A DNA stretch of 64,000 nucleotides from a virus. The notes beneath the pieces were generated by a model that saw nothing but the letters and a program-made list of their open reading frames with translations, did not search any database and was not told the origin of the DNA. The stretch's first letter is position 1. Each line of letters starts with the position of its first letter. The stretch covers positions 16,480-80,479 of the IMG/VR virus record IMGVR_UViG_3300005830_000045; one strand, given 5' to 3'. A program made the translations under genes and the position numbers. Below are positions 1 through 64,000 of the stretch, piece by piece.

Positions 1-62
1 CTTACAAAGGGTTGATCCATCACGCTCATATTGGGGCTCAACCTAAGCAGGAGGAATAGCAC

Positions 63-500
63 ATGAAGGGCGTGATTGAAGAAGGGCATATCCCTGTAAA
101 CAATTGGCAGCTCATCATCTTGGGCGGTCCACTTCTTACAATTACAGAGCAATCTGGAATTGAAGATGAATTAGAAACGACGGAATTGCCAGACCGCACC
201 GTTGTTTCTGGCGGAAACAGAAAAGCCATCGAGTTTGACATCACGATGCCGGAACACCACACCGTGGAACAAGTTTTCATGGAGAGTTGGTTCAAAGAGT
301 CACAAGACCCTGTAAGCCCAACGTACAAGAAAATAGGGACAATGATCAGCTACGACATCAACGGAAACGTTGCTCGCACTATGAGCTTGATCGGGGCATT
401 TCCAAAAAAGCGAGTTCAATCAGACCGCGAAATGGCAAATGAAGGCGAAATGGCCACAGTGACGTGGACCATCAGCGTCGATGATGTAGAGCCAATCTAA
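63..500 (+). CDS. Tail tube protein (T4 gp19-like)
   Basis: 145 aa; tube-like pattern (SGIEDELE...GGNRK...ITM...W...L.GAFP...T.T.S.D); upstream of chaperone and tape measure; GGAGG SD. Confidence 0.75.
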   Translation: MKGVIEEGHIPVNNWQLIILGGPLLTITEQSGIEDELETTELPDRTVVSGGNRKAIEFDITMPEHHTVEQVFMESWFKESQDPVSPTYKKIGTMISYDINGNVARTMSLIGAFPKKRVQSDREMANEGEMATVTWTISVDDVEPI

Positions 501-554
501 ATAAAAGAACACGGTTGGGCCTGACAAAGGTTCCAAACTAATTGGAGGTGAACC

Positions 555-1367
555 GTGGAAGAAAAGAAAGAAAAGATTCAGACCATCAAAGAAAGAGGTG
601 CACTCTTACCTCTTGGCATCCAGGACAAAAGCGGCAAACTTCACAGGGATATATCTGTCCGTCGTTGGCGTATGAAAGAAGAAAGAGAACTTGGCGAGTT
701 ACGAGACAGGCACAAAGACGCAAACCTCGCAACATACGTTTCGATGATTCTTGCAACAATGTGCACTCGCTTGGGGCCGCATGATTTCGAGAAAATGAAG
801 TTTGAGGAACGTTGTCTCATTCTTAGCCAAATGTTCATGGGCGATGTTTTTTATGCTTATGTTTGGTTGAGAATAAATTGTCTCGGTCATTCCTTCCCTA
901 TTGAGTTCCAGCCGGCATGGTCGAACAAGCCTCTCAAAATCAAGGCAGACCTTTGGTCTGTTCAGGTGAAATCCGCTGAAAGCTACGAGTCATCTTGTTG
1001 GGCATACAAGCTCAATGACCCGTTTGAAATCAGAGGGAAGAAAGTTACAGGCTTCAGGCTTTCGCCTCAACGTTGGTCGTCCATGGAGCAACACAACGCT
1101 GTAGGCGCAGGTTCAAACCAAGGGCTTGCGAAGTTGATCATCATCAAATCTTCTATCATTGGATGCGAAGGGATTGACGGAGAAATCATGCTCACTGACA
1201 ACGAATTGGATGAGCTCAGCAAGCTTGATCTCGAAAAGCTCACGACTTTGCTCGATCAGAACGTGCTTGGCCCGGTCATGGCCGTTGAAGGCGAGTATCG
1301 AGGTAGACCGTTTCGCGCCCCAATAGATTGGGGCTATGACAGTTTTTTCGGCATTTCTTCCGTGTAA
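555..1367 (+). CDS. Tail assembly chaperone, short (G-type) form
   Basis: Lies between tube and tape measure; GGAGGT SD before GTG; ends IDWGYDSFF over a slippery site. Confidence 0.7.
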   Translation: MEEKKEKIQTIKERGALLPLGIQDKSGKLHRDISVRRWRMKEERELGELRDRHKDANLATYVSMILATMCTRLGPHDFEKMKFEERCLILSQMFMGDVFYAYVWLRINCLGHSFPIEFQPAWSNKPLKIKADLWSVQVKSAESYESSCWAYKLNDPFEIRGKKVTGFRLSPQRWSSMEQHNAVGAGSNQGLAKLIIIKSSIIGCEGIDGEIMLTDNELDELSKLDLEKLTTLLDQNVLGPVMAVEGEYRGRPFRAPIDWGYDSFFGISSV

Positions 1368-1579
1368 AGGACACGGAAGAAATACGCGAAGAAGTTTTTG
1401 CTCTCACGTATTGCATGAAGGGGATGACTTACGGAGATTTAGAGAATATGTCAGCGCAAGACCGTCTTTGGTATCTGCAAAGATTGCACGATCAATTGAA
1501 AGCTGAAGCAGACGAAGTAAAAAGAACACAATCATCCGTGAGAGTCAAAAAACCTTCAAGAAGAGCAAAAAGGAGATAA
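1343..1579 (+). CDS. -1 frameshift extension of tail assembly chaperone (GT-type form)
   Basis: T TTT TTC at 1343-1349; -1 frame open to TAA 1577-1579, reading RHFFRVKDTEEIREEVFALTYCMKGMTYGDLENMSAQDRLWYLQRLHDQLK...; absent from the ORF track. Confidence 0.75.
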   Translation, partial: FFRHFFRVKDTEEIREEVFALTYCMKGMTYGDLENMSAQDRLWYLQRLHDQLKAEADEVKRTQSSVRVKKPSRRAKRR

Positions 1580-1582
1580 AAG

Positions 1583-4228
1583 ATGGCGCTTGAGCGTGTT
1601 GGCCTTGGAGGCGTCCTGACTTTCGACAGCGCTCAAGCCGTTCGTGCTTCCGGTCAAGCGCGTGATGCTTTTAGCCGTTTCACGAGACAAGCCCAACCTG
1701 TTCCTCCTTTGATGGGGCGTATAGGCCAATCTGTTCAAAGAGCAGCCCAACAAATGTTGCAAGGTGCTAGGCAGATTGGCCGAGGCATTGGACAGTTGGC
1801 AGGAGCCGCGCAACAAGCTGGCATGGCTCTATTGCCCATGACAGCCGCAGTGGGCGTAGGCGCTGAAAGGGCTGCCTCTTTCGAGCACCAGATGTCCGCT
1901 GTTCAAGCCATTACAGGAGGAACTGCTGGCGACCTACAAACGCTCACTGCTGCTGCTCGGGCAGCAGGTATCGAAACTGCATTCAGCGCGACACAAGCTG
2001 GACAGGCCATGGAGTTTATGGCGAGAAGTGGCGCTAGCGCCACTGAAATCGTTGGTGGGCTTAGGGGTGTTGTCGATGCCGCCGCAGCAGAGGGCATTGA
2101 ACTCGCCACCGCGTCAGACATCATAGCTCAGTCAACACGTATCATGGGGCGAGAATGGAGTCAAGCCTCGAACACGGCTGATATTCTCGTCAGGACAGCC
2201 CAACGCTCGAACACCGATATCATTCAGCTTGGCGAGGCAATGCGCTACGGCGGACAGTCAGCCCGTGTAGCTGGTATGGACCTTGAACAAACCTCTGCGA
2301 TATTGGGACGCCTTGCGGATGCAGGCTTGAGAGGTTCAGTTGGCGGCACTTCTTTGCAAAATGCTCTAAGCAAACTCGCAAGGCCATCCAGGAGAGCACA
2401 AGAAATGATGCGCGAAATGCGCATCGAAATGACACGGACTGCGAGTGGCGGAGTAGATTTGACCAATATTTCGCAGCAACTCGCTGATCGTTTGCGCAAT
2501 ATTGAAGACCCATTGACAAGAACGGATATTGCCGTTGAAATATTCGGTCAACGAGGAAGAAGAGCATTTGAAGCTCTGTCTCAGGCTGGCGAAGAAAGCG
2601 TGAGCAATTTAGAGGCACAACTACGGCGTGCTTCTGAAGGCGCTGGTGCGGCAGCTGAAGCTGCTGCAACAAGGCTCGACAACCTCAAAGGCGCATTGAC
2701 GCTTTTTGCTTCTTCGCTTGAAGGCGTGGCCATCACAATATTCGGACCCATGCTTGAACCGTTGAAGGATATTGTTCAAAACGTTACAGAGTATCTGAAT
2801 CGGATTCTTATCGGCGTTGGTGCGATTATGGACGCTGGAGACAACCTTTCCGAAAGGTATGAAGCGCTGACTACGATTATGGAGAATGGCGGAGAAACCC
2901 AAGCAGGAGTTGTGCTTGGAATTGTAGACGCTATCAACGACATGAGGAATGCTTTCAATTGGGTTCGCGAAACGGTCACAAGCCTGATATCTAGCATGGA
3001 AGCAGCCTTTGGCGCGGACACAATTCGCCTGATTACTCGTATCGGCATCATCTTGGGGATTGCTGCTGCTGCTGTTGGCCCGGTTTTGTTGGCGGTCGGC
3101 ACACTCATAGGGTTGATAGCTTCAATTGGATCAGGCATTATAAGTGGTGTTGGGTCTATATTGGGCGTTGTCTTTCTACCGCTCCTCGCTTCAATAGGTG
3201 TGCTTATTGGGTTGTTTTCTGTTATCCGCAGAGAAGGTGAAACTGTTGGTCAAACTTTTGCCAGAATCTGGGCTGTAATTCGAGAAGCAGCGTTGAGAGT
3301 TTGGGACCAAGGAATCAGGCCTTTCTATGAAGGTTTCATGAATATCATGATTCCTACTATTGAAGAGTTCAGAGTTTTGTGGCAGAATATAGTGCAAACA
3401 TTTCGTAAGGAGATCAGCGAATTAGCTGCTCAATTTGAGCAGTTTGGAAGCAGCACGCAGATCAGTTGGCAAGAAGTTGGACAAATGGTTGCACTAGTGA
3501 TTAGGGGCATCATCACTGTCGTTTTACAGGTCATCCAAATCATGATTCAAGTCTGGAGCTATGCCATGGGCTTTTATATGCGCTATGGCCGAACCATGGT
3601 GAATAACGTTGTCCAAGCTTTCTCAGGAGTCATTACAATTATTGGGTCTGTTGTTCGTGCTTTGTCTGCGCTTTGGTCCGGAAACATTATTGGCGGAATG
3701 ACTCACTTTGGACAAGCTATAATGGACTTTATGCTTGAACCGATAAAGTCTGTTGTTCGAGGAATTGCGCAACTCGCTGATGCTTTTGGAGGCGAAAATT
3801 TAATAAGTCAAAGGGTCAGAGATTGGTCAAGAGCGACAACGCCTATTGTTCGAGGCAGAGGCAGGCCTACAGGTCGTGGTTCAGACCTTTTCACTGGCTT
3901 GTTTGGCGATACTGGTGCACCGGCAGCAAGGGTTGCTCAGCCCACAGAAATAAGAAGAGAAACAGAAAGACTTGGAGAAAGAGTCACAAGAACTGCTGCA
4001 CGCGGGGCAAGGAGAAGAAACGTTGCTGGAAGCATCAGCGCTGACATCGAATTGCAAGATGAGCGCTCTATTGAAGTGAATAATGAAGTCTGTGTTGACG
4101 GACAGCAGCTTTCCGTAGCTTCACAACGGCACCGCACAGAAATAGGAGAGCGCTCTGGATTCAGAACAACGCCTTGGCAGAGGCGTGTACGGGCAGAACA
4201 AGGCGCTGCTCCGGTCACCGAGAGGTAA
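1583..4228 (+). CDS. Tape measure protein (TP901-type core)
   Basis: 881 aa, Ala/Gly-rich helical; FEHQMSAVQAITG, TAFSATQAGQAMEFMARSG, SNTDIIQLGEAMRY, LADAGLRGSVGGTSL; hydrophobic central segment. Confidence 0.95.
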   Translation: MALERVGLGGVLTFDSAQAVRASGQARDAFSRFTRQAQPVPPLMGRIGQSVQRAAQQMLQGARQIGRGIGQLAGAAQQAGMALLPMTAAVGVGAERAASFEHQMSAVQAITGGTAGDLQTLTAAARAAGIETAFSATQAGQAMEFMARSGASATEIVGGLRGVVDAAAAEGIELATASDIIAQSTRIMGREWSQASNTADILVRTAQRSNTDIIQLGEAMRYGGQSARVAGMDLEQTSAILGRLADAGLRGSVGGTSLQNALSKLARPSRRAQEMMREMRIEMTRTASGGVDLTNISQQLADRLRNIEDPLTRTDIAVEIFGQRGRRAFEALSQAGEESVSNLEAQLRRASEGAGAAAEAAATRLDNLKGALTLFASSLEGVAITIFGPMLEPLKDIVQNVTEYLNRILIGVGAIMDAGDNLSERYEALTTIMENGGETQAGVVLGIVDAINDMRNAFNWVRETVTSLISSMEAAFGADTIRLITRIGIILGIAAAAVGPVLLAVGTLIGLIASIGSGIISGVGSILGVVFLPLLASIGVLIGLFSVIRREGETVGQTFARIWAVIREAALRVWDQGIRPFYEGFMNIMIPTIEEFRVLWQNIVQTFRKEISELAAQFEQFGSSTQISWQEVGQMVALVIRGIITVVLQVIQIMIQVWSYAMGFYMRYGRTMVNNVVQAFSGVITIIGSVVRALSALWSGNIIGGMTHFGQAIMDFMLEPIKSVVRGIAQLADAFGGENLISQRVRDWSRATTPIVRGRGRPTGRGSDLFTGLFGDTGAPAARVAQPTEIRRETERLGERVTRTAARGARRRNVAGSISADIELQDERSIEVNNEVCVDGQQLSVASQRHRTEIGERSGFRTTPWQRRVRAEQGAAPVTER

Positions 4229-4230
4229 TT

Positions 4231-5016
4231 ATGTCGGCACTTAGTCTGTTCTTTGAAACTCGCAAATGGTACTTGAGAAATGAAGATACGGACGAAACGA
4301 TAGAATCACAATTCCCAACACCAAACGTTACAAGAGAGGTAACGAATAATTATGCTCGTCATATAGCGCTGAACCGTTCAAAAGAAATCATCCAGTACCT
4401 TTCGAGTAAAAACGACACGGTTTCTTTTGAAGGAATGTTCTTTGACGAAGGAACATTTTTTGACTTGTTCACAAATTCAGCAGAGGGCAAGATAAATAAG
4501 ATTATCTCTTGGGCCAAAAAAGATGATGAGCTTGGCAGACCACCTATTGTTACTTTTTGGGTAGGCAACGGGTTTCTTGAGCAGACTTCTGTAATAGAAT
4601 CAGTCACAGGAATCAATTATAGCGAACCAACTTCATTGGGTGCACTTCGCAAAGTTACATTTACGATCAATCTTCTTCAGTATGAAGACTTTGACCTTGG
4701 TGGCATTTCAATCCTCGAAACGAGGTATCACAGAGCAAGAGTGCGAGACTATTATGAATTGTTGACGTACCGTGAATATGGCAATGCGCTAATTGGTGAC
4801 GTCATCCGGAAACGCCACCCGGATCAACCAAATCTTGAATCTGGAGACGTTGTAAAACTTCCTTCAATTGGCGCAATTAGAACTAAAAAGGTTCAGCCTA
4901 CTTCGATTGCTTTGAGTACAGCATATGGAAGGAAAGAAACACCACAAAGGGCTTTGAGAATTGCAACATTTGACAGCAGGAATAGGAAGTACGTGTCGCA
5001 CGTAGTGGTTGAATAA
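4231..5016 (+). CDS. Tail tube initiator / baseplate hub protein with LysM-like C-terminal part
   Basis: Follows tape measure; GRPPIVTFWVG and YGNALIGDVIRKRHP...L.LP patterns; GAGG SD before ATG 4231. Confidence 0.65.
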   Translation: MSALSLFFETRKWYLRNEDTDETIESQFPTPNVTREVTNNYARHIALNRSKEIIQYLSSKNDTVSFEGMFFDEGTFFDLFTNSAEGKINKIISWAKKDDELGRPPIVTFWVGNGFLEQTSVIESVTGINYSEPTSLGALRKVTFTINLLQYEDFDLGGISILETRYHRARVRDYYELLTYREYGNALIGDVIRKRHPDQPNLESGDVVKLPSIGAIRTKKVQPTSIALSTAYGRKETPQRALRIATFDSRNRKYVSHVVVE

Positions 5017-6227
5017 TGCCAACGCTTGTGCCAAATTACGTCATCCAAGTAGGCGGTGCCGGGTATGAAATTGACACCGGTATTCGTCGCTTGATTCAAA
5101 CGGTTGAATACGAAAGCGCAGATGGCATGGCAGACGTCATGCATATTCGAGCAGTCAATCCAGGCTTTCAGTTGTCAGATTCACGCCTTTTTGCACCAGG
5201 CAACGAGGTTTCTCTTTGGATGGGTTACGGAACAGATCAATTGGTTCACGTTGGAAGAGTAAAGATTTACAAGAATATGCCGACATTCCCGCAAGATGGG
5301 TGGCCTACATTTGAAGCCGTTGGCTACACAAAAGACCACGACATGATGCATCGACAGCCAGAGGTATCAAGTCGTGACCGTGCAAACGGAGCAAGAGGCA
5401 GCCAACGTGGTGGAAGAAGATTCACGCAACTAAAGTACAGCGAAGCAGTTGCGGAACGTGCTGAAGACTACGGGTTTGAACTTGACATTGATGACACCCA
5501 CGATGAGCCTTCCAATTTCATACAAAGGGCAGGAATGTCTGATTATGATTTCATCAAGGGGTTGTCAAATTTGACAGGTTTCTACTTTTGGGTTGATGGC
5601 GATGAACAAGGAACTTGGACTTTGCATTTCAAAGACCCAGAAACTTTCGATAGCGGGCAAGAAAGAATATTCACACTTGAATACAACAACGGGAACTTTT
5701 CTACTCTGTTTTCTTTTGAACCTGAGTTTCTGATAACTGGAGCTGTAACGCGAATTAGAGCAAGAGTCAGGAATGCGCGTACAGGACGAATAATGGAAGC
5801 AGAATTCACAGAGGATAATCTTGATGCTCCAGATTTGGCTTTTGAGGAAGAAAGTGGAGGATTAGGGTTTGATTCCGTTGATCTTCCAGAGATTGAATCT
5901 GCTCCAGCAACATCGACTGCTGTTCAGCTTTTCATTGGCGATTATTCGTTTGAAGACCTTACAAGTAGAAGATTTGGCACAGAAGCGGAATTGATCAATT
6001 GGGCTCGACAGTGGTTTAGAAGGCAACGAGAAAACTTTATACTAAGCAGAGGAGTATGTATTGGAGTTGAAGACATTATGTGCCGTCAGGTTCATACGAT
6101 TTCAGGAGTTGGAACTGTGTATGATGGTGATTATTTCTTTAGCCGTGTAAAGCACAAGATGGATGGCGAGGGCCAAGGATACACCCTCGATTTCAATTGT
6201 CGAAAGCAAACTCCACGGGTGGCGTGA
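5016..6227 (+). CDS. Baseplate hub protein (late control D / gp27-like)
   Basis: GNEVSLWMGYG, QRAGMSDYDFIKGLS, ISGVGTVYDGDYFFSRVKH; position in module. Confidence 0.85.
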   Translation: MPTLVPNYVIQVGGAGYEIDTGIRRLIQTVEYESADGMADVMHIRAVNPGFQLSDSRLFAPGNEVSLWMGYGTDQLVHVGRVKIYKNMPTFPQDGWPTFEAVGYTKDHDMMHRQPEVSSRDRANGARGSQRGGRRFTQLKYSEAVAERAEDYGFELDIDDTHDEPSNFIQRAGMSDYDFIKGLSNLTGFYFWVDGDEQGTWTLHFKDPETFDSGQERIFTLEYNNGNFSTLFSFEPEFLITGAVTRIRARVRNARTGRIMEAEFTEDNLDAPDLAFEEESGGLGFDSVDLPEIESAPATSTAVQLFIGDYSFEDLTSRRFGTEAELINWARQWFRRQRENFILSRGVCIGVEDIMCRQVHTISGVGTVYDGDYFFSRVKHKMDGEGQGYTLDFNCRKQTPRVA

Positions 6228-7039
6228 TGCCAATTAGAACAGAAACAATGAGCGCCACAGTCACAGCAAACAATGATGATGAGAAGCGTGGCAGAATACG
6301 CGTAGCTTGTGTCGAATTGCTTGGAGACGATGATGCAGACCTGCCTATGTGGGTTGAGCCTATCTTTGATTGGGGCTGGTTTTTCGTGCCTGACGTTGGT
6401 GAAATTGTAGAACTTGAAGTCACCGCTTCATCTGATATGGACGAGTCATTTCTTCAAGCTTCAATCGACCAACTTAATGTGAAATGGCGAGGACAGAGGT
6501 ACTACGGGAATGAAGAAGCAGACGTGCCAACCGTTATCCATCCCTTTTTCTCTGAAGAGAATTATGGGAAGAGAAGAGGATTTGCTACTCCATTTGGCCA
6601 CATTATCATGTTTGACGACACTGAAGGAAGTCCCAAGGTAAATCTTACGTGGGCGTCTGAAACTCAGGCTGCTGATGCTGAGAAGATCAGCCAAATTCTT
6701 ATTGACACAGATGGAACAATAAAGCTTAGTGTTTTAGGGAAACACACAATACATCTCAAAGAAAATGAAATAGAGGTGAAGCTTGATGAAGGGGCAAGCT
6801 TGAAGGTGGTTGGAAAAGATGATCAAACCGTTACAAACCTTGGCGATGGAGCAGTTGCTGTGGCTATTGCTGATCACCTCGAAACCTTTTACAGCCAACT
6901 CAAAACTTACATAGAAAACGCATTTGTGAATACAGCGATGGGGCCTTCAGCGACAATAACAGCTTCTGTTGGGCCAGCAACAAGTTGGGATTCAAAGATC
7001 AATTCCGATAAGTTGAAGGTTCCAGATACAACACCATAA
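6227..7039 (+). CDS. Baseplate central spike (gpV/gp5 OB-fold)
   Basis: DDEKRGRIRV, WFFVPDVGEIVELE, TPFGHIIMFDD; TGATG coupling with the upstream gene. Confidence 0.85.
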   Translation: MPIRTETMSATVTANNDDEKRGRIRVACVELLGDDDADLPMWVEPIFDWGWFFVPDVGEIVELEVTASSDMDESFLQASIDQLNVKWRGQRYYGNEEADVPTVIHPFFSEENYGKRRGFATPFGHIIMFDDTEGSPKVNLTWASETQAADAEKISQILIDTDGTIKLSVLGKHTIHLKENEIEVKLDEGASLKVVGKDDQTVTNLGDGAVAVAIADHLETFYSQLKTYIENAFVNTAMGPSATITASVGPATSWDSKINSDKLKVPDTTP

Positions 7040-7551
7040 TGGCTTTAGTTTCTGCAACATTGGCCTCAAGCTTGGCCACATTGGAACCGACCGATAGCGT
7101 GTCTGTCGCTATTGACAGGATTGCGACTGCGTTCACGAATTATTTCGGCGGTGCATCTGTATTGGGCGCTCTTGCTGCCCCCGCTGTGCTAGACGGTGCG
7201 CCGAAATCTGCGATGGCAGGAGCTATGGGCGGCTTGAACTCAATAGGAGGAGCAGCAGGAGCCATTTCTGCTGGCATCTCCGCTTTTTGGTCCGCGTTGT
7301 TGGGCTTGGAAGCTACGATTTGGATCATGATTCCACCGACGATCATGATTCCTTCAACAACAATTCTGCCACCAGGATTGGGAGGTTTGACAGCGGCAAT
7401 CCAAGGAGCTTTTGACGCGAACGTTGCTGCCGGGTCAGACCTTGCTTCGGCAGCAAATACTTTGGCAGCGGCAATCCATGGAACGCAATTAGGAGGCACG
7501 GTTCAAACCCAGGTTCCTCCTTCTGCTCCGGTTGCTTCTCCGATACTGTGA
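7039..7551 (+). CDS. Ala/Gly/Pro-rich baseplate-associated protein
   Basis: Between spike and gp25; TAATG coupling; no recognised motif. Confidence 0.5.
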   Translation: MALVSATLASSLATLEPTDSVSVAIDRIATAFTNYFGGASVLGALAAPAVLDGAPKSAMAGAMGGLNSIGGAAGAISAGISAFWSALLGLEATIWIMIPPTIMIPSTTILPPGLGGLTAAIQGAFDANVAAGSDLASAANTLAAAIHGTQLGGTVQTQVPPSAPVASPIL

Positions 7552-7558
7552 GGCGAAC

Positions 7559-7933
7559 ATGCCTGTTGGATTCGCATTGCCCGTTCGTGCATCTTCAAGC
7601 GGAGGAATACGCCTTGTTGGCGGCGACGAAAACAACGACAAATTGATTAGCCTCGCTTTGGGCTCTGACGAAAATGAAAACGCATTTCAACAGGATATAG
7701 GTCTTGGCGATTTCATGGTATTCGACACAGAAAGTCCTGCAATACGCGGCAAAATCATGAGTCGTTTGCGCAAAATATTTCAACGCTTTGAAGCCCAAAA
7801 ACGTTTCAGATTACTCCCAGAAACAGTAGAATGGTCTTCAGACCAGGGAAACCAAGATTTGATTCTTCAATTCAAGTACCACGACCTAGAATCTGATGAA
7901 ATCAAAACGTTTTCCAGAAAGATTGGTCCTTAG
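7559..7933 (+). CDS. Baseplate wedge gp25/gpW-like protein
   Basis: About 124 aa; GFALP...; precedes baseplate J. Confidence 0.75.
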   Translation: MPVGFALPVRASSSGGIRLVGGDENNDKLISLALGSDENENAFQQDIGLGDFMVFDTESPAIRGKIMSRLRKIFQRFEAQKRFRLLPETVEWSSDQGNQDLILQFKYHDLESDEIKTFSRKIGP

Positions 7934-7936
7934 AAG

Positions 7937-10093
7937 ATGGCCAGCACAACTATACAAATACCAAACTTTGACTTTTCAGCGTTCTATTATCCGCAAATAC
8001 TTGAAGCATTGATCCGTTACAAAAGAGAAAACGTTCCAGAGCTGACGGACGAATCAGAGTTTGAACCTTCCATCCAGATGCTTCGTGCAATGGCTTTGGT
8101 CGGACACTTGAATAGTTGTACGATTGATTTAGTTGCAAATGAGTCTACGCTTCCAACGGCCCAATTGGTTGAAACAGTTCGCAATATGTTGCGGTTGATT
8201 GGGTATGAACTTTCCTCTGCTACTCCTTCACAAGTTGAACTTCTTTACAAATTATCTCGCACGTTTTCTTCCACAATAGAAATAGTTAGTGAACGTGCTC
8301 GGGTGGCGACAGAACGTTCTGGAAGCGATGCAATTATAACTGTTGAGGCGAATGCAGCTGTTTCCGTTGATCGAACAGATCAGTTAGGTGCTGCTTTTTC
8401 GTTGGAAGATGCAACATATACAGACAGAACCGCAAAACTTGTTAGCATAGCACCGGTCGATGACTTTTCACCTTGGGTCACCCCAGGCGTAGGCGACAGC
8501 CTATACTTCGGACACGCCTCAATCCTCTGGGACAAGCTCAATATCGAGCTATCTACAGGAGGTTCTGGCCTCATAGGAATTTGGGAGTTTTACGACGGCG
8601 ACTGGTTGAAGGTGAAACCTGATTCGGCCACACCAGCAGGCGCGAATATCACGTTTGTTTTGAATGGACTTTTGGGCTCTGCCCAGAGACCAGGCACGAC
8701 AGTGCGCGCTACTTTGAATGAAACAGGAGCCTATGAAGAGGCACAAGTTCAATGGAACGGCTCACAAAATTTTATAGTTGTTGGACTTCTTGGGCAATCT
8801 TCTCCTTCGTCTGACACCGAGGATTATTCTGTTGGTTCTGATTGGACTGAAATAGATGACGTTACAGACGGGACAATGAACCTTCAACAGACGGGAGAAG
8901 TTTCATATACAATCCCGCAATCTGTTACCAAGAATTGGGTGAAAACAACAGTAAATAACGTTGAAGCGTATTGGATCAGGTATCGTCTTGTAGTTGTTTC
9001 TGCGCCTGTTTCTCCTGTGTTTAGGAACACAAATTTGGACCGTGGGAATCAGTACGTGATCCAACTTGCCACCCAAGGTTTTACAACCTTAGACAGCCCT
9101 TTGGGAAGCTCAACTGGTCTTGCTGACCAACGTTTTGAAACTTCTCGTGAAAACTTTATAAAAGGCTCACAGTCTGTTGAAGTTGATAACATTGAGTGGA
9201 CAGAAGTTGACAATTTCGTGAATAGCCAACCAACTGATCGACATTACGTCATTGAGCTTGGAAAAAACGACAAAGCAACTGTAGTTTTTGGGTCTGGGGC
9301 CGCAGGGTTGATTCCACCTATTGGAGTAAATAATATCTCCATCGAATATCGGTATGGCGCTCAAGATGACGGCAACGTTGGCCCGGATACATTGAAAGTT
9401 GATAAAACAGGGTTGACTTATGTTGACTCAATAACAAATCCTCGACAAGCAAGCGGTTGGAAAGAGGCAGATGGTTCGTCAACTGAGAGCCTTGAACGGG
9501 CAAAAATTGAAGGCCCAGCATCCATTATATCTGGTGATGTCGCTATTGGGACGGATGATGTTGAAACTTTGACAAGGTCTTTTGCGGATAACCTAGGTTC
9601 AAAACCATATGCAAGAGCGTTAGCAATTGAAGAAGGATTTGGTGCGAAGACAATAGAGCTTGTTGTTGTTCTTCAAGGCGGAGGCCTTGCTTCCGCTGCT
9701 CAGCTTGAAGAATTGGCGGAATATTTCAACGGAGACAAATATTCCACACCGCCTAAACGGCAAAGGATTGTCGCCAATCAAGAGGTCACCGTTGTAAACT
9801 ACACGCCAAGAGTCATTGACGTCACAGCAGTAGTCAAGACGGAAGCAACAGCACAAGAGATCAAGAATAGACTCACACAAGTTCTCAGGCCGGAAGCTTT
9901 GAAAAATGATGGCGTAAATTATGAATGGGAATTTGGCGGTAAAGTCACAGTTTCCAGGATAAATCACGAGATATTCAGCGTTGACGAAAACACTACAGAT
10001 GTGGACATAACTTCGCCAGCGTCAGATGTACAATTAGGAGACAGGGAATTGCCTACGGTCGGCACCTTGTCTATCATAGTTGTTGAGCCGTGA
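7937..10093 (+). CDS. Baseplate J / gp6-like wedge protein
   Basis: PELTDESEFEPSI, ANESTLPTAQ, LGSSTGLADQRF, VVFGSGAAGLIPP, EYRYGAQDDGNV, ESLERAK. Confidence 0.9.
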   Translation: MASTTIQIPNFDFSAFYYPQILEALIRYKRENVPELTDESEFEPSIQMLRAMALVGHLNSCTIDLVANESTLPTAQLVETVRNMLRLIGYELSSATPSQVELLYKLSRTFSSTIEIVSERARVATERSGSDAIITVEANAAVSVDRTDQLGAAFSLEDATYTDRTAKLVSIAPVDDFSPWVTPGVGDSLYFGHASILWDKLNIELSTGGSGLIGIWEFYDGDWLKVKPDSATPAGANITFVLNGLLGSAQRPGTTVRATLNETGAYEEAQVQWNGSQNFIVVGLLGQSSPSSDTEDYSVGSDWTEIDDVTDGTMNLQQTGEVSYTIPQSVTKNWVKTTVNNVEAYWIRYRLVVVSAPVSPVFRNTNLDRGNQYVIQLATQGFTTLDSPLGSSTGLADQRFETSRENFIKGSQSVEVDNIEWTEVDNFVNSQPTDRHYVIELGKNDKATVVFGSGAAGLIPPIGVNNISIEYRYGAQDDGNVGPDTLKVDKTGLTYVDSITNPRQASGWKEADGSSTESLERAKIEGPASIISGDVAIGTDDVETLTRSFADNLGSKPYARALAIEEGFGAKTIELVVVLQGGGLASAAQLEELAEYFNGDKYSTPPKRQRIVANQEVTVVNYTPRVIDVTAVVKTEATAQEIKNRLTQVLRPEALKNDGVNYEWEFGGKVTVSRINHEIFSVDENTTDVDITSPASDVQLGDRELPTVGTLSIIVVEP

Positions 10094-10101
10094 GGTGAAT
10101 C

Positions 10102-10503
10102 GTGGCAGGTTTGGTTGACTCGAAAGAGAACGAAGTTTTGGATGAGCTTTTGGGAAACGCTACGCTCATGCCTGATCCTGTGTATATCGGTTTGATGACT
10201 ACAGCTCCAAGCGATGATGGGACAGGAGTTGTTGAGCCTATTGGAAATGGATATGCTCGTGTAAGCGTTGACAACAATTTGACGGAATGGCCTGCGGCTG
10301 TTTCTGGTTCAAAGTCAAACGCGAATAACGTAACTTTCCCTTCAGCGACTGGCGCTTGGGGAACAATTACTCACTTTGGCATATTCGATGCTATTTCTGG
10401 CGGAAACCTCTTAGCGTATGGAGCCTTGAATACTCCCAGAAACGTTTTGACGTCTGATGTTTTCAGGTTCCTCGCTGGTGATTTGACGGTGTCGCTCGAC
10501 TGA
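10102..10503 (+). CDS. Small virion / tail-fibre-associated protein
   Basis: YIGLMTTAPSD...GYARV...VTFPSATGAWGTITHFGIFDAISGGNLL, a pattern common in phage tail proteins. Confidence 0.75.
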   Translation: MAGLVDSKENEVLDELLGNATLMPDPVYIGLMTTAPSDDGTGVVEPIGNGYARVSVDNNLTEWPAAVSGSKSNANNVTFPSATGAWGTITHFGIFDAISGGNLLAYGALNTPRNVLTSDVFRFLAGDLTVSLD

Positions 10504-11174
10504 TGGCAAATATAGATGCAGAAGGCAGTATTGCCGTAGCTTGTTCTCTTTCAACCGAGGCAAGTCTTTTAGGTATCTTGAACGGAAGTGTGTCGCAGTC
10601 ATTTCTCGCGACAGGCAACATGGTTTCCGCACCGCGTTTATCTTCCGTTGTAGCTTTATCCGGATATAAAGTACGTTTCACGTTTGATCAAGCAATGAAA
10701 AACGATAGTAGGCTAATTGATCCAACAAATTATTTCGTAACTCCATCTTCTTCATCAGGAGTTGCTGTTTACGTTTCTTCGGTTGAACCAGAAGGCGTTC
10801 TCAATCCTACCTATGTTGATTTGACCGTGAATGAGATGACAGGAGGTGTAGGATACCAAGGCAGAGTCAACGCAGGCTTGAATGCTCCGGTCAGCCGTCT
10901 TGATATCGCGATAAACTTCTCTGGAAACACCGCTTCCTTTTTTGGCGAAGGTGAAAACCCAACTATTGTTTCGGTTGAAGCTATTGGTTCCAACCGTGTT
11001 GACATAACTTTCAGCGAACCAATGTTGGATAACGATTCAATTCGTGACCCGACAAACTATATTTTCGACAACGGGCTGACAACGATAGCAATTTTGAACG
11101 TTGTTTCCAACAGAGTAGAATTGGTCACGTCTGATCAGGTTCCAGGAATTATCTACAACCTGATGATTGGGTAA
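10503..11174 (+). CDS. Virion protein with two Ig-like repeats
   Basis: Repeated V.(F/I)TF(D/S).(A/P)M.ND...DPTNY motif. Confidence 0.65.
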   Translation: MANIDAEGSIAVACSLSTEASLLGILNGSVSQSFLATGNMVSAPRLSSVVALSGYKVRFTFDQAMKNDSRLIDPTNYFVTPSSSSGVAVYVSSVEPEGVLNPTYVDLTVNEMTGGVGYQGRVNAGLNAPVSRLDIAINFSGNTASFFGEGENPTIVSVEAIGSNRVDITFSEPMLDNDSIRDPTNYIFDNGLTTIAILNVVSNRVELVTSDQVPGIIYNLMIG

Positions 11175-11190
11175 TTGAAGGGGAAAACGT

Positions 11191-12033
11191 ATGTCGGCAT
11201 CCATGCAAATTGATCAAGTAGGAATTGCCGCTGGCACTCCTGGACTTGCCCGTACAGATGGCCTCGATGACGGCGCAACAGTTACGCTGACAAGTATTAC
11301 TGTTGGCACGACTTATCGCTTTGAGTTTCTATGGGTTCCTTCCGGTGACACGACAGCAGTGGCTAGTCTCGCAGCGACAGGCTCACCGGAGATTTGGGAG
11401 TTTAGCCCAACTCCAAATGTGTACGGAACATATCGAATACGGCTGATTGTTGATGAAGGATTGCCGACTGAAGACGAAACAATCAGAGTTTTTGGGATAA
11501 GAAACTCATCTGGTCTACTTTCTCCTGCTTTCAACGAAAAGGCTGATGAGGGCGCTTCTTTGGTTCTTCACACTCCTGATGAAGTGGAAGGATCAGAGAA
11601 TAACGAAGTTTCAGGCGTGTCTGGATTACAATGGACGGGTTGGCACGACTTTTTCACGTTGACGACAAATCTTCTCGATACGATAAACAGAACGCGATAT
11701 ATCAAGCAAGCTTTCAACGAACAAGAGGGCATTACACCCTCAAGCGTTGGAGCTTGGAAGCTGAAGCAAGGAACTTTGAAAGCTGGTTCTTCAGTTTACT
11801 TCGGTTCAAGCACAGGAACCCACACGGTAACAGCTAGATTGCGCAGAGTTGGAGATCCAGTTCCAATTGTTGCTCAATGGCAAACAACAAGCGGATTGTC
11901 AAACGTCAATTTGGCTTCCGATGCAACTTTGCCGGCTGATGATTGGTATTATCTTGAAATATTCAGCGGAGACGCAGCAGCAGTTGCTTTGCTCGATGGC
12001 GTGGACTTTGTTGCAGAACAGGATGCACCATGA
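11191..12033 (+). CDS. Putative virion structural protein
   Basis: Beta-rich; FSPTPNVYGTYRIRLIVD resembles a PKD/Ig strand; within the tail module. Confidence 0.55.
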   Translation: MSASMQIDQVGIAAGTPGLARTDGLDDGATVTLTSITVGTTYRFEFLWVPSGDTTAVASLAATGSPEIWEFSPTPNVYGTYRIRLIVDEGLPTEDETIRVFGIRNSSGLLSPAFNEKADEGASLVLHTPDEVEGSENNEVSGVSGLQWTGWHDFFTLTTNLLDTINRTRYIKQAFNEQEGITPSSVGAWKLKQGTLKAGSSVYFGSSTGTHTVTARLRRVGDPVPIVAQWQTTSGLSNVNLASDATLPADDWYYLEIFSGDAAAVALLDGVDFVAEQDAP

Positions 12034-13034
12034 GTAAGATCACAAGCGTAAATAACGCAAACGTTCAAGGCGCAGAAGCCATTTACATTTTGAAGGCAAC
12101 TCTCAAGACAGCGGGTTGGACTGTTCCTCGTTCAAGCGATGGAACCACCTACAATGCTACTGGAGATGAAATCACGCAATCCGGCTCAGGCGCAAATGGC
12201 ATGAATAATAGTCGCGCTTGGTTTGTGGTCCAAAGTCCAAACGGAGAACACCAGTGGTGCTTTCAAAGAGAAACGGACGACACAAACGAATGGCGCGTGA
12301 AAGTTTCCGCTCTTGATGGTTTTACAGGAGGAGCGCCAAGTGCAACTCAGGTTCCATCTGCTACGGACGAACAAATTTTGCATGGAAGCGGCACAGATGC
12401 TTCGCCTACAATGGAAGACTTGTTTACGGCGGCTGCTGTTCGATTCCACGTAATTGCTGAAAATGCCGCTGTTGGAACGGCAGTCCCTATTTATCCGTTT
12501 TGGGCTTTCGCGACAAACGGATCAGGGCAAGTTGTAAACGGGATCATGCAAGAAGCAATGGACCCAAATACTTTTCCAGAGCTTTCTTCAGGCACAAGAG
12601 CTGCTCCGGTAACAGGAGACCCTGACCCGTGTATTTATATGTGTCATTACAGCTTATCAAATGACGCCTGGATTCACTCTACTTGGAGAAATGCGAATCA
12701 CGTTTCGGCTTGGTATCGTATGAATTATGTCGATGAATCATATGAATTCATGGATTTTGCTCACCTTTTATTCGCAAACGATCAAGGCACACCTCCAGAC
12801 GCTGGTTATGGCTTTGGAAGCAATCCATATGATGGTTCCGATCAAGGTTTCCCGCTGTTTTGCGGAAGAGGATCAGGGATTTCCAATCCAGGTAAAAAAG
12901 GTTGGCTAAATCACTTGAAAACCAAAGCAACCACGAGAAATTATCCAGACACAGTGAACCTCTCAAGTGGTGCAAAGGTTTATTTAGATGACTTCTTGGT
13001 GCCTTGGGAAGATGGAACTGCGCCTTTGATATAG
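12030..13034 (+). CDS. Putative virion/adsorption protein, paralog A
   Basis: 334 aa; collinear with 13044-14084. Confidence 0.6.
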   Translation: MSKITSVNNANVQGAEAIYILKATLKTAGWTVPRSSDGTTYNATGDEITQSGSGANGMNNSRAWFVVQSPNGEHQWCFQRETDDTNEWRVKVSALDGFTGGAPSATQVPSATDEQILHGSGTDASPTMEDLFTAAAVRFHVIAENAAVGTAVPIYPFWAFATNGSGQVVNGIMQEAMDPNTFPELSSGTRAAPVTGDPDPCIYMCHYSLSNDAWIHSTWRNANHVSAWYRMNYVDESYEFMDFAHLLFANDQGTPPDAGYGFGSNPYDGSDQGFPLFCGRGSGISNPGKKGWLNHLKTKATTRNYPDTVNLSSGAKVYLDDFLVPWEDGTAPLI

Positions 13035-13657
13035 AGGAATGAAATGGCAAAACAAAGTAGCGTAAACAACACAGGGGTTACTGGCGCAGAGGGTATCTAC
13101 ATTTTGAAGGAAACGCTCAAGTTGGCTGGGTGGACTGTTCCTCGTTCAAGTGATGGAACCACTTATAACGCTTCTGGAGATCAGATAACAAGTGGTGGCT
13201 CAGGCGCAAATGGAATGGCGAATAGTCGCGCTTGGTTTGTGGTCCAAAGTCCAAACGGAGAACACCAGTGGTGTTTCCAAAGAGGAACAAGCAACAATAC
13301 GTCTTGGCGCGTGAAAGTTTCCGCTCTTGATGGTTTTACAGGAGGAGCGCCAAGTGCAACTCAGGTTCCATCTGCTACGGACGAACGACTTTTGCATGGA
13401 AGTGGTACAGATGCTTCGCCTACAACGGCAACTTTATTCCCAACAGATTCAACGTACCGATTTCACGTGATTGCTGAAAGCACAGCCGTTGGGACTGCGG
13501 TTCCTATTTATCCGTTTTGGTCATTTATCAACCCAACCGGAAGTCAATGGTGTCCCACTTTTATTTCGCAAGAAGCAATGGACCCAAATACTTTTCCAGA
13601 GCTTTCTTCAGGCACAAGAGCTGCTCCGGTAACAGGAGACCCTGACCCGTGTATTTA
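12207..13657 (+). repeat. Identical DNA blocks shared by the tandem paralogs
   Basis: 12207-12259=13221-13273 (53 bp), 12291-12372=13305-13386 (82 bp), 12548-12637=13568-13657 (90 bp). Confidence 0.9.
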
Positions 13658-14084
13658 CGTTTGTGATTACTACGGAGCAACTACTTTTGACGCTTATGCC
13701 TTATGGGTCAGCAACCTCTCAAGTGGATGGTCAAACGCTACTTCTCGTTGGAGTTATTGGCACAGAATGAATTACGGCGATGAAGCCTTTGTAGCCAACA
13801 TTGCAGCAATTATTGACGCAAATGGCTTGGGTGTTTTTGCTCCGCATGCACCCGCATATGGAACGCCCAGCAATCCTTATAACGGAGCAGACGAAGGCTT
13901 TCCAATCTTTACAGGCAGACCGCCAAATCTATCTCCAGTAGGTTTCAAAGGCGTCTGCAACCATTTGAAATTAGGCTCCAACAATAGGCTATATCCAGAC
14001 ACGGTGAATCTTTCCTCTGGGGCATACGTTTATTGTGGAGATTTGCTCGTGCCTTGGGAGGATGGAACTGCGCCTTTGCAGTAG
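13044..14084 (+). CDS. Putative virion/adsorption protein, paralog B
   Basis: 346 aa; shares identical DNA blocks with paralog A. Confidence 0.6.
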   Translation: MAKQSSVNNTGVTGAEGIYILKETLKLAGWTVPRSSDGTTYNASGDQITSGGSGANGMANSRAWFVVQSPNGEHQWCFQRGTSNNTSWRVKVSALDGFTGGAPSATQVPSATDERLLHGSGTDASPTTATLFPTDSTYRFHVIAESTAVGTAVPIYPFWSFINPTGSQWCPTFISQEAMDPNTFPELSSGTRAAPVTGDPDPCIYVCDYYGATTFDAYALWVSNLSSGWSNATSRWSYWHRMNYGDEAFVANIAAIIDANGLGVFAPHAPAYGTPSNPYNGADEGFPIFTGRPPNLSPVGFKGVCNHLKLGSNNRLYPDTVNLSSGAYVYCGDLLVPWEDGTAPLQ

Positions 14085-14091
14085 GTAGAAC

Positions 14092-14370
14092 ATGGCCGAT
14101 TACACAGGAACTTTTGTTGACATAGAAACATTTTCTGGCGTGGCCGACACTAAGGTTGGAGCGCTTGTTGAAGTGGAAACGTTGGAAGGTTTCTCTTATG
14201 CAGACGCAACAGCAACTCCTGATATCATCCAAAGGATTTGGGACACAGGAGTTGGATGGTGTCAGTATACGCAAGAAACGTTCAATCCAACTCCTGCTTC
14301 CGGAGATACAGAGCCGAATCATACCAATAATTTGGTCGCAGGAACTCATCAAAAACTAGGTGAATTTTGA
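14092..14370 (+). CDS. Small hypothetical virion protein
   Basis: 92 aa; fills the gap and overlaps the next gene by 4 nt. Confidence 0.55.
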   Translation: MADYTGTFVDIETFSGVADTKVGALVEVETLEGFSYADATATPDIIQRIWDTGVGWCQYTQETFNPTPASGDTEPNHTNNLVAGTHQKLGEF

Positions 14371-15710
14371 TGGCAAATCAAGGACCAGGCGCTGGTTCGC
14401 TACCAGCAGGGGCAGGAGGGGCAGGAGGATCAGGTCCAAGCCCTATCGGCCCAGTAGCTGTAGGCGGTATTCTCGACACCGCTCTCAACCCACTGGCAAG
14501 CGGAAGCACAGCGTCTATGCTGGGTTATGTCGAAATTTCTGCCGATGATTTGCTTCAACTTCAAATGTACTTTTTTCTGATTGAGATAATCAGGATTGAA
14601 GACGCAAATAATGGTGACTTGTTTCTAAAAAGATTTCTTGAAGGACCGCAAACCGTTTGGGAAGATATTCAGGCCAAAATTTTCGCGATAAAGAATTTAT
14701 GGTCAGTTTCAGACATTCCAGATGAATATTTGAAATACTTGAAGAATATAGTTGGATGGACAGGGAAAAGAGAAAAAATAACAGACGCACTAAACAACGA
14801 TACTTTGAGAAGGTTGATTGCAAATTCTGTAAACCTTTGGAAAAGTAGAGGGCCAGAAGAAACAATCACAAGTATCGTTACGTTGGTAACAGGGGCAAGA
14901 ACACGCTCATGGAACTGGTTTGATTACCGTTGGGTCCAAGACGAAACAGGGCTTGGCCACGATATAAGCGGATATGACCCTTGGCTTCTTGAAATCGACA
15001 ATGACCGCGAAATGAACGTGAGAATAATGGACCCTGATGGTTCTATCGACAGGGAACTTATCAAGAATCTGCTCAAATTAGTCAGGCCTTGCGGAGAAAG
15101 GTTTGAAATAACATATCTCAACTTGATCGACATTTTCAATATTGACGGCGATGATACGCAGTGGGGCACGATAAACGACGCTGGAAGCGATTCAACAACT
15201 TTCACAGTTGCAAGCGGTTCCGGAACACTTACAGATTTGACGCATAGAGAAGAAATCTATTCCAATATTGACGGAGCTGATTCTTGGTCTCAGTACATGT
15301 TTTCTGCACGTTTGAGAGGCGAGGATCATTTTGGCATAACTTTTTACAGAGCGAATGAAAATAATTATTATGTCTTTCGTCTCAACACTACTGGTGTTGC
15401 GGATAACTTTGAACTTATCAAAAGGGTTGCTGGAGTAGAAAGTACGATTGCAAGTTCACCCGTTCCAGCCGGATATATCGTTGACCCTCTGCTGTATTAC
15501 ATGTTTAGGGTGACGACGGCTGTCGAAGGAACAGCGACAAGGATTCAGTGCTATATAGATGGTGTTGAAATCTTCAGCGCTTTAGACAGCCAATTCGCGC
15601 AAGGAACTGTTGGGGTCATTCACGGTGTCGGCGGTGCAAGTGTCGAGGTTGACGAAATAGAAGTTATGAGTCTGCCAGCGGACAGCGATTGTGTCGACAT
15701 CAACAGTTGA
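14367..15710 (+). CDS. Baseplate tail protein (P2 gpI-like) with C-terminal beta-sandwich (ConA-like)
   Basis: PDEYLKYLKNIVGW...LRRLIANSVNLWKSRG; C-terminal FYRANENNYY, CYIDG, GTVG. Confidence 0.75.
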   Translation: MMANQGPGAGSLPAGAGGAGGSGPSPIGPVAVGGILDTALNPLASGSTASMLGYVEISADDLLQLQMYFFLIEIIRIEDANNGDLFLKRFLEGPQTVWEDIQAKIFAIKNLWSVSDIPDEYLKYLKNIVGWTGKREKITDALNNDTLRRLIANSVNLWKSRGPEETITSIVTLVTGARTRSWNWFDYRWVQDETGLGHDISGYDPWLLEIDNDREMNVRIMDPDGSIDRELIKNLLKLVRPCGERFEITYLNLIDIFNIDGDDTQWGTINDAGSDSTTFTVASGSGTLTDLTHREEIYSNIDGADSWSQYMFSARLRGEDHFGITFYRANENNYYVFRLNTTGVADNFELIKRVAGVESTIASSPVPAGYIVDPLLYYMFRVTTAVEGTATRIQCYIDGVEIFSALDSQFAQGTVGVIHGVGGASVEVDEIEVMSLPADSDCVDINS

Positions 15711-15716
15711 GGAAAC

Positions 15717-18464
15717 ATGAGCACCGGAAAAACTTTCACAAATTTCGTGTTCAAAAGGCTACTTGCCGCTGAAGATTTCAGCACCAGGTTTCTTTACTTT
15801 CTGCTCGACAGCTTCAGAGAAGTTGTCGTAAGAGTTTTTGACGCTGACGGCATATTCGATGCAAAGATAACGTTTGCCGGATCAGCTTCAAATACGGTCA
15901 CATTTGCGCAAGGTGCTCCTGGTGACTTCCGAGGAACAGACGGATTGGGAAACATTTTAGGCCTTGGAGAGTCAGGCAGCGAAGATGAGAGCATTGGCCA
16001 AATAAAGGTTGTTGTCTTTGAAAACACGAACGCTGTTGATTATCATTTCTCTTTGGAATACGCGACAAGGCCCAAAGGGATCCAAATAAATCCTCGAAAT
16101 GGAAGGCCAGAGTACACTGAAATTGTCCAGTCTATTGGGAAAAGCGCAGCGCCAAACTCAATCGTGGACAATGGAAGTAATTTGACTTTGGTGATTGATT
16201 CTGTCTGCGAAACTTCTCATTCTCATGCTGGAAGAAAGGCGATAATTTATCTCAACACTCCAGACAAAAACGCAATAACGGAAACGATTGCAATCGAAGA
16301 GTGCACAGTGACTTGGAACGGGGTGAATAATAGAATCACGACCGCAGCCTTGCTCGGGCAAAACTCTCCATCCACCACGCCTGGAGATTACACCGTTATG
16401 CTTTTGGGACCTAGTGTCCGCAAGGTAAATACTGTCGCTGTTTCCGGGCACATATATCTTGGAAATATCACCGGCAATGGCGGTGTTCCTGGAGCTGGAG
16501 ATAACAGCAGCCAGAATTTGATTGATAGTTCATTGTCTACACTTCTTTTGTATCCAGGCGGATCAAATTGGGCAGACGGAACATCTAACCCGGCAACGAC
16601 TATCATTGATCAGCTCGATAAGATAGTGGCAGACCTCACGTCAACAAGTGGTGGCAGAGGATTGGCAAAGTTGACCGCCGCTGCTCGATCAAATTGGCAC
16701 GACGGAACGACAAACCCGACAACGATTGCTTCCACTGCTTTGAACAAGATAATTACAGACCTTGTGAATAATAGCGGATCAGACAGGATAGGCTCTGCCC
16801 AACTAACAAACGCTTGGTTGGATACAGATATAATTGCAGCCGGGTCAATCAAGGATCAATTGGAAGAAGTTGTTGGGGACTTGACTTCAACTTCTGGAGA
16901 TAGAGGGGCAGGGAAGATCACAAATCCTGCTCGGGCATCTTGGGCAGACGGAACGGCAAATGCGGCCGCAAGCGTTTCCGCTGCAATCGCAAAGATTGTG
17001 ACGGATTTGACTTCAACCACTGGAGACAGAGGACTTGGAAAGATAACAGCGCCTGCAAGGAGCAATTGGTACGATGGAACGACAAATGTTGCTGCAAATG
17101 CAGATGATGCTTTGGACAAGATTATCACAGACCTCACGACAACTCTTGGAAATAGAGGCGCAGACAAGATTTCAGCAGAGATAAACGTCAATTGGCACGA
17201 CGGCCATAGTTTTGCTTCTGGAAGCATTCACGATTTGCTTGCGGCGATAGTCACAGACCTTTCCGCTGATGGCTTTGGTTCTGATCGCATTGATAGCGAA
17301 GAAATAGGAAACAACATTGTTGCCGGTTTTACGAGTGATGTCTTTGTCGTTTCTGCTGGTTCCATCAAGGATCAACTTCAAGAAATTATAAATGAGTTGA
17401 CGTCTCCTACGGCAGTTGCTTTTTACGCTGCGAGGAATTACAATGTCATTGAAACAGTCCTTGGCTCCTCTTTTACAATCAGAAGTTTTTTCCCAAACAA
17501 TTCAAGCGGATCAATTGGTTGGGAAAACGCATGGTATGCCGTTGGAGATGATGGCGCTGGTACAGTTTCAAATATTCGATACGCACAAAAACATCTTGGT
17601 GATACTTGGACCACAGGGCCTGCTTGGAATGGGACATTTGTGGATATTGTTGATGTCGTGGCTATGGGCGGTTCGCAAGACCGTGTAATTGCAATGGGGC
17701 ACGATTCAACCGGAGTGCTATTGAATTACACAGACGACGACATGGGCGGGGTTTTCTCTAGTTCAAGTCCAAGCGGCAGAAGCGATTTGACAGGGAAAGC
17801 TTTACACCTTTGGAGTGCAAGAACTTATCTTGGAAGCAATCAGAACGTTGCCGGAACAGGGGATGTCATTCTTTACACCGATGATATTTCAGGCGGATGG
17901 GCGGTTCCAACTACAATTCCATCGACATGTCGCGGCATTTATGCCTTCGCCCATAGCACTGCCAACGATTATGTTGTAGCAGGTGGCATAGATAGTTCAG
18001 GCAAAATTATGTTTCTTCGTTCTGCTGTTGGATCTCCAGAGACATGGACTGATGTCACGCCTGCATCTCCTCAAACTGGTAGGGTGTATGACCTTGTGTA
18101 TGATTGGAAAAGGAGTGTGTATTGGGCTTTGGCGACAAATGGGGAGATTTATCGCTCTGATTCAGTTGGACAGAATTGGGTAAAAAAGGCTAATGGATTG
18201 AATGGAACTTTTGGGTATATGGCCATAGACAGCCATGGCATTCTTGTTTTTAGCGATAGCACACTATCTCAACTTTTTGGCGTCACAAGAGATGTTGTGA
18301 ATTATGACGAAATATCAATAGGAGAAGAAACACATTGGAGTAATGGTTACAAAAAAGTAAGAAATTATCGCGGAAAGTTTATTTGTGCATCTGGAAATGA
18401 TCTCTTGGTCAGCGGGACGTTTGTGTTCGGTGAAAGCTCATTGCGATATATAGGTTCTGAATAA
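15717..18464 (+). CDS. Tail fibre / receptor-binding protein
   Basis: 915 aa; central repeats W.DGT.N...(L/I).KI(V/I).DLT; C-terminal BNR/Asp-box-like segments (YRSDSVGQNW). Confidence 0.75.
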   Translation: MSTGKTFTNFVFKRLLAAEDFSTRFLYFLLDSFREVVVRVFDADGIFDAKITFAGSASNTVTFAQGAPGDFRGTDGLGNILGLGESGSEDESIGQIKVVVFENTNAVDYHFSLEYATRPKGIQINPRNGRPEYTEIVQSIGKSAAPNSIVDNGSNLTLVIDSVCETSHSHAGRKAIIYLNTPDKNAITETIAIEECTVTWNGVNNRITTAALLGQNSPSTTPGDYTVMLLGPSVRKVNTVAVSGHIYLGNITGNGGVPGAGDNSSQNLIDSSLSTLLLYPGGSNWADGTSNPATTIIDQLDKIVADLTSTSGGRGLAKLTAAARSNWHDGTTNPTTIASTALNKIITDLVNNSGSDRIGSAQLTNAWLDTDIIAAGSIKDQLEEVVGDLTSTSGDRGAGKITNPARASWADGTANAAASVSAAIAKIVTDLTSTTGDRGLGKITAPARSNWYDGTTNVAANADDALDKIITDLTTTLGNRGADKISAEINVNWHDGHSFASGSIHDLLAAIVTDLSADGFGSDRIDSEEIGNNIVAGFTSDVFVVSAGSIKDQLQEIINELTSPTAVAFYAARNYNVIETVLGSSFTIRSFFPNNSSGSIGWENAWYAVGDDGAGTVSNIRYAQKHLGDTWTTGPAWNGTFVDIVDVVAMGGSQDRVIAMGHDSTGVLLNYTDDDMGGVFSSSSPSGRSDLTGKALHLWSARTYLGSNQNVAGTGDVILYTDDISGGWAVPTTIPSTCRGIYAFAHSTANDYVVAGGIDSSGKIMFLRSAVGSPETWTDVTPASPQTGRVYDLVYDWKRSVYWALATNGEIYRSDSVGQNWVKKANGLNGTFGYMAIDSHGILVFSDSTLSQLFGVTRDVVNYDEISIGEETHWSNGYKKVRNYRGKFICASGNDLLVSGTFVFGESSLRYIGSE

Positions 18465-18475
18465 AAGGCAAAACA

Positions 18476-19138
18476 ATGCCAATAGACGAAAAACCGAAAC
18501 ACACACCAATACCCACTTCAGAGTTCAATCTTCTCACAAGGAATGTTGCTGAAATAACAATCGGTGTAAAATCAATTACAGAGCATATTCTTCCGCCTAT
18601 TGCCAAAGACGCAAGAAAAGCTTCCGATTCAGTAATCAAACTTACAAGTTGGAATAAAGAAATAGACAATCGAATAAGTAAGATTGAAAACGGACAAATC
18701 ATCCACAATTGCCCATATGAAGAAGAAATAAATAAACACGACACAAGATTGGAAGACTACGGCAAAGCGATAACAGCACAAGAAAAGGACGTTGCTGGTC
18801 TTTCTCGTTGGAGAACATATATTGCCTCAATCACAATCCCACTTGCTCTTGTCGCTTTGAGCACTGCTGGAAAAGCTATCGCAGACGCCGCAACGGCTCA
18901 AGCTGAACGAGACGCACAAAGCGAAATCACCACCCGACATGAAAAAGAAATAGATGCTTTGGAGGCGGCAAGAGAAAGAGACAGACAGATTATCACCCAA
19001 CAGATCAAGGCAATACCGATAGCTGTGAAAACAGCCGTTGAAAAAAGCCCAACAATCGTAGATTTGAAGGTAAAGTTGACGCCTAGATCACAAAAACGTC
19101 TTGAGTTGCTTCTCGATGAAGCTGATATTGAGATGTAA
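18476..19138 (+). CDS. Coiled-coil protein with one TM segment (lysis-module associated)
   Basis: TM YIASITIPLALVALSTAG flanked by coiled coils; directly before the holin candidate. Confidence 0.5.
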   Translation: MPIDEKPKHTPIPTSEFNLLTRNVAEITIGVKSITEHILPPIAKDARKASDSVIKLTSWNKEIDNRISKIENGQIIHNCPYEEEINKHDTRLEDYGKAITAQEKDVAGLSRWRTYIASITIPLALVALSTAGKAIADAATAQAERDAQSEITTRHEKEIDALEAARERDRQIITQQIKAIPIAVKTAVEKSPTIVDLKVKLTPRSQKRLELLLDEADIEM

Positions 19139-19150
19139 ACAGGAGGAGTC

Positions 19151-19531
19151 ATGGATTCTATGGTACAAGCTTTTACAAGCTGGCTTTCATTTGGTCCTAA
19201 TATCGCAGCAATAATTGTGATAGGAATGATTTGTGAAATTATCAGACGCCTTGTTCTTGGGCCTCGAAAAGAACGAAAAAACGGGGAACCTTACACAGGC
19301 TGGAGAGAAGTTTACAACACACTTTACAAGGCGCAAGCTATTCTGTTTGGAGCGCTCATTGGTCTCATTCCGGGCATGCCTATTCCAGAGTCTTTTCATG
19401 GCGACGGTGTTGGAGGCGCAATCCTCAATTACGCTGGCAATGGGGCAGCTTCGATGCTCGTTTACACACTTCTAGTCAGCAACGCCAAGTCATACATTGA
19501 CAATCTGAAGTTGAAAAACGGCCAAATATGA
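19151..19531 (+). CDS. Putative holin
   Basis: 126 aa; 2-3 hydrophobic segments; basic C-terminus; AGGAGG SD. Confidence 0.55.
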   Translation: MDSMVQAFTSWLSFGPNIAAIIVIGMICEIIRRLVLGPRKERKNGEPYTGWREVYNTLYKAQAILFGALIGLIPGMPIPESFHGDGVGGAILNYAGNGAASMLVYTLLVSNAKSYIDNLKLKNGQI

Positions 19532-19878
19532 TTATCCTCACGACAATTTGGGGCTGGATCAAGAAGTATCCATGGGCATTGATCGTGGCACTCGCTGGAA
19601 TTATAGGCGCAACAGCGCTCCTGCTTTCCCGGACAAATAACGTTTCATCCCTCGATGATGCCATCCAGGTGCGAGCTGCTGTGCGAGAAATCGCCAGAAA
19701 AGAAGCACGAGCGAAAACACTCGAACAACAGGCTGACGCTGATTCCGTTGAAGTGGAAGCGTTGAAACGTGAAGTTGTTGCTTCCAAGAAACGTGTGATG
19801 GAGATACACAATGCTAAGTCATTGGACGGCAAAACTGACGCTGACATTGCTCGCCTTTTCGCTGACGCTGGTTTCTGA
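19528..19878 (+). CDS. Putative inner-membrane spanin-like protein
   Basis: N-terminal TM followed by coiled coil. Confidence 0.45.
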   Translation: MIILTTIWGWIKKYPWALIVALAGIIGATALLLSRTNNVSSLDDAIQVRAAVREIARKEARAKTLEQQADADSVEVEALKREVVASKKRVMEIHNAKSLDGKTDADIARLFADAGF

Positions 19879-20284
19879 CAGGCTGGCTACAGCTGAATGT
19901 GTTGAAGCGCAGAACGCCACACCAGAATCCACGTGCGTCGTAATGATGCGCGAGGGTGTGCGAGGAGTGTGGTTTTCTCTTGGTGAGGCCGACAACATCA
20001 GGAGGATGAGGTTGGAGCTTCCGGAACTGCGCCTTCAAAATGCAAGCCTTGAAAGGGCACTTCGGATTTCGGAAAGCAGAATTGTAGCATACCAAGAAGC
20101 AAATACATTGAGGCAAGAAGCGTTGATTGCGCTTCAAGCTCGATTTGACGAAAGCCTTGAAAGGGAAACACAGCTCAGACAACAACTTGGGGTTTGGTAT
20201 AGGTCACCATCATTATGGTTGTCCGTTGGGATGGTTCTTACAACTGTTGCCTATATAGCTGTAATGGTTGCAGTATCAGACTAA
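19811..20284 (+). CDS. Putative spanin-like protein (signal peptide, coiled coil, C-terminal TM)
   Basis: Overlaps the previous gene by 68 nt; C-terminal WYRSPSLWLSVGMVLTTVAYIAVMVAV. Confidence 0.45.
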   Translation: MLSHWTAKLTLTLLAFSLTLVSDRLATAECVEAQNATPESTCVVMMREGVRGVWFSLGEADNIRRMRLELPELRLQNASLERALRISESRIVAYQEANTLRQEALIALQARFDESLERETQLRQQLGVWYRSPSLWLSVGMVLTTVAYIAVMVAVSD

Positions 20285-20294
20285 GGAGGAAACT

Positions 20295-20849
20295 ATGGAC
20301 GAGAAAGTTGGAAAAGTAGGTAACTGGATATTATTCGCTTTTTGCCTTCCATATCTTTGTTTGGTGAGTTACTTCGTTGTTGCTTTGTCGGTTGTGTTGT
20401 TTCTCGCAAAGAAACCTCAAATGCTTCCATACGGCATACTTATCGCCCAATGGAGACCATGGTGGGGCAAGATTTGGAAATACAGCACAACTTTCGGGAG
20501 ATCAATCATATACCATCCAAATGTAGTGGACGAGGAAACAGGCAAGATAATTTCCACAACAGAAGCACACGAGATGATTCACGTACGGCAGGCTGAAGAC
20601 CGAATTGTGCTCGCTTTCTTCGTTGGCCTCGTTGTGTTCCTCGTGACCGGAAACTGGATATTAGGTCTTGCGCTTTGGGCTTCAGGTGGATTCTGGCAAC
20701 TTCCAAACTTTTTGACAGCGCTACTTCGTGGCGGTCACGTTTATCGTGATGCAGAGCACGAGCGTTCCGCCTATTCTCAAACCTCACGAAGTTGGAATGC
20801 TAAAGAGTCTTGGCTAGAAGTGCACCTCCAAAATCCTCGCGATTGGTAA
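20295..20849 (+). CDS. Membrane protein with HExxH (putative zinc metallopeptidase)
   Basis: AHEMIHVRQ plus downstream EHERSAY; TM segments; AGGAGG SD. Confidence 0.6.
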   Translation: MDEKVGKVGNWILFAFCLPYLCLVSYFVVALSVVLFLAKKPQMLPYGILIAQWRPWWGKIWKYSTTFGRSIIYHPNVVDEETGKIISTTEAHEMIHVRQAEDRIVLAFFVGLVVFLVTGNWILGLALWASGGFWQLPNFLTALLRGGHVYRDAEHERSAYSQTSRSWNAKESWLEVHLQNPRDW

Positions 20850-20973
20850 TCGCGTACAAATGTTAATATTATTGACTTTTTTGACACACAAGTGTTTCGT
20901 CTTGTAATTTATTGGGTCCAAGAAACGCCACTCCATATTCATTCAAGAATCCACTTATCGCCTCTAATTCATC

Positions 20974-21002
20974 TTGACTACTGTTTTGATCATATCTATA
21001 AA
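20974..21002 (+). promoter_or_regulatory. Sigma70-type promoter
   Basis: TTGACT 20974-20979, 17 nt spacer, TATAAA 20997-21002. Confidence 0.65.
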
Positions 21003-21007
21003 AGAAT

Positions 21008-22561
21008 ATGCCAAAACTCAAGCTTATTCTAAACAACCATAAAATCACAATACAAAACGCTCCAATCAATATAGCACGGTTGCTCGAAAAGGCCACCAGC
21101 TATCTTGTTCAAGGGCACTACTTCAGTCCGGCATTTCGGAGCAGGCGTTGGGATGGTCGTGAGCACCTTTTGGTTTTCAAAAAGGGCCACTATCGTGCTC
21201 CTATAGGTTTGCTTGGAGTAATACGTCAAGAGCTTGATAAGAATGGAATAGAATACGAAGTTAAAAGGGCAAAAACGAGAAAACCTGAAAAAGTCGAATT
21301 CATTTGGAACGAAGAAATCAGATTGAGACCTTATCAGGTGGAAGCTATCGAAGCATTTTGCAAATCTCCTGACGCAGGAAGAGGCATACTGAAGATGCCT
21401 ATTCGATCAGGGAAAACCAAGACTGCTGCAGGAATAATCAAAAGAATAGGAGTAAAAACTTTATTCCTTGTTCCTTCGCAGATGCTTATGTATCAAACTG
21501 CGAAATCTCTAAGTGAATCGCTTCCAGGTTCAAAAGTTGGCATGATTGGGGACGGCAACTGGGAGGAAGGCAGCATAACTGTCGCCACAATTCAAACTCT
21601 TGGACGCTTAAAAGGCGGCACGAAACAGCAGTGCTCCGGAAACAAAATGAGGAATGAAAGTGGAGTGCTGATAAAGGGCAAGTATTTGGCTTCTCTTGCT
21701 CCCTGCGGAAGAAAACGTTGTAACGGTTCACACAACTATAAGGCAGAGGAGGACACCAGATACAGACCGTTGATCAATAATTATGATTTAGCAATCATGG
21801 ATGAAATTCACCACTTGACGGGTGAAGTTTGGCACAACGTATTTTCTGATATACCGGCAAAGTATCGTCTTGGTTTGTCGGCAACTGTCAATTTTGATTG
21901 CAAGAAAGAAAATGAAAGAGGTGTGATTTGGCTTCGTGCTTGTTGCGGAGATATAAAGTATGATGTTTCAACTTCCGAGTTGATAGAACAAGGATACTTG
22001 ATGAGGCAACATGTTGAGATGAAGCCAATTCGGAAACCTAATTGCGATGGCGAGAAATGGTCTCGTGATTTACAGAATCGTTGCATATACAGCAATCCTG
22101 TGAGAAACAGACAAATAGTTATAGATGCTGTGACAGAAACGGATAAAGGCTACAAAGTGATGATAGTCACAAATAGAAAGTCGCAAATCAAAGATATTAC
22201 AGAGATTATGGATAAATACGGCATTGGGCACGTTACAGTTACAGGGGAAGACTCTCAGGACGTCAGAGATGAGCGAGTGGATGATTTCAAAAGTGGGAAG
22301 GTCCAGATTATCATCGGAACCGTCTTTGGCGAGGGCGTGGACATCCCTGAGATAGAAAGTGTCATAATTGCTGAAGGCGGACAAGACGCGAAAGCCACGG
22401 TTCAGAGGATGAGGAATATGACGCCAATGGAAGGGAAGACTGTTTCAAGACTAATTGATTATTGGGATGATACAAACGCCTATTTCAGGAAACATTCCAG
22501 AAAAAGATACACAACATACAAGAGCGAGCCTGCCTTTATAGTCATGAAAACTTGGGAATAA
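21008..22561 (+). CDS. SF2 DNA helicase (UvsW/XPB-like)
   Basis: LRPYQ, MPIRSGKT, DEIHH, GLSAT, EGVDIP, QRMR. Confidence 0.9.
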   Translation: MPKLKLILNNHKITIQNAPINIARLLEKATSYLVQGHYFSPAFRSRRWDGREHLLVFKKGHYRAPIGLLGVIRQELDKNGIEYEVKRAKTRKPEKVEFIWNEEIRLRPYQVEAIEAFCKSPDAGRGILKMPIRSGKTKTAAGIIKRIGVKTLFLVPSQMLMYQTAKSLSESLPGSKVGMIGDGNWEEGSITVATIQTLGRLKGGTKQQCSGNKMRNESGVLIKGKYLASLAPCGRKRCNGSHNYKAEEDTRYRPLINNYDLAIMDEIHHLTGEVWHNVFSDIPAKYRLGLSATVNFDCKKENERGVIWLRACCGDIKYDVSTSELIEQGYLMRQHVEMKPIRKPNCDGEKWSRDLQNRCIYSNPVRNRQIVIDAVTETDKGYKVMIVTNRKSQIKDITEIMDKYGIGHVTVTGEDSQDVRDERVDDFKSGKVQIIIGTVFGEGVDIPEIESVIIAEGGQDAKATVQRMRNMTPMEGKTVSRLIDYWDDTNAYFRKHSRKRYTTYKSEPAFIVMKTWE

Positions 22562-22567
22562 AAAGAC

Positions 22568-22597
22568 TTGCCTTCGACATGTGAATCGAGTTAGATT
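22568..22597 (+). promoter_or_regulatory. Possible sigma70-type promoter
   Basis: TTGCCT-18 nt-TAGATT in an intergenic gap. Confidence 0.4.
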
Positions 22598-22670
22598 GTA
22601 GGTCATGAAAGGGGAACTTGCGACCGAGACAGAAACATTTTCTGAAAGCGCATGAACGGAGGATCAAAAG

Positions 22671-24227
22671 TTGAAAAAAACACACAAATTGGAAACAGTT
22701 GACTTGGTCAAGGCATACGATCAGCTGAGCCAAGAAGCATTCTCTGTCTGGATGCGCTTGCACATGCTCGGTGACGATAAACTTGCACTAGGCCATAAAA
22801 AGTTGTGCAGGATCGTAGGCTACTCTGAAGCACGATACATTGTCATCTTGAGGGATTTGCGCAATGCTGGGTATGTGAAGTTTCTCCCGGCTGAGAGGCC
22901 AGGCTTGCCGACGACATTATTGATGCTGAAAGTTTGCAAATTATCGGGCAAAAACCGCTTTGTCAAACTTAGCGTACAGGGTTCTGGCTGTGCATGCTCA
23001 AGTAGCCACGAAGAGGAGAATTTGAGCATCCCTTTTGCGCAAAGTCTGTTTGCCAATCTAACAGTAAATGAAAAACAATTCACAGAAAACTACCAGGCAA
23101 ACAGACACGCATCTTCTGAAGATTATGAGGTTACCGGCGCACAAAAACAATTTGATGGAAATCACCAATTTTGTGTTCCTGAAGATGGAAGCGGAAACAG
23201 CGAATTCACAATTGGCAAATTCAATTATTTATGTGCGCAACATGGCCTGTCAAATAAACACGATGATAACTTGAGCATAGGAGAAAGCAATATGTCCGAT
23301 GACTCTTCAAAAGGAGATAACTCCAAGAAAAAAGTAAAATTTTTGACATTTGATGGCGACATAAAGCATGCCTCTGAAACAACTCACAAATCCAAAACAA
23401 ATATCAGCTATACTAGTTTAAATAGTGGGATAAATATATCTAAATACTCAAAAGAGAGACGAACGAAGAGAGTCTTGGAACGCCCAAAACATCCAGATTC
23501 TGGCAAACCGATAAATTGGGGGAAACTAGACCAATTAGGCAAGCCGGCAATCACATTCAATCTATCTGAATCGGAACGAGAGGAACTTATACGTTTATTG
23601 GTTCCTGATATGAGAAAACTAAGTTCAGAAGATAAGAAGTTTAGGCGCGCCGTTGAAAGGAAACTTGAACAAGAGTTTGTCCGGCTATACGAAAGGTATC
23701 GGCGTGCGGCTATGAGAGAAATGGGTTGGGGCACAACAAAGTATGACGTTATGTCAAAAGAAAGGAAGTATGCTTTGGCAGCAGCGATTTCTTGCGTTGT
23801 AAAAGGAGTTACACCACGACAAGTTTTCCAGTATTGGCACAAGAACATAAAGCACTTTGCCAATAGCAAGCTTTCCGTGCCGCCTTTGCCCTTTCTAAGT
23901 CAACCGGCCAACATCGATGAAGTATGTATCAACATGATGGAAGAGAAGCACTCCGGGCCAAAGAGGCATGATTCCGGCAGACCGCGTTCCATGCACACCA
24001 TGAGCGATACCTCGTTGCTTGATCCTCGATTCAGAAAAACTTTGGCGGAAGTAGGATTTGATCTCAGCGGTATGAATGATGTTTACCTTGCAACGGTCCA
24101 AGCTTATGCTGTGGACGTGGCTGGCGGCCAAGTAAAAGCCAGGTTTATCCCTTCCAAGTTGCGAGAAATGGTGAAGTGGGCCGCTGACAACTTTTTTGCC
24201 GATAAGAATCTTGATGATTACATCTAA
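22671..24227 (+). CDS. Putative replication initiator (N-terminal wHTH-like)
   Basis: KLCRIVGYSEARYIVILRDLRNAGYV is HTH-like; directly upstream of loader, helicase and primase. Confidence 0.5.
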   Translation: MKKTHKLETVDLVKAYDQLSQEAFSVWMRLHMLGDDKLALGHKKLCRIVGYSEARYIVILRDLRNAGYVKFLPAERPGLPTTLLMLKVCKLSGKNRFVKLSVQGSGCACSSSHEEENLSIPFAQSLFANLTVNEKQFTENYQANRHASSEDYEVTGAQKQFDGNHQFCVPEDGSGNSEFTIGKFNYLCAQHGLSNKHDDNLSIGESNMSDDSSKGDNSKKKVKFLTFDGDIKHASETTHKSKTNISYTSLNSGINISKYSKERRTKRVLERPKHPDSGKPINWGKLDQLGKPAITFNLSESEREELIRLLVPDMRKLSSEDKKFRRAVERKLEQEFVRLYERYRRAAMREMGWGTTKYDVMSKERKYALAAAISCVVKGVTPRQVFQYWHKNIKHFANSKLSVPPLPFLSQPANIDEVCINMMEEKHSGPKRHDSGRPRSMHTMSDTSLLDPRFRKTLAEVGFDLSGMNDVYLATVQAYAVDVAGGQVKARFIPSKLREMVKWAADNFFADKNLDDYI

Positions 24228-24264
24228 TTCATCTTCAGAGTTTCAATCTCATAAGGAGATAGCA

Positions 24265-24990
24265 ATGAAGAACAAACAAGAAGTGGGCACGTTCAAATAT
24301 GAGGCGTCTATCAGAGCTATGAAGTGCCCTGAGTGTAAAGGTGCTCTCAATCAGCTGTGCGCTTGCACGGCAAGGTTTCGCTTTGAGGTGGAGGCGTTTG
24401 AATCTTGCATCCCTCGTGACTTTTGGGACATCGAAGAAAAGGATATATCGCACAACGTTGAGGCTTTTAAGGATTTCATAAAGCCTTATTGTAAAAAGCT
24501 GAACAAGGCGCATAAGCATGGCTACGGGTTGCTGCTTTCCGGTCCAAATGGCGTGGGAAAGACAACTTTTATGAGTTATGTTCTTACATGTGCAATACGT
24601 CGTGGAAAAAGTGTATATTATACGACTATGCTTCAACTTGACCACGATATAAAGGCAGGGTTCGGTGATGTTCAGTCCCAAATACGCCTTGAGTGGATGC
24701 TGACTTCCGATTTCTTGGGCCTCGATGAAATGGGGAAAGAACAATTCAAAGGGATTGATCGGCCAACGTTTATAAAGGCGCAGATTGAACGTATTCTCAA
24801 ACAACGTTTTGATGAGAGCAGACCGGTCATCCTCGCGACAAACTTGAATGCTTCCTCGCTTGCGAAATCTTATGGCGACAGCATAGTTTCAATCGTTCAA
24901 GGTAAATATCAACAAGTGGTCATGGAGCCTGGAGATTTCAGGAAAACAATCGGCGAAAAGATGGCAAAGGACATGGGCTATTTGTCGTGA
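24265..24990 (+). CDS. DnaC/IstB-like helicase loader ATPase
   Basis: CPEC...CAC; GPNGVGKT; FLGLDEMGKE; ILATNL; GDFRK. Confidence 0.9.
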   Translation: MKNKQEVGTFKYEASIRAMKCPECKGALNQLCACTARFRFEVEAFESCIPRDFWDIEEKDISHNVEAFKDFIKPYCKKLNKAHKHGYGLLLSGPNGVGKTTFMSYVLTCAIRRGKSVYYTTMLQLDHDIKAGFGDVQSQIRLEWMLTSDFLGLDEMGKEQFKGIDRPTFIKAQIERILKQRFDESRPVILATNLNASSLAKSYGDSIVSIVQGKYQQVVMEPGDFRKTIGEKMAKDMGYLS

Positions 24991-26348
24991 AGATTGACAT
25001 TGAATTCGAGGAAGAAGTTCTTGCACGAGCACTACGTGACGCAATGTATCTCAAGAAAGCTTCTGGCATATTGGATGCTCACCATTTCGGAACCAAGCAC
25101 CATAGTTGGGTTTGGAAGCAGATGAAAGAAGTGTGGTCTGCTTATCGGGAGTTGTGTAGCCCTAAGATGTTCGTTGCTCGCGTAAAGCGTGACTTCCTTG
25201 AGCTCGATGACAGGGAGCCATATTTACAATTAGTCAAAAAGCTTTTTCGTCTGAAGCCAAAAGCTTCTGCTGCTTCGCTCGATGAGCTGAGTCAATTCGT
25301 TCGATTTGTGAACGCACAACTGGCCTTGGAAAAGGGAGCAACCGCGCTTGAAAAGGGGAAGGTTGATGACGTTTATGGCGTCATGCAAGAGATTTCTCAA
25401 AAAGACCTTAGACCGCGAGTATATACTCGTGTAAAGTGGATTGAGGAGTTTGAGGAGCGACAACGCGAAAGGAAGCACCGAAAGGAGCACCCAGAGGAGT
25501 ACACCTCAATACCTACAGGCCTCAGCAAGCTCGATTCAATAATAACAGGAATTCAGATTGGAGAAATAGGGCTTGTTCTCGGGACAACTGGACGAGGCAA
25601 ATCTATATTCTTGAACAACCTTGCTTACACAGCTGTGAAATTGGGCTTCCCAACAGCATACTTCGCCTTTGAGATGCCAGCCCGGCAAATTGCCCAACGG
25701 CAAGATGCTCGTTGGCTTCAAATGCCTTATAGGAAGTTCAAGGATTATGCATTTACTCCATCAGAGCTTAGAGAAATCAATGTAAAGTTAGGCAGGATGA
25801 GACCACGTTGGAAAAGTCTTTTTCAGATATTTAGCATGCCGGTGAGGAGCGCTACGATCAACACGGTCATATCTGCTCTTGATGATGCTTACCTTGAAGA
25901 TGGATTTAAGCCTAAGTTGCTCCTTTTTGATAGTGCTGATCATCTTTTGCCCACTGGAAGGTCAGAGTCTTTTAGGCTTGATCAAGCGAATGTGTACTGG
26001 GCCATGAAGGGATTGGCTGAAAGCGATGGCTATGCCATTTGGAGTTCAACACAAGCAAAACAGGAGTATGCAACGCGAACAATTACGGCTGAAGGTGGAA
26101 GCGAATCATACGACAAGGCGAGGATTGCTGATGTTATGGTTTCTTTGAATGAACCTCGCAAGTCAAGTCGTGCTACTAAGATTGTCGATGACGATGATGA
26201 CGATGACGGCGAAAGTTTGACGCCTACAACCAAGGGAAGCTTCCTTGAGCTTTTCCTTGCGAAGTATCGCGATGGAATGAGTAAAGTAACAATTCCTCTT
26301 GACGCTGAGTTTGAAAAGATGATCATACATGAGGTTTATGTAGAGTAA
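24987..26348 (+). CDS. dnaB: Replicative DnaB-like helicase
   Basis: IPTGLSKLD, GTTGRGKS, FAFEM, FDSADHL, SSTQ, LAKYRDG. Confidence 0.9.
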   Translation: MKIDIEFEEEVLARALRDAMYLKKASGILDAHHFGTKHHSWVWKQMKEVWSAYRELCSPKMFVARVKRDFLELDDREPYLQLVKKLFRLKPKASAASLDELSQFVRFVNAQLALEKGATALEKGKVDDVYGVMQEISQKDLRPRVYTRVKWIEEFEERQRERKHRKEHPEEYTSIPTGLSKLDSIITGIQIGEIGLVLGTTGRGKSIFLNNLAYTAVKLGFPTAYFAFEMPARQIAQRQDARWLQMPYRKFKDYAFTPSELREINVKLGRMRPRWKSLFQIFSMPVRSATINTVISALDDAYLEDGFKPKLLLFDSADHLLPTGRSESFRLDQANVYWAMKGLAESDGYAIWSSTQAKQEYATRTITAEGGSESYDKARIADVMVSLNEPRKSSRATKIVDDDDDDDGESLTPTTKGSFLELFLAKYRDGMSKVTIPLDAEFEKMIIHEVYVE

Positions 26349-27373
26349 TGTTTGATCTAGTAGAATGGGTTGACGCGAACATAGACCGTGCTCGTCCATC
26401 AGCTGGAGATGAGCGGACAGGAGAGTGCCCGTTTTGCGGCAAATATGGTGGTTTTTATATCAATTGTAGTGAAGATGGTAACGGGCCATGGGTGTGCTTC
26501 AAATGTGGAGAAGCATCAAAAAGCGTGATTCGTCTTATCGCGCACGTGGAAGGTATCACGCCTCAAGAGGCACGTGCTTTCCTCCTCAAATCTAAGGTTG
26601 AATTCAGAAGGAAAGAAACTGCCATTTCTCTTCTCGATAGGATCAAAGCGATAAGAGGAAACGAGGACATAGATTCAATTGATTTGTTCGATGAAAAGGT
26701 TGAAGGCGGATTGCCTTCTGAATTTGTTCCTGTTTGGGACGGGAAGAAGTGGCGTGTTCCTGTTTATATGAGCAAAAGAGGATACAGGAGGTCAATCCTT
26801 CGAGATTGGGGAGTTGGTTTCTGCAACAGTGGAAGATACGCAAGGCGCGTCATCGTTCCTCTTGAGTGCCCAAATGGCAGGAGCTTTACTGCCCGTGATG
26901 TTACAGGTGAACAAAAGCCAAAATATTTGAACCCAGAAGGCATCGACCATAGGCGTTTGTTGTTTGGCTGGAATAGTGTGTCGAATCATTCCGGTTTTGA
27001 GCTGGTGGAAGGACCACTTGATGCTATGAAGCTCGATCAACACGGGTTGCCTTCGATGGCCATGGGCGGAAAAGTTCTTCATTCCGAGCAATTGAATATG
27101 TTATTCAAAAGGCCTAGTTCTGTGCGGGTCACGGTCATGTTGGATCCAGAGGCGTTGAAGGAAGCGTATAATGTAGCGTCACAACTTATTGTTCATTTTG
27201 ATCGTGTTTATGTAGCCTATACGTTGCCTGACGGCGTTGATCCAGGCGATACGACCAGGGCCCAGGCACGAGAAACGCACAATAAAGCCTTTAGATACTC
27301 TGGAGAACGGGCTGAGAGAGTGCAGGTTGTAGTAAAAAATGCGCGCCATAAGTTACAGAAAATATTTGAATAA
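26348..27373 (+). CDS. DNA primase (Zn finger + TOPRIM)
   Basis: CPFC...CFKC; PKYLNP; LVEGPLDAM; MLDPEA; DPGD. Confidence 0.9.
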   Translation: MFDLVEWVDANIDRARPSAGDERTGECPFCGKYGGFYINCSEDGNGPWVCFKCGEASKSVIRLIAHVEGITPQEARAFLLKSKVEFRRKETAISLLDRIKAIRGNEDIDSIDLFDEKVEGGLPSEFVPVWDGKKWRVPVYMSKRGYRRSILRDWGVGFCNSGRYARRVIVPLECPNGRSFTARDVTGEQKPKYLNPEGIDHRRLLFGWNSVSNHSGFELVEGPLDAMKLDQHGLPSMAMGGKVLHSEQLNMLFKRPSSVRVTVMLDPEALKEAYNVASQLIVHFDRVYVAYTLPDGVDPGDTTRAQARETHNKAFRYSGERAERVQVVVKNARHKLQKIFE

Positions 27374-27387
27374 TTACATATAAGGGA

Positions 27388-27448
27388 AAAAAAGTTGAAA
27401 TCAAGGCAAAAAACTTCTTGACCTTTGAAGCTGTATGGCATTATCCTG
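27388..27448 (+). promoter_or_regulatory. Phage early-type promoter with A-tract UP-like element
   Basis: AAAAAAGTTG...TTGACC-18-TATCCT; collinear homolog at 55940-56000. Confidence 0.65.
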
Positions 27449-27489
27449 GATTTATTGGCGCAAACAAAATGGCAAGGAGCAGTGACGCT

Positions 27490-28653
27490 ATGCCATCACC
27501 AAAAGACTCCCACGATAGCAGAGGCAGGGCAAAGGTCAAGTGCGAAGTCTGTGGACTTTGGTATCATCGGCTTGATGTCCACATTGCCAAGAAGCACGGA
27601 ATGAACGTCGAGCAGTACCAAGCGACGCACCCAGGGTGCCCAACCATCAGCGAGGCAGCATCCCAGGCAGCGTCATCCGCAGCGGTTAAAAAGGCGTCTC
27701 ACGCCAAAGTAGTCAGAGAAGCGAAAGAGGAAACGTTCAGCGGAGACAAGGACACGTTCCGTATCGGCGTGGCACGCCTCAAGATGCGAAAAGACCTCAG
27801 CGAAGTAGACAAATTTCACGTTCCGGACTACGACCCAAAATACAATCTCGGCATGATGGAGAGAGAGAATTGGGAATATATCGCTCTTGGCGTTCAAGAT
27901 AGTGAAAACGTTTTCATCTCCGGTCCAACCGGGTGCGGTAAAAGTTTGGGCGTTCTTCAACTCGCAGCAGCTCTCAATCAGCCTGTGCAGCGTATCAACC
28001 TTCACGGTGAAGTCAGAGCTTCTGACTTCGTTGGTGATAAGACTGTTGATGTTGACCCTGAAAGTGGACAAGCCGTTGTTGTGTGGAAAGATGGCATTCT
28101 CCCTAATGCTATGCGCAACGGCCACTGGTTGCTTCTCGATGAATTGGATGCTGCGCCTGCTCACGTGCTTTTCGTGCTCCAGTCTGTTCTCGAAAAGGGG
28201 ATGCGCCTTGTCCTTTCAAACAACAACGGAGAAATAGTAAAGGCCCACGAAAGTTTTCGCATTATCGCAACGGCCAACACTTTTGGCAGAGGCGATGATA
28301 GCGGAATGTACGGCGGTACAAATATTCTCAACGAGGCATTTCTTGATCGTTTTGGAATCGTGATTCTCGTTGATTACCCTGGCGAGTTAACCGAAAGGGA
28401 CATCATCGTGGAGCGCACTGGCTTGAATGGAGATGATGCTAGTAAGATGGTCAAGATTGCTCATGATGTTCGGAAGGCTTTGGAGAATGAAACGGTTTTT
28501 TGTTCTTTCTCGACAAGGCGTCTTGTCGCATGGGCACAAGCCTCTGTTCGATTGGGAGATGTTAAAAGGGCAGTCAAAATCAGCGTAACAAATAGGTTGA
28601 GCGCTGAGGATGCAACATTTATTTCTGGATTGGTCCAAAGGTATTGGGGGTGA
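27490..28653 (+). CDS. MoxR/CobS-like AAA+ ATPase with N-terminal Ros/MucR-like Zn finger
   Basis: CEVC...H....H; GPTGCGKS; LLLDELD; IATANT; NEAFLDRF; STRRLVAW. Confidence 0.9.
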   Translation: MPSPKDSHDSRGRAKVKCEVCGLWYHRLDVHIAKKHGMNVEQYQATHPGCPTISEAASQAASSAAVKKASHAKVVREAKEETFSGDKDTFRIGVARLKMRKDLSEVDKFHVPDYDPKYNLGMMERENWEYIALGVQDSENVFISGPTGCGKSLGVLQLAAALNQPVQRINLHGEVRASDFVGDKTVDVDPESGQAVVVWKDGILPNAMRNGHWLLLDELDAAPAHVLFVLQSVLEKGMRLVLSNNNGEIVKAHESFRIIATANTFGRGDDSGMYGGTNILNEAFLDRFGIVILVDYPGELTERDIIVERTGLNGDDASKMVKIAHDVRKALENETVFCSFSTRRLVAWAQASVRLGDVKRAVKISVTNRLSAEDATFISGLVQRYWG

Positions 28654-28764
28654 TTAGATAAATCTTTCCAATAAAACCTAATAAATTCACAAAGTAGCAA
28701 AAAAGTTTGTTTTTTTGGTAGAATTTTTTGGCAAATTCGTTTATGTTTATCTTATCGGCAACAA

Positions 28765-30795
28765 ATGATGAGGCTAAGGATGAAATTAAAGACCAATGCT
28801 CGCAGAAACGCACTTGATGGCCCTTTCACAGCGATAGCAAGGGCCCAAAGTCGTTCCTGGAAAGTCAATATCGTAGCTTCCGGCAGCGTTCTCGCAACAG
28901 ATGGCAATACTATATATTTTCCATGGAATAGCGATGACATCGACACTATTCCTTTCAACGTTTTGAATGGATACCTTGACCATGAGGTGGGGCATATCGC
29001 AGAAGAAAGGGAGCATGCTATAGACGGTCGTGAGACTCCTCTTGAAATCGCAAAGCGTCAAACAAATATCACAAAAAGAATGCTCCTCAATGTATACGAA
29101 GACATTCGTATGGAGATAAAAAGGGGCAAGATTTATCCTGGAGTCGCAGCAAATCTCAAGGCATCTAACGAGCACTCCGTTGGCACCTTTATAAAAAGAT
29201 TTGGTGATGGCGATGGCATGGAAAAGGCTAATTTCTGGCACACTTTAGGGTGCGGGATCATCTTTGCCGCTAGGGAACTTGACACCTTTTGGCTTCCAGA
29301 GCAGTACGCTCCGTTCATGGAAATGCTACAGCCTGAAATCGAGGAAAGTAGGCACGTGGTTTGGGCCCAAGACTCGATGGAGCTTGTCGAGAGAACTTTT
29401 GAAAAAGTCCGTGAACTAGCTAAGGATATTGAAGATTGGATGGAAAAGAAGACAGCTCTGAAGAAAGAAGAGAAAGGCGAGTCAGAGTCAAGCGATACAA
29501 AGGGCAAGAGTGAAAGCGACACGAAGGATGAAGGTGGTGTTGGTGGCCCTAGCGAAGATGGTTCTGACGATGCAACTGCCGAGGATGGTGATGGTGCCTC
29601 TGATAGCGCTGAAGGTGGCGATCAGGAAGTTGGTGAAGGCGAGGAAAGTGCTAGCGGTGTAGAGGGTGGTGTCAGGCGTGGCGATAACGCCGAAGGCGAT
29701 ACCTCGTTTGGTTCACCCTCTACAAGCGCAGAGGACACAAAAGAGGACATGTCTGAAGGCAAAGAAGAAGTGCCATGCGATGGCGCTGAGAAAGCCGCAG
29801 AAATCACAGCTGGGGCTTTTCAAGATGCTGACACCGATGACATCATGTGCGAAGGCAAGAAAGAAATTGAAAAGGCGAGCGAAGATCTTTCTACCTTGCG
29901 CGGTGGATACAACCCCTGCCCCTCTGCCCTTGAGGCTGATCAGTGGATCGTTCCGAAGAAGGGTGAAGAAGCAATTTACAATCAGATCAAGAAGCAGGTC
30001 CAGCAGCAGATTTCTGCACTTCGGTCCAAGTTGATCCACATCATTCGCAGTCGGGCAATTTCTCGCGAGCAATACGAGCAAGACAATGGGAAGCTTGACA
30101 CTTCTTCGCTTTACCGCTTGCGCTTGGGCAGTAAGCAGGTATTCAGCAAGACCGTTTCAGGGCAAATGCTTGACACCGCAGTCACGGTGCTCGTGGACCT
30201 TTCTGGCTCGATGGGCGATTCAAATTTTGCCTATTCCAGAGCTTGTTACGCTAGGATGACGGCTGTTGCCCTTGCAGAAACTTTTGAATCAATCAACGTT
30301 CCTTTCGAGATAATAGGGTTTCACAACAGCTACGACATCCCTTTCAAGCCTGATCGCAGTGGAGCGTTCGTGAATAGACTTCCCTTTGAGTATCACGTTT
30401 ACAAGAGCTTTGAAGAGGTCCATCGCTCCGTTCGATGCCGTCTTGTTGGGATAACAGGACGGCAAGAGAACGCTGATGGCGAGGCAATCGTGGGGGTCGC
30501 AAGGAGATTGGTTGTTCGTCCTGAGAGTCGCAAGCTCATGTTCGTTATCAGCGACGGAAAGCCAGTCTGTCCCGGATTGAGTGATGAAGTTGGCTCAAGA
30601 CATTTGATTGATTCAATCAAAAAGGTGCGAGGGGCAGGGATTATCCTTTTTGGTATCGGAGTGCAGCATTTGGATATCGTGCGTTACTATGGCGTAGAGC
30701 ACAGCATTTGCGTGGACAAACTTGACAAGATGGCCGAAAACATTTTCAAGGTCGTGCGTTCCGTACTTATCGCAGGCCTCAAAAAGGTGGCGTGA
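28765..30795 (+). CDS. CobT-like VWA-domain protein
   Basis: DHEVGH, NVYEDIRME, acidic linker, MIDAS DLSGSM, ADGEAI, ISDGKP. Confidence 0.9.
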   Translation: MMRLRMKLKTNARRNALDGPFTAIARAQSRSWKVNIVASGSVLATDGNTIYFPWNSDDIDTIPFNVLNGYLDHEVGHIAEEREHAIDGRETPLEIAKRQTNITKRMLLNVYEDIRMEIKRGKIYPGVAANLKASNEHSVGTFIKRFGDGDGMEKANFWHTLGCGIIFAARELDTFWLPEQYAPFMEMLQPEIEESRHVVWAQDSMELVERTFEKVRELAKDIEDWMEKKTALKKEEKGESESSDTKGKSESDTKDEGGVGGPSEDGSDDATAEDGDGASDSAEGGDQEVGEGEESASGVEGGVRRGDNAEGDTSFGSPSTSAEDTKEDMSEGKEEVPCDGAEKAAEITAGAFQDADTDDIMCEGKKEIEKASEDLSTLRGGYNPCPSALEADQWIVPKKGEEAIYNQIKKQVQQQISALRSKLIHIIRSRAISREQYEQDNGKLDTSSLYRLRLGSKQVFSKTVSGQMLDTAVTVLVDLSGSMGDSNFAYSRACYARMTAVALAETFESINVPFEIIGFHNSYDIPFKPDRSGAFVNRLPFEYHVYKSFEEVHRSVRCRLVGITGRQENADGEAIVGVARRLVVRPESRKLMFVISDGKPVCPGLSDEVGSRHLIDSIKKVRGAGIILFGIGVQHLDIVRYYGVEHSICVDKLDKMAENIFKVVRSVLIAGLKKVA

Positions 30796-32663
30796 TGGTC
30801 GGCAAACTTTCATCTGTTGATCCTCTTGTCCGTGAAATGTATGAAGAAATAGACGCAAAATTTCTTCCATACATCAAATCTAGGGTGTCATCTCTTTCTG
30901 GTGTTGAATTCGATGACGCCGTACAAGAAGCAAGAGTAGCTTTGTTGACCGCGTTGCACGATTATGACTTCAATCGAGCAGGTGGTGATTATCTTCCATT
31001 CATGAAGATTGTCCTTCTGAATACTTGTCGCGGTCTGTGGCTGAAAGAACGTAGGCGCTCAAAAACGCCTTGGGTCGCAAAACGTGATGGCGAGGATTGG
31101 GTTGAAGGCCCATCGAGACCACTTAGCATCCAGCAGTCGAATGATTGCGATGGTCAACGTTTGCCTACTTATGATGCCTTGCCTGATGAAAACGCGATTG
31201 GCGGAGACCACATGATTTGCCATGAGCATTCTTCTATGCGGGTTGAGGATTTCAAAGAGGTGCTTGAGCAGAATTTGAGCGAGTTTGAGCTGGAGGTGTA
31301 TCGCTGTCGTGTGGATGCTCCCAAGGCTTTGATTGAGCAAGTAAAGGCGGATGATGGTGACGTCAACAACATAGGTGTTCTTGATATTGCTAAATTTCTT
31401 GGCGTTGGAAAGAACAAAGTAGATTGGGCGCTGTATAAGATAAAGTCTGCATTTACAGAAGTTGCTGAGAGAATACGCTTCAGCGATGTTTTTGGGGACT
31501 TGGTAAATAGCTCACAATGGCCCGTGGTCCACGTCAGCAAAGGATTTGAACGCAATAAAGAGTTTGTTCGGAGTATTATCAAGGACCGAAATTTAAGTGG
31601 TCTCGTCCTTGACGAGATTTCCGAGGAGTGTGAAAGCGGTGCGCGCACTATCATTTCCTATAAATGGGGCGTTGTCGTCTATATCGAGAGGGCAGAAACA
31701 TGTTGGACGGCAGTCTTGGAAGGTTCATTCAATCCTCGCAGCGGTGATTTGTTTGGTTCTTGCGGAGCAAGGAAGTTGCTACCGATTGAGGGCTATGGGC
31801 AGTTGGCAAAAGATTTGGCAGATGCAAGGAGAAAAGGGATGGCTTCTGTGAACGACGACAGTCAATATGATAGTTTGAAGGTTTTGCCGCATTGTATAAG
31901 CGAGTACGAGAAAGGAGATTTGGTTTGCGACGGGGATGAAAATGCAGAGTTTGATCCCTGTTGCGTCCACAGAGACAATTGTGTTGCTCTCCAATTGCGT
32001 ATGAAGCAAAAGGGGATGAAAAAGGAGCAGTACGTTGTCGAGAAAACAGACTCAGCTGGCACACCATATTGTGCGCCGAAAAGCTTGATGAGTTTCGGCA
32101 AGATTGTTTCCGGCACGATTCGTAATTACGGTGTGCGCGACGGCAAGGCAACTCGCACCCCCAAGGCTAGGCCCAATAAAAACTCAAAGGCAGTTTCTCG
32201 ACACAAGGAGTTGGTAGAAAAGGCCACTTCTGTTGTCGTGGCACGGTCAGAGGGTGCGACTATTATGGATCCTTGGTATGAAAGAGCTTTGGAAATTTTG
32301 TGCGAGAAAACCGGTAGAACGTTTTGTGCAGGCAACGATCCAAGCATAGGACAGTTTTATGCGAAAGACAGGCGTGCCAAAAGCGGATATGTTGGCGTGT
32401 ATTGCAAGACGGAAAAGGGCAGGCATGTGGCGTTGTTTCTTCTCATGTACAAGCCTCGAACAACGACTATGGATTTCAAATGGCCTGTGTCTGTCGATGG
32501 ATTCAAAGGCGTGGGAGAATCAACGATCAAATTGCTGTCTCCGGTCAAGCATAGTGATGGTGCTTTCGTTTCTATTTCAAAAGGTCTTGACGGGGCAGGA
32601 GTATCTCTTGCGGCTGAATCCCTTTCTCGCATGATTTCAAATGGCACAATAGTGCTTCCTTGA
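30792..32663 (+). CDS. Sigma70-family sigma factor with long C-terminal extension
   Basis: Region 2 DDAVQEARVALLTALHDYDFNR; region 4 LSEFELEV...IAKFLGVGKNKVDWALYKIK; about 400 extra residues. Confidence 0.7.
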   Translation: MMVGKLSSVDPLVREMYEEIDAKFLPYIKSRVSSLSGVEFDDAVQEARVALLTALHDYDFNRAGGDYLPFMKIVLLNTCRGLWLKERRRSKTPWVAKRDGEDWVEGPSRPLSIQQSNDCDGQRLPTYDALPDENAIGGDHMICHEHSSMRVEDFKEVLEQNLSEFELEVYRCRVDAPKALIEQVKADDGDVNNIGVLDIAKFLGVGKNKVDWALYKIKSAFTEVAERIRFSDVFGDLVNSSQWPVVHVSKGFERNKEFVRSIIKDRNLSGLVLDEISEECESGARTIISYKWGVVVYIERAETCWTAVLEGSFNPRSGDLFGSCGARKLLPIEGYGQLAKDLADARRKGMASVNDDSQYDSLKVLPHCISEYEKGDLVCDGDENAEFDPCCVHRDNCVALQLRMKQKGMKKEQYVVEKTDSAGTPYCAPKSLMSFGKIVSGTIRNYGVRDGKATRTPKARPNKNSKAVSRHKELVEKATSVVVARSEGATIMDPWYERALEILCEKTGRTFCAGNDPSIGQFYAKDRRAKSGYVGVYCKTEKGRHVALFLLMYKPRTTTMDFKWPVSVDGFKGVGESTIKLLSPVKHSDGAFVSISKGLDGAGVSLAAESLSRMISNGTIVLP

Positions 32664-32676
32664 TCATATAAATCTT

Positions 32677-33030
32677 TTGGAGGTTTTTTCGGTGCACGGT
32701 GACAGAGACTCATATCACGTGGCGGCACCGGGAAGAGATAGAGAGGGGTGTCTCGTCCATGCAATACAGGAGTACAGAAGAGTGAAGTTCGGTGACGATG
32801 TAATCTTGCGCCGGGGTGGCCACCCTGACAAGCGCCCTGGTCAGTTCAGGGATGTGAGGGCCCGCTACATTGGCGCAAGGGGTCACGGGATCTACTGTGA
32901 GTTGCTGCAAGACGATCCAGACGCTGTTGTCCAACCTAAGACAAAGGGGGGCAAAGGATGGTGGTCTCGCAGCATCATGAGGAGAGGTGATTCTGATCTT
33001 GATGGGCCGCCAGAGAAGAGTGATGAGTAA
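32677..33030 (+). CDS. Hypothetical protein
   Basis: Fills the gap and overlaps the next gene. Confidence 0.5.
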   Translation: MEVFSVHGDRDSYHVAAPGRDREGCLVHAIQEYRRVKFGDDVILRRGGHPDKRPGQFRDVRARYIGARGHGIYCELLQDDPDAVVQPKTKGGKGWWSRSIMRRGDSDLDGPPEKSDE

Positions 33031-34111
33031 ACCGAGACTCGAATGTGCTGACTGCGGACATCACATTTGGGATCGTAACATCAAAGAGTACCTGGAAGCC
33101 GTGAAGAGGAAGCGGGATGAAGAATTTATGGAAAGAGTAGTGATAATTGGCGGAGGTGTGTCTGGTCTCCTTGCGTCGTATGTTGTGAAACGCTATGGAA
33201 GAAGGGTGAAAGTCATAGAGGAAGCAAAGCCAGGTGGCGACTTTCTTTTGGGAGGTTTGAAGTATATACACAGAACGGTCAGAATGGAAGGTTTATTCAA
33301 TGAACTTTCACTTCCATGGAGCCATTATAGGGTCAATGGCGGAATAATGCTGAAGGGGAAAGTTGAACCATATCCGAAATGTCTTCAGTTTATGAGTAAA
33401 GAAGAAGCAATGAGGATACAAGAAGATCATTACAGAAAAACGAGAAAGTCAGAGCCTGGAAAGTTTGGATCAAAGGCCATGAATGATCCGGCAGCGAAAG
33501 TTTCTAGGCGGGCAATTCGTTGTGACTTTGAAGAAATGATTAAAGAATTGGCGAAAAGAGCAGACATAGTCAAAGCTCGTGTTTCTTTTATTGAGTCAAA
33601 AAGAAATAGGGTGAAAACATTTGATGGTGAGTTTATCTATTATGACCGTTTGATCGTAACTATTCCTCTTTGGATTGTTCATCATATTGCTGACTTTTAT
33701 GTTCCGCAAGGGATGGCGATGTCTCTGAACATTTTGGATGTTATTCCAAATAGAGATAGATATGCTCGATGGGATTACATTTACACCCCTTACACTCCGT
33801 CAAGCGCGGTTCATCGTTTGAGCCCAAGTGATCATGGATATAGCATCGAGATCAATGGTGATTGGGCCCAACAAGAAAGAGCTACGTGTAACGATTTGGC
33901 CTTTCTTTTCCCTGACGGGTTTGTCGTTCGTGGTGCTAAGATTGGCACAAAGGGGCATTTGCTTGAGCTCGTGGTAAAGCCTGATTGGCCTGAAAATGTT
34001 ACGCCTTTGGGCCGTTTCGCGCAATGGGATCCACGAGCAACAACTGATGTCACTTTGGACAATATTCATAAGATGGCAAAGGGCTGGGGATGGAAAAAGA
34101 TTCCTTATTGA
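33023..34111 (+). CDS. FAD/NAD(P)-binding oxidoreductase (UDP-galactopyranose mutase/HemY-like fold)
   Basis: VVIIGGGVSGL, IEE...GG, YDRLIVTIP, LGRFAQW. Confidence 0.8.
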   Translation: MSKPRLECADCGHHIWDRNIKEYLEAVKRKRDEEFMERVVIIGGGVSGLLASYVVKRYGRRVKVIEEAKPGGDFLLGGLKYIHRTVRMEGLFNELSLPWSHYRVNGGIMLKGKVEPYPKCLQFMSKEEAMRIQEDHYRKTRKSEPGKFGSKAMNDPAAKVSRRAIRCDFEEMIKELAKRADIVKARVSFIESKRNRVKTFDGEFIYYDRLIVTIPLWIVHHIADFYVPQGMAMSLNILDVIPNRDRYARWDYIYTPYTPSSAVHRLSPSDHGYSIEINGDWAQQERATCNDLAFLFPDGFVVRGAKIGTKGHLLELVVKPDWPENVTPLGRFAQWDPRATTDVTLDNIHKMAKGWGWKKIPY

Positions 34112-35016
34112 GAATGTGGGAGATTCAAAAGCAACAACAAGCTGATCTTGGTCTTGATCCTCGTTACATGAACGGCGTGAATAAACGTGTTGCCGCTGGT
34201 GAGTTGATACAGGGGCTGTACGAGGAGTTGTCAGAGCTTCAACGGTATGCCTCGACATATAAGAGGCACATTCTGTCGGTTGAAGGCGTCAACAAAGGGA
34301 ATGTCACGGAAGAAATCGTTGACGTGTTAAAACTTCTCATTTCGGTGGCCCAGCTCCATGGCATTTCTCCGGTTGATCTTGTGAGCGCTTTTGAGAGAAA
34401 GACACGAGTGATAGCAGCTAAGGCAGAGGGGCAACGGGTTGAGTTGTGTGTAAACACGAAAGTCCTCTGCGTGGATATGGATGATGTCATCGCTGATCTT
34501 TCCCCTTGGGTGAAGGAGCAACAGGAACTAAGAGGTGATGCCCCGATGAATGCCAAGACTATGCAGTTGGTGGAAGCGTGGAAAGGTGATTGGTATCGTT
34601 TAGGACGTTTTTTGGAATTGAGGCCGATTGAAGGCGCATCTACAGCGCTTGGCGTTGTGAAAAGTTGGGGGTGGAAAGTTATCATTATCACGGCAAGACC
34701 GCAATGGCAATACAAGCGTATTTACGCAGACACTCTTGAGTGGCTTCGGGCGCACGAAGTTCCGCATGATTTGATACTTTTCAATAAGGACAAAGTTGAA
34801 GCTATATATGATCACATATCTCCTGCTTGGCCGGTTGCTTTTGTTGAAGATCAGGAAAGAAACGCTGTTCAACTCAGCGCGGCTGGAGTAAAGGTGTTAT
34901 TATTCGATACGGAACGCAATCAAGATTTCGTGTTGCCAAACGGCGTGCAAAGGGTTGCGAACTGGACAGAAGTTCTTTTAGCTTTGGAAAAAAGAAAGAA
35001 AGGGGGGCGCCGATGA
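34090..35016 (+). CDS. All-alpha NTP pyrophosphatase (dimeric dUTPase/dCTPase/MazG-like) fused to NT5C-like HAD nucleotidase
   Basis: EELSEL...EEIVDVLK; then VDMDDVIADL, IITAR, KDK, FVEDQ. Confidence 0.8.
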   Translation: MEKDSLLRMWEIQKQQQADLGLDPRYMNGVNKRVAAGELIQGLYEELSELQRYASTYKRHILSVEGVNKGNVTEEIVDVLKLLISVAQLHGISPVDLVSAFERKTRVIAAKAEGQRVELCVNTKVLCVDMDDVIADLSPWVKEQQELRGDAPMNAKTMQLVEAWKGDWYRLGRFLELRPIEGASTALGVVKSWGWKVIIITARPQWQYKRIYADTLEWLRAHEVPHDLILFNKDKVEAIYDHISPAWPVAFVEDQERNAVQLSAAGVKVLLFDTERNQDFVLPNGVQRVANWTEVLLALEKRKKGGRR

Positions 35017-35969
35017 ATGAAAAGCCCAAAGTCACCTTGCTTACTTGGACCATGAATCCTTTGGAAACGGTTTACTCTGTTTGGCAAGCCTCGAAAAGCG
35101 AGGATGAGCTGGTTACGCCTTTCAATGTGAAAACATCAGTCTCGCAGGAAGAAGTTGAAAGACTTTTCAGGGCTGTAATTGCCCAGCGTATTCCGATTGG
35201 GGAGCATGTTGATTTCGTTTTCATGCTTGAAAACGTCAGTGTGAGTTGGCGCGAACAAGCTGTGCGACACAGGATTGGAACGCTTCCAAGCCCAGAGCGT
35301 GTCGGCGTGGACATTGTCATGGATCAAATTCCAGATTTGCCGGACAGTTCATTTTGGTCGCAGTCGATGAGAATACAAAATATGAGCAACTTCGCCAGAA
35401 AAGGCGCTTACAGGTTGCCTGAGACAGTTATAGAGGCAGGGCCTGAAATGGTTTCTCTTTATAAAGAAACTATGAGGTTGATCGAGAGGACATATGCGGT
35501 TTTGGTTGAAGAAGGTGTTCCTATGGAGGATGCCCGTGAACTTATTCCTCTTGGCGCCCAACACAGAATTAGTTGGCGGCTCAATATAGGTTCCCTGCAA
35601 CATATCGTTGGGAAGCGAGGGTGTTGGATTCTCCAGCTTGGAATTTGGGGGCCTGTGATTACGGGGATGGTCAACGAATTGGCGACAAAGGTCCATCCGG
35701 TTTTCAGAGAATTGGTTGCGCCTCCTTGTTTGAAAGGCGATGAGTTTATGGGGTGTATTTACCATGAGGAGTGTCGCAGGCGTTATACTGGTGATGATGC
35801 GCTTCCGCCTTGCCCGCTTCATCTTACCTATCATGAATTGCCTGCCAAGGGGTTGGAATACGTTGAAGCACAATTCTTATATCCTCGTATGGAAGAAATG
35901 GAGGAACGAGCGGAGCAGTATCGCGTTTTTTGGGGCAGAGATCCGTATACAGGAGAAAGGTTGTGTTAG
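35013..35969 (+). CDS. Divergent ThyX-family flavoenzyme
   Basis: EHVDFVF, EQAVRHR, SFWSQSMR, GVPMEDARELIP, Cys-rich C-terminus; insertion in the signature motif. Confidence 0.8.
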   Translation: MNEKPKVTLLTWTMNPLETVYSVWQASKSEDELVTPFNVKTSVSQEEVERLFRAVIAQRIPIGEHVDFVFMLENVSVSWREQAVRHRIGTLPSPERVGVDIVMDQIPDLPDSSFWSQSMRIQNMSNFARKGAYRLPETVIEAGPEMVSLYKETMRLIERTYAVLVEEGVPMEDARELIPLGAQHRISWRLNIGSLQHIVGKRGCWILQLGIWGPVITGMVNELATKVHPVFRELVAPPCLKGDEFMGCIYHEECRRRYTGDDALPPCPLHLTYHELPAKGLEYVEAQFLYPRMEEMEERAEQYRVFWGRDPYTGERLC

Positions 35970-36176
35970 ATGGGACGAAAGATTCATTGGTCTGGCGGGG
36001 TGATGTTGTCTATGGTTAGGATGCTTCGTGGGTATCCTTGTTGCTGTTCTGGAGACAAGGCGCTCAAAATCAGGTCTTTTGGGAACCAAACAGAAAAACG
36101 TGAAGACGTAACATGCAAGGATTGCTTAGGCATTCTAAAAAGGCAGGATAAGTACCATGAAGATCACAACTGTTGA
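35970..36176 (+). CDS. Small Cys-containing hypothetical protein
   Basis: H...CC...VTCKDC, possible Zn site; coupled to both neighbours. Confidence 0.55.
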   Translation: MGRKIHWSGGVMLSMVRMLRGYPCCCSGDKALKIRSFGNQTEKREDVTCKDCLGILKRQDKYHEDHNC

Positions 36177-36909
36177 TTTGGGAGGAATATGCGTGGCGAA
36201 AGTTGTTGATAGTCGCACAGGAGAATTTGATCGTGCTCGTATTAGAGATAATGCTCCGCATTCGCATTATGCTCTTGATCGTGAGGATATTCACATTGAG
36301 CTTGCTGCCTTTGAAAAGGTTTGCAGGAGAATAGGAGAGCGTAGTGATTGGACCGTATTCGAGCCATTTGGTGGTTCTGGTTGGCATTCTTCTTTGATCA
36401 GGCGTTTGGTTGGTCCAAGAAAGCAATTTGTGGTTGATATTTCAAAGGATTGCATTCGTTCTGTTTGTGCTGGTTTGAAAGGCAATCGTGGTGTGATTGC
36501 TATTTGCGGAGATGGCTGTGATTACCTAAGGCATTCCAAGTGGAAATTCAATTGGATTCACGCTGATTTCAATATTTGGACGGCTGAAGACATGAGTCTT
36601 GACCCTGAGTTGCGTGGCACTTGGAATGCTCTCTTTGAAATGGCAACGGATTGTATTACTTTCACGGACACTACGCATTATCACCTGGCTAATAGTCCTG
36701 TTGTGTATTGGTATGATGAAGTTGATCGTTGGATCAAGGTCACGAAGGGTTGGAAAGTTGATTTCGTGTTCGATTGGGGGCCAGCGGCCATGCATGTGCT
36801 TTCTCCTTTGAAGGAGAAAGAAAAAGAGGTTTTCGCAAAACCGCTCATAGTACAGGTCAGGGAACCTATGAAGGTAACAGTTTTGAGAGAGGAGAGCAGT
36901 GATGAGTAA
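36157..36909 (+). CDS. Class I SAM-dependent methyltransferase-fold protein
   Basis: VFEPFGGSG (motif I), VVDIS (II), CGDG (III), WIHADFN in place of DPPY. Confidence 0.6.
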   Translation: MKITTVDLGGICVAKVVDSRTGEFDRARIRDNAPHSHYALDREDIHIELAAFEKVCRRIGERSDWTVFEPFGGSGWHSSLIRRLVGPRKQFVVDISKDCIRSVCAGLKGNRGVIAICGDGCDYLRHSKWKFNWIHADFNIWTAEDMSLDPELRGTWNALFEMATDCITFTDTTHYHLANSPVVYWYDEVDRWIKVTKGWKVDFVFDWGPAAMHVLSPLKEKEKEVFAKPLIVQVREPMKVTVLREESSDE

Positions 36910-38260
36910 TCAGAATGAAGACACGACCATTGACACTATGGTATTCAACAAGCGTTTGATGAATAACATTGTCAGACTTCCTTTTGAAGTTGAAACAGCT
37001 CGTGGTTCTGCTATTCGTACTGTTCAGGGGCACGTTTTGTTGGATTTCTGGGGCGATGAAGGCGTATGTAGTCTTGGATACAACACAGAAGAATACAGAA
37101 GGATAGTGGATAATTTTCACAGCAGTGGACAACCGCATCAGTTGCCAGATGTTTATCCCCAGACCTCCAGATTCAACGCAGCAGAGAAGATTTGCCAGAT
37201 GACAGATATGGACCGCATCTTTTTCGCAAATAGCGGTACAGAAGCGAATGAAGCAGCCATCAAAATTGCAAGAAAATTTTGGTGGGATAAGTATAGCAAT
37301 ATATATAGAGAAGGAAGAATAAAGTCAAATAAAGCGTACGCACGGCGGCATATAGTTCTCACAATTGCCGGAAACTTTCATGGCAGAACTGGGCTAAGCA
37401 GCGCGGCAAGCGACCCAAGGGTCAGTCCGTATCACCATTGGGGGTTTGGCCCGAAGCCAAAAGGTTTTGGCGTTATCGACGATAAGACTTTCCTTCAAGT
37501 CGTTACAGACGGCGATGTCCATGAAGATTATCCGATTGAACCTGATTGGTCCAACGTTGCTGCTGTGATTCTTGCTCCGGTTTTGGGAAACAATTTGGTA
37601 AAGACATATTCTAAAAGCTTTTGGGAGGAACTTGGAGCTTTGAGGAAGAAGCACGGATTTCTTATTATCCACGATGACGTTCAAGCCGGAAGCGGAAGAG
37701 CAGGTTGGCCAGCAACGTATCAAGGGATTTCTGTCTTTGATTCGAGGTTTGAAAGCTTGGTCAAACCAGACATATTGTGTCTCGGGAAAGGCATGGCTCT
37801 TGGCTATCCAATGAGCGCGATGCTTGCCTCTGAAGAAGTTGCTTCCGCTTTTACTCCCGGTGTCCACTTCAACACTTTTGGAGGCAGCCCTTTCGTTTGT
37901 TATCTTGCCGAGCAATATTATAGTTGGCTTGAATTGGAACTTCCGAAAGTCAGAGATTTGGGCGAGGCAATTCGTTTGCGTTTCTCTGAAATGGCCTGGA
38001 TCAAGGAGCATGACGGGTCTGGTTTGCTCAACGCTTTCACGCCTAATTTCGGGAAGTATGGATATGATGGTTTTGAGTTTTGTCACAAGGCTCGTGATTT
38101 CGGCATTAGCATTGTGACCCATCGACGATATGGGCCAATTCGATTCACGCCTCCAATGAACGTTGCTCCTGATGAGATTGCTACCGCCTTTATTGCGTTG
38201 GAAAGAACACACAAGTTTTTGACAAAAGAACACAGAAGCTTTAGGTTGGAGGATGAATAG
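36899..38260 (+). CDS. Class III PLP aminotransferase (ArgD/OAT-like)
   Basis: NSGTEANEAAIK, FHGRT, HDDVQAGSGRAG, PDILCLGKG (PLP Lys), HFNTFGGSP, RFTPP. Confidence 0.92.
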   Translation: MMSNQNEDTTIDTMVFNKRLMNNIVRLPFEVETARGSAIRTVQGHVLLDFWGDEGVCSLGYNTEEYRRIVDNFHSSGQPHQLPDVYPQTSRFNAAEKICQMTDMDRIFFANSGTEANEAAIKIARKFWWDKYSNIYREGRIKSNKAYARRHIVLTIAGNFHGRTGLSSAASDPRVSPYHHWGFGPKPKGFGVIDDKTFLQVVTDGDVHEDYPIEPDWSNVAAVILAPVLGNNLVKTYSKSFWEELGALRKKHGFLIIHDDVQAGSGRAGWPATYQGISVFDSRFESLVKPDILCLGKGMALGYPMSAMLASEEVASAFTPGVHFNTFGGSPFVCYLAEQYYSWLELELPKVRDLGEAIRLRFSEMAWIKEHDGSGLLNAFTPNFGKYGYDGFEFCHKARDFGISIVTHRRYGPIRFTPPMNVAPDEIATAFIALERTHKFLTKEHRSFRLEDE

Positions 38261-38840
38261 CGTAGTGATACTGGACGGGTTGAATGCAAGCGGAAAGACA
38301 TTCTGCGCGGAAACGCTTTCTGAATTGCTTCCAGCCCCAATAATACGTCCATTTAGAGAAAACAATGAGCATCTTGGAAGAGAAGATAAAGGCGCTCAAG
38401 AAAACCTACACAAACTTGGCATCCCGGCCAATACGTTTGTCGATGATGCTTATACGTCTGACTTTTTGGTTCAAACAGGAGTAAGCGCTGTTTTGGACCG
38501 TTCTATGGGTTCTGGCATTGCCTATGGCCTTCTGTACGGAAACATTGCGAATATGAAGCACGCCAGAGAATTGTTGTCGCTTTGGCAAGAGAGCATCACG
38601 AGGTATAACGGAAACATTTTGTATGTGTATATGATTGCTCGGAAAGAAGTCAGGAAGAAAAGGTGTAAAGCTGAAGGAAGATGGCACCCTAACGCTTCAC
38701 AGGACAAACTGCTTTATAAAGTCTTTGATCTTGTTTTTAGGTGTATTGAATTTGAAAAGATATTGGTTGATTCTTCCGATATAGCCCAGGAATGCATTGG
38801 TCCGGTTGTTGCGAAGAAGATAATCAAAAGACTGAGGTGA
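38253..38840 (+). CDS. dNMP (thymidylate-like) kinase
   Basis: LDGLNASGKT P-loop; VLDRSMGSGIAYG. Confidence 0.8.
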   Translation: MNSVVILDGLNASGKTFCAETLSELLPAPIIRPFRENNEHLGREDKGAQENLHKLGIPANTFVDDAYTSDFLVQTGVSAVLDRSMGSGIAYGLLYGNIANMKHARELLSLWQESITRYNGNILYVYMIARKEVRKKRCKAEGRWHPNASQDKLLYKVFDLVFRCIEFEKILVDSSDIAQECIGPVVAKKIIKRLR

Positions 38841-38843
38841 TTC

Positions 38844-39206
38844 ATGTTTAAGTCGTTAGAAGAAATGAGAGAGCAACTTCGCAGAGGGATTGCAACCAGG
38901 TGTTCAAAAGTGGTGGATTCAAGGGAAGATTCAAGCTCTGGAAGCGAGACAATAGCTGGGCAGATGTCTCTGGTTGGTGATCCAGTTGCAGACTTTGAAA
39001 ACGCAGACACGCGCTTGTATCTTGATGAGGAAGAAGAAGAAAAGGAGAAAGGTCCATGGAGCGGTACGCTTCCTGCTGTTGTGAAGCACGTTGAGGAGAA
39101 GTATGGGCCAATAAAGGGCAGACACGTTGATATTATTGTTGTTGATGATATCATTGTCGATAAAGAAGATATCAGAGCGAGGGGGAAGAATAGTGGGAAA
39201 AGCTGA
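38844..39206 (+). CDS. Hypothetical protein
   Basis: GAGGT SD; acidic; ends with KGRHVDIIVVDD. Confidence 0.55.
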   Translation: MFKSLEEMREQLRRGIATRCSKVVDSREDSSSGSETIAGQMSLVGDPVADFENADTRLYLDEEEEEKEKGPWSGTLPAVVKHVEEKYGPIKGRHVDIIVVDDIIVDKEDIRARGKNSGKS

Positions 39207-39555
39207 TGTGGATGAATGGTTTGAAGCAGACCTTGAAATACGTGAAGCGATTGATATTCGCGGTGGAAAGTATCCAGGGATTTCTCTTTCTCCAACCTTT
39301 GAGTTGAAAGGGCCATTGCCTCTGCGAGCCAAAAGTAGATTTCGCCATACTAAGTATTTGATCTTGGAAGATAAATCAGATGCACTTTTGAGTTTTGGCA
39401 AGCATTCCGGTAAATTTGTTTCTGCGGTTGCTTCGATTGAGCCTGATTATCTTAGATGGATTTTGAAAGAGGAGTTTTCTGCCGATTTGAAAGAAGTTGT
39501 CGATAATGTTTTGAATGGAACCAAGCCTGTTGACATGAAGTTTCGTGGAAAGTAA
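39193..39555 (+). CDS. Small protein with FGKH.G...YL.W motif (DUF3820/ExoX C-terminal-like)
   Basis: LSFGKHSGKFVSAVASIEPDYLRWIL. Confidence 0.65.
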   Translation: MGKADVDEWFEADLEIREAIDIRGGKYPGISLSPTFELKGPLPLRAKSRFRHTKYLILEDKSDALLSFGKHSGKFVSAVASIEPDYLRWILKEEFSADLKEVVDNVLNGTKPVDMKFRGK

Positions 39556-39590
39556 ATCCTCCCTAGTCTTTCGCAAGAAAGTAGGCGTTC

Positions 39591-42500
39591 ATGCATGATT
39601 CAGAAAAGAAAGAAGATTTTGTTCATCTCCACACTCATAGTGATTTGAGTCAGCTTGACGGCTGCGGAAAGATTTCTGATTACGTGGACGCAGCCCATAA
39701 GCGTGGAAATCCAGCAATCTCGTTCACTGATCATGGAACTATGAGAGGATACATGACGCAGTATGAGGAGTGCAAGAGGGCTGGAATCAAGCCAATCTAC
39801 GGGGTTGAATTCTACGTTTCTCGAAATATGTACCGTAAGGGTATCACCGCTGAAGAAAAGACGGAACTTTCAAAGGGCAGGACCAAGGCGCAAGCGAAGG
39901 AGGTGATTGCGCAATACGAAATAAATGAAGGGATCAGAAAGCGTTGGCACCTGACGGTGCACGCCGAAACAGAAGCGGGGCTGAAAAACCTTTTCAGACT
40001 GACCTCGAAAGCTTTCATTGAAGGTTTTTACTACAAGCCTCGAATAGATATTGAAACGCTCTGCGAGCACAGCGAAGGTTTGATTGTTTCTTCTGGTTGC
40101 GTTGGAAGTCCAGTCAATAGTAATTGGTTTGAAGGGAATAGGCGTTATGCCGTTGAAGTATCAGATAAGTTGCATGAGGTGTTCCAAGACCGTTATATGA
40201 TTGAAATTCAGCCGCACGATATAGCAGAACAGCTGGAAGCGAATAAGTTGGCTGTGAAACTCAGGAAAAGATATGGCGGGAAATCGCGTCTTGTCGCGAC
40301 GCAAGATGCTCATTATATCAACAAAAGTGATGCCGTTCACCACGATGTTCTTCTTTGCATAGGCACAGGAAGTTATCTTTCAGACCCAAAGCGTATGAAG
40401 TTTGACGGCGATGAATTTCATATGCGAACACGTCGTGAGATGATTCGAGCATTCATGAAGTGGCACAGCGGATTGACCAAGGGCCAAATAAAAGAGGCAT
40501 TGGACACCACGATGCTCTTCCACGAGCGTTGCAACGTCAAACTCAATATTGACTATCACGCAGCCTTGCTTCCTGATCCTGGTATCCCTCCTGAATATGT
40601 CGATGATTTCTCGTATTTGAAAGATTTGTGCATTCAAGGTTGGAGCTGGAGAGAAATACCGGCAAGGGCTTTAGCGTATTCGGTGAAACACGGGGTGCCT
40701 TACGAGGAAGCTTTGTCGCTTTACAGCAAACGTTTGAAGCATGAACTTGGAGCTATAAAGAAGCAAAGATTTGTTCCGTATTTTATTCTAATACACGACT
40801 TGTATCGTTGGGCACGCGGTGAGAATATAATGGTTGGCCCTGGTCGTGGAAGCGTAGCAGGTTGCCTAATTGGGTATCTGATCGGATTGACTTCTGTTGA
40901 CCCTATTGATCATGGGTTGATCTTTGAGCGATTCATCAACCCAAATCGTATCGACATGCCTGATATTGATATGGACTTTGAAGACAGGAGAAGGCAAGAG
41001 GTTTTTGCATACCTCAGGAGGAAGTACGGTGAAGACAAAGTTTGCCAAATTGCCACCGTTGGCAAGCTATCCGGGAAGCAGTGTCTCAAGGATGTTTCTC
41101 GCGTTCTACAGGTTCCATACGCGGAAGTCAACCAGGTGACAAATTCCATCATCGAGCGTTCTAGCGGGGATGAACGGGCATCGCAGACAATTGAAGACTC
41201 TTTCAAGGAGTTTGAAATATGTCGAGATTTTGATAAGAGATACCCGAAAGTTTTGTATCATTCAAAACGTCTTGAAGGCATGGCCAAAAACTTGGGAATA
41301 CACGCTGCAGGAGCTGTTGCCTCTCCGGTGCCGCTGACAGATATCATCCCTCTGGAAGTGAGGAAGCATAATGGGAAAGATGTTATAGTCTCAGCCGTGG
41401 ACATGTACGGCGTTGCTGCGAGTGGTTTGGTAAAGCTCGATGTTTTAGGTTTGCGCACACTCACCGTTTTGAAAGAAGCGACAGAAGCGATAGAAGAAAG
41501 GCATGGCAGGAAGATTGACCTTGAATCAGCAGAAGTTGATTTGAGCGACCCGAAAGTTTTGAAGGGGTTCACAGATCACGATTATGGAGGCGTTTTTCAG
41601 TATGATACGCCTTCAGCGGACAAGGTCTGTTCAGGCGTCAAGTTCTCTTCTTTCGAGGACATTGCCGCCATGACAGCTCTCAACAGGCCAGGCACATCCA
41701 GAAGCGGTTTGGCATCCCGATATGTGGACAGAAAAAAGAATCCAGAGAAAGCAAAGAAACACGATTTCCATCCAGCTGTTTCCGAGATAACGAAGGACAC
41801 GTTGGGCATTATCGTGTACCAAGAGCACGTCATAAAGATATTCACAGACATCGCTGGATTTGCTCCGGCAACGGCTGACTCTTTGCGTAAAACAATCGCT
41901 AAAAAGATTGGCGATGAAACCATGGGGAAGGAACGTGCCAACTTTGTTGCTGGAGCTGTTGAGAAAACGGGAATGGACGAGAAAACCGCACATAAGATTA
42001 TGGACGCGATAACTTTTTTCGGGTGCGTTCCTTGGTGGACGCAAATAGCAACGCCATTTGGGCCAAGGGCAATTGATTCTTTGTCTGATGGTGATGAAAT
42101 TTACAGCGTTGAAGAATGCGGGAAAGTTGTCATCAATACCATAAAGACGGTCACAAGCACAGGGCCAAAGGATTTGTATCGAATAACTGCGAGCGGTTTT
42201 ATGGTTGATTCTTCCAACGACCACTATTGGGAGTGCATGGAAGGAGGTTACAAAAAGGCTAGTGAGCTTTGTGAAGGTGAATTCATATCGTATGTTATGG
42301 GGCATGGATTCAAATCATCCGAAAAAGAAAAGCTTTTGCTTGAAGAAGGATTGCGCAAGGGAAGTGTTTTGCCGAGGATTGTGCAGCCTTCATTATCAGA
42401 GACAGTACAGAAAGAAGCGGACAGAAAAGGGCAACCCTGTGAGCAGTGCGCACAACAAGTGGCCCGGAGCACCGGGCAAGGGTTGGAAAAGGGGCAAAAA

Positions 42501-44357
42501 CAAGAATACGCATCCAGGGATAGCAGCGCACGCGAAAGCTATGATGGGAGAGTTGAATCCGGCTTGGACAGACTGGAGTTATTCAGAATTCAAAATAATG
42601 AAAGATACGCTGCTGGAAAAGATAAAGGTCTGCCAAAGGTGCGGTTGCCCTCCGGACGAGGGAAGCGATGCCCCGAATGTGAGAGTTTTGCACGTCCACC
42701 ACAAGAACAGAAACAAAAAGGACAATTCGGCGGACAACTTGGAAGTTCTCTGTCAATCTTGTCACAGCAAGGAGCATTGGGAGGAAAAGCACTCTGGTGG
42801 ATTCGGGTGGATGAAATTCGTCAAATAGCAGATAGATCAACGCACAGAAGTGGTTGCCCTGCTAGGGATATTGAGTGTTATGACATAGAGGTTGATTCTA
42901 GTCCATGTAATTATGTGGCTAACGGAATAATATGCCATAATTCCTATGGATTCAATAAGAGCCATGCAACAGCTTATGGGATGATAGCGTTTTGGTGCAT
43001 GTTTCTCAAGACCTATTATCCTCTTGAGTTTTATTGGTCGCTGTTGAAAAACGAGCCAGACCGTGTCCGGATACAACAGTTGGCGAAACACGCAAAGAAG
43101 AAAGGCATATCATTCTTGTCGCCTTCTGTGAACACTTCCAAGGCGCACTTTGCCATAGATGATAGTCGTGGAGCAATTCGAGGTTCCCTTGTAGACATAA
43201 AAGGAGTTGGGACAGCGGCAGCGAAAGCTATTATGGCGACGCAGCCTTATACTGACTTTTTTGACTTCCTTGATCGAGTAGACAAGAGAAAGGTTCACAA
43301 AGGCGTCGTGGCTTCTCTTGTCCGGGCAGGAGCACTGGATGATTTGGTCCCCAATCCTCGGTGGCTTATTGAGAACATGGAAGCATTCTGGAAGCAAGTT
43401 GCGAAGAAGTCAGAGGAAGCGCAGAAAGAAGCAAGGCGGATGATTGAGGCGTCAAAGGATGAAAAGTCTTGGGACGCAGAGGAAAAGCAGCTTATCGCTT
43501 CCAAGGTGAACCCTCTTGCTTTCGGGAAGCACCCGATGGATACTTACAAGGATTTCTTGAATAAAAACGTGAAGATAAAGATTGCAGATATGTCAGCTGG
43601 TGATTTCTATGAGAGGAATGATGGAAGAATAGTCCTTGTCGGTGGAACTATAGTGGAAGTGAAACTCAATCAAATAGGTGACTTTCACACTGGAAGGCTG
43701 CCGACTGAAGAGGAACGTGAGCGTATGTTTTGGGGGAAACGTTATGCTAACGTAAACATAGAAGATATTGGCGGAGTTCAGAATAGAATCAAGTTTGATT
43801 GGGACGTTTACCCTGGTATGCGTCCTGTTATTGAATTAGGTTTGGGTGCTCCGGTGCTCGTGATGGCCTCTGTGAATGCGAAATTTGAGAACATGAGGGC
43901 TTTTTTCGCAGTCGATTTGGAGGGGATGAGAAAGAAGTTGATTTCGGGGAAACCATTGGGCATGTGGGAAAGCATTGTGACCGGAAACCATCCTGTGAAG
44001 CACATAAAGGCTAAGAGCGATGCCGTCAAAAGAGCCATGTGGACCAATAAATATTACAGGATGTCTCCGAAAGGAGGTCCATTTTGGGGTGTTGTGACGA
44101 ACATTCGTTTGAAATACGACAAGCGCGGTCAACTTATGGCTTTCTTTGGTCTTATTGGCGGCAACGGTTTCATGATTGATGTAATTTGCTTTGCTTCTCA
44201 ATGGGAATTTGTCAAAACTGTAATCAGCGTTGAACAGGTGTTGAAGATAGAAATAGGCAGATCAAGAGAAAGAGGCAGAGGAGTGTCTCACATTTTCAAC
44301 GGTGGCTTGGTAAAAAGTTTCAAGTCTGTTTGTGAAAAGGAGAAAGAAGATGAGTAA
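39591..44357 (+). CDS. dnaE: DNA polymerase III alpha subunit containing an intein
   Basis: HLHTHS, TDHG, DAH (PHP); GPGRGS; PDIDMDF; HAAG; KLDVLGL; YGFNKSH; OB folds. Confidence 0.97.
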   Translation: MHDSEKKEDFVHLHTHSDLSQLDGCGKISDYVDAAHKRGNPAISFTDHGTMRGYMTQYEECKRAGIKPIYGVEFYVSRNMYRKGITAEEKTELSKGRTKAQAKEVIAQYEINEGIRKRWHLTVHAETEAGLKNLFRLTSKAFIEGFYYKPRIDIETLCEHSEGLIVSSGCVGSPVNSNWFEGNRRYAVEVSDKLHEVFQDRYMIEIQPHDIAEQLEANKLAVKLRKRYGGKSRLVATQDAHYINKSDAVHHDVLLCIGTGSYLSDPKRMKFDGDEFHMRTRREMIRAFMKWHSGLTKGQIKEALDTTMLFHERCNVKLNIDYHAALLPDPGIPPEYVDDFSYLKDLCIQGWSWREIPARALAYSVKHGVPYEEALSLYSKRLKHELGAIKKQRFVPYFILIHDLYRWARGENIMVGPGRGSVAGCLIGYLIGLTSVDPIDHGLIFERFINPNRIDMPDIDMDFEDRRRQEVFAYLRRKYGEDKVCQIATVGKLSGKQCLKDVSRVLQVPYAEVNQVTNSIIERSSGDERASQTIEDSFKEFEICRDFDKRYPKVLYHSKRLEGMAKNLGIHAAGAVASPVPLTDIIPLEVRKHNGKDVIVSAVDMYGVAASGLVKLDVLGLRTLTVLKEATEAIEERHGRKIDLESAEVDLSDPKVLKGFTDHDYGGVFQYDTPSADKVCSGVKFSSFEDIAAMTALNRPGTSRSGLASRYVDRKKNPEKAKKHDFHPAVSEITKDTLGIIVYQEHVIKIFTDIAGFAPATADSLRKTIAKKIGDETMGKERANFVAGAVEKTGMDEKTAHKIMDAITFFGCVPWWTQIATPFGPRAIDSLSDGDEIYSVEECGKVVINTIKTVTSTGPKDLYRITASGFMVDSSNDHYWECMEGGYKKASELCEGEFISYVMGHGFKSSEKEKLLLEEGLRKGSVLPRIVQPSLSETVQKEADRKGQPCEQCAQQVARSTGQGLEKGQKQEYASRDSSARESYDGRVESGLDRLELFRIQNNERYAAGKDKGLPKVRLPSGRGKRCPECESFARPPQEQKQKGQFGGQLGSSLSILSQQGALGGKALWWIRVDEIRQIADRSTHRSGCPARDIECYDIEVDSSPCNYVANGIICHNSYGFNKSHATAYGMIAFWCMFLKTYYPLEFYWSLLKNEPDRVRIQQLAKHAKKKGISFLSPSVNTSKAHFAIDDSRGAIRGSLVDIKGVGTAAAKAIMATQPYTDFFDFLDRVDKRKVHKGVVASLVRAGALDDLVPNPRWLIENMEAFWKQVAKKSEEAQKEARRMIEASKDEKSWDAEEKQLIASKVNPLAFGKHPMDTYKDFLNKNVKIKIADMSAGDFYERNDGRIVLVGGTIVEVKLNQIGDFHTGRLPTEEERERMFWGKRYANVNIEDIGGVQNRIKFDWDVYPGMRPVIELGLGAPVLVMASVNAKFENMRAFFAVDLEGMRKKLISGKPLGMWESIVTGNHPVKHIKAKSDAVKRAMWTNKYYRMSPKGGPFWGVVTNIRLKYDKRGQLMAFFGLIGGNGFMIDVICFASQWEFVKTVISVEQVLKIEIGRSRERGRGVSHIFNGGLVKSFKSVCEKEKEDE
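42024..42941 (+). mobile_element. Intein in DnaE (306 aa)
   Basis: FFG|CVPWWTQI (block A), SSNDHYW (block B), CYDIEV...NYVANGIICHN|S (blocks F/G); removal restores FFGSYGFNKSH. Confidence 0.95.
42292..42828 (+). CDS. HNH homing endonuclease nested in the +1 frame of the intein
   Basis: C....C......GLC..HY Zn motif; GELNPAW; CQRCG...LHVHHKNRNKKDNSADNLEVLCQSCHSKEH; ORF open from 42205. Confidence 0.9.
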   Translation: MLWGMDSNHPKKKSFCLKKDCAREVFCRGLCSLHYQRQYRKKRTEKGNPVSSAHNKWPGAPGKGWKRGKNKNTHPGIAAHAKAMMGELNPAWTDWSYSEFKIMKDTLLEKIKVCQRCGCPPDEGSDAPNVRVLHVHHKNRNKKDNSADNLEVLCQSCHSKEHWEEKHSGGFGWMKFVK

Positions 44358-44841
44358 CACGACGATCAGAGACATCGCTCACGACGTTCAGCGGGACAAC
44401 CCGCACCTTGGTTCCAAATCTGATGTTGAGCACTTGATCAAAGAGGTTTTTGGCGTCATCCTTGAGCGTTGCGCGAAAGGTGACAATGTGAAGGTGAGAG
44501 GATTTGGCGTTTTCGCGGCATCAAACTTCAAAGGCAGAACACTTCGCAGCCCGTTGATGAAAGGCGGATTGATTGAATTCGCAGATCAGCTTGTTCTTCG
44601 ATTCAGGCAGTCGCAATCCGCAAAGGGGAAGATCAATGAGATTGCCGCTGAGTTCGCTCCGAAAAATAACAAGTCGATTGAAAATGAAGCTTCTGCCGAT
44701 GAAAAGGCTGTCGAAAAAAAGAAGGTAGAAAAGGCTTCATCGAAGAAGTCATCGCCAGCCAAGAAGCGTTCCAAGAAGAAGCCTGTTGCTGGAAGCAGAG
44801 AGGAAGATTTCTCCGAGTTCTCAGCACCGGCAACCGAGTAG
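44350..44841 (+). CDS. HU/IHF-like DNA-binding protein with Lys-rich tail
   Basis: GDNVKVRGFGVF...GR...P...RF. Confidence 0.85.
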   Translation: MSNTTIRDIAHDVQRDNPHLGSKSDVEHLIKEVFGVILERCAKGDNVKVRGFGVFAASNFKGRTLRSPLMKGGLIEFADQLVLRFRQSQSAKGKINEIAAEFAPKNNKSIENEASADEKAVEKKKVEKASSKKSSPAKKRSKKKPVAGSREEDFSEFSAPATE

Positions 44842-44846
44842 TCTTC

Positions 44847-45425
44847 ATGCCATTTTCAAAGAGCACCATCACCGTCAACGGCCACGAGGTCACTTTGGAC
44901 ACTGACTATGATTTGCAAGTGGGCGCGTTGTCTGGAGACATGGACAAGGTTGCTGCCCAAATGGGATTCTGGGGCAGTGTATGGGCAGCAGCGGTAAAAG
45001 AAAGAGCAGAAGCAGAGGCGCACTATCGTTATTGGCGGGCAAAGGCCTCTGAAGAGGTTTTGGCATCAGAACCAAAGTTGGCGGAGTGGAAAGTCAAACT
45101 CAAGGTGGAAGCAGACCCGAGATTTGTGACATACAAGCAAGCTCTTGCTCTTGCAGACCGGAACGTGGTGTTGGCTAAATCTGCATTTGATTCTTTTGAT
45201 AAAAAGGCGAACCAACTTCAATCCAAAGGCGCAATGCATCGTTCCGAGCTTGACGCTACGGATATGCACACCCCGAAAAATCCGAAAACTTCATCGAAGA
45301 AAAGCGCATCAGTTTCAGCTCCAAAAGGCAAAACTTTTCAGAAGAAGGCTGCCGCAAAAAACGCTTCTGATTCTGATGATCCAAGAGTTTCAGCGATGAA
45401 GGACATTTTCAGTAAAAAGAAGTAG
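44847..45425 (+). CDS. Putative recombination mediator (UvsY-like)
   Basis: Helical protein, AEWKVKLKVEADPRF...FDKKANQLQS; sits between HU and SSB/RecA. Confidence 0.55.
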   Translation: MPFSKSTITVNGHEVTLDTDYDLQVGALSGDMDKVAAQMGFWGSVWAAAVKERAEAEAHYRYWRAKASEEVLASEPKLAEWKVKLKVEADPRFVTYKQALALADRNVVLAKSAFDSFDKKANQLQSKGAMHRSELDATDMHTPKNPKTSSKKSASVSAPKGKTFQKKAAAKNASDSDDPRVSAMKDIFSKKK

Positions 45426-45464
45426 CAAGGCGCGCCAACGTAGCGCCAACAAAAGGAGGTTTCT

Positions 45465-46685
45465 GTGGGAATTGATATGAAGTGTATGCGTAGAACGTAT
45501 GACGAGAATCAGCGTGGAGGCGACATCTGGACGGCTGATGTTGGCGTGACCATGGTCTATATCCATGGACAATGTCGAGAGGATGGCCATGAACCGACCA
45601 AGGGCTTGAACCATGTTCCGGTTGTCGTTCACTATGGTCTTGGTCGCGATGGCCGGCAAATGGTTGTTTGTTTGGATCAAGAGAGGAATCCTATTGTCAC
45701 GCATCCGTTCGTGAAAGCGTATTTGAAATCAAAAGGTGTAAAGATTGGCAAGAAGTGCCCTGTTTGTCGTGCGATTGAAAGCGGAGAAATGGACGCTGAT
45801 CAAGCTGACCGTTCTGCTCCTACAACCAGATTTCTTTGGGGTGTCACGCCTATCGCTCACAAACCATCGAAATCTTCCGAGGGATGGAATAAGCTCACGC
45901 CAAAGCCGCAGTGCACTTTCGTTGGTTCTACGCTTTACAACGGTTTCATGGATTTGTTTTTTGAAAATGGGGATATCACAGACTTGGACCAAGCAACTTT
46001 TGCCTTGATCTATCGCACTGGGAAGGGGCAATATGACACAAAGTACGAGGTGAAGATTGATCCGGCCACGCTGAAATCTCCGAAAAAGATTCCAGGAGCG
46101 TTGCGACGGGTATTGATCAAGTCTGTCTCGAAAGATGGCGATTGTGATCTTTTCCGTATTGTCGCGAACATGGTCAAAAGCACGGAAGATATCAAAGGCT
46201 TGCTTTCTGGTGCAACTGTCGACACGTCTGAAGGCGATGACGATGACTTTGATGAAGGCGATTTGGTCGATGATGATAGTGTCTTGGGCGATGATGAACT
46301 TGATGACGGTGGTGATGGCCTCGATGACGGTGGTGATGGCCTCGATGATGACGGTGATGACGGTGATGACTTTGACGGCGATGACGGCGATGAAGGCGAT
46401 GACTTTGACGGTGAACTCGATGACGGTGATGATCTTCTTGGCGAGGATGGTGACGAGGCAGCCGCAAGCGAGGATACACCCGAGGATACAGGCGATGATG
46501 AAGAAGAGGCAGAGGAGGCAGAAGAGGACACCTCTGGCGATGACGATGATGACTTGGGCCTTGATGAGTTGGATGCTGAACTCGAAAGGGTGACCAAAAA
46601 GGCAATCGAAAATAAAGCGAAGAAAGCTGGCAAGCTTGTCATCAAGCCTGCCAAAAAGCGTATAAATAAGAAAGCAAAAGCCTAA
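45465..46685 (+). CDS. ssDNA-binding protein (T4 gp32-like) with long acidic tract
   Basis: VHYGL...VCL...CPVC; GDITD...RTGKG..DTKYEV; Asp/Gly-rich tail. Confidence 0.8.
   Translation: MGIDMKCMRRTYDENQRGGDIWTADVGVTMVYIHGQCREDGHEPTKGLNHVPVVVHYGLGRDGRQMVVCLDQERNPIVTHPFVKAYLKSKGVKIGKKCPVCRAIESGEMDADQADRSAPTTRFLWGVTPIAHKPSKSSEGWNKLTPKPQCTFVGSTLYNGFMDLFFENGDITDLDQATFALIYRTGKGQYDTKYEVKIDPATLKSPKKIPGALRRVLIKSVSKDGDCDLFRIVANMVKSTEDIKGLLSGATVDTSEGDDDDFDEGDLVDDDSVLGDDELDDGGDGLDDGGDGLDDDGDDGDDFDGDDGDEGDDFDGELDDGDDLLGEDGDEAAASEDTPEDTGDDEEEAEEAEEDTSGDDDDDLGLDELDAELERVTKKAIENKAKKAGKLVIKPAKKRINKKAKA
46302..46343 (+). repeat. 21-bp tandem duplication in the SSB acidic tract
   Basis: GATGACGGTGGTGATGGCCTC x2. 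Confidence 0.85.
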
Positions 46686-46827
46686 TAGGCTTTCAAGGAG
46701 TTGGGCGAACCTCACATGCCGCCGATAGCCGATTCAATGGCCTCTGCCTGGGCTTGCGGGAAATTGGGAAAGTTTGGGGTGACACTCCGGAGAGACGGGG
46801 CCAATCTTTTTGCTTGAGGTATTTTCC

Positions 46828-47910
46828 ATGGACGCGCCCAAAACTAAATCTTCAAAAAAGACTAAAATAGGAATAAGATTCTCCGAGTTTCACGACAAGC
46901 CTCTGCCTACTGAAAACATTACAGAATTGTTGAACGGCATGAGGAAAGACCTTGGGGACGAAAGCGTTATGCTCGCTGATGGCGAGGATATAAATGTGGA
47001 AGTACGAGGTGTTATCTCCACGCAATGCGCTGCTTTGGATCACGCTATAGGCCGAAAAGGTGTGCCCCTTGGGCGGCTGACGATATTGCATGGTCCAGAG
47101 GGTTGCGGGAAAACTACTCTTGCTCTTCACATAATTTCAGAGGTCCAAAGAATAGGCGGAATAGCAGTATTCTTGGATAAGGAATACAAATTAGACATTG
47201 ATTATGCGAAAGCATTAGGCGTTGACCGTTCAAGGTTACTTCTGAATCAGCCGAATACGCTTGAAGATGTATTCCGCTACATTGAAGTTGCGATTTCTCA
47301 TGCTGCAAAGTTGCGAGAGAAGTTGGGCAGGCGTATTCCGGTTGTTGTCGTTCTTGACTCGATGAATGCTGCGATAACAAAGGCGCAATTTGAAGGTGAG
47401 TGGGACGATAAGCACATGGCTCCGCAAGCTCGATGCTATAGTCAAAACTTGCCAAAATTGATGCCTCTTGTTTACAAAGAAGATGTTGCTTTGGTTTGGA
47501 TTAGTCAAATCCGAAAGAAGATGAATATCACTTTTGGCAATGATGATGAAATAGCAGGAGGGCAAGCACCAAGGTTCTATGCTTCTTTGATTATTTCTAT
47601 AAAAAGGATTGGTTCGATAAAGAAAGGCGACGACATTGCCGGCAACAAGACAGCAGTCCAAATTAGAAAGAATCAAATTGCTCCTCCTTTCAAGAAAGCT
47701 GAGTTTGTCATAAAGTACGGGCACGGGATTGATAATGAGCGTTCCATTTTGGAGATTGGCTTGAAGCTAGGTGTTGTGGAAAAGGGTGGCGCTTGGTATA
47801 GTTACGGCGAAAAACGTCTTGGACAAGGGCTTGATGCCGCTGCTGAATATTTGCGAGAGAACGCGGATGAACGAGAAGAAATCTGGGCTGCCGTTCAGGA
47901 GGGAATGTGA
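46828..47910 (+). CDS. recA: RecA recombinase
   Basis: GVPLGR, GPEGCGKTT, VVLDS, QIRKK, GGQAPRFYAS, KNQIAPPFK, GAWYSY. Confidence 0.95.
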   Translation: MDAPKTKSSKKTKIGIRFSEFHDKPLPTENITELLNGMRKDLGDESVMLADGEDINVEVRGVISTQCAALDHAIGRKGVPLGRLTILHGPEGCGKTTLALHIISEVQRIGGIAVFLDKEYKLDIDYAKALGVDRSRLLLNQPNTLEDVFRYIEVAISHAAKLREKLGRRIPVVVVLDSMNAAITKAQFEGEWDDKHMAPQARCYSQNLPKLMPLVYKEDVALVWISQIRKKMNITFGNDDEIAGGQAPRFYASLIISIKRIGSIKKGDDIAGNKTAVQIRKNQIAPPFKKAEFVIKYGHGIDNERSILEIGLKLGVVEKGGAWYSYGEKRLGQGLDAAAEYLRENADEREEIWAAVQEGM

Positions 47911-48131
47911 TTCAAAAGTTTGATTCTTTGTTGGGTTATTTAAGTAAAAGGTTTGGCGATATGACGGAGTCAGAAGAGAAGTTGGCAGAAGCGATTGCTG
48001 TTGTTCTTTGCGAAAAGGTTGATGATTGCGATGATGGATACGAGGTGCGGTGCGTTGGGGCAATGGTCGCGACTATTGAAATGATTCGCGGTGTGAAAAA
48101 CGGAGAAGTGCCAAAGGTGATAAAGGCATGA
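47907..48131 (+). CDS. Hypothetical protein
   Basis: 4-nt overlaps with both neighbours. Confidence 0.55.
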   Translation: MIQKFDSLLGYLSKRFGDMTESEEKLAEAIAVVLCEKVDDCDDGYEVRCVGAMVATIEMIRGVKNGEVPKVIKA

Positions 48132-49279
48132 AAGACACCTTCAAGATATTGGCAACGGCTGACGTTCACATGAGCAATAGGCTTTCATATTCCAAGCCCA
48201 CGAAAGATGGCCTCACGGATAGGTTTGAAGGACAATTGTTGTTCTGGAAGATGGTCAAGGACACGTGTACAAGGGAAAATGTTGACGCCATTTTGATCCT
48301 TGGGGATTTGTTTGACAAGTCTATGGTCGATGCCGTCACGCTGACTCATACCGTTAAGGCAATCGTGGATTTGCCCTGTGATGTTTACATATTGCCCGGA
48401 AACCACGACGCTGCTTCCATTACAGGTGGAAGATTCATAGTTGAAGCTTTCGCTTCCATGAGGAAAGATCACGTACACGTGTTGCAAAAACCGTCAACTG
48501 GATATGCGTATTATTTGAACGAATGGATTAGAGTTTACCCTGTCCCTTTTTCAACGGCTGAAGTCGCAAAAAAATGTATACGTGCTTGCCAAAGAGAAAT
48601 AGTGGAATGCAAATCAAGCGGCCAAGACATTCTTCTCATACATCATAGTGTTATCGGTTGCGAACATCTTGGGTGGAAGTGCGATCAAGGGCTTGATTCC
48701 GATTTCATCTGTGAAGGTTTCGATGCCATTTGGGCCGGTCACTTCCATAGACACCAGAGATTTGGACCGGATTTGATGGGTTTTTACCTTGGTGCGCCGA
48801 TGCATCACGACTTTGGTGATGTTGGAAGAGAAACCTTTATTTGGATCATGGAATTGACGCATGATTCGATAATTGAAAGACCTTTGGAAGTCAATTGCAC
48901 TTCCAGGTTTTATTCCACTAAATTTGATGTTAGCAGTATGTCTTGGAGTGGATTTGATCCGGCTGAAGTCGCATACAAGTACGGTGATTTTCATAGAGAT
49001 GAAGTTGTTGCTACGCACGAACAGTGGACTGAATTAAAGCCTAGTTTGCTGTCGAGAAAGAAAGAAATGGAAAAGATTGGAGTTAGGTATTCTTTCAAGC
49101 ACAAGCCTGTTAGGAGCCATGAGGAACGTCTTGTGAAAGAGGATGACGCCGAAATCTTGACGTTGGAAAAGCAAATAAAAAGGTACACAGATAAGGCTTG
49201 GACCGGTGACGAGAAGAGGAAAGGCGCTGTCCTTGGGTACGGGCTTGAGTTGCTGAAGGAAGCACGCAATGCTCGTTAG
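48128..49279 (+). CDS. SbcD/Mre11-like nuclease
   Basis: ADVH, GDLFD, PGNHD, IHH, GHFH. Confidence 0.92.
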   Translation: MKDTFKILATADVHMSNRLSYSKPTKDGLTDRFEGQLLFWKMVKDTCTRENVDAILILGDLFDKSMVDAVTLTHTVKAIVDLPCDVYILPGNHDAASITGGRFIVEAFASMRKDHVHVLQKPSTGYAYYLNEWIRVYPVPFSTAEVAKKCIRACQREIVECKSSGQDILLIHHSVIGCEHLGWKCDQGLDSDFICEGFDAIWAGHFHRHQRFGPDLMGFYLGAPMHHDFGDVGRETFIWIMELTHDSIIERPLEVNCTSRFYSTKFDVSSMSWSGFDPAEVAYKYGDFHRDEVVATHEQWTELKPSLLSRKKEMEKIGVRYSFKHKPVRSHEERLVKEDDAEILTLEKQIKRYTDKAWTGDEKRKGAVLGYGLELLKEARNAR

Positions 49280-51161
49280 GATGTGCGCTGTGAATTTCTG
49301 TTCGTTCAAATGTGTCGAGCTTCCTCTTTCTGGGCAAGGTTTGGTTTGGATAGGAGGGCAGAACAACGATAGTGAAGGTGCCACTTCCAATGGGGCAGGG
49401 AAGTCTACTATATTCAAGGCGCTCACTTGGGGTTTGTACGGCGAAACGATTGATGGCGAGAAAGGTGATGGGGTTATCCGTCACGGGCAGGCAGAAGCAG
49501 AGGTCTTGATAGACATTGCGCCGTGTTGGACGTTGAGGCGAATACGAAAAAAGGGGGTGACGAAACTTCTGTTTCACAGGAAAGGAGTTGGCGCTTTTGA
49601 AGGCGACAAGAAGCAGATTCAGACCAAGATAAATGAAATTATTGGTTTAGACTTCAAGGCTTTCAAGAACACGATTTTGTACGGGCAGAACGATTCAGCC
49701 CGGTTTGCTGATTCAAGGGTGCGTGATGCTGAGCGAAAAGACATGTTGAACCGGATTATGCGGACTGGAATCTTGAAAGATTGCCATAAGTTGGCCTTGT
49801 CTCTGGCAAGAGACAAGAAAACAAAAGTTGTTGAGAGCGAACAAAAGATTTCTTCCATGAATGTGTTTGCCGGAACGTTGAAAAGCAATCTGAAAGAAGA
49901 AGAGAAAAATTCAGAGATTTGGGAAGAAAACCGAAAAGGGAAGATTGCGAAACTTTGTTGCATGGTTGATTCTATCAAGTCTGACGTAAAAGCCATGATG
50001 GAAGGCACGGAAGATGTTGGCTCGTTGCGCGAGAAGAAATTTAAGTTGCGCACGGCAATATCGAGGGCTGAACGGGCAAAGGTGATGGGCGAGCATTATC
50101 GTTCGCGGCGTGCAACAAATTCCTCGTTGGCTGAAAAACATTTTTATGAGTCTAGGGCAATTCAGTCCTCAATAAATCTCATCCAAAATGAGCTCAAAAA
50201 CCTTGAAGGCGAAAGGTGCCCGGTTTGCAATGGCAACTTGAAGAGTGAAGATACAAAGAAGCACAAAGATGATTTGGAAGAACAAATCCAGACACTGGAA
50301 GAAGAGAAAGAAAAAGCAATAAAGTTGGGGCGTGAACTTCGTGACGTTGCCGCTGATGACTTGAAGAAAGCGGAGAAAGCAGAGGCCAAGGCAGTCCGTA
50401 TTTCTAGTTATCGCGCACGACTTGAAAGCATCCAATACAAGATACATGCAGCAGAAACGACAGTAGAGCGGGCAAAGGAGACACTAAAAGGCGCACGAAT
50501 GATCGCTGACCAAATCAAAGAGGTCAAGGAAGAAGAAAACCCGCATCATGATCGTATTCTTCGGTTGCAAAGCTATATAATCAAGTTGGTGGATGAAATC
50601 AGAGAAGAGAATAAATTCTTGAAAGCTCACAATGATGAATTGGAACTTCTTGAGTTTTGGAGCAGAGGGTTCTCAGGCCAAGGTCTGCCTTCGTACATAC
50701 TTGACGGCGTGATGCAACAGATTACAGACCGTGCCAATCACTACCTCGACACTTTGGCAGACGGCGACATCACGATGGAATTCAAAACGCAACGCGAGTT
50801 GAAATCATCCAAAGGTGAATATCGGGATGAAATAGATATACGTTGGACGGTTGAAGGGGTGTCTGGTTATCCGCCATCAGGAGGTCAGCAGCGCAAGATG
50901 GAGATTGCGACTGATCTTGCCCTTATGGATTTGGCGGAATCACTTGAAGGTTCCAAGCTTGATTTGTTCATTGCGGATGAGATATTGGATGGTTTGGACG
51001 TGGAAGGGACAAACCGCGTTTTGAAGCTTTTGCAGGAGCTACGGTCACGGCGTGAAACCATATTCGTTATTTCGCATCAATCTAGCATGAGTGAAATATT
51101 TGAAAAGTCGCTATACGTTGAAAAAAATGAAGGAATATCCACTTTGGGAGATCCAAAATGA
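49269..51161 (+). CDS. SbcC/Rad50-like ATPase
   Basis: NGAGKS, CPVC Zn hook, SGGQ, DEILDGLD, ISH. Confidence 0.93.
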   Translation: MLVRMCAVNFCSFKCVELPLSGQGLVWIGGQNNDSEGATSNGAGKSTIFKALTWGLYGETIDGEKGDGVIRHGQAEAEVLIDIAPCWTLRRIRKKGVTKLLFHRKGVGAFEGDKKQIQTKINEIIGLDFKAFKNTILYGQNDSARFADSRVRDAERKDMLNRIMRTGILKDCHKLALSLARDKKTKVVESEQKISSMNVFAGTLKSNLKEEEKNSEIWEENRKGKIAKLCCMVDSIKSDVKAMMEGTEDVGSLREKKFKLRTAISRAERAKVMGEHYRSRRATNSSLAEKHFYESRAIQSSINLIQNELKNLEGERCPVCNGNLKSEDTKKHKDDLEEQIQTLEEEKEKAIKLGRELRDVAADDLKKAEKAEAKAVRISSYRARLESIQYKIHAAETTVERAKETLKGARMIADQIKEVKEEENPHHDRILRLQSYIIKLVDEIREENKFLKAHNDELELLEFWSRGFSGQGLPSYILDGVMQQITDRANHYLDTLADGDITMEFKTQRELKSSKGEYRDEIDIRWTVEGVSGYPPSGGQQRKMEIATDLALMDLAESLEGSKLDLFIADEILDGLDVEGTNRVLKLLQELRSRRETIFVISHQSSMSEIFEKSLYVEKNEGISTLGDPK

Positions 51162-51385
51162 AAGGCGTTGTCATCGAGGGTGAAAAAACTCTCAAAGAAG
51201 AGAAACAGACAAATATAGGTCTTGATTGCCCGGATTGCGGAGCAGATATGCGGAAGTGTACGAAAATTAGTATTAAATCTCGGTTCAACCAAGATGAAGA
51301 TGTGATGGATACGGATTGCGGTGAATCAAAAGTACGATTCATTTGCGACGTTTGTGGATATGAGGAAGAAGTGGTTGAACCATAG
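51158..51385 (+). CDS. Zn-ribbon protein
   Basis: CPDCG...CDVCG. Confidence 0.65.
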   Translation: MKGVVIEGEKTLKEEKQTNIGLDCPDCGADMRKCTKISIKSRFNQDEDVMDTDCGESKVRFICDVCGYEEEVVEP

Positions 51386-51401
51386 GATGAAATCATGACT
51401 A

Positions 51402-52139
51402 TTGTGGAAGGAATTAGGTCATGAAATGGTGAAAGTGATTGGCGCTGATTTGTCTTTGAATCACGGTGCTCTCGTTGAGTTGGTTGACGGCAATATTTCT
51501 GATTTCTGGTATTATACAGATTATGCTGGTTCTGCTGGGAGGTCCAAAAGAGGATTTAGGATGCCTTCTTGGGCAAAAAAGAAGGACAGACAGATAAAAC
51601 AGATGTATCGTATTGCGTGGATTGTTGACTTTCTCGAAAAAGTATTCAGGCAATCTCAAGCCGAATATATAGGCATAGAGGATTATGCTCTTGATGTGGG
51701 CCATGGCGCGCACTATCAAGGCGAAGTAGGCGGTGTTGCTCGCCTGAGTTGTTGGAATAGAGGTCTCAAGATGCGCCTTCATGATCCGGTAACTGTGAAG
51801 ATGTTTGCGGCGCACAAGGGAAACGCTGATAAATTTGAGATGGAAGCAGCCGTTGTTGAGCGTTGGGGCATAGATTTCGATTTCTGCAACCAACCCAAAG
51901 CGCAACCGTCAAAGCGTGTTTCTGATCCCAAGCAGAACAGACAAACTAGCCAAGATTTGTGCGATGCTTACGCCTTGGCTCAAATAGTTTGGACAGAAGT
52001 ACAACTCAGGAAAGGAACACTTACGCTTGCAGAATTGCACGAAAAAGAAGTGCGTGTTTTTAACCGTGTTACGCGTAGCTATCCGATTGGCCTACTTGAT
52101 CGTGAATGGATTGTTGATCCGGAAAGGGAGATGAATTAG
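51402..52139 (+). CDS. RuvC-like Holliday junction resolvase
   Basis: IGADLSL, IEDYA, GEVGG, KGNADK, DLCDAYALA. Confidence 0.85.
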   Translation: MWKELGHEMVKVIGADLSLNHGALVELVDGNISDFWYYTDYAGSAGRSKRGFRMPSWAKKKDRQIKQMYRIAWIVDFLEKVFRQSQAEYIGIEDYALDVGHGAHYQGEVGGVARLSCWNRGLKMRLHDPVTVKMFAAHKGNADKFEMEAAVVERWGIDFDFCNQPKAQPSKRVSDPKQNRQTSQDLCDAYALAQIVWTEVQLRKGTLTLAELHEKEVRVFNRVTRSYPIGLLDREWIVDPEREMN

Positions 52140-52211
52140 TGTCTTGTGCGGTTTATAGGGTTGTTTGTTTGGTCGATTGGCATTGTTACGTTTGAAGTTC
52201 AAAGGATATAG

Positions 52212-53195
52212 ATGGGCGCTTCTGTTGAAAGGCGTTGGGAGAAGAAAAAGATGGCAATAAAAGCTGATAATTTGATTTTGGATGGCCGAAATTTATTGTT
52301 TCGTGCTTCTGATGCTTTTCGCACTTTGACTACTGAGATTGGCGGTCGTGAAATAGGTTGCGGCGGAATGTATGGATTTTTGAGCGTTGCTGTTCGACTA
52401 CACAGAAGATATGGAGGCAGGTGTTGGGTGGCTTGGGAGGGGAAGAAAGAGGACAACTTCCGCTTGGACATTTTCCCTGCCTACAAGAAGAAAAAGAAAT
52501 GTATTACAGAAGAAGAAATCGAATTCATCACAGATATGATGGAGCAGGAAAAGCGTTTGATGGTGATGCTTCGCGCAATGGGTGTTAGACAATATATGGG
52601 CGTGCATTGTGAGGCAGATGACGTGATGGCTTGGATAGCCGAAAACGCCCACCAAAGAGGTGAGTCAACGATCATTTACACAGGAGATTCAGACTTGCGC
52701 CAACTTGTGAAGGGTGGGACCACGAGAAACGGCATTGCCGTGGTTTCTCCTGGTCTCAAATCCGTTGACGTGGTATATGACACATCGAAGTCTGTGAAGG
52801 AAAAGCATGGCGTATATCCTGCATTCCTTGCAGATTTGAAGGCGTTGGCTGGTGATTCCTCTGACAGCATTCCTGGTGTTCGTGGAATTGGCCAGAAAAC
52901 AGCGGCTACGCTCATTGAACATTTTGGGGATGTGAAAAAGGTTATCCTCGCTGCTGCTTCCACTAGTGAAGAAGATTGGCCTGTTGCTGAGCGATTTCGG
53001 AAAGCTTTGATCGAGAACAGGCGTGATATTCTTTTGTACAAGAAGTTGACAGTAATAAAACCTGATGTGGAGGTGCAAGAGATTGCCCGGAAGCGAGACC
53101 AAGATGTGCTTCGTAAGCACTTTCACGTTTACAGATTTAGGTCTTTGCTTTCTCATAACGAATTGATTGACCTCATGAAGATGGGGAAGGAGTGA
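52212..53195 (+). CDS. 5'-3' exonuclease / flap endonuclease (PolI N-terminal-like)
   Basis: LDGRNL, YK, EADD, TGDSDLRQL, GDSSDSIPGVRGIGQKTA. Confidence 0.95.
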   Translation: MGASVERRWEKKKMAIKADNLILDGRNLLFRASDAFRTLTTEIGGREIGCGGMYGFLSVAVRLHRRYGGRCWVAWEGKKEDNFRLDIFPAYKKKKKCITEEEIEFITDMMEQEKRLMVMLRAMGVRQYMGVHCEADDVMAWIAENAHQRGESTIIYTGDSDLRQLVKGGTTRNGIAVVSPGLKSVDVVYDTSKSVKEKHGVYPAFLADLKALAGDSSDSIPGVRGIGQKTAATLIEHFGDVKKVILAAASTSEEDWPVAERFRKALIENRRDILLYKKLTVIKPDVEVQEIARKRDQDVLRKHFHVYRFRSLLSHNELIDLMKMGKE

Positions 53196-53739
53196 ACATG
53201 AAATTTACTAAGCACGCGAAGAAAAGTATAAAGGACGAAGCAGAACAGCGTAAAACTCCAAAGGGGATGACTAAAAACGGTGAGCGTATCTTCAACCTGA
53301 TGCGTGATAATAAAGTGAAAGGGAATTGGAAGGATTGGGTGTTATTTGTTGGCGATAGAATGCTTGATAGATACGGAACATATACCATCGCTTTGGGCGA
53401 AAACGAGATTGTCCAAAATCATATATTCTTAGCGCATAAATCGAAGCTTTCAAATATACTTGGAGAGGAGTTTGGTAGCAAGTTCTGGGACAATAAGTGG
53501 AAGCGGAGAACGAACTATGGAGCGCCACCAGCGCAGAGAACCAAATGATGGGCAGAGAAAAGAATAATGATTGCACTTTGGAAGAAAGGGTGAAAGCGTA
53601 TGACTACCGCGCTATGGCCTATAAGTACGGCCAACCTGGTGCTCTTGAAAAGGTTTGCAAGGAAGTCATCGAGCTGAAGCGAGAATTGAAATTGCTTGGA
53701 CTGGTGCTTGAAATGGTCGATGAATATCCTTATCTGTGA
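53192..53739 (+). CDS. Two small hypothetical proteins (53192-53548 and about 53545-53739)
   Basis: Coupled overlapping ORFs; no motif. Confidence 0.5.
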
Positions 53740-54227
53740 AGGGAGCAGTGATGTCAAAGATGGGTCATAACGAATATTATATGCGCATTGCGGCTGTCGT
53801 TGCGATGAGGGGCACTTGCGATAGAAGGCAATGCGGCGCTGTTCTTGTTGCCGGTGACCGTGTTTTGTCGACTGGATTCAATGGCGCTCCGTCTGGTTTG
53901 CCGGAGTGTGATGAAGTAGGCCATCTGATGGATGAATGTGGGCATTGTATCCGGACTATTCACGCTGAGGCAAATGCTGTTTTGGAAGTAGGCATCAACA
54001 AGATCAGGAATTTTATTCAATTGGGCCAGGAATTGACGATGTATGCCACAACTTTCCCTTGTCATTACTGTATGAAATTGATCGTTCAGGCTGGAATAAA
54101 TAGGATTGTTTATGGTGGAGAGTACAGGGATGATTCGCACATTAGCGATGCGATGTCATACGGATTTGACGTGTCTCGACAGCTGGGGATAGAGCTCATT
54201 CCTTTCCCAATGGAAGGTTTTAAATGA
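53736..54227 (+). CDS. dCMP deaminase
   Basis: TCDRRQCGA, TGFNGAPSG, HAEANA, PCHYC. Confidence 0.93.
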   Translation: MKGAVMSKMGHNEYYMRIAAVVAMRGTCDRRQCGAVLVAGDRVLSTGFNGAPSGLPECDEVGHLMDECGHCIRTIHAEANAVLEVGINKIRNFIQLGQELTMYATTFPCHYCMKLIVQAGINRIVYGGEYRDDSHISDAMSYGFDVSRQLGIELIPFPMEGFK

Positions 54228-54680
54228 AATGGAAACTAAATTTGCCTTATCTTACAGAGGCAGAACGCGGTAGATTCATAGAGATGGTTGAAAATGGAGA
54301 TTTGACTTTCTTTCAACAGGCATCTTGCGAGCATTGCGGCGGTGATGTCCCAATAGTAAAAGATGAACAAGGCGTCCAGATCAAGCTTTATTGTTCTGTC
54401 GCCTGTTTCGAGGAAAGTGAAGAGCATGACGAACAAGAGGGACAAGATGAACAGGATGATTTCTGGGAGTTGGATTGATGATATGGTCGAAAGTGTAGGG
54501 AAGCACATTTCGCTTGAGACTAAGGATGGTGTCGTTCGCGAGGGAAGAATGACAGGGCTGTCTTCCATGACGCTGGTCTGGAACAATGAAAATGTCGAAA
54601 TCTTGACAGAGGTAGAACTGAACGGTGACCCTTACGACCGTGTTCCGTTGGACAGGATCAAAGAAATAACATTGATTTAG
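54224..54680 (+). CDS. Two small proteins: Zn-finger-like (54224-54478) and Sm-like/beta-rich (about 54447-54680)
   Basis: CEHC...YCSVAC; VGKHISLETKDG...EG...VPLDRIKEI. Confidence 0.5.
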
Positions 54681-54776
54681 TTGGGTTTTTCGTTTTTTCG
54701 ACAAGCCTAGTTGTTTTTTTCTTTCCTTTGGCCTATAAATCGGTTATGTTTTAAGGCATTCACAGGAGTTTGCCAT

Positions 54777-55265
54777 ATGGTTACGAAAAAACACAAGGGC
54801 AGGCCAAAGCAACCGACGTGCCCGCATTGCAAAAGGCCTCTTTTCAAGAGGATGGATGCTGGACAAGTTCAGAAGTCTGATCCCTATAGTTGGTGCCGCA
54901 ATAAATCGTGTGCCTGGTACAACAAAAGTCAGACTGATGATTCTTCTTTCACTCCTCTGCCAGGTGACGGGTCTGGCTGCAAGCGTCTGAAGAAAAAGAA
55001 ACTTCGTAAAAAGGTGAAAGCCACTAAGAAGGCAATAGCAGCCAAGCCTAAGCAGACAGAGGCAGAGCCTGTGACTAAGGCACGGGAAAGAATAAAGCGT
55101 GTTTTAGAGGCAGCAGAGAAGCAATACGGGGCAAATGCGATTGGCCTTGCTCTTGCTATCGTTTCGCAAGAAACTGGAAACCAAAAGGCGGCAAATCTAC
55201 TTATTGAGGAATACAACCTAATAGAGTTGTACGGCATATTGCCGCAGAAACGAGAAAAAAGTTGA
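54777..55265 (+). CDS. Basic Zn-ribbon protein
   Basis: CPHC...CRNKSC; Lys-rich; AGGAG SD. Confidence 0.6.
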   Translation: MVTKKHKGRPKQPTCPHCKRPLFKRMDAGQVQKSDPYSWCRNKSCAWYNKSQTDDSSFTPLPGDGSGCKRLKKKKLRKKVKATKKAIAAKPKQTEAEPVTKARERIKRVLEAAEKQYGANAIGLALAIVSQETGNQKAANLLIEEYNLIELYGILPQKREKS

Positions 55266-55921
55266 TCCTGGTGGAGCCGTCTTATGAGATAATCAAATGG
55301 CCGTGTGATGCGCTTCAAATGATCGAAGCAGCGGCACGAAACTGTTACAAATCCGAGCATCGCACCAAAAATGGTTCGGCTGAGTCTTTAGTGCGTCGCC
55401 TGATCAAACACGGGCACACTGCTATGATCGAATTTGGTGGTGACGTTTATGTCAAATTCACCTCCAATAGAGGATTCACCCACGAGCTTGTCAGGCACAG
55501 GCTGGCCAGTTACGCGCAAGAGAGCACGAGGTATTGCAACTATTCAAAAGACAAGTTCACGAGGAACGTCAAGAACGTTTCCGGAGATTCAATGCACCAT
55601 TGTTTCAAAAACGGATATTCACTCAATCTCTACGTGCATGGGTTGAATGAGTGTTTTCGTTTTTGCGAGGAGTGGTATTTGAAGATGGTGGACGCAGGTG
55701 TTCCGCTTGATTGCGCAAGAGAGGTTTTGAACATCGGCCTGAAGGCAGATGTGGTGATGAAAGCAAACATTGTTGAGTGGAGGCACGTGTTCCGTCAGCG
55801 GACATCGAAGAAAGCGCATCCTCGAATGAGGCAACTCATGGTGCCGCTCCTGTTGGATTTGAACGAAAAAATTCCGGTAGTGTTCGAGGATTTGGCTGAA
55901 AAAGTTGCCAAAAAAGTCTAA
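55262..55921 (+). CDS. thyX: FAD-dependent thymidylate synthase (canonical)
   Basis: GHTAMIE; RGFTHELVRHRLASYAQESTRY; AREVL; QRTSKKAHPRMR. Confidence 0.95.
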   Translation: MILVEPSYEIIKWPCDALQMIEAAARNCYKSEHRTKNGSAESLVRRLIKHGHTAMIEFGGDVYVKFTSNRGFTHELVRHRLASYAQESTRYCNYSKDKFTRNVKNVSGDSMHHCFKNGYSLNLYVHGLNECFRFCEEWYLKMVDAGVPLDCAREVLNIGLKADVVMKANIVEWRHVFRQRTSKKAHPRMRQLMVPLLLDLNEKIPVVFEDLAEKVAKKV

Positions 55922-55939
55922 CAATCTCGCCAAAGTTCA

Positions 55940-56000
55940 AAAAAAGTTGCTTCCAAGACAAAAAAGGTCTTGACTTTGGGGGCTTGATGGCATTAGTCTG
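55940..56000 (+). promoter_or_regulatory. Phage early-type promoter
   Basis: AAAAAAGTTG...TTGACT-18-TAGTCT; homologous to 27388-27448. Confidence 0.65.
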
Positions 56001-56042
56001 TAATTACTGGACGCAACGAACAAACTCCAAAGGAGAAAGACC

Positions 56043-57032
56043 ATGGCCGCCGAATCAAAGCCTTTCACTATCGCCGCAACTTACCTCATGTGGATTGGCA
56101 GCGAGCACTATAAGACGGCAAAAGATTGGATTTCGGAAGCGTTGGAGCAGGGAGTGTCCAAAAGACTCCCTAATGACCATATGGGCGCAGCGCTCCTTCG
56201 TCCGGGCACAGTCGTTTTTGTCGCGCACGATGAAGGCGAGCACTCCTCTTGTCCGGAGTGCGCAGGAGTTGCCGCTTGCCCGGAGTGCCGAAAGAACGCA
56301 GAAGCGGAGCAGAGAGAATTAGCCGTCGCAGAGAGATTTCTTGAAGAGGCAAAGAAGCACGAAAATGGCTCAAGCGAGCACAAGAGTTGTTATCTCAGAG
56401 CAAAAAACGCTAGGAAAAGGGCCCAAAAGCACGACGATAACCAGCTAAATTGTGAACTTTGTTTCGGAAGCGGATATGTGGGAGAAGGCACAGGCGGCAA
56501 CGTCATCTTTGAAAACGGAGAATCTTGGGACTACAGGAAGTACATGTATTACAGGAATCAACCAAAGAAGTGGACCCCAGCAGCTGAAGGCGGCATCGCC
56601 AAGATGGATATGTGCCAGGCGTGTGGCGGATTTGGCAGACTTCCAGAGGGCAAAGTTTTCGGCATGTTCGTTCCGGAGAAAATTGAATATATCGCCACAG
56701 GCGATGAAGAGAAGTCAAAGGCGATGGAAGAGAAAGGGTTTGTAATCGTTCCCTTCGGTGGGCTTTCCGCTGAGAAAAAGCGTGGATGCGGTAAGCGCAA
56801 GCCGGGTGGTGTTTACGTAGCGACCAAGGCGGGCAGCGAGTCAACGGCAGGCGCAGACGCAGTGGAAGCACTCAAACTCGATAGCGATGCCATCGAGGTC
56901 AAAGGCAACTTCGTATCTTTTACTCAGCCAATCGACATTGCCGGAACCAAAAGATTTCGTGGTTTGTCTCGTTGGGAAATGCCGGTTGAGGTTGAGGAGG
57001 AAGCAGAGATGATAGCAGAGGCAATGGAGTAG
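56043..57032 (+). CDS. Cys-rich protein with DnaJ-like CxxCxGxG repeats
   Basis: CPECAG, CPEC, CELCFGSG, CQACGGFG, RGCGKRKPGG; AAGGAG SD. Confidence 0.7.
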   Translation: MAAESKPFTIAATYLMWIGSEHYKTAKDWISEALEQGVSKRLPNDHMGAALLRPGTVVFVAHDEGEHSSCPECAGVAACPECRKNAEAEQRELAVAERFLEEAKKHENGSSEHKSCYLRAKNARKRAQKHDDNQLNCELCFGSGYVGEGTGGNVIFENGESWDYRKYMYYRNQPKKWTPAAEGGIAKMDMCQACGGFGRLPEGKVFGMFVPEKIEYIATGDEEKSKAMEEKGFVIVPFGGLSAEKKRGCGKRKPGGVYVATKAGSESTAGADAVEALKLDSDAIEVKGNFVSFTQPIDIAGTKRFRGLSRWEMPVEVEEEAEMIAEAME

Positions 57033-57139
57033 CGCTCCTCGTTGTTCTCGTCGTGTGCCGTAGCTTCTGGCCTGTACTCTTTTATGGTGCGGGCTTGAGG
57101 CGTCAGAAAGACACAATTCTGCGAAAAGAAAGGCTTGCT

Positions 57140-57475
57140 ATGAGAACTTATAATGTTAGAGGTGTGCTCCTGTATGACGGAAAAGGCGTCAACTTGGTCA
57201 GGGACGATAAGAATATGACAGAAGCGGAGCTTTGCCGTGTCCTCTCTGTTACGCTTGAGGTGCGTGAGGAGTTCAACCGGTCCATTGAGTCTTTGCGGAA
57301 GCTTCTTGGGTACGTCAACGGGGTGCCTTCCCTCGATAAAGAGCTTGATTCCGATTGGCCGCCAGCTGAATTCTCTGAACAGGGCACGAATAAAGGCCTA
57401 TTTGGCGACATCTTAGGCTCTGATGGTGAGCGTTGGACCCGTGTGATAGAAGAATTATTGGACGGAGATTTGTAA
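57140..57475 (+). CDS. Hypothetical protein
   Basis: ORF fills the gap; ATG after AAAGG. Confidence 0.5.
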   Translation: MRTYNVRGVLLYDGKGVNLVRDDKNMTEAELCRVLSVTLEVREEFNRSIESLRKLLGYVNGVPSLDKELDSDWPPAEFSEQGTNKGLFGDILGSDGERWTRVIEELLDGDL

Positions 57476-57505
57476 ACGATTCCAGTCAGTTATGAAAAGA
57501 TCAAG

Positions 57506-57551
57506 AAAAGTTGAAAAAAGGCTTTACACCTACCATGAAAAAGGTGATACT
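57506..57551 (+). promoter_or_regulatory. Phage early-type promoter
   Basis: AAAAGTTGAAAAAAGG, TTTACA-17-GATACT. Confidence 0.6.
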
Positions 57552-57559
57552 GTCTATAG

Positions 57560-57742
57560 GTGGAGGACAAAATGGTAAAAGTTTGTGGCTTGTGCGGAAC
57601 AACTATTGGGGGCAACCCGGCAACCGCAGAGGATTTCGAGATTTCTCACGGTAAGTTTGAAGTTGAATTGGATGAATTGGATGAATTGGAAATATGTCAG
57701 TCCTGTTGCGATAAGAGAAGTTCTGACTTAGAAGAAAGCTAA
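57560..57742 (+). CDS. Small Zn-binding hypothetical protein
   Basis: CGLCG...CQSC; GGAGG SD (true start probably 57572). Confidence 0.55.
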   Translation: MEDKMVKVCGLCGTTIGGNPATAEDFEISHGKFEVELDELDELEICQSCCDKRSSDLEES

Positions 57743-57825
57743 AAAATGAGGAGTGGGTGCCGCCTTGCCCGGAGTAATTCATTATCGCAGCAAACTTCTT
57801 TATATTTTATCGCAGGAGGTTTGCT

Positions 57826-58710
57826 ATGGGCTATTTCGATGTTGGGGCAACCGGTGAAAAGATAAAAGAAGTTCAAGAAGCACTTCTGGCTTTGGGCTAT
57901 GAATTGCCTAAGTATGGCGCAGATGGTGTTGTCAATTTTGAGACAATCGCTGCTTTAGAAGATTTTTCTGAAGACCATGGTTGCTCTGATATTGTGAATG
58001 ACGCTTGGGAGTGGTGGATGGACGTTGTTGTCGCTCAAGGCGTTGTTTCCAGCGTTATGGCCATGGCCAAGGATGTTTCCCGTTCTGATATTTCTTTTCA
58101 GTCTAGTGATGTTGATTTTCACGACATCAGCGAAGTGCACCCTCGAAAGGCGTCAAAGGGATTTCGTCCGTGGAAGCAAATAACAGGGATAACACTCCAT
58201 CAGACGGGCATCATGCTCGGCAACAATTTTTCGAGGTTTGCGAGTCTGCGAGCGCATATCGGGATATTGAAGCTCAAAAGGCCCACAATTGTTCAGGTTT
58301 ATCCTTTCAATGTGCTCCTTCACCACGGAAACGCTTTCAACTCCACCGATGTAGGAATAGAGATCAACGGCTGTTTCGAGGGCATCGATGGAAAGAAGTG
58401 GACCGCTTGGAAAGGAGGATACAAGAATGAACCGCATAGGTGTACGGATGAGCAAATAATCGCGGCACGGGTGGCTGTCAGGAAGATTTGTACAGATGTG
58501 GAAGCGCATGGCGGAGAAGTGAGGTTCATCCACGCGCACAGGCAAACCTCGAAAACACGGCAGTCTGATCCCGGCTCACGAGTATGGAAAGAAGTAGGCG
58601 TTTGGGCGCAAAAGGTTTTGGGCTTGGGCGATGGAGGCGATGGTTTTACGCTCAGGGACGGGCTGCCGATACCACGTCAATGGGACCCAAATCGCACAGG
58701 AGAATACTGA
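57826..58710 (+). CDS. Endolysin: PG-binding domain + N-acetylmuramoyl-L-alanine amidase
   Basis: VQEALLALGYELPKYGADGV...ET..AL; ITLHQTG, HHGN, GIEING, AHRQ...SDPG. Confidence 0.88.
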   Translation: MGYFDVGATGEKIKEVQEALLALGYELPKYGADGVVNFETIAALEDFSEDHGCSDIVNDAWEWWMDVVVAQGVVSSVMAMAKDVSRSDISFQSSDVDFHDISEVHPRKASKGFRPWKQITGITLHQTGIMLGNNFSRFASLRAHIGILKLKRPTIVQVYPFNVLLHHGNAFNSTDVGIEINGCFEGIDGKKWTAWKGGYKNEPHRCTDEQIIAARVAVRKICTDVEAHGGEVRFIHAHRQTSKTRQSDPGSRVWKEVGVWAQKVLGLGDGGDGFTLRDGLPIPRQWDPNRTGEY

Positions 58711-58759
58711 AAAGCGTTTTTATTTCTCCAAAGATTCCAGCCTGATATAAAAAAGTTCC

Positions 58760-59386
58760 AAAAAAGTTGAAAAAAAGGTATTGACTTCCATTTCAATTTG
58801 GGGTGTTATAGAATTTAGATGGAGGGCACGATGGATAAGGTGAACGTCGCAATCACCCCAAAGGGAACATACGAAGTCATCCGGAACGTTTCCGACGACA
58901 AGGTTTTGGTAGCAGACGAAAAGGGAAACTTCCGCAAGTTCCTCATTGGCAAGGTCACGATCAGAGTCGCAACCGAGGAAGACATCGCAGCCGTCCACGC
59001 CGCAAGAGTAGCGCACCAAGAGCAGGAAAACGCAAGACTTCGCACTTTCAACAAAAACGTCAATTCCATGGCAAGAGCTTATACAGCCGGCAACATAGTC
59101 GGTTGGGCGATGGGCGAGTAAAGGAGAAAAAGATGGAAAACAGATACAAAGACATGAGCGACGCACAACTCAACTTCGTTCGCGCTACGCTTTTGGACGT
59201 CATTGTTGACGCTTCGGATAAAGGTGGAAATATCAAGAGGCTTCTCAAATCCTACGACAACGTCACATCAGAGGTTGTAAAACGAAATAAGGAAAGGTTC
59301 CACGCCGAACAAGAAAGGCCAAAGGTTTCAGCCTATTACGAAGAATTCAAAAAAAGTTGAAAAAGGTATTCACTTCCATTTCAATT
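58760..59386 (+). repeat. Duplicated promoter-like element (58760-58798 and 59350-59386)
   Basis: AAAAAAGTTGAAAAA(AA)GGTATT(G/C)ACTTCCATTTCAATT. Confidence 0.85.
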
Positions 59387-60567
59387 ATGGAGGACAGGAG
59401 AACACCATGAATCAGCCAAAAACAGACTTTTACGCATTCCGTTTCAGAAACTCAATCCGTTCCAAGGCCACGCACGCCGTCAAGCGGATCAACAAAAACG
59501 GCAGCGTCTCAAAGGCCCACGTCAGCGACAGTTGCCTCTTCACGAGCGAAGAAAAGGCGGAAACGCGCAAATTTGAACTCGAAAGATTCAATCCGGGTAC
59601 CAGGTTTATAGTTGTTTTTCTTATGGTTTAGATAGGAAGAATCATGTATAGAGTGCCAAGATTGGGAGAAGTTTGGGAACGTTGGGACGGAGAAATAATC
59701 CAAATCAACGGAGTGTGTCACGACGGCAATGGAAACCTTTGCGTTGAGTACGATACGCACGACATGCCCGGTCAACTCGTGGAGCTTGGAACGTTCCTTG
59801 GCGTTCAAAGAGGTGAAGGTTTTCCACATCCAAGGCGCTATATACTCGTTGACGGCGATGACGTTTCGCCTGACGGAATTGGCATCCCCTTGGAGGCATG
59901 GCCTCGTGACGTTTCAGCAGACGACGAAAAGTTACAGATTCTGACAAAGGTCTTGGGAAACCCTCTTGCTGAAGAAACTTTCAATTTGTCGAGAAAGGAT
60001 ATAGGTGATGTCGGCGACAATGAATGATATCTGCCCTGGATGGTACGAGAACCACCCAGGAGGACACAACGGAGTGTGTTGTTGTGGCCTTTATTGGGAG
60101 AAGCAGATGCCCTGTCACACAAGGGACGGTAGGATTGTTCTTTTCGAGCGCATCTGGAAGCGATATCAAGAAAGGCAACTTAGCATGGAGCACCGAGATA
60201 ACACGCGAAAGGAGTTTGAAAAAAGGCGCATGCTGTATCCGGAACTTTGCAAGCGGAGAATGTGATGGATGAAGGTATGCTTATTGTCTATACGAGTATA
60301 AACTTCAAGCTTGTGAAGGCTTGCTCTATCTGCTCTCATCGGTGCTTCCGAAAGGGGAAAGCTTGGGGCGTTTGTAAAAAGAACGAATACGAGCATAGCA
60401 AATACGGCGACAGAAGCAGGCTAAGAATCCATACAGCAGGAGTCTGTTCAGGCTTTGAGCTTGATCTTGGTATCAATCTCGGTGAATACGGCGAACACCT
60501 CTTGGATAACAGCAAGAGGATAGAGGCGATAGCAGCGCTCAAAAGGCTGAAAAGGAAGATGCGATGA
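58831..60567 (+). CDS. Cluster of small hypothetical early-type genes (58831-59121, about 59133-59360, 59407-59631, 59644-60027, about 60020-60265, about 60265-60567)
   Basis: Short, tightly packed + strand ORFs with SD sites downstream of promoter motifs. Confidence 0.55.
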
Positions 60568-60579
60568 AAGGAAGATGCG

Positions 60580-60780
60580 ATGGCGAAAAATATGATTCGT
60601 GGTTTGCCATTTTATGGCGGCAAGAGCAAGATGGCTGCGAAAATAATAAAACTTCTTCCTCCGCATACTTTGTATGTTGAGCCTTTTGTTGTGGATAGGT
60701 CACGAAGTGTTCGCAAGGAGTTGATAGATAAAGTTTGGTGCCCTGAAAAAGGTTTCGCGTACAATGGGGAGAAACAATGA
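60580..60780 (+). pseudogene. Truncated Dam-like DNA adenine methyltransferase
   Basis: PFYGGKSKMAAKIIKLLPPHTLYVEPF then loss of similarity; no xGxG completion, no DPPY; 66 aa. Confidence 0.75.
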
Positions 60781-62016
60781 ACACCTCAATACAGGTTCGA
60801 TACCTCGTGCAAGATTTGAGATGTGCCATCCACGAGGTGAAAAAGAAGCACAACAAAAGGCCAATCATCAAGATGTCTCCGGACACGCACGATGACATCT
60901 TAGATTATTTGCACTCCAAGGCAACTTCTTTCGGAGATTTCGCCGTACAGGCAGGAGGATTGAAAAAGTTCATGGGGTGTGACGTGCAAATTGAGTGCTG
61001 TTGGTCTTTTGGGCTTGCTGTTGAGACGGAAACATTGGAAAAGGCTTGTCGGAATAGCTTTGAAGGCGGAAAACCTCAATAATTTGGCATTTGTACGAGG
61101 TTTTGTTTTTGAGGATTTACTTCTTTTCAGCTGTGGCCTATTCTAGGGTTATTCTTGCTGATTCCTGTTTCTGTGGGTGTCGTATTTTGTTTTGTCAGTC
61201 GTAGAAAGCTAGAATGGAACATTGTTTCGGAGAGTCTTGATGGTTCGTTGGTTGGAGCACAAAATTAGGTGTCACATCTGTGGCAGGGCAACAGTGATAA
61301 TTGACCCTTCCATGGACATCAGTCCGGTGATTCTTCCAAAGCCTTGGCGAGAAGTCCAACTTATTGGGTGGATAGCGACTTTTGACGTCTGTAGCGACGC
61401 ATGCGAGGAAGCTTTGCGTTGTCGCTGTGAACGTCCAGAGCGCTACGAGTCTGGAAAAGTTGTAGTGGAAGCAGAAGCATCGCTTGAGCGTGAAGATGAA
61501 ACGGTCCCAATCAATCCTCCAGGGTGGTACGAAAAGGAGGAATAAAGTGAGGTGCGCATATTGCAAATGTGAAAATATAAATGTCCTTGATCCATGCAAC
61601 GAAAGTGGCAAAGAAAAAAAGGGATTGTAACGAATACATGAAGGCTATGCCTCAAAGTGCAATCGCGCAGTCTTTGAGGCCGCATATTCCGCCTGAAAAA
61701 GTCTAAAAAAAGGCAGAAGCAGAGCAGGAGGCCATAAATGACTAACCAGCAGCTGTTCAATAGAAAGATTGTCGAAAAGTGCACCAAAAAGGCGCACGAA
61801 ATGGTATCCTCGGCAGTCGAAAGAGCAGAGGCAGGTCTTGGTACAATCATATTCGCATCGTGCAAGAAAGAAGCAGAAAGGGCACAGGCGATGATAGAAG
61901 AATCATCCTTGTCTCCAGAGCTTCAGCTTTATATCACGATATGGGTTGTTGACCATCCAACCGAAAAGCATAATGAATGCGGCGTTCATTTGACGGACGT
62001 TTCGTGTTTGCCCTGA
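60777..62016 (+). CDS. Small hypothetical genes (60777-61082, 61222-61545, 61738-62016)
   Basis: + strand ORFs, some with SD; 61222 has CHIC...CSDAC. Confidence 0.5.
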
Positions 62017-62059
62017 CAATTTCAGCTCGCAAATACTAGCAACATATTATAGGGCACCA

Positions 62060-62259
62060 AGAGGAACACGCCTCTGTTTTGAAGAGGTTTACAAGGATCT
62101 AACTCTGGAGGGTATTCAAGTGTTGGCCCGCACGACAAAAAAAACAAGCTTTCGCGACAACAGAAAGCAAGGTTTCGTGGGCAATCCGGTTTTACATCAC
62201 CCCATGGGCCGGTGCGCCTGTGCAACTTGGGCACCACCACGTCAGAGGCGTGTTCCTCT
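62060..62259. other. 17-bp perfect inverted repeat enclosing nested hairpins
   Basis: AGAGGAACACGCCTCTG 62060-62076 / CAGAGGCGTGTTCCTCT 62243-62259. Confidence 0.85.
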
Positions 62260-62317
62260 ATTCAAAAAGCTTACACGTGCCTTTCTTCCTCGTGCTTCCT
62301 TCCTGTTCTGCCTGCCA

Positions 62318-62397
62318 GGCAACTCTCAAGTTCTTTTTTCTAGGCTTCTTTGCTCCGTGCCTTTTCGTCTTTCCTAATTGAGAACTTGAGAGTTGCC
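62318..62397. repeat. 17-bp perfect inverted repeat
   Basis: GGCAACTCTCAAGTTCT 62318-62334 / AGAACTTGAGAGTTGCC 62381-62397. Confidence 0.9.
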
Positions 62398-62415
62398 ATC
62401 TCACCTTTTTGCGCT

Positions 62416-62485
62416 TTGTCTTTCTTTTGAGGTGTCACCTAGACGACAGACAAATGATTCTTGTCTTGTCTTTCTTTTGAGGTGT
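62416..62485 (+). repeat. 20-bp direct repeat, 50 bp period
   Basis: TTGTCTTTCTTTTGAGGTGT at 62416 and 62466. Confidence 0.9.
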
Positions 62486-62772
62486 AAGCAAGAAACGCAA
62501 GATTGGCAAATTCACAATCCGCAAACTCCCTTTTTGCCAATTCCCTCCACCTAGAAAAAGAAGCCAAATTACAGCACAGAGGAGTAGCACTAGAATAGCC
62601 TTTAGAGGCAGCCTTTCGAACCTTATCTATCCTACACCCTCTTCATGCCTTATTCCGGAAACATGTATGTGCTCCTCTTATTGCCCCTGTTCTGTATCTG
62701 GTGTATCTCCCTGCTGTTCCCCTCAAATAGCATAAGTTCTTGAGCCTTGAGGCCTGATAGTTTGTCAATTGG

Positions 62773-63727
62773 TTCTTGTCAATTGTGTATTTGTGAGGAT
62801 AGGTGGTTTTCGAGGTGCTTCCCTTCCGGTGTATCTCTATTCTCAATAGTTCTTGGCGTATGAGATGGACCAAGTGTTTTGTCTCAGTCGTATTTGAGTT
62901 TGCCAATTGCCCCCCCATTCTTGCCAATTGCCCCCCGTTGAAAAAACAGAACAATACAAGAGAGGAAGAGGAGTAGTAAGAGAAAGACTAATAGAAGCCT
63001 AACACCCTTTGCCTCTGTTTGCCCGGATAATGTGATAAGGCCTTGATATAGATTGATAATGTAATAGATTGAGGGTAGATTTCTAGAAGGAGTTTGCCCG
63101 GTATATGAGGTGTTTTTGAGGGATTGGGTTGTGTTAGGTTGTGTTAGGTTGTGTTAGGTTGTGTTAGCGGATAGTGTGTGGTCCAGTCCCACTGCGCAAT
63201 TGGGGGCACATGGTTGTTTTTTCACAAGTGTTATTGTCAATAAATTACAGGGTAAAACGCCATGCCCCTATGCTTTATCAAGCTATAGCCTAGCGAATTT
63301 GCGCCTGCCCGGCCAGCGAGTGGCAAACTCAATTGTCAAGAACACCCCACGAAAACAGTCGTTGAGAAAAGATAACTATTCCGTATATATAGAAAGATTG
63401 CAGTGTGGATTGCCCGCCTAGCGTATACCAGGCTTCAACCTGTGCCTGGCAGTTGGCCTATTTGCTTCCACTTGGCGAGTGTCTCTCCGGCATATAGTTC
63501 TTGAGCAATTGCAACAATAGTTCAAGCATTACAACGGACTATAGGCAACGCTCAAATATTCTATCATGCCAATTGTCAAGAAGTAGGCGGCAAGTGGCAC
63601 GTTTGTGAATTGGCTGCATATCGTAGCGCTGTTTGCCGCCTTGCCAATCCGTTAGTTCTTGAGCATTCTACTTGATAGATGCTCAACGAGTTCTTGAGGC
63701 TTGCTTGGGCGTGCTTCTTGGCAATTG
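62773..63727. repeat. Dispersed 13-bp motif TTCTTGNCAATTG (5 copies, both orientations)
   Basis: + at 62773, 62918, 63715; - at 63330, 63570. Confidence 0.85.
63127..63166 (+). repeat. 10-bp tandem repeat x4
   Basis: GGTTGTGTTA x4. Confidence 0.95.
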
Positions 63728-63908
63728 ACAGGTGGAAGCAATGCGTACTGGGGTGGGGCGCCTGGCTCCTTGGCCGCTGTGTGGTTGGCAAAGTGTTGTA
63801 ATTGTTAGGTTTTTAGGTGGTGCACCCCCCACTGTGTAGGTTTTTACTTGACGAGCGCAGCGAGCAAGCTATGTCTGGCATCTAAAATGAACGCCACACA
63901 CTACAAAG

Positions 63909-64000
63909 CACACTCAAAATTTGCCAATTTATAAAACTAACACACTCAAAATTTGCCAATTTATAAAACTAACACACTCAAAATTTGCCAATTTATAAAA
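63909..64000 (+). repeat. 32-bp AT-rich tandem repeat, about 3 copies, cut by the window end
   Basis: CACACTCAAAATTTGCCAATTTATAAAACTAA at 63909, 63941, 63973. Confidence 0.95.

Follow-up and report, generated by a model that had tools for sequence, protein, structure and literature searches.

Background

Bacillus phages of the SPO1/SP8/phi-e type, with 5-hydroxymethyl-dU made before replication, and T4, with 5-hydroxymethyl-dC (gp42, gp1 and gp56), resemble each other in the way a pyrimidine is replaced: a thymidylate-synthase-type enzyme is accompanied by a phage dNMP kinase, the competing canonical nucleotide is removed by a pyrophosphatase and/or a nucleotidase, and dUMP is fed by a dCMP deaminase. 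The locus studied here shares these traits, but one-carbon transfer falls to an enzyme with the flavin-dependent ThyX fold and not that of ThyA, a single fusion protein unites pyrophosphatase and nucleotidase, the set also includes an omega-transaminase and a flavoprotein of amine-oxidase fold, and the modified base is a predicted one.

In the post-replicative thymidine hypermodification of M6, ViI, PaMx11 and PhiW-14, a 5-HMUDK and an aGPT-Pplase/amino-acid:DNA transferase are followed by tailoring with PLP, FAD, radical SAM and acetyltransferase enzymes, and 5-aminomethyl-dU is an intermediate in PaMx11 (PMC5889632, PMC8989533). Here, too, varied tailoring sets (PLP, FAD, methyl, sulfo or acyl transfer) surround a one-carbon handle at uracil C5. 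By contrast, our module has no recognised 5-HMUDK or aGPT-Pplase, its kinase resembles thymidylate kinases, and the place of a PLP-dependent decarboxylase is taken by a class III transaminase. On paper, the tRNA modification xm5U34 (MnmE-MnmG, MnmC) is also comparable, combining flavin-/methylene-folate-dependent one-carbon transfer to uracil C5 with amine capture, an FAD-dependent oxidoreductase step and SAM-dependent N-methylation. However, the homology seen is limited to a Rossmann motif (MnmC match, 1e-3, about 50 residues), a transaminase is absent from that system, and the substrate of the module would be a free deoxynucleotide.

Finally, about a quarter of the thymidines in virion DNA of the Pbunavirus phages F8 and 14-1 are reported to be hypermodified, with masses of 362 and 390 and the responsible genes unknown; this PB1-type modification is confined to TG sites and described as a sugar or sugar alcohol (2025 preprint, bioRxiv 10.1101/2025.03.31.646159). 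Arithmetically, 5-hydroxymethyl-dU (258) gives these masses when it is joined, with loss of water, to erythritol (122) or to a pentose (150).

Results and Discussion

Gene content of the module

The carrier of the locus is an uncultured 80-kb estuary phage, of which a stretch of 64,000 nucleotides (the window) was analysed. ORF calls and coordinates bear out the first-pass annotation in its description of seven plus-strand genes upstream of dnaE (33023-38840), each overlapping its neighbour by 4-22 nt or abutting it; two small genes lie between this module and dnaE. The label 'operon' derives from this tight packing, promoter-like and terminator-like sites being no more frequent in the module region than expected by chance. 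The features referred to below are:

32987/33023-34111, + strand: small FAD flavoprotein, about 327-362 aa, with an amine-oxidase/protoporphyrinogen-oxidase/UDP-galactopyranose-mutase (UGM) fold
34090-35016, + strand: MazG-like all-alpha NTP pyrophosphohydrolase (residues ~1-118) fused to an NT5C-type HAD 5'(3')-deoxyribonucleotidase (~125-295)
35013-35969, + strand: divergent long-form ThyX, 318 aa (Pfam Thy1, 2.3e-19, 70 bits)
35970-36176, + strand: 68-aa Cys-rich ORF, no Pfam/PHROG match
36157-36909, + strand: 250-aa class I SAM-methyltransferase-like protein (ESM Atlas), variable accessory gene
36899-38260, + strand: class III (omega-type) PLP aminotransferase of a phage-specific subfamily nearest ArgD/AstC/OAT (Pfam Aminotran_3, 2.3e-51)
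38253-38840, + strand: thymidylate-kinase-like P-loop dNMP kinase, 195 aa (PHROG 761 'thymidylate kinase', 8e-8)
39591-44357, + strand: DnaE-type replicative polymerase with an intein, downstream of the module at a distance of 0.75 kb (Pfam DNA_pol3_alpha, 3.9e-75; also PHP, finger and HHH_6 domains and a weak Intein_splicing match)
53736-54227, + strand: dCMP deaminase, dUMP supply (Pfam dCMP_cyt_deam_1, 2.9e-20)
55262-55921, + strand: canonical ThyX (Thy1, 2.3e-34; TIGR02170, 109 bits, above the cut-off of 87.9)

All enzyme classes previously named for the module are present, and their motifs, as read from the sequence, appear catalytically intact. By sequence, the flavoprotein shows GxGxxG Rossmann matches only. 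Its start (32987 GTG, 33023 ATG or about 33128 ATG) is uncertain; alignments with orthologues begin around residue 48 of the longest frame, near 33128. The AF2 model (pLDDT 94.4) is matched best by T. cruzi UDP-galactopyranose mutase (4dsg; Z 26.5, rmsd 3.4, 323 aligned), then by protoporphyrinogen oxidases (Z 21-24) and amine oxidases (Z 17-20), with putrescine and polyamine oxidases (Z 16-19) among its neighbours and glycine/sarcosine-oxidase-type flavoproteins (Z about 15-16) ranking below UGM, protoporphyrinogen oxidase and amine oxidases. The nearest named ESM Atlas clusters are PF01593 Amino_oxidase (0.96-0.97). The family is uniform in size, with 143 matches in 5.8 billion proteins, and 34 members share the invariant basic residues H101, K104, R106, R230, H277, R296 and R303 (numbering of the 327-aa form starting at about 33128).

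In the fusion enzyme, the HAD part (residues 125-295) matches Pfam NT5C (1.3e-10), and profile comparison of the N-terminal ~120 aa with the PDB retrieves MazG-related 2q73 (E 1.6e-4) and YpjD (0.009) and, more weakly, dCTP pyrophosphatase 1 and a dimeric dUTPase. Seven orthologues retain the HAD residues D129 and D131 (DxD motif), K235 and E253-D254 as well as the MazG acidic residues E45, E46 and D78. The 68-aa ORF, which shows no conservation in the relatives compared, may not be a genuine gene. The 250-aa protein has no Pfam or NCBIfam match; ESM Atlas methyltransferase clusters (score 0.92, TM 0.54-0.62) offer a lead only towards a putative class I SAM methyltransferase, and homologues in the same slot occur in L011-L016 and L060 only.

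The aminotransferase reaches 179 bits against TIGR00707 argD (cut-off 410), and its best PDB match is acetylornithine aminotransferase (2eh6, 4.8e-37). All of its best 120 homologues lie on metagenome contigs, often 90-115 kb in length, and 18 orthologues share the PLP lysine K297, D259, the FHGR motif (R163) and T326. As the FHGR arginine binds the carboxylate in ornithine aminotransferase, an amino-acid or polyamine substrate is just as likely as a nucleotide aldehyde. The kinase matches SPbeta YorR (4.8e-8) and, over its full length, A. aeolicus thymidylate kinase (7.6e-6) in profile searches of the PDB; it has a P-loop, with DRS at the position of the family's DRY/F.

The ThyX-like enzyme

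The ThyX-like enzyme has a ThyX core, interrupted behind the RHR motif by an insertion of ~27 residues, and a ~100-residue C-terminal extension bearing four invariant cysteines; it falls below the TIGR02170 cut-off (49.6 against 87.9). In its AF2 model (pLDDT 89), residues 89-108 of the insertion are disordered; the disordered loop sits at the active-site motif. Only ThyX-family chains are matched above Z 5, among them T. maritima 5chp (14.6), M. tuberculosis 2af6 (14.3) and PolB 4p5a (13.5). Invariant in 41 diverse members are R80, R85, H86, W115, Q117, R120, R175, R202, C204, C239, C248 and C267. T. maritima Q75, R78, H79, R80, S88, R90, R147 and R174 correspond to Q82, R85, H86, R87, S118, R120, R175 and R202; every mappable dUMP- and FAD-binding residue is retained, whereas the folate-stacking histidine (H53) is replaced by arginine and E86 by glutamine. 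Given these retained catalytic and binding residues, plain dTMP synthesis is possible. The substrate had been proposed to be dUMP or dCMP, of which dCMP is unlikely, since the arginine responsible for recognising uracil O4 (R174 in T. maritima) does not vary.

The first-pass annotation had also argued that, with dTMP supply covered by a separate canonical thyX, the ThyX-like gene is available for new chemistry. This stands for the present genome, where the same search picks up both Thy1 copies, but not for nine complete relatives, which have no canonical ThyX and no thymidylate-synthase homologue besides the ThyX-like protein. ThyA homologues are absent from this genome and from five relatives tested, and the dCMP deaminase was found in three of five relatives.

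The closest cultured relative of the ThyX-like enzyme is gp61 of Pseudomonas PB1-type phages (hhalign probability 99, E 5e-18), ahead of the canonical ThyX encoded by the present phage itself (probability 86). It is the only Thy-type enzyme of PB1, likewise a long form with a Cys-bearing extension, and is encoded next to the DnaE-type polymerase gp57. It differs in having no 27-residue insertion and RTR in place of RHR; moreover, the annotation of the PB1 stretch examined lists no aminotransferase, and the PB1-type modification, a sugar or sugar alcohol, differs from the amine proposed here. The PB1 Rossmann protein gp68 aligns with the flavoprotein over the first 73 columns only (probability 78), and the HAD/kinase gp59 comparison gives hardly any match (probability 12).

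Conservation in other phages

Co-occurrence of the families in phage genomes was confirmed by HMM counts over 67 IMG/VR loci. Among 25 DnaE-phage loci (clade A), the flavoprotein, the MazG-NT5C fusion and the aminotransferase are each found in 24 and the kinase in all, the five-gene core being retained in 24 of the 25 contigs with its order shuffled; for example, the order of aminotransferase, ThyX-like and kinase genes differs in L002, L004, L006, L018 and L019, yet the set stays together. Most of the set also persists in three further contexts. Fusion, ThyX-like enzyme, aminotransferase and kinase are kept in other neighbourhoods (L031/L032 and L060), and ThyX-like enzyme, aminotransferase and kinase in the complete genome L008, which lacks the flavoprotein and carries its fusion gene at a distance of 25 kb. 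For the module, the protein families and folds, the intactness of catalytic motifs and a conserved linkage are established, although this linkage lies mostly within one phage lineage and could reflect shared ancestry.

Further tailoring genes occur inside the module, namely a Methyltransf_11 protein in L017, a sulfotransferase in L031 and a UDP-sulfoquinovose-synthase-like (SQD1-like) SDR in L001 (4e-146). The three odd families of the module are restricted to phages, and the aminotransferase and flavoprotein subfamilies score far under housekeeping equivalog cut-offs.

In 34 loci of PolA phages, the ThyX-like enzyme occurs without aminotransferase, flavoprotein or fusion enzyme, beside a YfbR-like nucleotidase and a deoxyribosyltransferase-like protein, with a radical SAM/SPASM gene nearby in 13. 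No active-site difference separates the ThyX-like enzymes of the two groups. A dedicated kinase, present in 25/25 clade A loci, is found in 2/34 of the PolA group, as expected if only a tailored dNMP needs its own kinase.

A possible pathway and its alternatives

We tentatively favour the view that the module is a phage pathway to a non-canonical C5-substituted thymidine-type nucleotide, with competing canonical pyrimidine nucleotides kept low. In such a pathway, the long-form ThyX would use FAD and methylene-tetrahydrofolate to add one carbon to C5 of dUMP, giving a functionalised product such as 5-hydroxymethyl-dUMP instead of or alongside dTMP. The flavoprotein would oxidise the attached carbon to an aldehyde, which the aminotransferase, with glutamate as donor, would convert to an aminomethyl group. 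The kinase would phosphorylate the new dNMP, host NDP kinase providing the triphosphate for DnaE, while the fusion enzyme would drain dTTP and dUTP via the monophosphate to the nucleoside. Finally, the methyltransferase-like protein may decorate the amine or hydroxyl, a role that in relatives might fall to the sulfotransferase, the SQD1-like enzyme or another methyltransferase.

The variable tailoring genes, reminiscent of known hypermodification clusters, speak for such a tailored nucleotide, as do the linkage kept through changes of gene order and, in the ThyX-like enzyme, the lost folate-stacking histidine, the loop at the active-site motif and the Cys4 extension, and we know of no role for a PLP omega-transaminase or an amine-oxidase-fold flavoprotein in canonical dNTP synthesis. 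Nor did we find a published description of this gene set, in agreement with the earlier impression that it is unlike described pathways. Against a tailored nucleotide, amine-oxidase-fold enzymes usually attack C-N or C-C bonds and not alcohols, a canonical ThyX and a dCMP deaminase fit oddly with dTTP drainage, and L008 does without the flavoprotein. Moreover, 5'-deoxynucleotidases are also encoded by phages with ordinary DNA, e.g. T5.

The wide occurrence of the ThyX-like enzyme in PolA phages, beside routine nucleotide genes and without the aminotransferase, and its status as sole Thy homologue in nine relatives likewise weigh against a tailored nucleotide and would suit an ordinary pyrimidine supply, which we consider somewhat unlikely. 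The long-form ThyX would then be the lineage's thymidylate synthase and the kinase a dTMP kinase, the MazG domain would act as a dUTP/dCTP pyrophosphatase feeding dUMP and NT5C would trim pools; aminotransferase, flavoprotein and methyltransferase-like protein would be unrelated auxiliary metabolic genes, of amino-acid or polyamine metabolism, lodged there by chance. The conserved dUMP and FAD ligands, the ArgD/OAT-type motifs of the aminotransferase and the polyamine oxidases among the flavoprotein's neighbours agree with this. However, newly made dTMP would be squandered by a pyrophosphatase/nucleotidase fusion, this genome would hold two dTMP synthases, and chance lodging fits poorly with the tailoring enzymes inserted within the module and with the persistence there of phage-restricted aminotransferase and flavoprotein genes through shuffled orders and separate contexts.

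The first-pass annotation called the pathway pre-replicative, which is borne out, by family, for the kinase and the pyrophosphatase-nucleotidase only; DNA is an equally conceivable substrate for flavoprotein and transaminase. In an unlikely division of labour, modelled on the PLP enzymes and FAD oxidoreductases of M6, ViI and PaMx11, the ThyX-like enzyme, kinase and fusion would yield a 5-hydroxymethyl-dU-type triphosphate, and flavoprotein, aminotransferase and methyltransferase-like protein would tailor the polymerised DNA. PLP- and FAD-dependent enzymes do act on DNA in described thymidine hypermodification (PMC8989533), the confinement of the PB1-type modification to TG sites points to tailoring on DNA, and the PolA group pairs the ThyX-like enzyme with other tailoring candidates (radical SAM/SPASM), mostly without the kinase. 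Yet Pfam and PHROGs searches of the neighbours reveal no 5-hmdU DNA kinase or aGPT-Pplase/amino-acid:DNA transferase, neither flavoprotein nor aminotransferase has an evident DNA-binding domain, and the flavoprotein's invariant Arg/Lys/His residues and UDP-sugar-binding structural neighbour suit a free nucleotide as well as DNA.

It is very improbable that the product is no DNA base at all and that the module instead makes a small molecule from a nucleotide, or depletes or alters the host's pools of nucleotides or amino acids in the service of takeover or counter-defence. In favour of this, the ThyX homologue PolB, matched in fold, serves nucleoside-antibiotic synthesis, the polyoxin pathway also employs radical SAM, phosphatase and aminotransferase enzymes, and phage MazG-like enzymes are linked to host takeover. 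Against it, the module is embedded among the replication genes, immediately upstream of DnaE, in 25 loci, its thymidylate-kinase-like enzyme points to a dNTP end product, and export, resistance and ligase genes are absent.

Returning to a tailored thymidine-type nucleotide, the DNA building block made by the module would probably bear an amine, an end product that is plausible by analogy with the 5-aminomethyl-dU of PaMx11. In Pbunavirus, the resemblance of gp61 to the ThyX-like enzyme provides a candidate link, as gp61 may make the precursor of the hypermodified thymidines.

Results

Organization and surroundings of the module

The module consists of seven plus-strand ORFs that abut or overlap by 4-22 nt, and the gene list that a first-pass annotation had drawn up from the sequence proved right. 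The features of the window are:

27418-32663: CobS/CobT-like AAA+/VWA pair plus a 623-aa ORF, upstream of the module
33023-38840, plus strand: module of flavoprotein, MazG-NT5C fusion, ThyX-like protein, 68-aa ORF, methyltransferase-like protein, aminotransferase and kinase
within the module: the 68-aa ORF, Cys-rich and unconserved
39591-44357: intein-bearing dnaE (1588 aa), downstream of the module
55262-55921: canonical thyX, scoring above the TIGR02170 cut-off

The CobS-like AAA+ gene (AAA_5, CbbQ_C) and the CobT-like VWA gene (27418-30795) are kept upstream of the module across the lineage of phages with DnaE (DnaE phages). In nearly every relative, the 623-aa ORF that follows (30792-32663) is represented by two separate genes, one of about 360 aa and one of about 300 aa; its N-terminus has only faint sigma-70-like matches. 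In dnaE, an insertion between the finger and HHH domains (about 41.9-43.0 kb) gives a weak Intein_splicing match, and the length range of 1255-1990 aa among relatives indicates that intein content varies. Promoter and terminator scans of the module region yielded matches at chance level only.

The window covers the final 64 kb of a virus record that is 80,479 bp long and has an estimated completeness of about 78%. A short direct repeat closes the record: its final 20 bases occur again 64 bases upstream (window about 63916-64000). No terminal redundancy was found between record end and record start. Compared at the nucleotide level with 50,697 phage records, the window had no match, and protein searches retrieved remote matches only (at most 30-35% identity), with no close cultured relative among the records open to the search. 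Sequence near-identical to window 28000-46000 is present in four estuary 'metatranscriptome' libraries, which come from four studies, and estuary RNA-seq libraries of several studies contain the record almost whole. They give the phage a habitat and are no evidence of transcription; as Illumina contigs, they likewise yield no signal of modification. In one library the sequence forms a single 44-kb contig of even depth, more suggestive of carried-over phage DNA than of mRNA, and such library sequence may be the source of the virus record.

A long-form ThyX with a four-cysteine extension

The third module gene is ThyX-like, as the first-pass annotation had proposed: its AF2 model (pLDDT 89) has the ThyX fold, matching T. 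maritima ThyX (5chp; Z 14.6, rmsd 2.5, 200 aligned) and PolB (Z 13.5), with ThyX-family chains alone above Z 5, and its Pfam Thy1 (PF02511) score of 70.3 bits exceeds the cut-off of 24.8. With the equivalog TIGR02170 it reaches 49.6 bits, below the cut-off of 87.9. The compact ThyX motif RHRxxSxxxxSxR is absent; its parts, RHR (85-87) and SQSMR (116-120), are split by some 27 extra residues, which form a disordered loop in the model. In the alignment, T. maritima Q75, R78, H79, R80, S88, R90, R147 and R174 correspond to Q82, R85, H86, R87, S118, R120, R175 and R202, and most dUMP- and FAD-binding residues are invariant among 41 diverse members. T. maritima H53, which we take to be the folate-stacking His of the ternary complex, and E86 are replaced by R59 and Q117 (alignment of EH/GEH).

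Since the Arg that reads uracil O4 (T. maritima R174) is kept, the substrate is likely to be dUMP and not dCMP. The first-pass annotation had left room for dCMP, against which this invariant residue speaks, and we set it aside as unlikely on that ground. A C-terminal extension contains four cysteines, a likely metal site, which all 41 members share at identities as low as 33%.

Canonical thyX lies, together with a dCMP deaminase, 15-17 kb downstream of the module, and the first-pass annotation took it to cover dTMP supply already. That argument is weakened, as the arrangement is special to the present phage: a Pfam Thy1 search detected two copies in its genome and just the ThyX-like copy in 9/9 complete relatives, so that canonical ThyX looks like a recent gain. 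ThyA (PF00303) was detected in control genomes and was found neither here nor in five complete relatives.

Companion enzymes

By sequence, the first module gene offers only a GxGxxG Rossmann signal. Its model (pLDDT 94) is most similar to the eukaryotic UDP-galactopyranose mutase in 4dsg, with Z 26.5 and rmsd 3.4 over 323 residues; next come protoporphyrinogen oxidases at Z 21-24 and then amine oxidases at Z 17-20. These matches cover residues 1-325, and the nearest named clusters of the protein in the ESM Atlas carry PF01593. The predicted two-domain FAD fold is that of the amine-oxidase/PPOX/UDP-galactopyranose-mutase superfamily, a shared fold that leaves the reaction (oxidase versus mutase) unspecified. 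With 143 matches among 5.8 billion proteins, the family is very small, and it is homogeneous; its seven invariant Arg/Lys/His residues would fit an anionic substrate.

The fusion enzyme joins an N-terminal MazG-like NTP pyrophosphohydrolase of about 118 residues (profile versus PDB 2q73, E 1.6e-4) to an NT5C-type HAD nucleotidase (Pfam 1.3e-10), and its orthologues all share the catalytic acidic residues of the two domains. The aminotransferase belongs to class III (PF00202; 2.3e-51, 175 bits) and has ArgD/OAT-type motifs, with PLP K297, D259, T326 and the FHGR arginine R163 invariant in 18 orthologues. Among the housekeeping equivalogs compared (ArgD, AstC, OAT, GabT, PatA, EctB) it falls in none: argD TIGR00707 comes out best, with 179 bits where the cut-off requires 410, and the others lie still further below their cut-offs. 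Its top 120 relatives are all on metagenome contigs, many of 90-115 kb. The kinase is a thymidylate-kinase-like P-loop kinase (profile versus PDB; PHROG 761). For the 250-aa protein, which has no family match, an ESM Atlas placement near class I methyltransferases serves as a lead only.

Comparison with SPO1/T4-type base replacement reveals both common and divergent features. A phage dNMP kinase is common to both, here thymidylate-kinase-like; the ThyA-family dNMP hydroxymethylase present there has no counterpart here by PF00303. The first-pass annotation had seen all three roles filled. For the removal of competing canonical dNTP or dNMP, the MazG-like and NT5C domains, whose motifs are intact, are candidates with a target nucleotide that the sequence does not give. 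Among the Pfam and PHROG matches of the module and its neighbours, no 5-hmdU DNA kinase and no aGPT-Pplase/amino-acid:DNA transferase was recognised.

Distribution and linkage

The ThyX-like family comprises 223 clusters at 50% identity (E below 1e-30) and is virus-only in these searches; one genome each of 185,579 prokaryote species contained no relative, by a single peptide pattern that is weak evidence of absence. We scored 67 IMG/VR loci carrying the gene with HMMs, the contexts of distant ThyX-like proteins coming from IMG/VR only. The conserved co-occurrence looked for in other phages was indeed found: in 25 loci of DnaE phages, flavoprotein, fusion and aminotransferase each occur in 24 and the kinase in all 25, in differing gene order. 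Fusion, ThyX-like protein, aminotransferase and kinase are likewise retained in other surroundings (loci L031/L032 and L060), and one complete genome (L008) has ThyX-like, aminotransferase and kinase genes together, the fusion 25 kb away and the flavoprotein missing. Linkage is mostly within one phage lineage, and the few rearranged contexts provide limited independence.

In 34 loci of PolA phages, flavoprotein, fusion and aminotransferase are each absent (0/34). The ThyX-like gene there neighbours a YfbR-like HD 5'-deoxynucleotidase (30/34), a nucleoside-deoxyribosyltransferase-like gene (29/34) and DUF6378 (25/34), with a radical SAM/SPASM gene directly upstream in 13/34. Such neighbourhoods, in locus L023 (5288-7800) and the 33 other loci, may represent another tailoring or salvage module of a different kind. 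DUF6378 was dropped as a stand-in for the MazG domain (hhalign probability 0.3). No active-site residue was found that splits the ThyX-like proteins of aminotransferase-bearing phages from those of aminotransferase-free ones.

Other module genes are variable. The methyltransferase-like gene occurs in this phage, in L011-L016 and in L060, and the L017 module contains a Methyltransf_11 protein. Two sulfur-related enzymes were also observed at the same module in other loci:

L001:8774-10189: UDP-sulfoquinovose-synthase-like SDR, between the ThyX-like and aminotransferase genes (NCBIfam 4e-146; 487 bits versus a cut-off of 575)
L031:10488-11261: sulfotransferase, right after the kinase

Such mix-and-match accessory genes resemble those of known hypermodification clusters (PMC8989533).

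Comparison with PB1-type phages

The replication-region protein gp61 of the Pseudomonas phage PB1 (Pbunavirus) matches the ThyX-like profile with hhalign probability 99 (E 5e-18), the Cys-bearing extension included, whereas the canonical ThyX of our own phage fits it more poorly (probability 86). gp61 is the sole Thy-type enzyme of PB1, and a DnaE-type polymerase is encoded nearby. Two further PB1 proteins were considered: gp59 as a counterpart of the fusion is not supported (probability 12), and gp68, considered for the flavoprotein, aligns weakly and over the N-terminal 73 columns only; in BFVD, a PA5 protein gave a match of middling quality (E 7e-8, TM 0.44-0.50).

A 2025 preprint reports that nucleosides of mass 362 and 390 take the place of roughly one in four thymidines, at TG sites, in virion DNA of the PB1-type phages F8 and 14-1; its authors interpret them as sugar-alcohol and pentose derivatives and state that known modification genes are lacking in these phages (bioRxiv 10.1101/2025.03.31.646159). 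By our own arithmetic, these masses equal 5-hydroxymethyl-dU plus erythritol or pentose minus water. The closest cultured carriers of this type of ThyX have hypermodified thymidine of unexplained origin, for which gp61 is a candidate precursor enzyme.

Discussion

Our preferred interpretation, which we hold tentatively and at somewhat less than an even chance, is that the module is a pathway to a C5-functionalised, aminated dUMP with its own kinase. We infer each chemical step. The ThyX-like enzyme would yield a C5-functionalised dUMP, the flavoprotein would oxidise it, and the omega-transaminase would then aminate the oxidised product. The module's own kinase would activate the tailored nucleotide, the fused pyrophosphatase-nucleotidase would lower dTTP/dUTP, and accessory enzymes could decorate the handle.

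The most serious alternative is that of an ordinary supply module in which auxiliary genes have lodged. With no other Thy1 in nine complete relatives and no ThyA in five of them or here, the ThyX-like protein could serve this lineage as its thymidylate synthase, and this lends weight to an explanation that we judge less likely than the pathway. Less probable still is a variant of the proposed pathway in which flavoprotein and transaminase act on DNA. A product other than a DNA base seems to us very improbable.

A bolder version of the favoured pathway would link it to the PB1-type phages. According to it, the long-form, four-cysteine ThyX would be a flavin-dependent dUMP C5-hydroxymethylase or aminomethylase instead of a thymidylate synthase, and would be the missing precursor enzyme for thymidine hypermodification in these phages; in the DnaE lineage it would feed oxidation and then transamination to 5-aminomethyl-dUMP, N-methylated in the present phage, at the nucleotide level. 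We consider this joint interpretation unlikely. If true, it would represent a second way to amine-bearing DNA, independent of ThyA and of kinase/Pplase.

The first-pass annotation did not recognise the gene set from described pathways, and our full-text literature searches likewise found no description of it. To our knowledge, a ThyA-type enzyme is the start of every described C5-pyrimidine pathway. A ThyX-started route that installs an amine by transamination would, if true, be new enzymology. Modified bases allow phages to escape restriction and CRISPR nucleases and are a source of enzymes for DNA chemistry. The question is testable now in PB1-type therapeutic phages, because their thymidine hypermodification is without assigned genes. 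Viromes of soil, sediment and estuaries are rich in these families, so that, if the route is real, a sizeable and unrecognised share of environmental phage DNA would be non-canonical.

Follow-up and report, generated by a model that had tools for sequence, protein, structure and literature searches.

A window of 64,000 nucleotides from an uncultured estuarine virus (positions 16,480 to 80,479 of IMG/VR record IMGVR_UViG_3300005830_000045) encodes a long-form ThyX-like flavoenzyme, which we call XL. XL is a member of a large, virus-only and uncharacterised branch of the ThyX family in which the nucleotide-binding residues are kept and the folate-side residues are lost. We tentatively favour the view that the product of XL is a C5-substituted dUMP other than dTMP, with a plain dTMP synthase close behind. 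The features on which these conclusions draw are collected in Table 1.

Table 1. Features of the XL locus and of the canonical ThyX copy (positions in the window)
Feature	Position	Strand	Description
Amine-oxidase-fold FAD protein, 374 aa	32987..34111	+	N-terminal FAD/NAD Rossmann matches
MazG-like NTP pyrophosphatase fused to NT5C-type HAD 5'-deoxynucleotidase, 308 aa	34090..35016	+	NT5C 1.3e-10
XL (P0001), long-form ThyX-like flavoenzyme, 318 aa	35013..35969	+	Pfam Thy1 match
RHR motif, R85-H86-R87	35265..35273	+	FAD and dUMP binding in ThyX; aligns to T. maritima R78-H79-R80
23-residue insertion, G89-D111	35277..35345	+	just before the active-site loop; missing in the canonical copy
Substrate loop, S112-S-F-W-S-Q-S-M-R-I121	35346..35375	+	equivalent of T. 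maritima S83..S88-G-R90-Y91
C-terminal Cys4 domain, 115 aa	35622..35966	+	C204, C239, C248, C267; candidate metal site
250-aa protein, accessory to the cluster	36157..36909	+	homologue in 7 loci only
Class III (omega) aminotransferase, ArgD/OAT-like, 453 aa	36899..38260	+	Aminotran_3 2.3e-51
NMP kinase, thymidylate-kinase-like, 195 aa	38253..38840	+	PHROG 761 8.3e-8
DnaE-type replicative polymerase	39591..44357	+	32-33% identity to phage DnaE-like polymerases
Canonical ThyX, 219 aa, lineage-specific extra copy	55262..55921	+	TIGR02170 109.4 bits vs 87.9 cut-off

XL matches the Pfam family Thy1 (PF02511) at 2.3e-19 and 70.3 bits, above the gathering threshold of 24.8, and reached 68.3 bits in a genome-wide profile search with the same family. 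As modelled with AF2 (pLDDT 87.5), XL has the ThyX fold: the best PDB match is Thermotoga maritima ThyX (TMt 0.77; Z 14.8), and ThyX-family chains are the only ones with Z of at least 5. Against NCBIfam TIGR02170, the thyX equivalog, XL scores 49.6 bits and fails the cut-off of 87.9. In the phylogenetic tree, the XL clade stands apart from ordinary ThyX (SH-aLRT 98; 100 for the canonical clade), in keeping with an earlier note on this DNA. The family comprises more than 180 clusters at 50% identity, all viral, and a pattern scan across cellular organisms (185,579 species genomes) yielded no relatives, an absence that holds at the sensitivity of a pattern search. A clade of its own, a score below the equivalog cut-off and the lack of relatives in the cellular genomes scanned all argue for a product other than dTMP, and the failed cut-off also counts against an ordinary dTMP synthase. 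Among cultured phages, megablast with the XL cluster gave zero matches, and the best protein matches are at most 28% identical, or at most 33% for DnaE. All surplus length in the long members of the family is intein, and a search of these members for an informative fusion (Rosetta-stone) partner found none. The XL-bearing stretch was also found as contigs in four estuary RNA libraries, an observation that says nothing on transcription or its level.

The remodelling of the active site described in the earlier note is confirmed, with a 23-residue insertion after the RHR motif and nothing equivalent to the folate-stacking His. XL reads QRIPIGEH, SVSWREQAVRHR and RHRIG, followed by 23 extra residues and then SSFWSQSMR; the canonical copy reads GHTAMIE and RHRLASYAQESTRY, and the alignment of the two contains a 26-column gap, 23 columns of which are filled by XL. 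Among 227 relatives of 280-400 aa, from which the residue frequencies given here derive, RHR and the Ser motif lie 19-27 residues apart in about 95%. Within the insertion, P107 is near-invariant, residues 93-109 have pLDDT below 50 in the AF2 model, and the region is an intein hot spot in XL relatives. The contiguous ThyX motif RHR-x7-S-x-R-Y is not matched by XL, being split by the 23 residues and carrying Ile in place of Tyr.

The XL residues equated by alignment with T. maritima R74, R78, H79, R80, S88, R90, R147 and R174, namely R80, R85, H86, R87, S118, R120, R175 and R202, which bind dUMP and FAD, are invariant or nearly so. The RHR motif is kept at 225/227 (R85), 218/227 (H86) and 212/227 (R87); the substrate loop has invariant W115, Q117 and R120, with S or T at position 118. 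The equivalents of T. maritima Glu144 and Arg174, residues that carry mutations in the solved folate-bound structures, are likewise retained as E172 and R202. The folate side presents a different picture. In the region of His53, position 59 is variable (R/K/D/H/G) and position 60 is I/L/V, with no conserved His; Asn85 corresponds to the invariant W115; and position 121, the place of Tyr91, is I/V/L in all 227 relatives and never aromatic. The insertion and the folate-side changes are a family trait rather than a matter of chance. Of the proposal in the earlier note, the remodelling of the folate side is supported, His53, Tyr91 and Asn85 all being replaced family-wide, but loss of folate use does not follow: E172 and R202 are kept.

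In T. maritima ThyX, His53, Tyr91 and Asn85 are joined by hydrogen bonds into a single network stacked on folate and flavin, and mutation of Tyr91 makes flavin oxidation about 1000-fold slower (PMC11940539). A cost of this size weighs against XL being an ordinary dTMP synthase, and the consistent lack of an aromatic residue at a position that is key in both T. maritima ThyX and PolB favours a product other than dTMP. Conversely, PB1-type ThyX also lacks His53 and Tyr91, so such losses alone are no proof of new chemistry. In the C-terminal domain, all four Cys are present in 225/227 relatives, and in outgroups the set is all-or-none, complete in Pseudomonas phage PB1 gp61 and the G023 paralogue and wholly missing in Listeria phage LIS04 gp124. 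Modelled alone (pLDDT 88.5), the domain has no match in PDB (best Z 2.6; no Foldseek match at E <=0.001), which does not prove a new fold. The four Cys could hold Zn in a structural role or form an Fe-S relay to the flavin.

The neighbourhood of XL is that of replication and deoxynucleotide metabolism. The gene for the MazG-HAD fusion, which overlaps the start of XL by 4 bases, is kept in 29 loci; the protein has weak MazG/PRA-PH matches over residues 39-107, with EXXE...EXXD and DMDDV motifs recognized by eye. An amine-oxidase-fold gene lies upstream of XL in 26 loci, and the structure neighbours of this protein in the Atlas are Amino_oxidase/protoporphyrinogen-oxidase families (TM 0.74-0.76). 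The aminotransferase, below every NCBIfam equivalog cut-off and with acetylornithine aminotransferase as its best PDB match, adjoins XL in about 27 related loci. The kinase (P-loop GLNASGKT and DRS..AYG motifs) is kept in 24 loci, and the DnaE polymerase follows the cluster in 26, a context that marks the XL module as one of replication and nucleotide supply. The 250-aa protein has no Pfam or NCBIfam family, and a reading of it as a SAM methyltransferase was rejected, its Spermine_synth match being below threshold (E 0.11). A small Cys-rich ORF directly after XL (35970-36176) has no homologue in 68 related loci and was rejected as part of the system.

Comparison of loci reveals two unrelated phage groups in which XL lies beside a replicative polymerase and a 5'-deoxynucleotidase. 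The latter enzymes are non-homologous between the groups, of the HAD type in 29 loci and of the HD YfbR-like type in 28. The amine-oxidase-fold protein, the class III aminotransferase and the NMP kinase are additions in the group of this phage. Other tailoring-type neighbours of XL are radical SAM-SPASM enzymes (12 loci) and SDR (6 proteins), and Nuc_deoxyrib_tr lies beside XL in 25 loci of PolA phages. The recruitment of non-homologous deoxynucleotidases and the presence of variable tailoring-type enzymes beside XL argue for a product other than dTMP; the near-universal pairing with dNMP-destroying enzymes and the conservation of the tailoring-type neighbours are, by the same token, difficulties for an ordinary dTMP synthase.

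In the route that we tentatively favour, XL would keep using flavin N5 to attach a carbon unit to dUMP at C5. Plain dTMP in this phage would be supplied by the canonical ThyX, and the product of XL would then be something other than dTMP, the simplest candidate being 5-hydroxymethyl-dUMP, which could form if the methylene intermediate were hydrated instead of reduced. The amine-oxidase-fold flavoprotein and the omega-aminotransferase might tailor the substituent, turning an alcohol into an aldehyde and this into an amine. Activation of the XL product for the phage DnaE would fall to the NMP kinase, and the MazG-HAD fusion would remove competing canonical nucleotides. More generally, and with similar reserve, the XL family could be the first ThyX-based entry enzyme for base modification of DNA before replication, a flavin-N5 carbon transferase that either leaves a hydroxymethyl at C5 or reductively adds an aldehyde-derived chain, with tailoring that differs by lineage (aminotransferase and amine oxidase, radical SAM-SPASM or SDR). 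Several observations run counter to a modified product. The 5-hmdU DNA kinase (PF18723, HMUDK_hel) had no match in 21 records, a search in which the control genomes were equally silent; the ordinary route to dTTP likewise combines a thymidylate synthase with a dUTPase-like domain and a thymidylate kinase; and the Glu144 and Arg174 equivalents are kept.

A plain dTMP synthase of unusual build, belonging to a phage-specific long-form FDTS lineage, is a possibility of almost the same weight. Elements such as W115 and Q117, the insertion and the Cys4 domain would then stand in for His53, Tyr91 and Asn85; the canonical copy would be a redundant late acquisition; and the aminotransferase and amine-oxidase-fold genes would belong to unrelated auxiliary metabolism, for example, of polyamines. 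The distribution of Thy genes is evidence for this reading. Of the 40 other viral records compared that carry XL, 20 reach a completeness of 90% or more. No Thy-type gene besides XL occurs in 38 of the 40, including 19 of the 20 near-complete ones, and one related record contains a second, Cys4-type ThyX paralogue. No orthologue of the canonical ThyX was found in the 40 records and no ThyA (PF00303) in all 41, the ThyA control being positive in 10/14 reference genomes. XL is accordingly the resident gene, common to the entire phage group, and the canonical ThyX is the extra of this phage, which reverses the labelling of XL as the "second" ThyX in the earlier note. With XL as the sole Thy-type gene and no ThyA, the simplest reading is that XL supplies the dTMP of those phages, and this argues against a modified product. 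The same conclusion is favoured by the retention of every dUMP/FAD arginine together with the Glu144 and Arg174 equivalents, by the position of XL next to the replicative polymerase, as is usual for thymidylate synthases, and by the Cys4 domain, which recurs in PB1 gp61, a protein from a well-studied group of phages that have no other Thy1 gene. The absence of His53 and Tyr91 from that Cys4-bearing enzyme is likewise a point against a modified product, and we know of no report of modified DNA in PB1 phages. Against a dTMP synthase, in turn, and in favour of a C5-substituted product, both genes are intact in this genome: XL has every family-invariant residue and the canonical copy scores above the thyX cut-off.

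Less probable, and in our judgement unlikely, is a generalised form of the idea in the earlier note, under which XL would be a flavin-dependent reductive C5-alkylase that uses an aldehyde larger than formaldehyde. The steps would be formation of a flavin-N5 carbinolamine or iminium, attack by C5 of dUMP and reduction of the alkylidene by flavin hydride to 5-alkyl-dUMP. The aldehyde would come from the omega-aminotransferase or the amine-oxidase-fold enzyme in this phage group and, in PolA phages, from a deoxyribosyltransferase/dNMP-hydrolase-like protein that yields deoxyribose 5-phosphate. Such a condensation is chemically plausible, and ThyX accepts formaldehyde directly via an N5-carbinolamine (PDB 7NDW, 7NDZ). 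A possible aldehyde source is at hand in both contexts (Aminotran_3 and the amine-oxidase fold in 26-27 loci, Nuc_deoxyrib_tr in 25), the folate-stacking His is gone and the substrate loop is enlarged. Bacillus phage SP-15, where deoxyribosyltransferase, SDR and Thy1 genes are grouped, makes 5-(4,5-dihydroxypentyl)uracil at the nucleotide level (PMC5977210), and the title of ref. 42 in that paper speaks of ribose-derived label in the SP-15 base. However, SP15_130 is detectably related to XL by fold family only, the Nuc_deoxyrib_tr proteins may simply serve in salvage, and the Glu144 and Arg174 equivalents are kept. The linkage of the neighbouring transaminase to XL has proved to be conserved, yet about 35 other loci have XL with no aminotransferase nearby, so a transaminase-made aldehyde cannot be the general substrate of the family. 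Finally, that XL acts on dCMP, UMP or nucleic acid, or is a non-catalytic structural or regulatory subunit, is very improbable despite the loss of the Tyr that gates sugar and uracil, the remodelled substrate-recognition loop and the acceptance of UMP by the ThyX paralogue PolB (PMC5003785), given the invariance of R202 (the Arg174 equivalent, beside uracil in solved complexes) and of all phosphate-binding arginines, the strong purifying selection on the active-site motifs, the inteins that target exactly these motifs and the deoxynucleotide context.

Whichever of the leading readings holds, the XL family is large, virus-only and at the core of the replication module in two unrelated uncultured phage groups. 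To our knowledge, the experimentally established routes to modified thymine in phage DNA all start from a ThyA-type hydroxymethylase, and a ThyX-type route has only been conjectured, for SP-15. If the product of XL is not dTMP, the family would represent a new enzyme class for nucleotide C5 chemistry and a hidden reservoir of modified phage DNA, and many abundant uncultured phages would have thymine analogues that are invisible to sequencing. If XL is a plain thymidylate synthase, ThyX catalysis would not need His53 or Tyr91, and a validated antibacterial target family would gain an unexplained Cys4 domain that may be a redox or metal site.

Among known systems, T. maritima ThyX (TM0449; PDB 1O26, 4GT9, 8REO) resembles XL in its fold over residues 1 to ~238 (Z 14.8, rmsd 2.5 over 200 residues) and in the RHR motif, the substrate-loop Ser-x-Arg and the equivalents of Arg147, Arg174, Glu144 and Asn163. 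The two differ at His53, Tyr91 and Asn85, which are replaced in XL, and at Arg165, which is not conserved; identity is about 20%, and only XL has the 23-aa insertion and the 115-aa Cys4 domain. PolB of Streptomyces polyoxin biosynthesis (PDB 4P5A) is a UMP/dUMP C5-methylase in which the aromatic ring of Tyr99 is essential (PMC5003785). It exists as a paralogue alongside a housekeeping ThyX, with its specificity shifted by changes in the loops that surround the substrate recognition peptide. At 38% identity to ThyX, PolB retains the RY tyrosine and still uses NADPH and methylene-THF, whereas XL is viral and has Ile121 at the Tyr99 position, a far larger insertion and the Cys4 domain; the structural match between them (Z 14.0, 18% identity) is at the fold level only.

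The phage relatives are closer in architecture. PB1 gp61, the Pbunavirus 'FAD-dependent thymidylate synthase' (a predicted function), is of the long form like XL, with four aligned Cys and a C-terminal extension, and has neither His53 nor Tyr91; no other Thy1 gene occurs in its phage. Unlike XL, it has no insertion after the RHR position, which reads RTR; it is 23-26% identical to XL and lies outside the XL clade. The closest cultured relative of XL is LIS04_124, which aligns over its full length including the C-terminal extension (hhalign E 3e-35) but has neither RHR nor the insertion nor the Cys4 set. LIS04 and SP-15 are classified under one species, and a deoxyribosyltransferase gene lies upstream of both LIS04_124 and SP15_130. 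The C5-alkyl uracil of SP-15 is made at the nucleotide level, and the phage carries two Thy1 genes (gp9 and gp130), one of them the proposed modifying enzyme (PMC5977210). SP-15 offers a precedent for one ordinary and one divergent Thy1 gene with the divergent one proposed to modify, and this precedent, with the kinship to LIS04_124, favours a product of XL other than dTMP. SP15_130 itself has no significant similarity to the XL profile (hhalign probability 11.8%), so the link to SP-15 is carried by LIS04_124 and synteny only.

Systems built on a ThyA-type dUMP/dCMP hydroxymethylase, a dNMP kinase and a dNTPase use a synthase-type enzyme of unrelated fold, and in the 41 XL records neither ThyA nor, where sought, a 5-hmdU DNA kinase was found. 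Tailoring of the XL product would precede replication, and the aminotransferase and amine-oxidase-fold route is not described in PMC8989533 or PMC5977210. The logic of the reading we favour would nevertheless be that of T4 gp42/gp1/gp56 and of SPO1 (Lee et al., PMC5889632, PMC8989533), in which a TS-type enzyme produces the modified dNMP for activation by a kinase, and the canonical competitor is cleared by a pyrophosphatase or nucleotidase.

The long-form ThyX-like protein P0001 (hereafter XL) belongs to the Thy1 superfamily but lies outside the thyX equivalog as judged by score, by motif, and by the His/Tyr pair. Of an IMG/VR virus record 80.5 kb long, the window comprises the final 64 kb; almost all of its genes are on the plus strand. 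It also encodes an ordinary ThyX, the canonical copy, which is located near the window end among small uncharacterized genes, with a 5'-3' exonuclease gene on one side and an amidase gene on the other. The canonical copy passes the NCBI thyX equivalog model (109.4 bits versus a cut-off of 87.9), and XL is rejected by it (49.6 bits). The motifs read in the earlier note are all present, namely, QRIPIGEH, SVSWREQAVRHR, and RHRIG followed by 23 additional residues and then SSFWSQSMR in XL, and GHTAMIE and RHRLASYAQESTRY in the canonical copy. A Cys-rich open reading frame (ORF) with CCC, C..C, and H..H.C motifs begins directly after the XL stop codon; no homologue of this ORF was detected in the 68 related loci.

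XL has the ThyX fold and is strongly constrained; its ligands for the nucleotide and the flavin phosphate are intact, whereas its folate side is rebuilt and its substrate loop enlarged. AlphaFold2, given 34 diverse relatives, predicts the structure with confidence (pLDDT 87.5, pTM 0.85) outside residues 93-109 of the insertion, and the solved structures nearest to this model are all ThyX (Thermotoga maritima, Z 14.8; Mycobacterium tuberculosis, 14.5; PolB, 14.0; Helicobacter pylori, 13.7; PBCV-1, 13.0), with no non-ThyX match above Z 4.1; the common core stops near residue 238. In the alignment, T. maritima R74/R78/H79/R80/S88/R90/R147/R174 correspond to XL R80/R85/H86/R87/S118/R120/R175/R202, all invariant or nearly so across 227 relatives of 280-400 amino acids, and Glu144 is retained as E172. 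The folate-stacking His is absent, as previously noted from the sequence, and the counterparts of Tyr91 and Asn85 are missing as well: among the 227 relatives, the His53 position is variable or Ile, the Tyr91 position is always Ile, Val, or Leu, and the Asn85 position is an invariant Trp. In T. maritima ThyX, these three residues form a single network, in which His53 stacks against both the folate pterin and the reduced flavin, and Tyr91, mutation of which slows flavin oxidation about 1000-fold, is a proposed general acid (PMC11940539); in PolB, the ring of the corresponding Tyr99 is essential (PMC5003785).

The insertion is a hallmark of the whole XL family, being 19-27 residues long in about 95% of the 227 relatives and including a near-invariant Pro. 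The 115-residue C-terminal domain contains four Cys (C204, C239, C248, and C267), and the set is complete in 225 of the 227 relatives; among the outgroups, all four are found in PB1 gp61 and in the second paralogue of one XL-carrying viral record (G023), and none in Listeria phage LIS04 gp124. This all-or-none pattern is compatible with a joint metal site, and the domain is probably a metal domain. Given that C204 is located two residues past R202, the putative site would be near the active center, judging by sequence position. Modeled separately, the domain is well predicted (pLDDT 88.5), with no matching counterpart in the PDB. Longer XL relatives contain inteins at two hot spots, one immediately ahead of the S..W.QS.R loop and the other at C204, the first conserved Cys; such placement is typical of functionally critical motifs. 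HNH-type inteins are present in the relatives P0121, P0122, P0123, P0128, P0158 (two), P0197, P0207, and P0261.

The XL family is large (447 word-index matches at 60-75% identity; 183 clusters at 50% identity and E <1e-30), and every member found comes from metagenomes or viral contigs; a pattern scan of 185,579 cellular species genomes detected no relative, and none with more than 28% identity was found among cultured phages. Among 40 related viral records, of which 20 reach at least 90% completeness, XL is the only Thy1 match, save for the second Cys4-type paralogue of G023; ThyA is absent from all 40, and an orthologue of the canonical copy occurs in none, only in the window's own record. 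Thus, XL, which the earlier note took for the 'second' ThyX, is the resident of this phage group, and the canonical copy is a late, lineage-specific addition. A phylogeny of both copies, a check named in that note, places XL outside the canonical clade, for which only relatives of the window's copy were sampled: XL groups with LIS04_124 (SH-aLRT 98), the canonical copy groups with its own relatives (100), and PB1 gp61 falls between these two clades on long branches. A shorter Cys4-type ThyX paralogue is encoded about 3 kb upstream of XL in three PolA-type phage loci.

A survey of 68 related viral loci shows that XL is embedded in a nucleotide-supply module of the phage replisome. These loci fall into two groups. 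Group A, to which the window belongs, consists of DnaE phages of about 80-116 kb with the conserved order amine-oxidase-fold FAD protein, MazG-like/HAD fusion, XL, aminotransferase, NMP kinase, and DnaE, where neighboring genes overlap by a few bases at their ends. Group B consists of PolA phages of 45-65 kb, in which XL is found with PolA and a primase-helicase. In both groups, XL is accompanied by a dNMP-destroying enzyme, and the enzymes of the two groups are non-homologous to each other; from its motifs, the group A fusion looks capable of degrading dNTP to nucleoside. The remaining neighbors are variable, tailoring-type enzymes. Upstream of the cluster, a CobS-like/CobT-like pair is kept at the same position in about 19 related loci.

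Features of the XL region and of related loci
Feature	Location	Strand	Remarks
XL (P0001)	35013-35969	+	318 aa; Pfam Thy1 match 2.3e-19
Canonical ThyX	55262-55921	+	219 aa
CobS-like AAA_5/CbbQ ATPase and CobT-like VWA protein	27418-30795	+	
MazG-like part of HAD nucleotidase	34090-34464	+	residues 1-125; EXXE...EXXD motifs; weak MazG/PRA-PH matches
Cys-rich ORF	35970-36176	+	68 aa
Amine-oxidase-fold FAD protein	group A		first in order
MazG-like domain fused to NT5C-type HAD nucleotidase	group A		before XL; EXXE..EXXD and DMDDV motifs intact
Class III aminotransferase	group A		after XL
Thymidylate-kinase-like NMP kinase	group A		between aminotransferase and DnaE
HD YfbR-like 5'-deoxynucleotidase	group B		28 loci
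Nucleoside-deoxyribosyltransferase-family protein	group B		25 loci
DUF6378	group B		19 loci
Radical SAM-SPASM	group B		12 loci
SDR	group B		6 proteins
Second Cys4-type paralogue	L069:6413-7294; L044:1800-2681; L045:1759-2643		no loop insertion; His in place of substrate-loop Arg (R120)

The XL cluster was found at about 100% identity in contigs from four estuary metatranscriptome libraries, one of them a 44-kb contig that spans the cluster and may be where the virus record comes from, and all five public runs listed for window 32900-39600 (X1-X5) are estuary metatranscriptomes (RNA), with no DNA library among them. These matches indicate habitat, not transcription or DNA chemistry. Occurrence in RNA libraries only could be a sampling artefact or reflect DNA carry-over; for a phage detected solely in such libraries, sequencing-resistant DNA is worth considering, as the DNA of phage YerA41 reportedly resists sequencing.

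What XL makes can be read in several ways. We give most weight, tentatively, to a non-thymine C5-substituted dUMP. Counted in favor of such a product are the intactness of both ThyX copies in the window's phage, the loss of the catalytically important Tyr, the pairing with nucleotidases in two lineages, the conserved tailoring-type neighbors, the failure to find the family in cells, and a parallel with the SP-15 group. In the simplest version, the product would be 5-hydroxymethyl-dUMP, which the flavoprotein and the aminotransferase might convert to an aldehyde and then to an amine. That XL is instead a plain, if unusual, thymidylate synthase comes close behind, as a real possibility with three points in its favor: almost every carrier has no Thy gene other than XL; a dUTPase-like domain, thymidylate synthase, and thymidylate kinase make up a normal dTTP route; and PB1-type ThyX shows the same residue losses and also has the Cys4 domain. 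That XL reductively attaches a larger aldehyde, along the lines of the earlier note, is improbable; the idea gains some coherence because both genomic contexts place a potential aldehyde source beside XL, but group B has no aminotransferase, so this enzyme cannot supply the aldehyde in general.

Among known systems, XL resembles PolB as a candidate for neofunctionalization alongside a housekeeping copy, but the key Tyr and the scale of the changes set it apart; with PB1 gp61 it shares the Cys4 domain. The literature searched yielded no enzyme assay of any XL-clade member, PB1 gp61, or SP15_130. The closest cultured relative of XL, LIS04_124, is an orphan among cultured phages, with two weak matches only, in Bacillus and Gordonia phages; LIS04 (locus L004) is assigned to the species Thornevirus SP15, as is SP-15 itself (L075, L076). 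In Bacillus phage SP-15, which carries two Thy1 genes, 5-(4,5-dihydroxypentyl)uracil is made at the nucleotide level (PMC5977210). Its SP15_130 has no detectable similarity to XL, but SP-15 shares gene families with the XL contexts: the YfbR-like nucleotidase (SP15_090) and the adjacent deoxyribosyltransferase, SDR, and Thy1 genes (SP15_127, 129, and 130). In LIS04, as in SP-15, this deoxyribosyltransferase gene is found upstream of the Thy1-family gene (LIS04_124).

Follow-up and report, generated by a model that had tools for sequence, protein, structure and literature searches.

The dnaE gene of an uncultured phage was found to contain a dual-coding intein, in which an HNH endonuclease is overprinted in the +1 frame relative to DnaE. 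The analysed DNA was a 64,000-nucleotide stretch of the virus record IMGVR_UViG_3300005830_000045 (the window), and the dnaE, intein and HNH features described here lie on its + strand. The layout itself is confirmed. Our preferred reading, to which we assign a probability of about 0.85, is that of a mobile class-1 intein in a replicative polymerase gene, with its homing endonuclease encoded as a separate overprinted gene.

The dnaE gene (DNA polymerase III alpha precursor, intein included; 39591..44357) is a single open reading frame of 1588 codons plus a stop in both the ORF list and the translation, and the 1588-residue product has the Pfam domains PHP, DNA_pol3_alpha, DNA_pol3_finger and HHH_6. 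The intein comprises 306 codons (42024..42941), from TGC at 42024 (Cys1) to CAT-AAT at 42936-42941 (His-Asn), and is followed by TCC (Ser+1). The insertion point is precise, FFG | SYGFNKSH of DnaE, and the uninterrupted AITFFGSYGFNKSHAT is the reading of intein-less DnaE homologues at this point. In the alignment with eight relatives, the residues C1, H67 (the block B His, within S-N-D-H), D287 (the block F Asp), H305 and N306 are invariant; the coordinates and the intact splicing blocks of the sequence-only reading hold. The Hint N-lobe (intein residues 1-93, blocks A and B; 42024..42302) is modelled at pLDDT 82-92 and is 37-39% identical to the mini-inteins P0015 and P0013. The Hint C-lobe (residues 257-306, blocks F and G; 42792..42941), also recovered in the alignment, is modelled at pLDDT 85-88, except for a window-specific loop at residues 275-280. 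When the low-confidence middle was removed, the predicted structure matched the NpuDnaB mini-intein 4o1r at Z 20.1 (rmsd 1.4 Å, 133 aligned residues) and 30 more inteins or Hint domains at Z > 8, the matches of the Hint lobes to mini-inteins being in the range of Z 17-20. The Pfam Intein_splicing model scored 25 bits, under the cut-off of 35.8. Judged by its motifs, insertion site and predicted Hint fold, the DnaE intein is of class 1 and presumably splices.

The segment between the two lobes, i.e., the HNH gene read in the DnaE frame, is a passenger linker of 163 residues (intein residues 94-256; 42303..42791). The fraction of Q, G, R, S, K and E in this linker is 61%, compared to 38% in the extein, and a Pfam search of the linker in the DnaE frame produced no match, in agreement with an earlier description of the middle as a motif-less Gln/Gly/Arg/Ser-rich stretch. 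For the linker, disorder is predicted (pLDDT 31-42). It is flanked by the two confident Hint lobes and coincides with the HNH open reading frame.

The HNH frame has no stops from 42187 to the TAG at 42826-42828 (213 codons), and this stop codon is located within the intein. Counted from ATG 42304, the open reading frame has 174 codons (42304..42828); the alternative starts ATG 42292 and GTG 42262 yield 178 and 188 codons, respectively, so that the three candidate starts and the stop proposed from the sequence are all present. The predicted product matches Pfam HNH (PF01844) with 28.4 bits against a curated cut-off of 21.4 (31 bits in the genome scan), and 12 of the 13 PHROG families that it matches are labelled HNH endonuclease. 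Residues are numbered below in the 174-residue form. The N-terminal Cys/His knuckle (C12, C17, C27 and H30; 42337..42393) is modelled at pLDDT 80-87; C17, G25 and C27 are conserved in at least 90% of sequences, Y31 is invariant, and position 30 is either His or Cys. The knuckle is probably a zinc-binding DNA-recognition motif. The catalytic core (residues 106-162; 42619..42789) includes a CxxC pair (C110, C113), the histidines H130, H132 and H133, N145, and a CxxC-H motif (C150, C153, H154); all of these, among them the catalytic H133, N145 and H154 as well as the zinc ligands C110, C113, C150 and C153, are invariant among 10 sequences, and the core is modelled as two strands and a helix at pLDDT 90-97. 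The top Foldseek matches of the HNH model are HNH nucleases (McrA 6ghc, Cas5-HNH, GVE2 5h0m and T4 EndoVII), all with E > 0.001, and a sequence-profile search of PDB with this protein yielded nothing at E up to 0.01. The previously suggested HNH nuclease in the +1 frame is supported by the Pfam score above the cut-off and by the invariant HNH and zinc-ligand residues. A genome scan detected no other HNH in the 80-kb record, which is 78% complete. Two antisense open reading frames in this region (41631-42305 and 42583-42840) had no Pfam match and were taken as chance ORFs.

Eight more distinct loci, all in other metagenomes, also have a DnaE intein homologous to the present one, with a homologous HNH in its +1 frame. 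The resulting set of nine (the window, L005, L006/L008, L007, L014, L058, L060, L061 and L063) has the HNH in the +1 frame relative to dnaE in every case (9/9), and all full-length HNH relatives found in viral and metagenome contigs are within such DnaE inteins. These relatives were found by searches with the insertion-junction pattern and with the HNH alignment; searches for related loci with a single intein or a single HNH protein as query returned nothing useful. In phage GenBank, nothing matched 41000-44000 by blastn, and a tblastn search with the HNH protein produced one weak match to the core, in Xanthomonas phage DES1. Among 1.84 billion representatives, only three called proteins resemble the HNH over most of its length. 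For relatives known as proteins only (P0004, P0006, P0011, P0012, P0020, P0096 and others), +1 open reading frames were deduced solely from the shadow-like middle in the DnaE frame. Related DnaE proteins also contain inteins that carry their HNH in frame, either at the same site (L003, L004 and L009) or six residues downstream, at FNK|SHA (P0019 and P0015). In L006/L008, the cassette, still in the +1 frame, is inserted after block A (residue ~14); the position normally occupied by the nuclease is empty there and mini-intein-like.

To analyze selection in the two frames, we compared the variability of codon positions across the nine loci. This was used in place of formal dN/dS, which is uninformative here because synonymous sites are saturated at 36-61% protein identity. 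Nucleotide variability in the overlap is 0.42, 0.37 and 0.61 for the first, second and third HNH codon positions, respectively; therefore, the third position of the DnaE frame is the least variable. Hint-only columns show the normal pattern in the DnaE frame (0.43, 0.34 and 0.66). At the amino-acid level, the nine loci are 51% identical when this DNA is read in the HNH frame and 25% identical when it is read in the DnaE frame. A T-ending codon placed before an AA, AG or GA codon of the HNH frame would create a stop in the DnaE frame; such codons were observed at 0 of 456 sites, compared to 1116 of 4493 (25%) in ordinary genes. When the HNH protein was back-translated with phage codon usage, the DnaE frame was open in none of 20000 trials. 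The third frame contains 4-17 stops across the overlap among the loci (10 in the window). Elsewhere in the + strand genes of this phage, no +1 frame stays open for more than 158 codons, and the frequency of off-frame stops is 0.051-0.072 per codon, so the double openness exceeds what chance would give. Thus, in at least nine phage lineages, the HNH frame is subject to purifying selection at the protein level, whereas the DnaE frame in the overlap is under relaxed selection at the protein level and is selected to stay stop-free. Selection on both frames had been proposed from their openness; the nine independent loci, the excess of third-position variability, the avoidance of stops and the conservation of Shine-Dalgarno (SD) and start signals all point in the same direction.

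In eight of the nine loci, a GAGG to AGGAGG motif is located 3-9 nt ahead of the start codon, which itself is 0-2 residues before the first conserved Cys of the HNH. The window is the weak case: its candidate ribosome-binding region (42242..42280) includes AGGAGG at 42242-42247 and AAGGTGA at 42274-42280, with GTG 42262 positioned 14 nt past the former and ATG 42292 positioned 11 nt past the latter, and ATG 42304 has no good SD. Because the spacings of 14 and 11 nt exceed the 3-9 nt of the eight relatives, the choice of start in the window is uncertain. A scan of 41800-43100 detected no promoter-like or terminator-like sites on the + strand; therefore, the HNH is probably transcribed as part of the dnaE mRNA, and ribosomes would have to initiate internally, on an mRNA already under translation, for it to be expressed. 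It follows that the proposed uncoupling of nuclease expression from polymerase expression can apply at most to translation.

We infer splicing, internal initiation, nuclease activity and the target of the nuclease as steps of a single scheme. Ribosomes translating dnaE would cross the nuclease gene without leaving the DnaE frame, producing the 163-residue disordered linker between the Hint lobes; the lobes would then pair, and the intein would be spliced out via Cys1, the block B His, the block F Asp, His-Asn and Ser+1, restoring the FFG-SYGFNKSH motif of DnaE. Other ribosomes would initiate within the intein of the same mRNA, in the +1 frame, and produce a free HNH endonuclease of ~20 kDa, which would have the Cys/His knuckle at its N-terminus, then a helical middle part and an HNH core with bound zinc. 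In a mixed infection, this enzyme is expected to cleave an intein-less dnaE near the FFG|SYG codons, and recombinational repair of the cleaved allele would supply it with both the intein and the nuclease gene.

The distribution of this intein is sporadic, with full, mini and empty dnaE alleles all present. For example, P0009 (intein with HNH), P0020 (a mini-intein with the HNH deleted) and P0096/P0102 (intein-less) have extein identity of 97.5-98.6%; P0020 has a clean deletion of 146 codons of the HNH and is clearly derived by HNH loss. All large inteins at the FFG|SYG site (15/15) are singletons on the extein tree, in which intein-bearing proteins are over-sampled because the gathering query included the intein. 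Identity among loci is 36-61% for the HNH protein versus 24-44% for the Hint domain, and HNH divergence correlates with extein divergence (Spearman 0.67), a co-divergence more in keeping with long co-residence, or with transfer restricted to close kin, than with free horizontal spread. The suggested origin, invasion of a mini-intein by a free-standing HNH gene, is plausible: the HNH has its own SD, start and stop, the cassette occupies a different loop in L006/L008, and homologous cassette-less mini-inteins are found at the site. Against it, no free-standing HNH donor or close relative was found, matches outside DnaE inteins being to the generic HNH core only, and at least one mini-intein (P0020) is a product of deletion.

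Several other explanations of the overprinted HNH were considered. The HNH might be kept for a benefit to the phage beyond homing, e.g., cutting the intein-less dnaE of competitors (marker exclusion) or DNA packaging. Some phage HNH proteins assist DNA packaging, and the protein studied here has a weak PHROG match to a family labelled terminase small subunit; its conservation, which is higher than that of Hint and tracks the extein, also suggests long retention. Conversely, a near-identical allele has lost the HNH by clean deletion and others are without the entire intein, so the HNH is dispensable; its location, within an intein that interrupts a conserved target motif, corresponds to the classical layout for homing, and the record (78% complete) has no second HNH. 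We regard such a benefit as improbable, albeit less so than the remaining alternatives. Under another scenario, the +1 open reading frame is an unexpressed relic of an ancestral in-frame HNH that was shifted by indels, with selection acting on the DnaE frame alone. The in-frame HNH inteins at the same site and downstream of it, as well as the weak start signals in the window, are compatible with such a history. However, a relic is expected to decay, whereas here the third positions of HNH codons are the most variable, the HNH frame shows double the identity of the DnaE frame, the catalytic and zinc-binding residues are all invariant across sequences with 36-61% identity, and the SD and start are kept in 8/9 loci; in addition, the in-frame HNH domains at the same site are shorter and of a different type. 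These observations render the relic scenario quite unlikely.

The remaining two alternatives have even lower probability. Programmed +1 frameshifting on dnaE would produce a fusion of the N-extein, Hint-N and HNH, and the window would allow it: 39 open +1-frame codons precede ATG 42304, and a well-spaced SD is missing. In L005, L058, L063, L006 and L060, however, the +1 frame opens just 0-8 codons ahead of the SD-led start, after a +1 stop; thus, there is almost no space for a frameshift, and we consider this mechanism very improbable. As the record is a metagenome assembly, two compensating indels could in principle mask an ordinary in-frame HNH intein, but the identical +1 register is found in nine independent assemblies and the HNH frame terminates within the intein, at a stop codon of its own. 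Furthermore, with such an artefact the DnaE frame would be untranslated in the overlap and would need no openness, yet it was never open by chance (0/20000 back-translations) and none of the sites at risk contains a stop (0/456). An artefact of assembly or sequencing is hardly credible.

The overprinted HNH belongs to a general layout that is already published; what is new here is the nuclease family and the host gene, not a new kind. The class of inteins with out-of-frame nucleases was first published in preprints of 2025-26 (EndoVII-like and LAGLIDADG), and we found no published example of a DnaE intein that carries its HNH out of frame. The actinobacteriophage out-of-frame intein nucleases mentioned in the sequence-only reading are indeed described (bioRxiv 10.1101/2025.01.02.630785), but those are EndoVII-like, not HNH. 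They share with the present intein the intact splicing lobes, a structureless in-frame middle, a separate nuclease ORF that uses another frame of the same strand, and the proposed invasion by a free-standing nuclease gene. In contrast to these EndoVII-like nucleases in frame 3, the nuclease described here belongs to the HNH family PF01844, has a Cys/His knuckle and is encoded in frame +1 within the Pol III alpha gene of uncultured phages; HNH nucleases of that intein survey are in frame only. The cyanobacterial DnaX intein (Phillips, DeSimone and Gogarten, bioRxiv 10.64898/2026.09.14.751524) is similar in that the nuclease frame is selected and the host frame relaxed across the overlap, alleles of the full, mini and empty types occur side by side, and a mini-intein is proposed to have been invaded secondarily; it differs in being cellular, in dnaX, and with a LAGLIDADG nuclease in a +2 ORF, first noted by Gorbalenya 1998. 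The ShiLan domain of a phage DNA methylase (Arsenault et al. 2025, PMC11855218) is likewise a hidden out-of-frame HNH in a stop-free host frame. Because it has no splicing domain, its read-through peptide remains in the methylase, whereas here this peptide would leave with the intein. Canonical in-frame HNH inteins (L003, L004, L009 and P0019/P0015; Dalgaard et al. 1997) have the nuclease superfamily, host gene and target motif in common with the present one; their HNH, however, forms a domain within the intein polypeptide and is thus produced in equal number with DnaE, and in the five listed examples it is of a shorter type, without the N-terminal knuckle and the middle domain. The canonical in-frame definition does not describe the nine loci, all of which have the HNH in the +1 frame with its own stop inside the intein. 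Nuclease-less inteins with a free-standing endonuclease beside them, and split-intein "fractured genes" (Dassa et al. 2009; reportedly also Bonocora and Shub 2009), similarly have separate splicing and nuclease genes that cooperate in mobility. In these systems, the nuclease gene lies beside the intein or between gene halves, whereas here it is nested by overprinting within an intein ORF that has no interruption.

It should be noted that gene callers overlook this nuclease; therefore, inteins of this kind are mistaken for mini-inteins or for decaying ones. The overlap provides a clean natural test of overlapping genes, with one frame selected for its protein and the other only to stay stop-free, and the HNH-intein family supports the idea that intein nucleases were acquired as free-standing genes. 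A more tentative and rather doubtful reading is that the HNH ORF, its SD and the stop-free passenger frame together form a mobile cassette that moves apart from the intein and can settle in any permissive loop of a translated gene. If so, the stop-free second frame would be an adaptation of the nuclease gene to life inside ORFs, and the intein-borne cases would be linked to those that have no intein, e.g., ShiLan. The full, HNH-deleted and empty forms of dnaE, which are nearly identical, are a usable set for the analysis of the homing cycle in phage populations.

The source IMG/VR record is 80,479 bp long, classed as linear and estimated to be 78% complete, and nearly all long ORFs of the window lie on the + strand. 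The dnaE gene (39591-44357, +) is a single ORF for a 1588-residue DNA polymerase III alpha with PHP, pol3_alpha, finger and HHH_6 domains. It contains an intein of 306 codons (42024-42941, +) between FFG and SYGFNKSH, which starts with Cys, ends with His-Asn and is followed by Ser; the insertion is precise because FFGSYGFNKSH is unbroken in intein-less DnaE homologues. In the DnaE-frame model of the intein, built from an eight-sequence alignment, residues 1-93 and 257-306 are confident (pLDDT 82-92), and pLDDT is 31-42 for residues 94-256, the stretch that coincides with the HNH ORF. With this middle removed, the model matches the NpuDnaB mini-intein (Z 20.1, rmsd 1.4 Å, 133 residues) and, at Z >8, thirty other Hint-fold chains of inteins and related domains. 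The DnaE-frame linker consists to 61% of Q, G, R, S, K and E, and a Pfam search of it gave no match. An additional loop of about 12 residues in the Hint C-lobe, with low pLDDT at residues 275-280 (42846-42863), is absent from the eight relatives. Long antisense ORFs of 224-328 codons also overlap + strand genes (41631-42305, 37397-38365 and 45732-46715, all -); the one inside dnaE (41631-42305) had no match in Pfam, and all are probably chance ORFs favoured by codon bias.

The +1 frame is free of stops from 42187 to the TAG at 42826-42828 (+). Its product matches the Pfam HNH model above the curated cut-off, as well as twelve PHROG HNH families. The predicted structure (mean pLDDT 76; 90-97 in the catalytic core) comprises a Cys/His knuckle at the N terminus, a helical middle and a beta-beta-alpha core; its closest PDB neighbours are HNH nucleases, with weak E-values. 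Checked against the window sequence, the coordinates, candidate starts and stop that the sequence-only reading had assigned to this ORF are all correct. Its proposal that the DnaE intein with the overprinted HNH gene is a dual-coding element is very likely right (probability of about 0.85), supported by selection on the HNH frame and stop avoidance in the DnaE frame.

A homologue search with DnaE residues 700-1250 as query returned many insert-free DnaE homologues, about 1280 residues long, and a second set, about 1570-1580 residues long, in which the identical site holds some 290 extra residues; the middle of this insert is R/G/S/Q/E-rich and only faintly conserved. DNA was obtained through two scans: viral contigs were searched with a degenerate HN|SYGFNKSHA junction pattern, and both viral and metagenome contigs with an alignment of the +1 proteins. 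All full-length HNH relatives fall into nine distinct loci (the window, L005, L006/L008, L007, L014, L058, L060, L061 and L063), and all nine encode the HNH in the +1 frame of a DnaE intein inserted at FFG|C...HN|SYGFNK; the remaining matches share the generic HNH core only. A library of 1.84 billion representative proteins contains no more than three called ones that are similar to the HNH along most of its length; therefore, gene callers almost never report this ORF. One of the three, P0003, a protein of 158 aa from a contig of 655 bp, resembles the DnaE-frame linker in its N-terminal half and the HNH frame in its C-terminal half, and reads like a chimera in which an indel, real or erroneous, joined both frames. 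Five other homologues (P0016, P0018, P0025, P0030 and P0034) have large inserts of 306-359 residues at the same DnaE site; the only one read, that of P0016, has a junk-like middle, and some of the five may conceal more out-of-frame nucleases.

For the comparison of frames, the nine DNAs were threaded onto the HNH protein alignment, and mean pairwise nucleotide differences and amino acid identities were calculated. In the overlap, differences at codon positions 1/2/3 are 0.42/0.37/0.61 in the HNH frame (51% identity, 66% positives) and 0.61/0.42/0.37 in the DnaE frame (25% identity, 42% positives). Since position 2 of the HNH frame is position 3 of the DnaE frame, the DnaE wobble position is the least variable. 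Unlike the overlap, the Hint-only columns have a normal pattern in the DnaE frame (0.43/0.34/0.66, 46% identity). The catalytic residues H133, N145 and H154 of the HNH and its zinc ligands C110, C113, C150 and C153 are invariant in 10/10 sequences. The DnaE frame in the overlap is constrained differently, by the absence of stops. A DnaE-frame stop requires a T-ending HNH codon followed by a codon beginning with AA, AG or GA; such stop-making T-ending codons occur at 0/456 sites in the nine HNH ORFs versus 1116/4493 in the ordinary genes of the window (Fisher p ~8e-49), and T-ending codons are otherwise normal in these ORFs (26%).

In the other + strand genes of the phage, there are 0.051 stops per codon in the +1 frame and 0.072 in the +2 frame, and the +1 frame never stays open for more than 158 codons. 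Over the same stretch as the HNH ORF, the third frame contains 10 stops, and the DnaE frame was open in none of 20000 back-translations of the HNH protein made with the phage's own codon usage. An ordinary in-frame HNH intein concealed by two compensating assembly indels would leave the middle of the DnaE frame untranslated, and nothing would then keep that frame open; the HNH frame, moreover, terminates at its own stop codon within the intein. We regard such an artefact as extremely improbable.

In 8 of the 9 loci, a GAGG-to-AGGAGG motif is located 3-9 nt upstream of an ATG or TTG, this SD-led start lies 0-2 residues ahead of the first conserved Cys, and in 5 of these 8 loci a stop 0-8 codons upstream of the start closes the +1 frame. 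These signals in the relatives favour independent initiation of the HNH over frameshifting. The SD shows through in the DnaE-frame linker of the relatives as a recurring G-G-K/N-E motif. The window is the exception: a candidate SD AGGAGG (42242-47, +) lies 14 nt ahead of GTG 42262, another, AAGGTGA (+), lies 11 nt ahead of ATG 42292, and ATG 42304 has no good SD, so the start used here is uncertain. No promoter-like site was found on the + strand near the HNH ORF; thus, translation of the HNH probably uses the dnaE mRNA.

On a tree of 111 exteins, all 15 large inteins recognised at the site are singletons, and intein presence requires 15 changes for 15 rows, the same as with shuffled labels, in a protein set where intein-bearing sequences are over-sampled because the query included the intein. 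Close DnaE pairs with versus without the intein are common, e.g., P0011/P0071 (94% extein identity) and P0005/P0046 (90%). Four homologues with 97.5-98.6% extein identity represent three allele states, known here from proteins alone: P0009 carries the intein including the HNH shadow; in P0020, this intein has lost a clean 146-codon stretch, so that the HNH ORF is gone and the SD shadow and tail are kept; P0096 and P0102 have no intein. Such a series is what one expects of a homing cycle in which the intein is gained, then loses its nuclease and is finally lost precisely. HNH divergence correlates with extein divergence (Spearman 0.67), suggesting that the two have long resided together or that transfer occurs mainly between close kin. 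The nearest exteins to that of the window, P0019 (73%) and P0028 (70%), have no intein at its site.

The sequence-only reading had also proposed that a free-standing HNH gene invaded a mini-intein. In favour of this origin, mini-inteins without the cassette, homologous to the Hint lobes of the window, occur at the same site in P0015 (residues 811-964) and P0013 (residues 819-958), with 37-39% identity to the window N-lobe. L006 and L008, which stem from two samples, have the homologous +1 HNH cassette after block A, at about residue 14 of the intein (8089-8967 in L006, cassette 8132-8617; the lineage also includes L011, L012 and L059); between blocks B and F, where the nuclease normally sits, their intein is closed like a mini-intein. 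This arrangement suggests that placement of the cassette need not depend on the splicing domain. Conversely, scans of viral and metagenome contigs found no free-standing close relative of the HNH, and P0020 is a mini-intein that arose through deletion; invasion is therefore plausible at most. The 154-residue FFG|S mini-intein of P0015 (1990 aa) is the closest match to the window N-lobe.

A survey of actinophage inteins reported EndoVII-like nucleases out of frame and LAGLIDADG or VSR-like ones in antisense; its HNH nucleases are in frame, whereas that of the window is in the +1 frame (bioRxiv 10.1101/2025.01.02.630785). A cyanobacterial DnaX intein has a LAGLIDADG nuclease in the +2 frame and, like the window family, frame-dependent selection and full, mini and empty alleles side by side (bioRxiv 10.64898/2026.09.14.751524). 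The ShiLan domain is an out-of-frame HNH in a phage methylase and, unlike the intein studied here, has no splicing domain (PMC11855218). A DnaE intein with an out-of-frame HNH was not described in any of the literature searched, coverage of which was incomplete, so that absence is unproven. The class, though published only recently, is no longer surprising, and the present case extends it to an HNH nuclease, a DnaE host and the +1 frame; the family offers unusually clean comparative evidence and a natural three-allele series, and hints at an HNH cassette moving by itself.

More distant phages (L003, L004 and L009) have in-frame HNH inteins at the same DnaE site (the HNH is short and the site reads FG|SYGFNKSH), and P0019 and P0015 have them six residues downstream, at FNK|SHA. 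The FFG|SYGFNKSH motif with the FNK|SHA site is an insertion hot spot for inteins. P0015 appears to carry three: besides the FFG|S mini-intein and the FNK|SHA intein with its in-frame HNH, there is a further element whose terminal HN lies near residue 1540.
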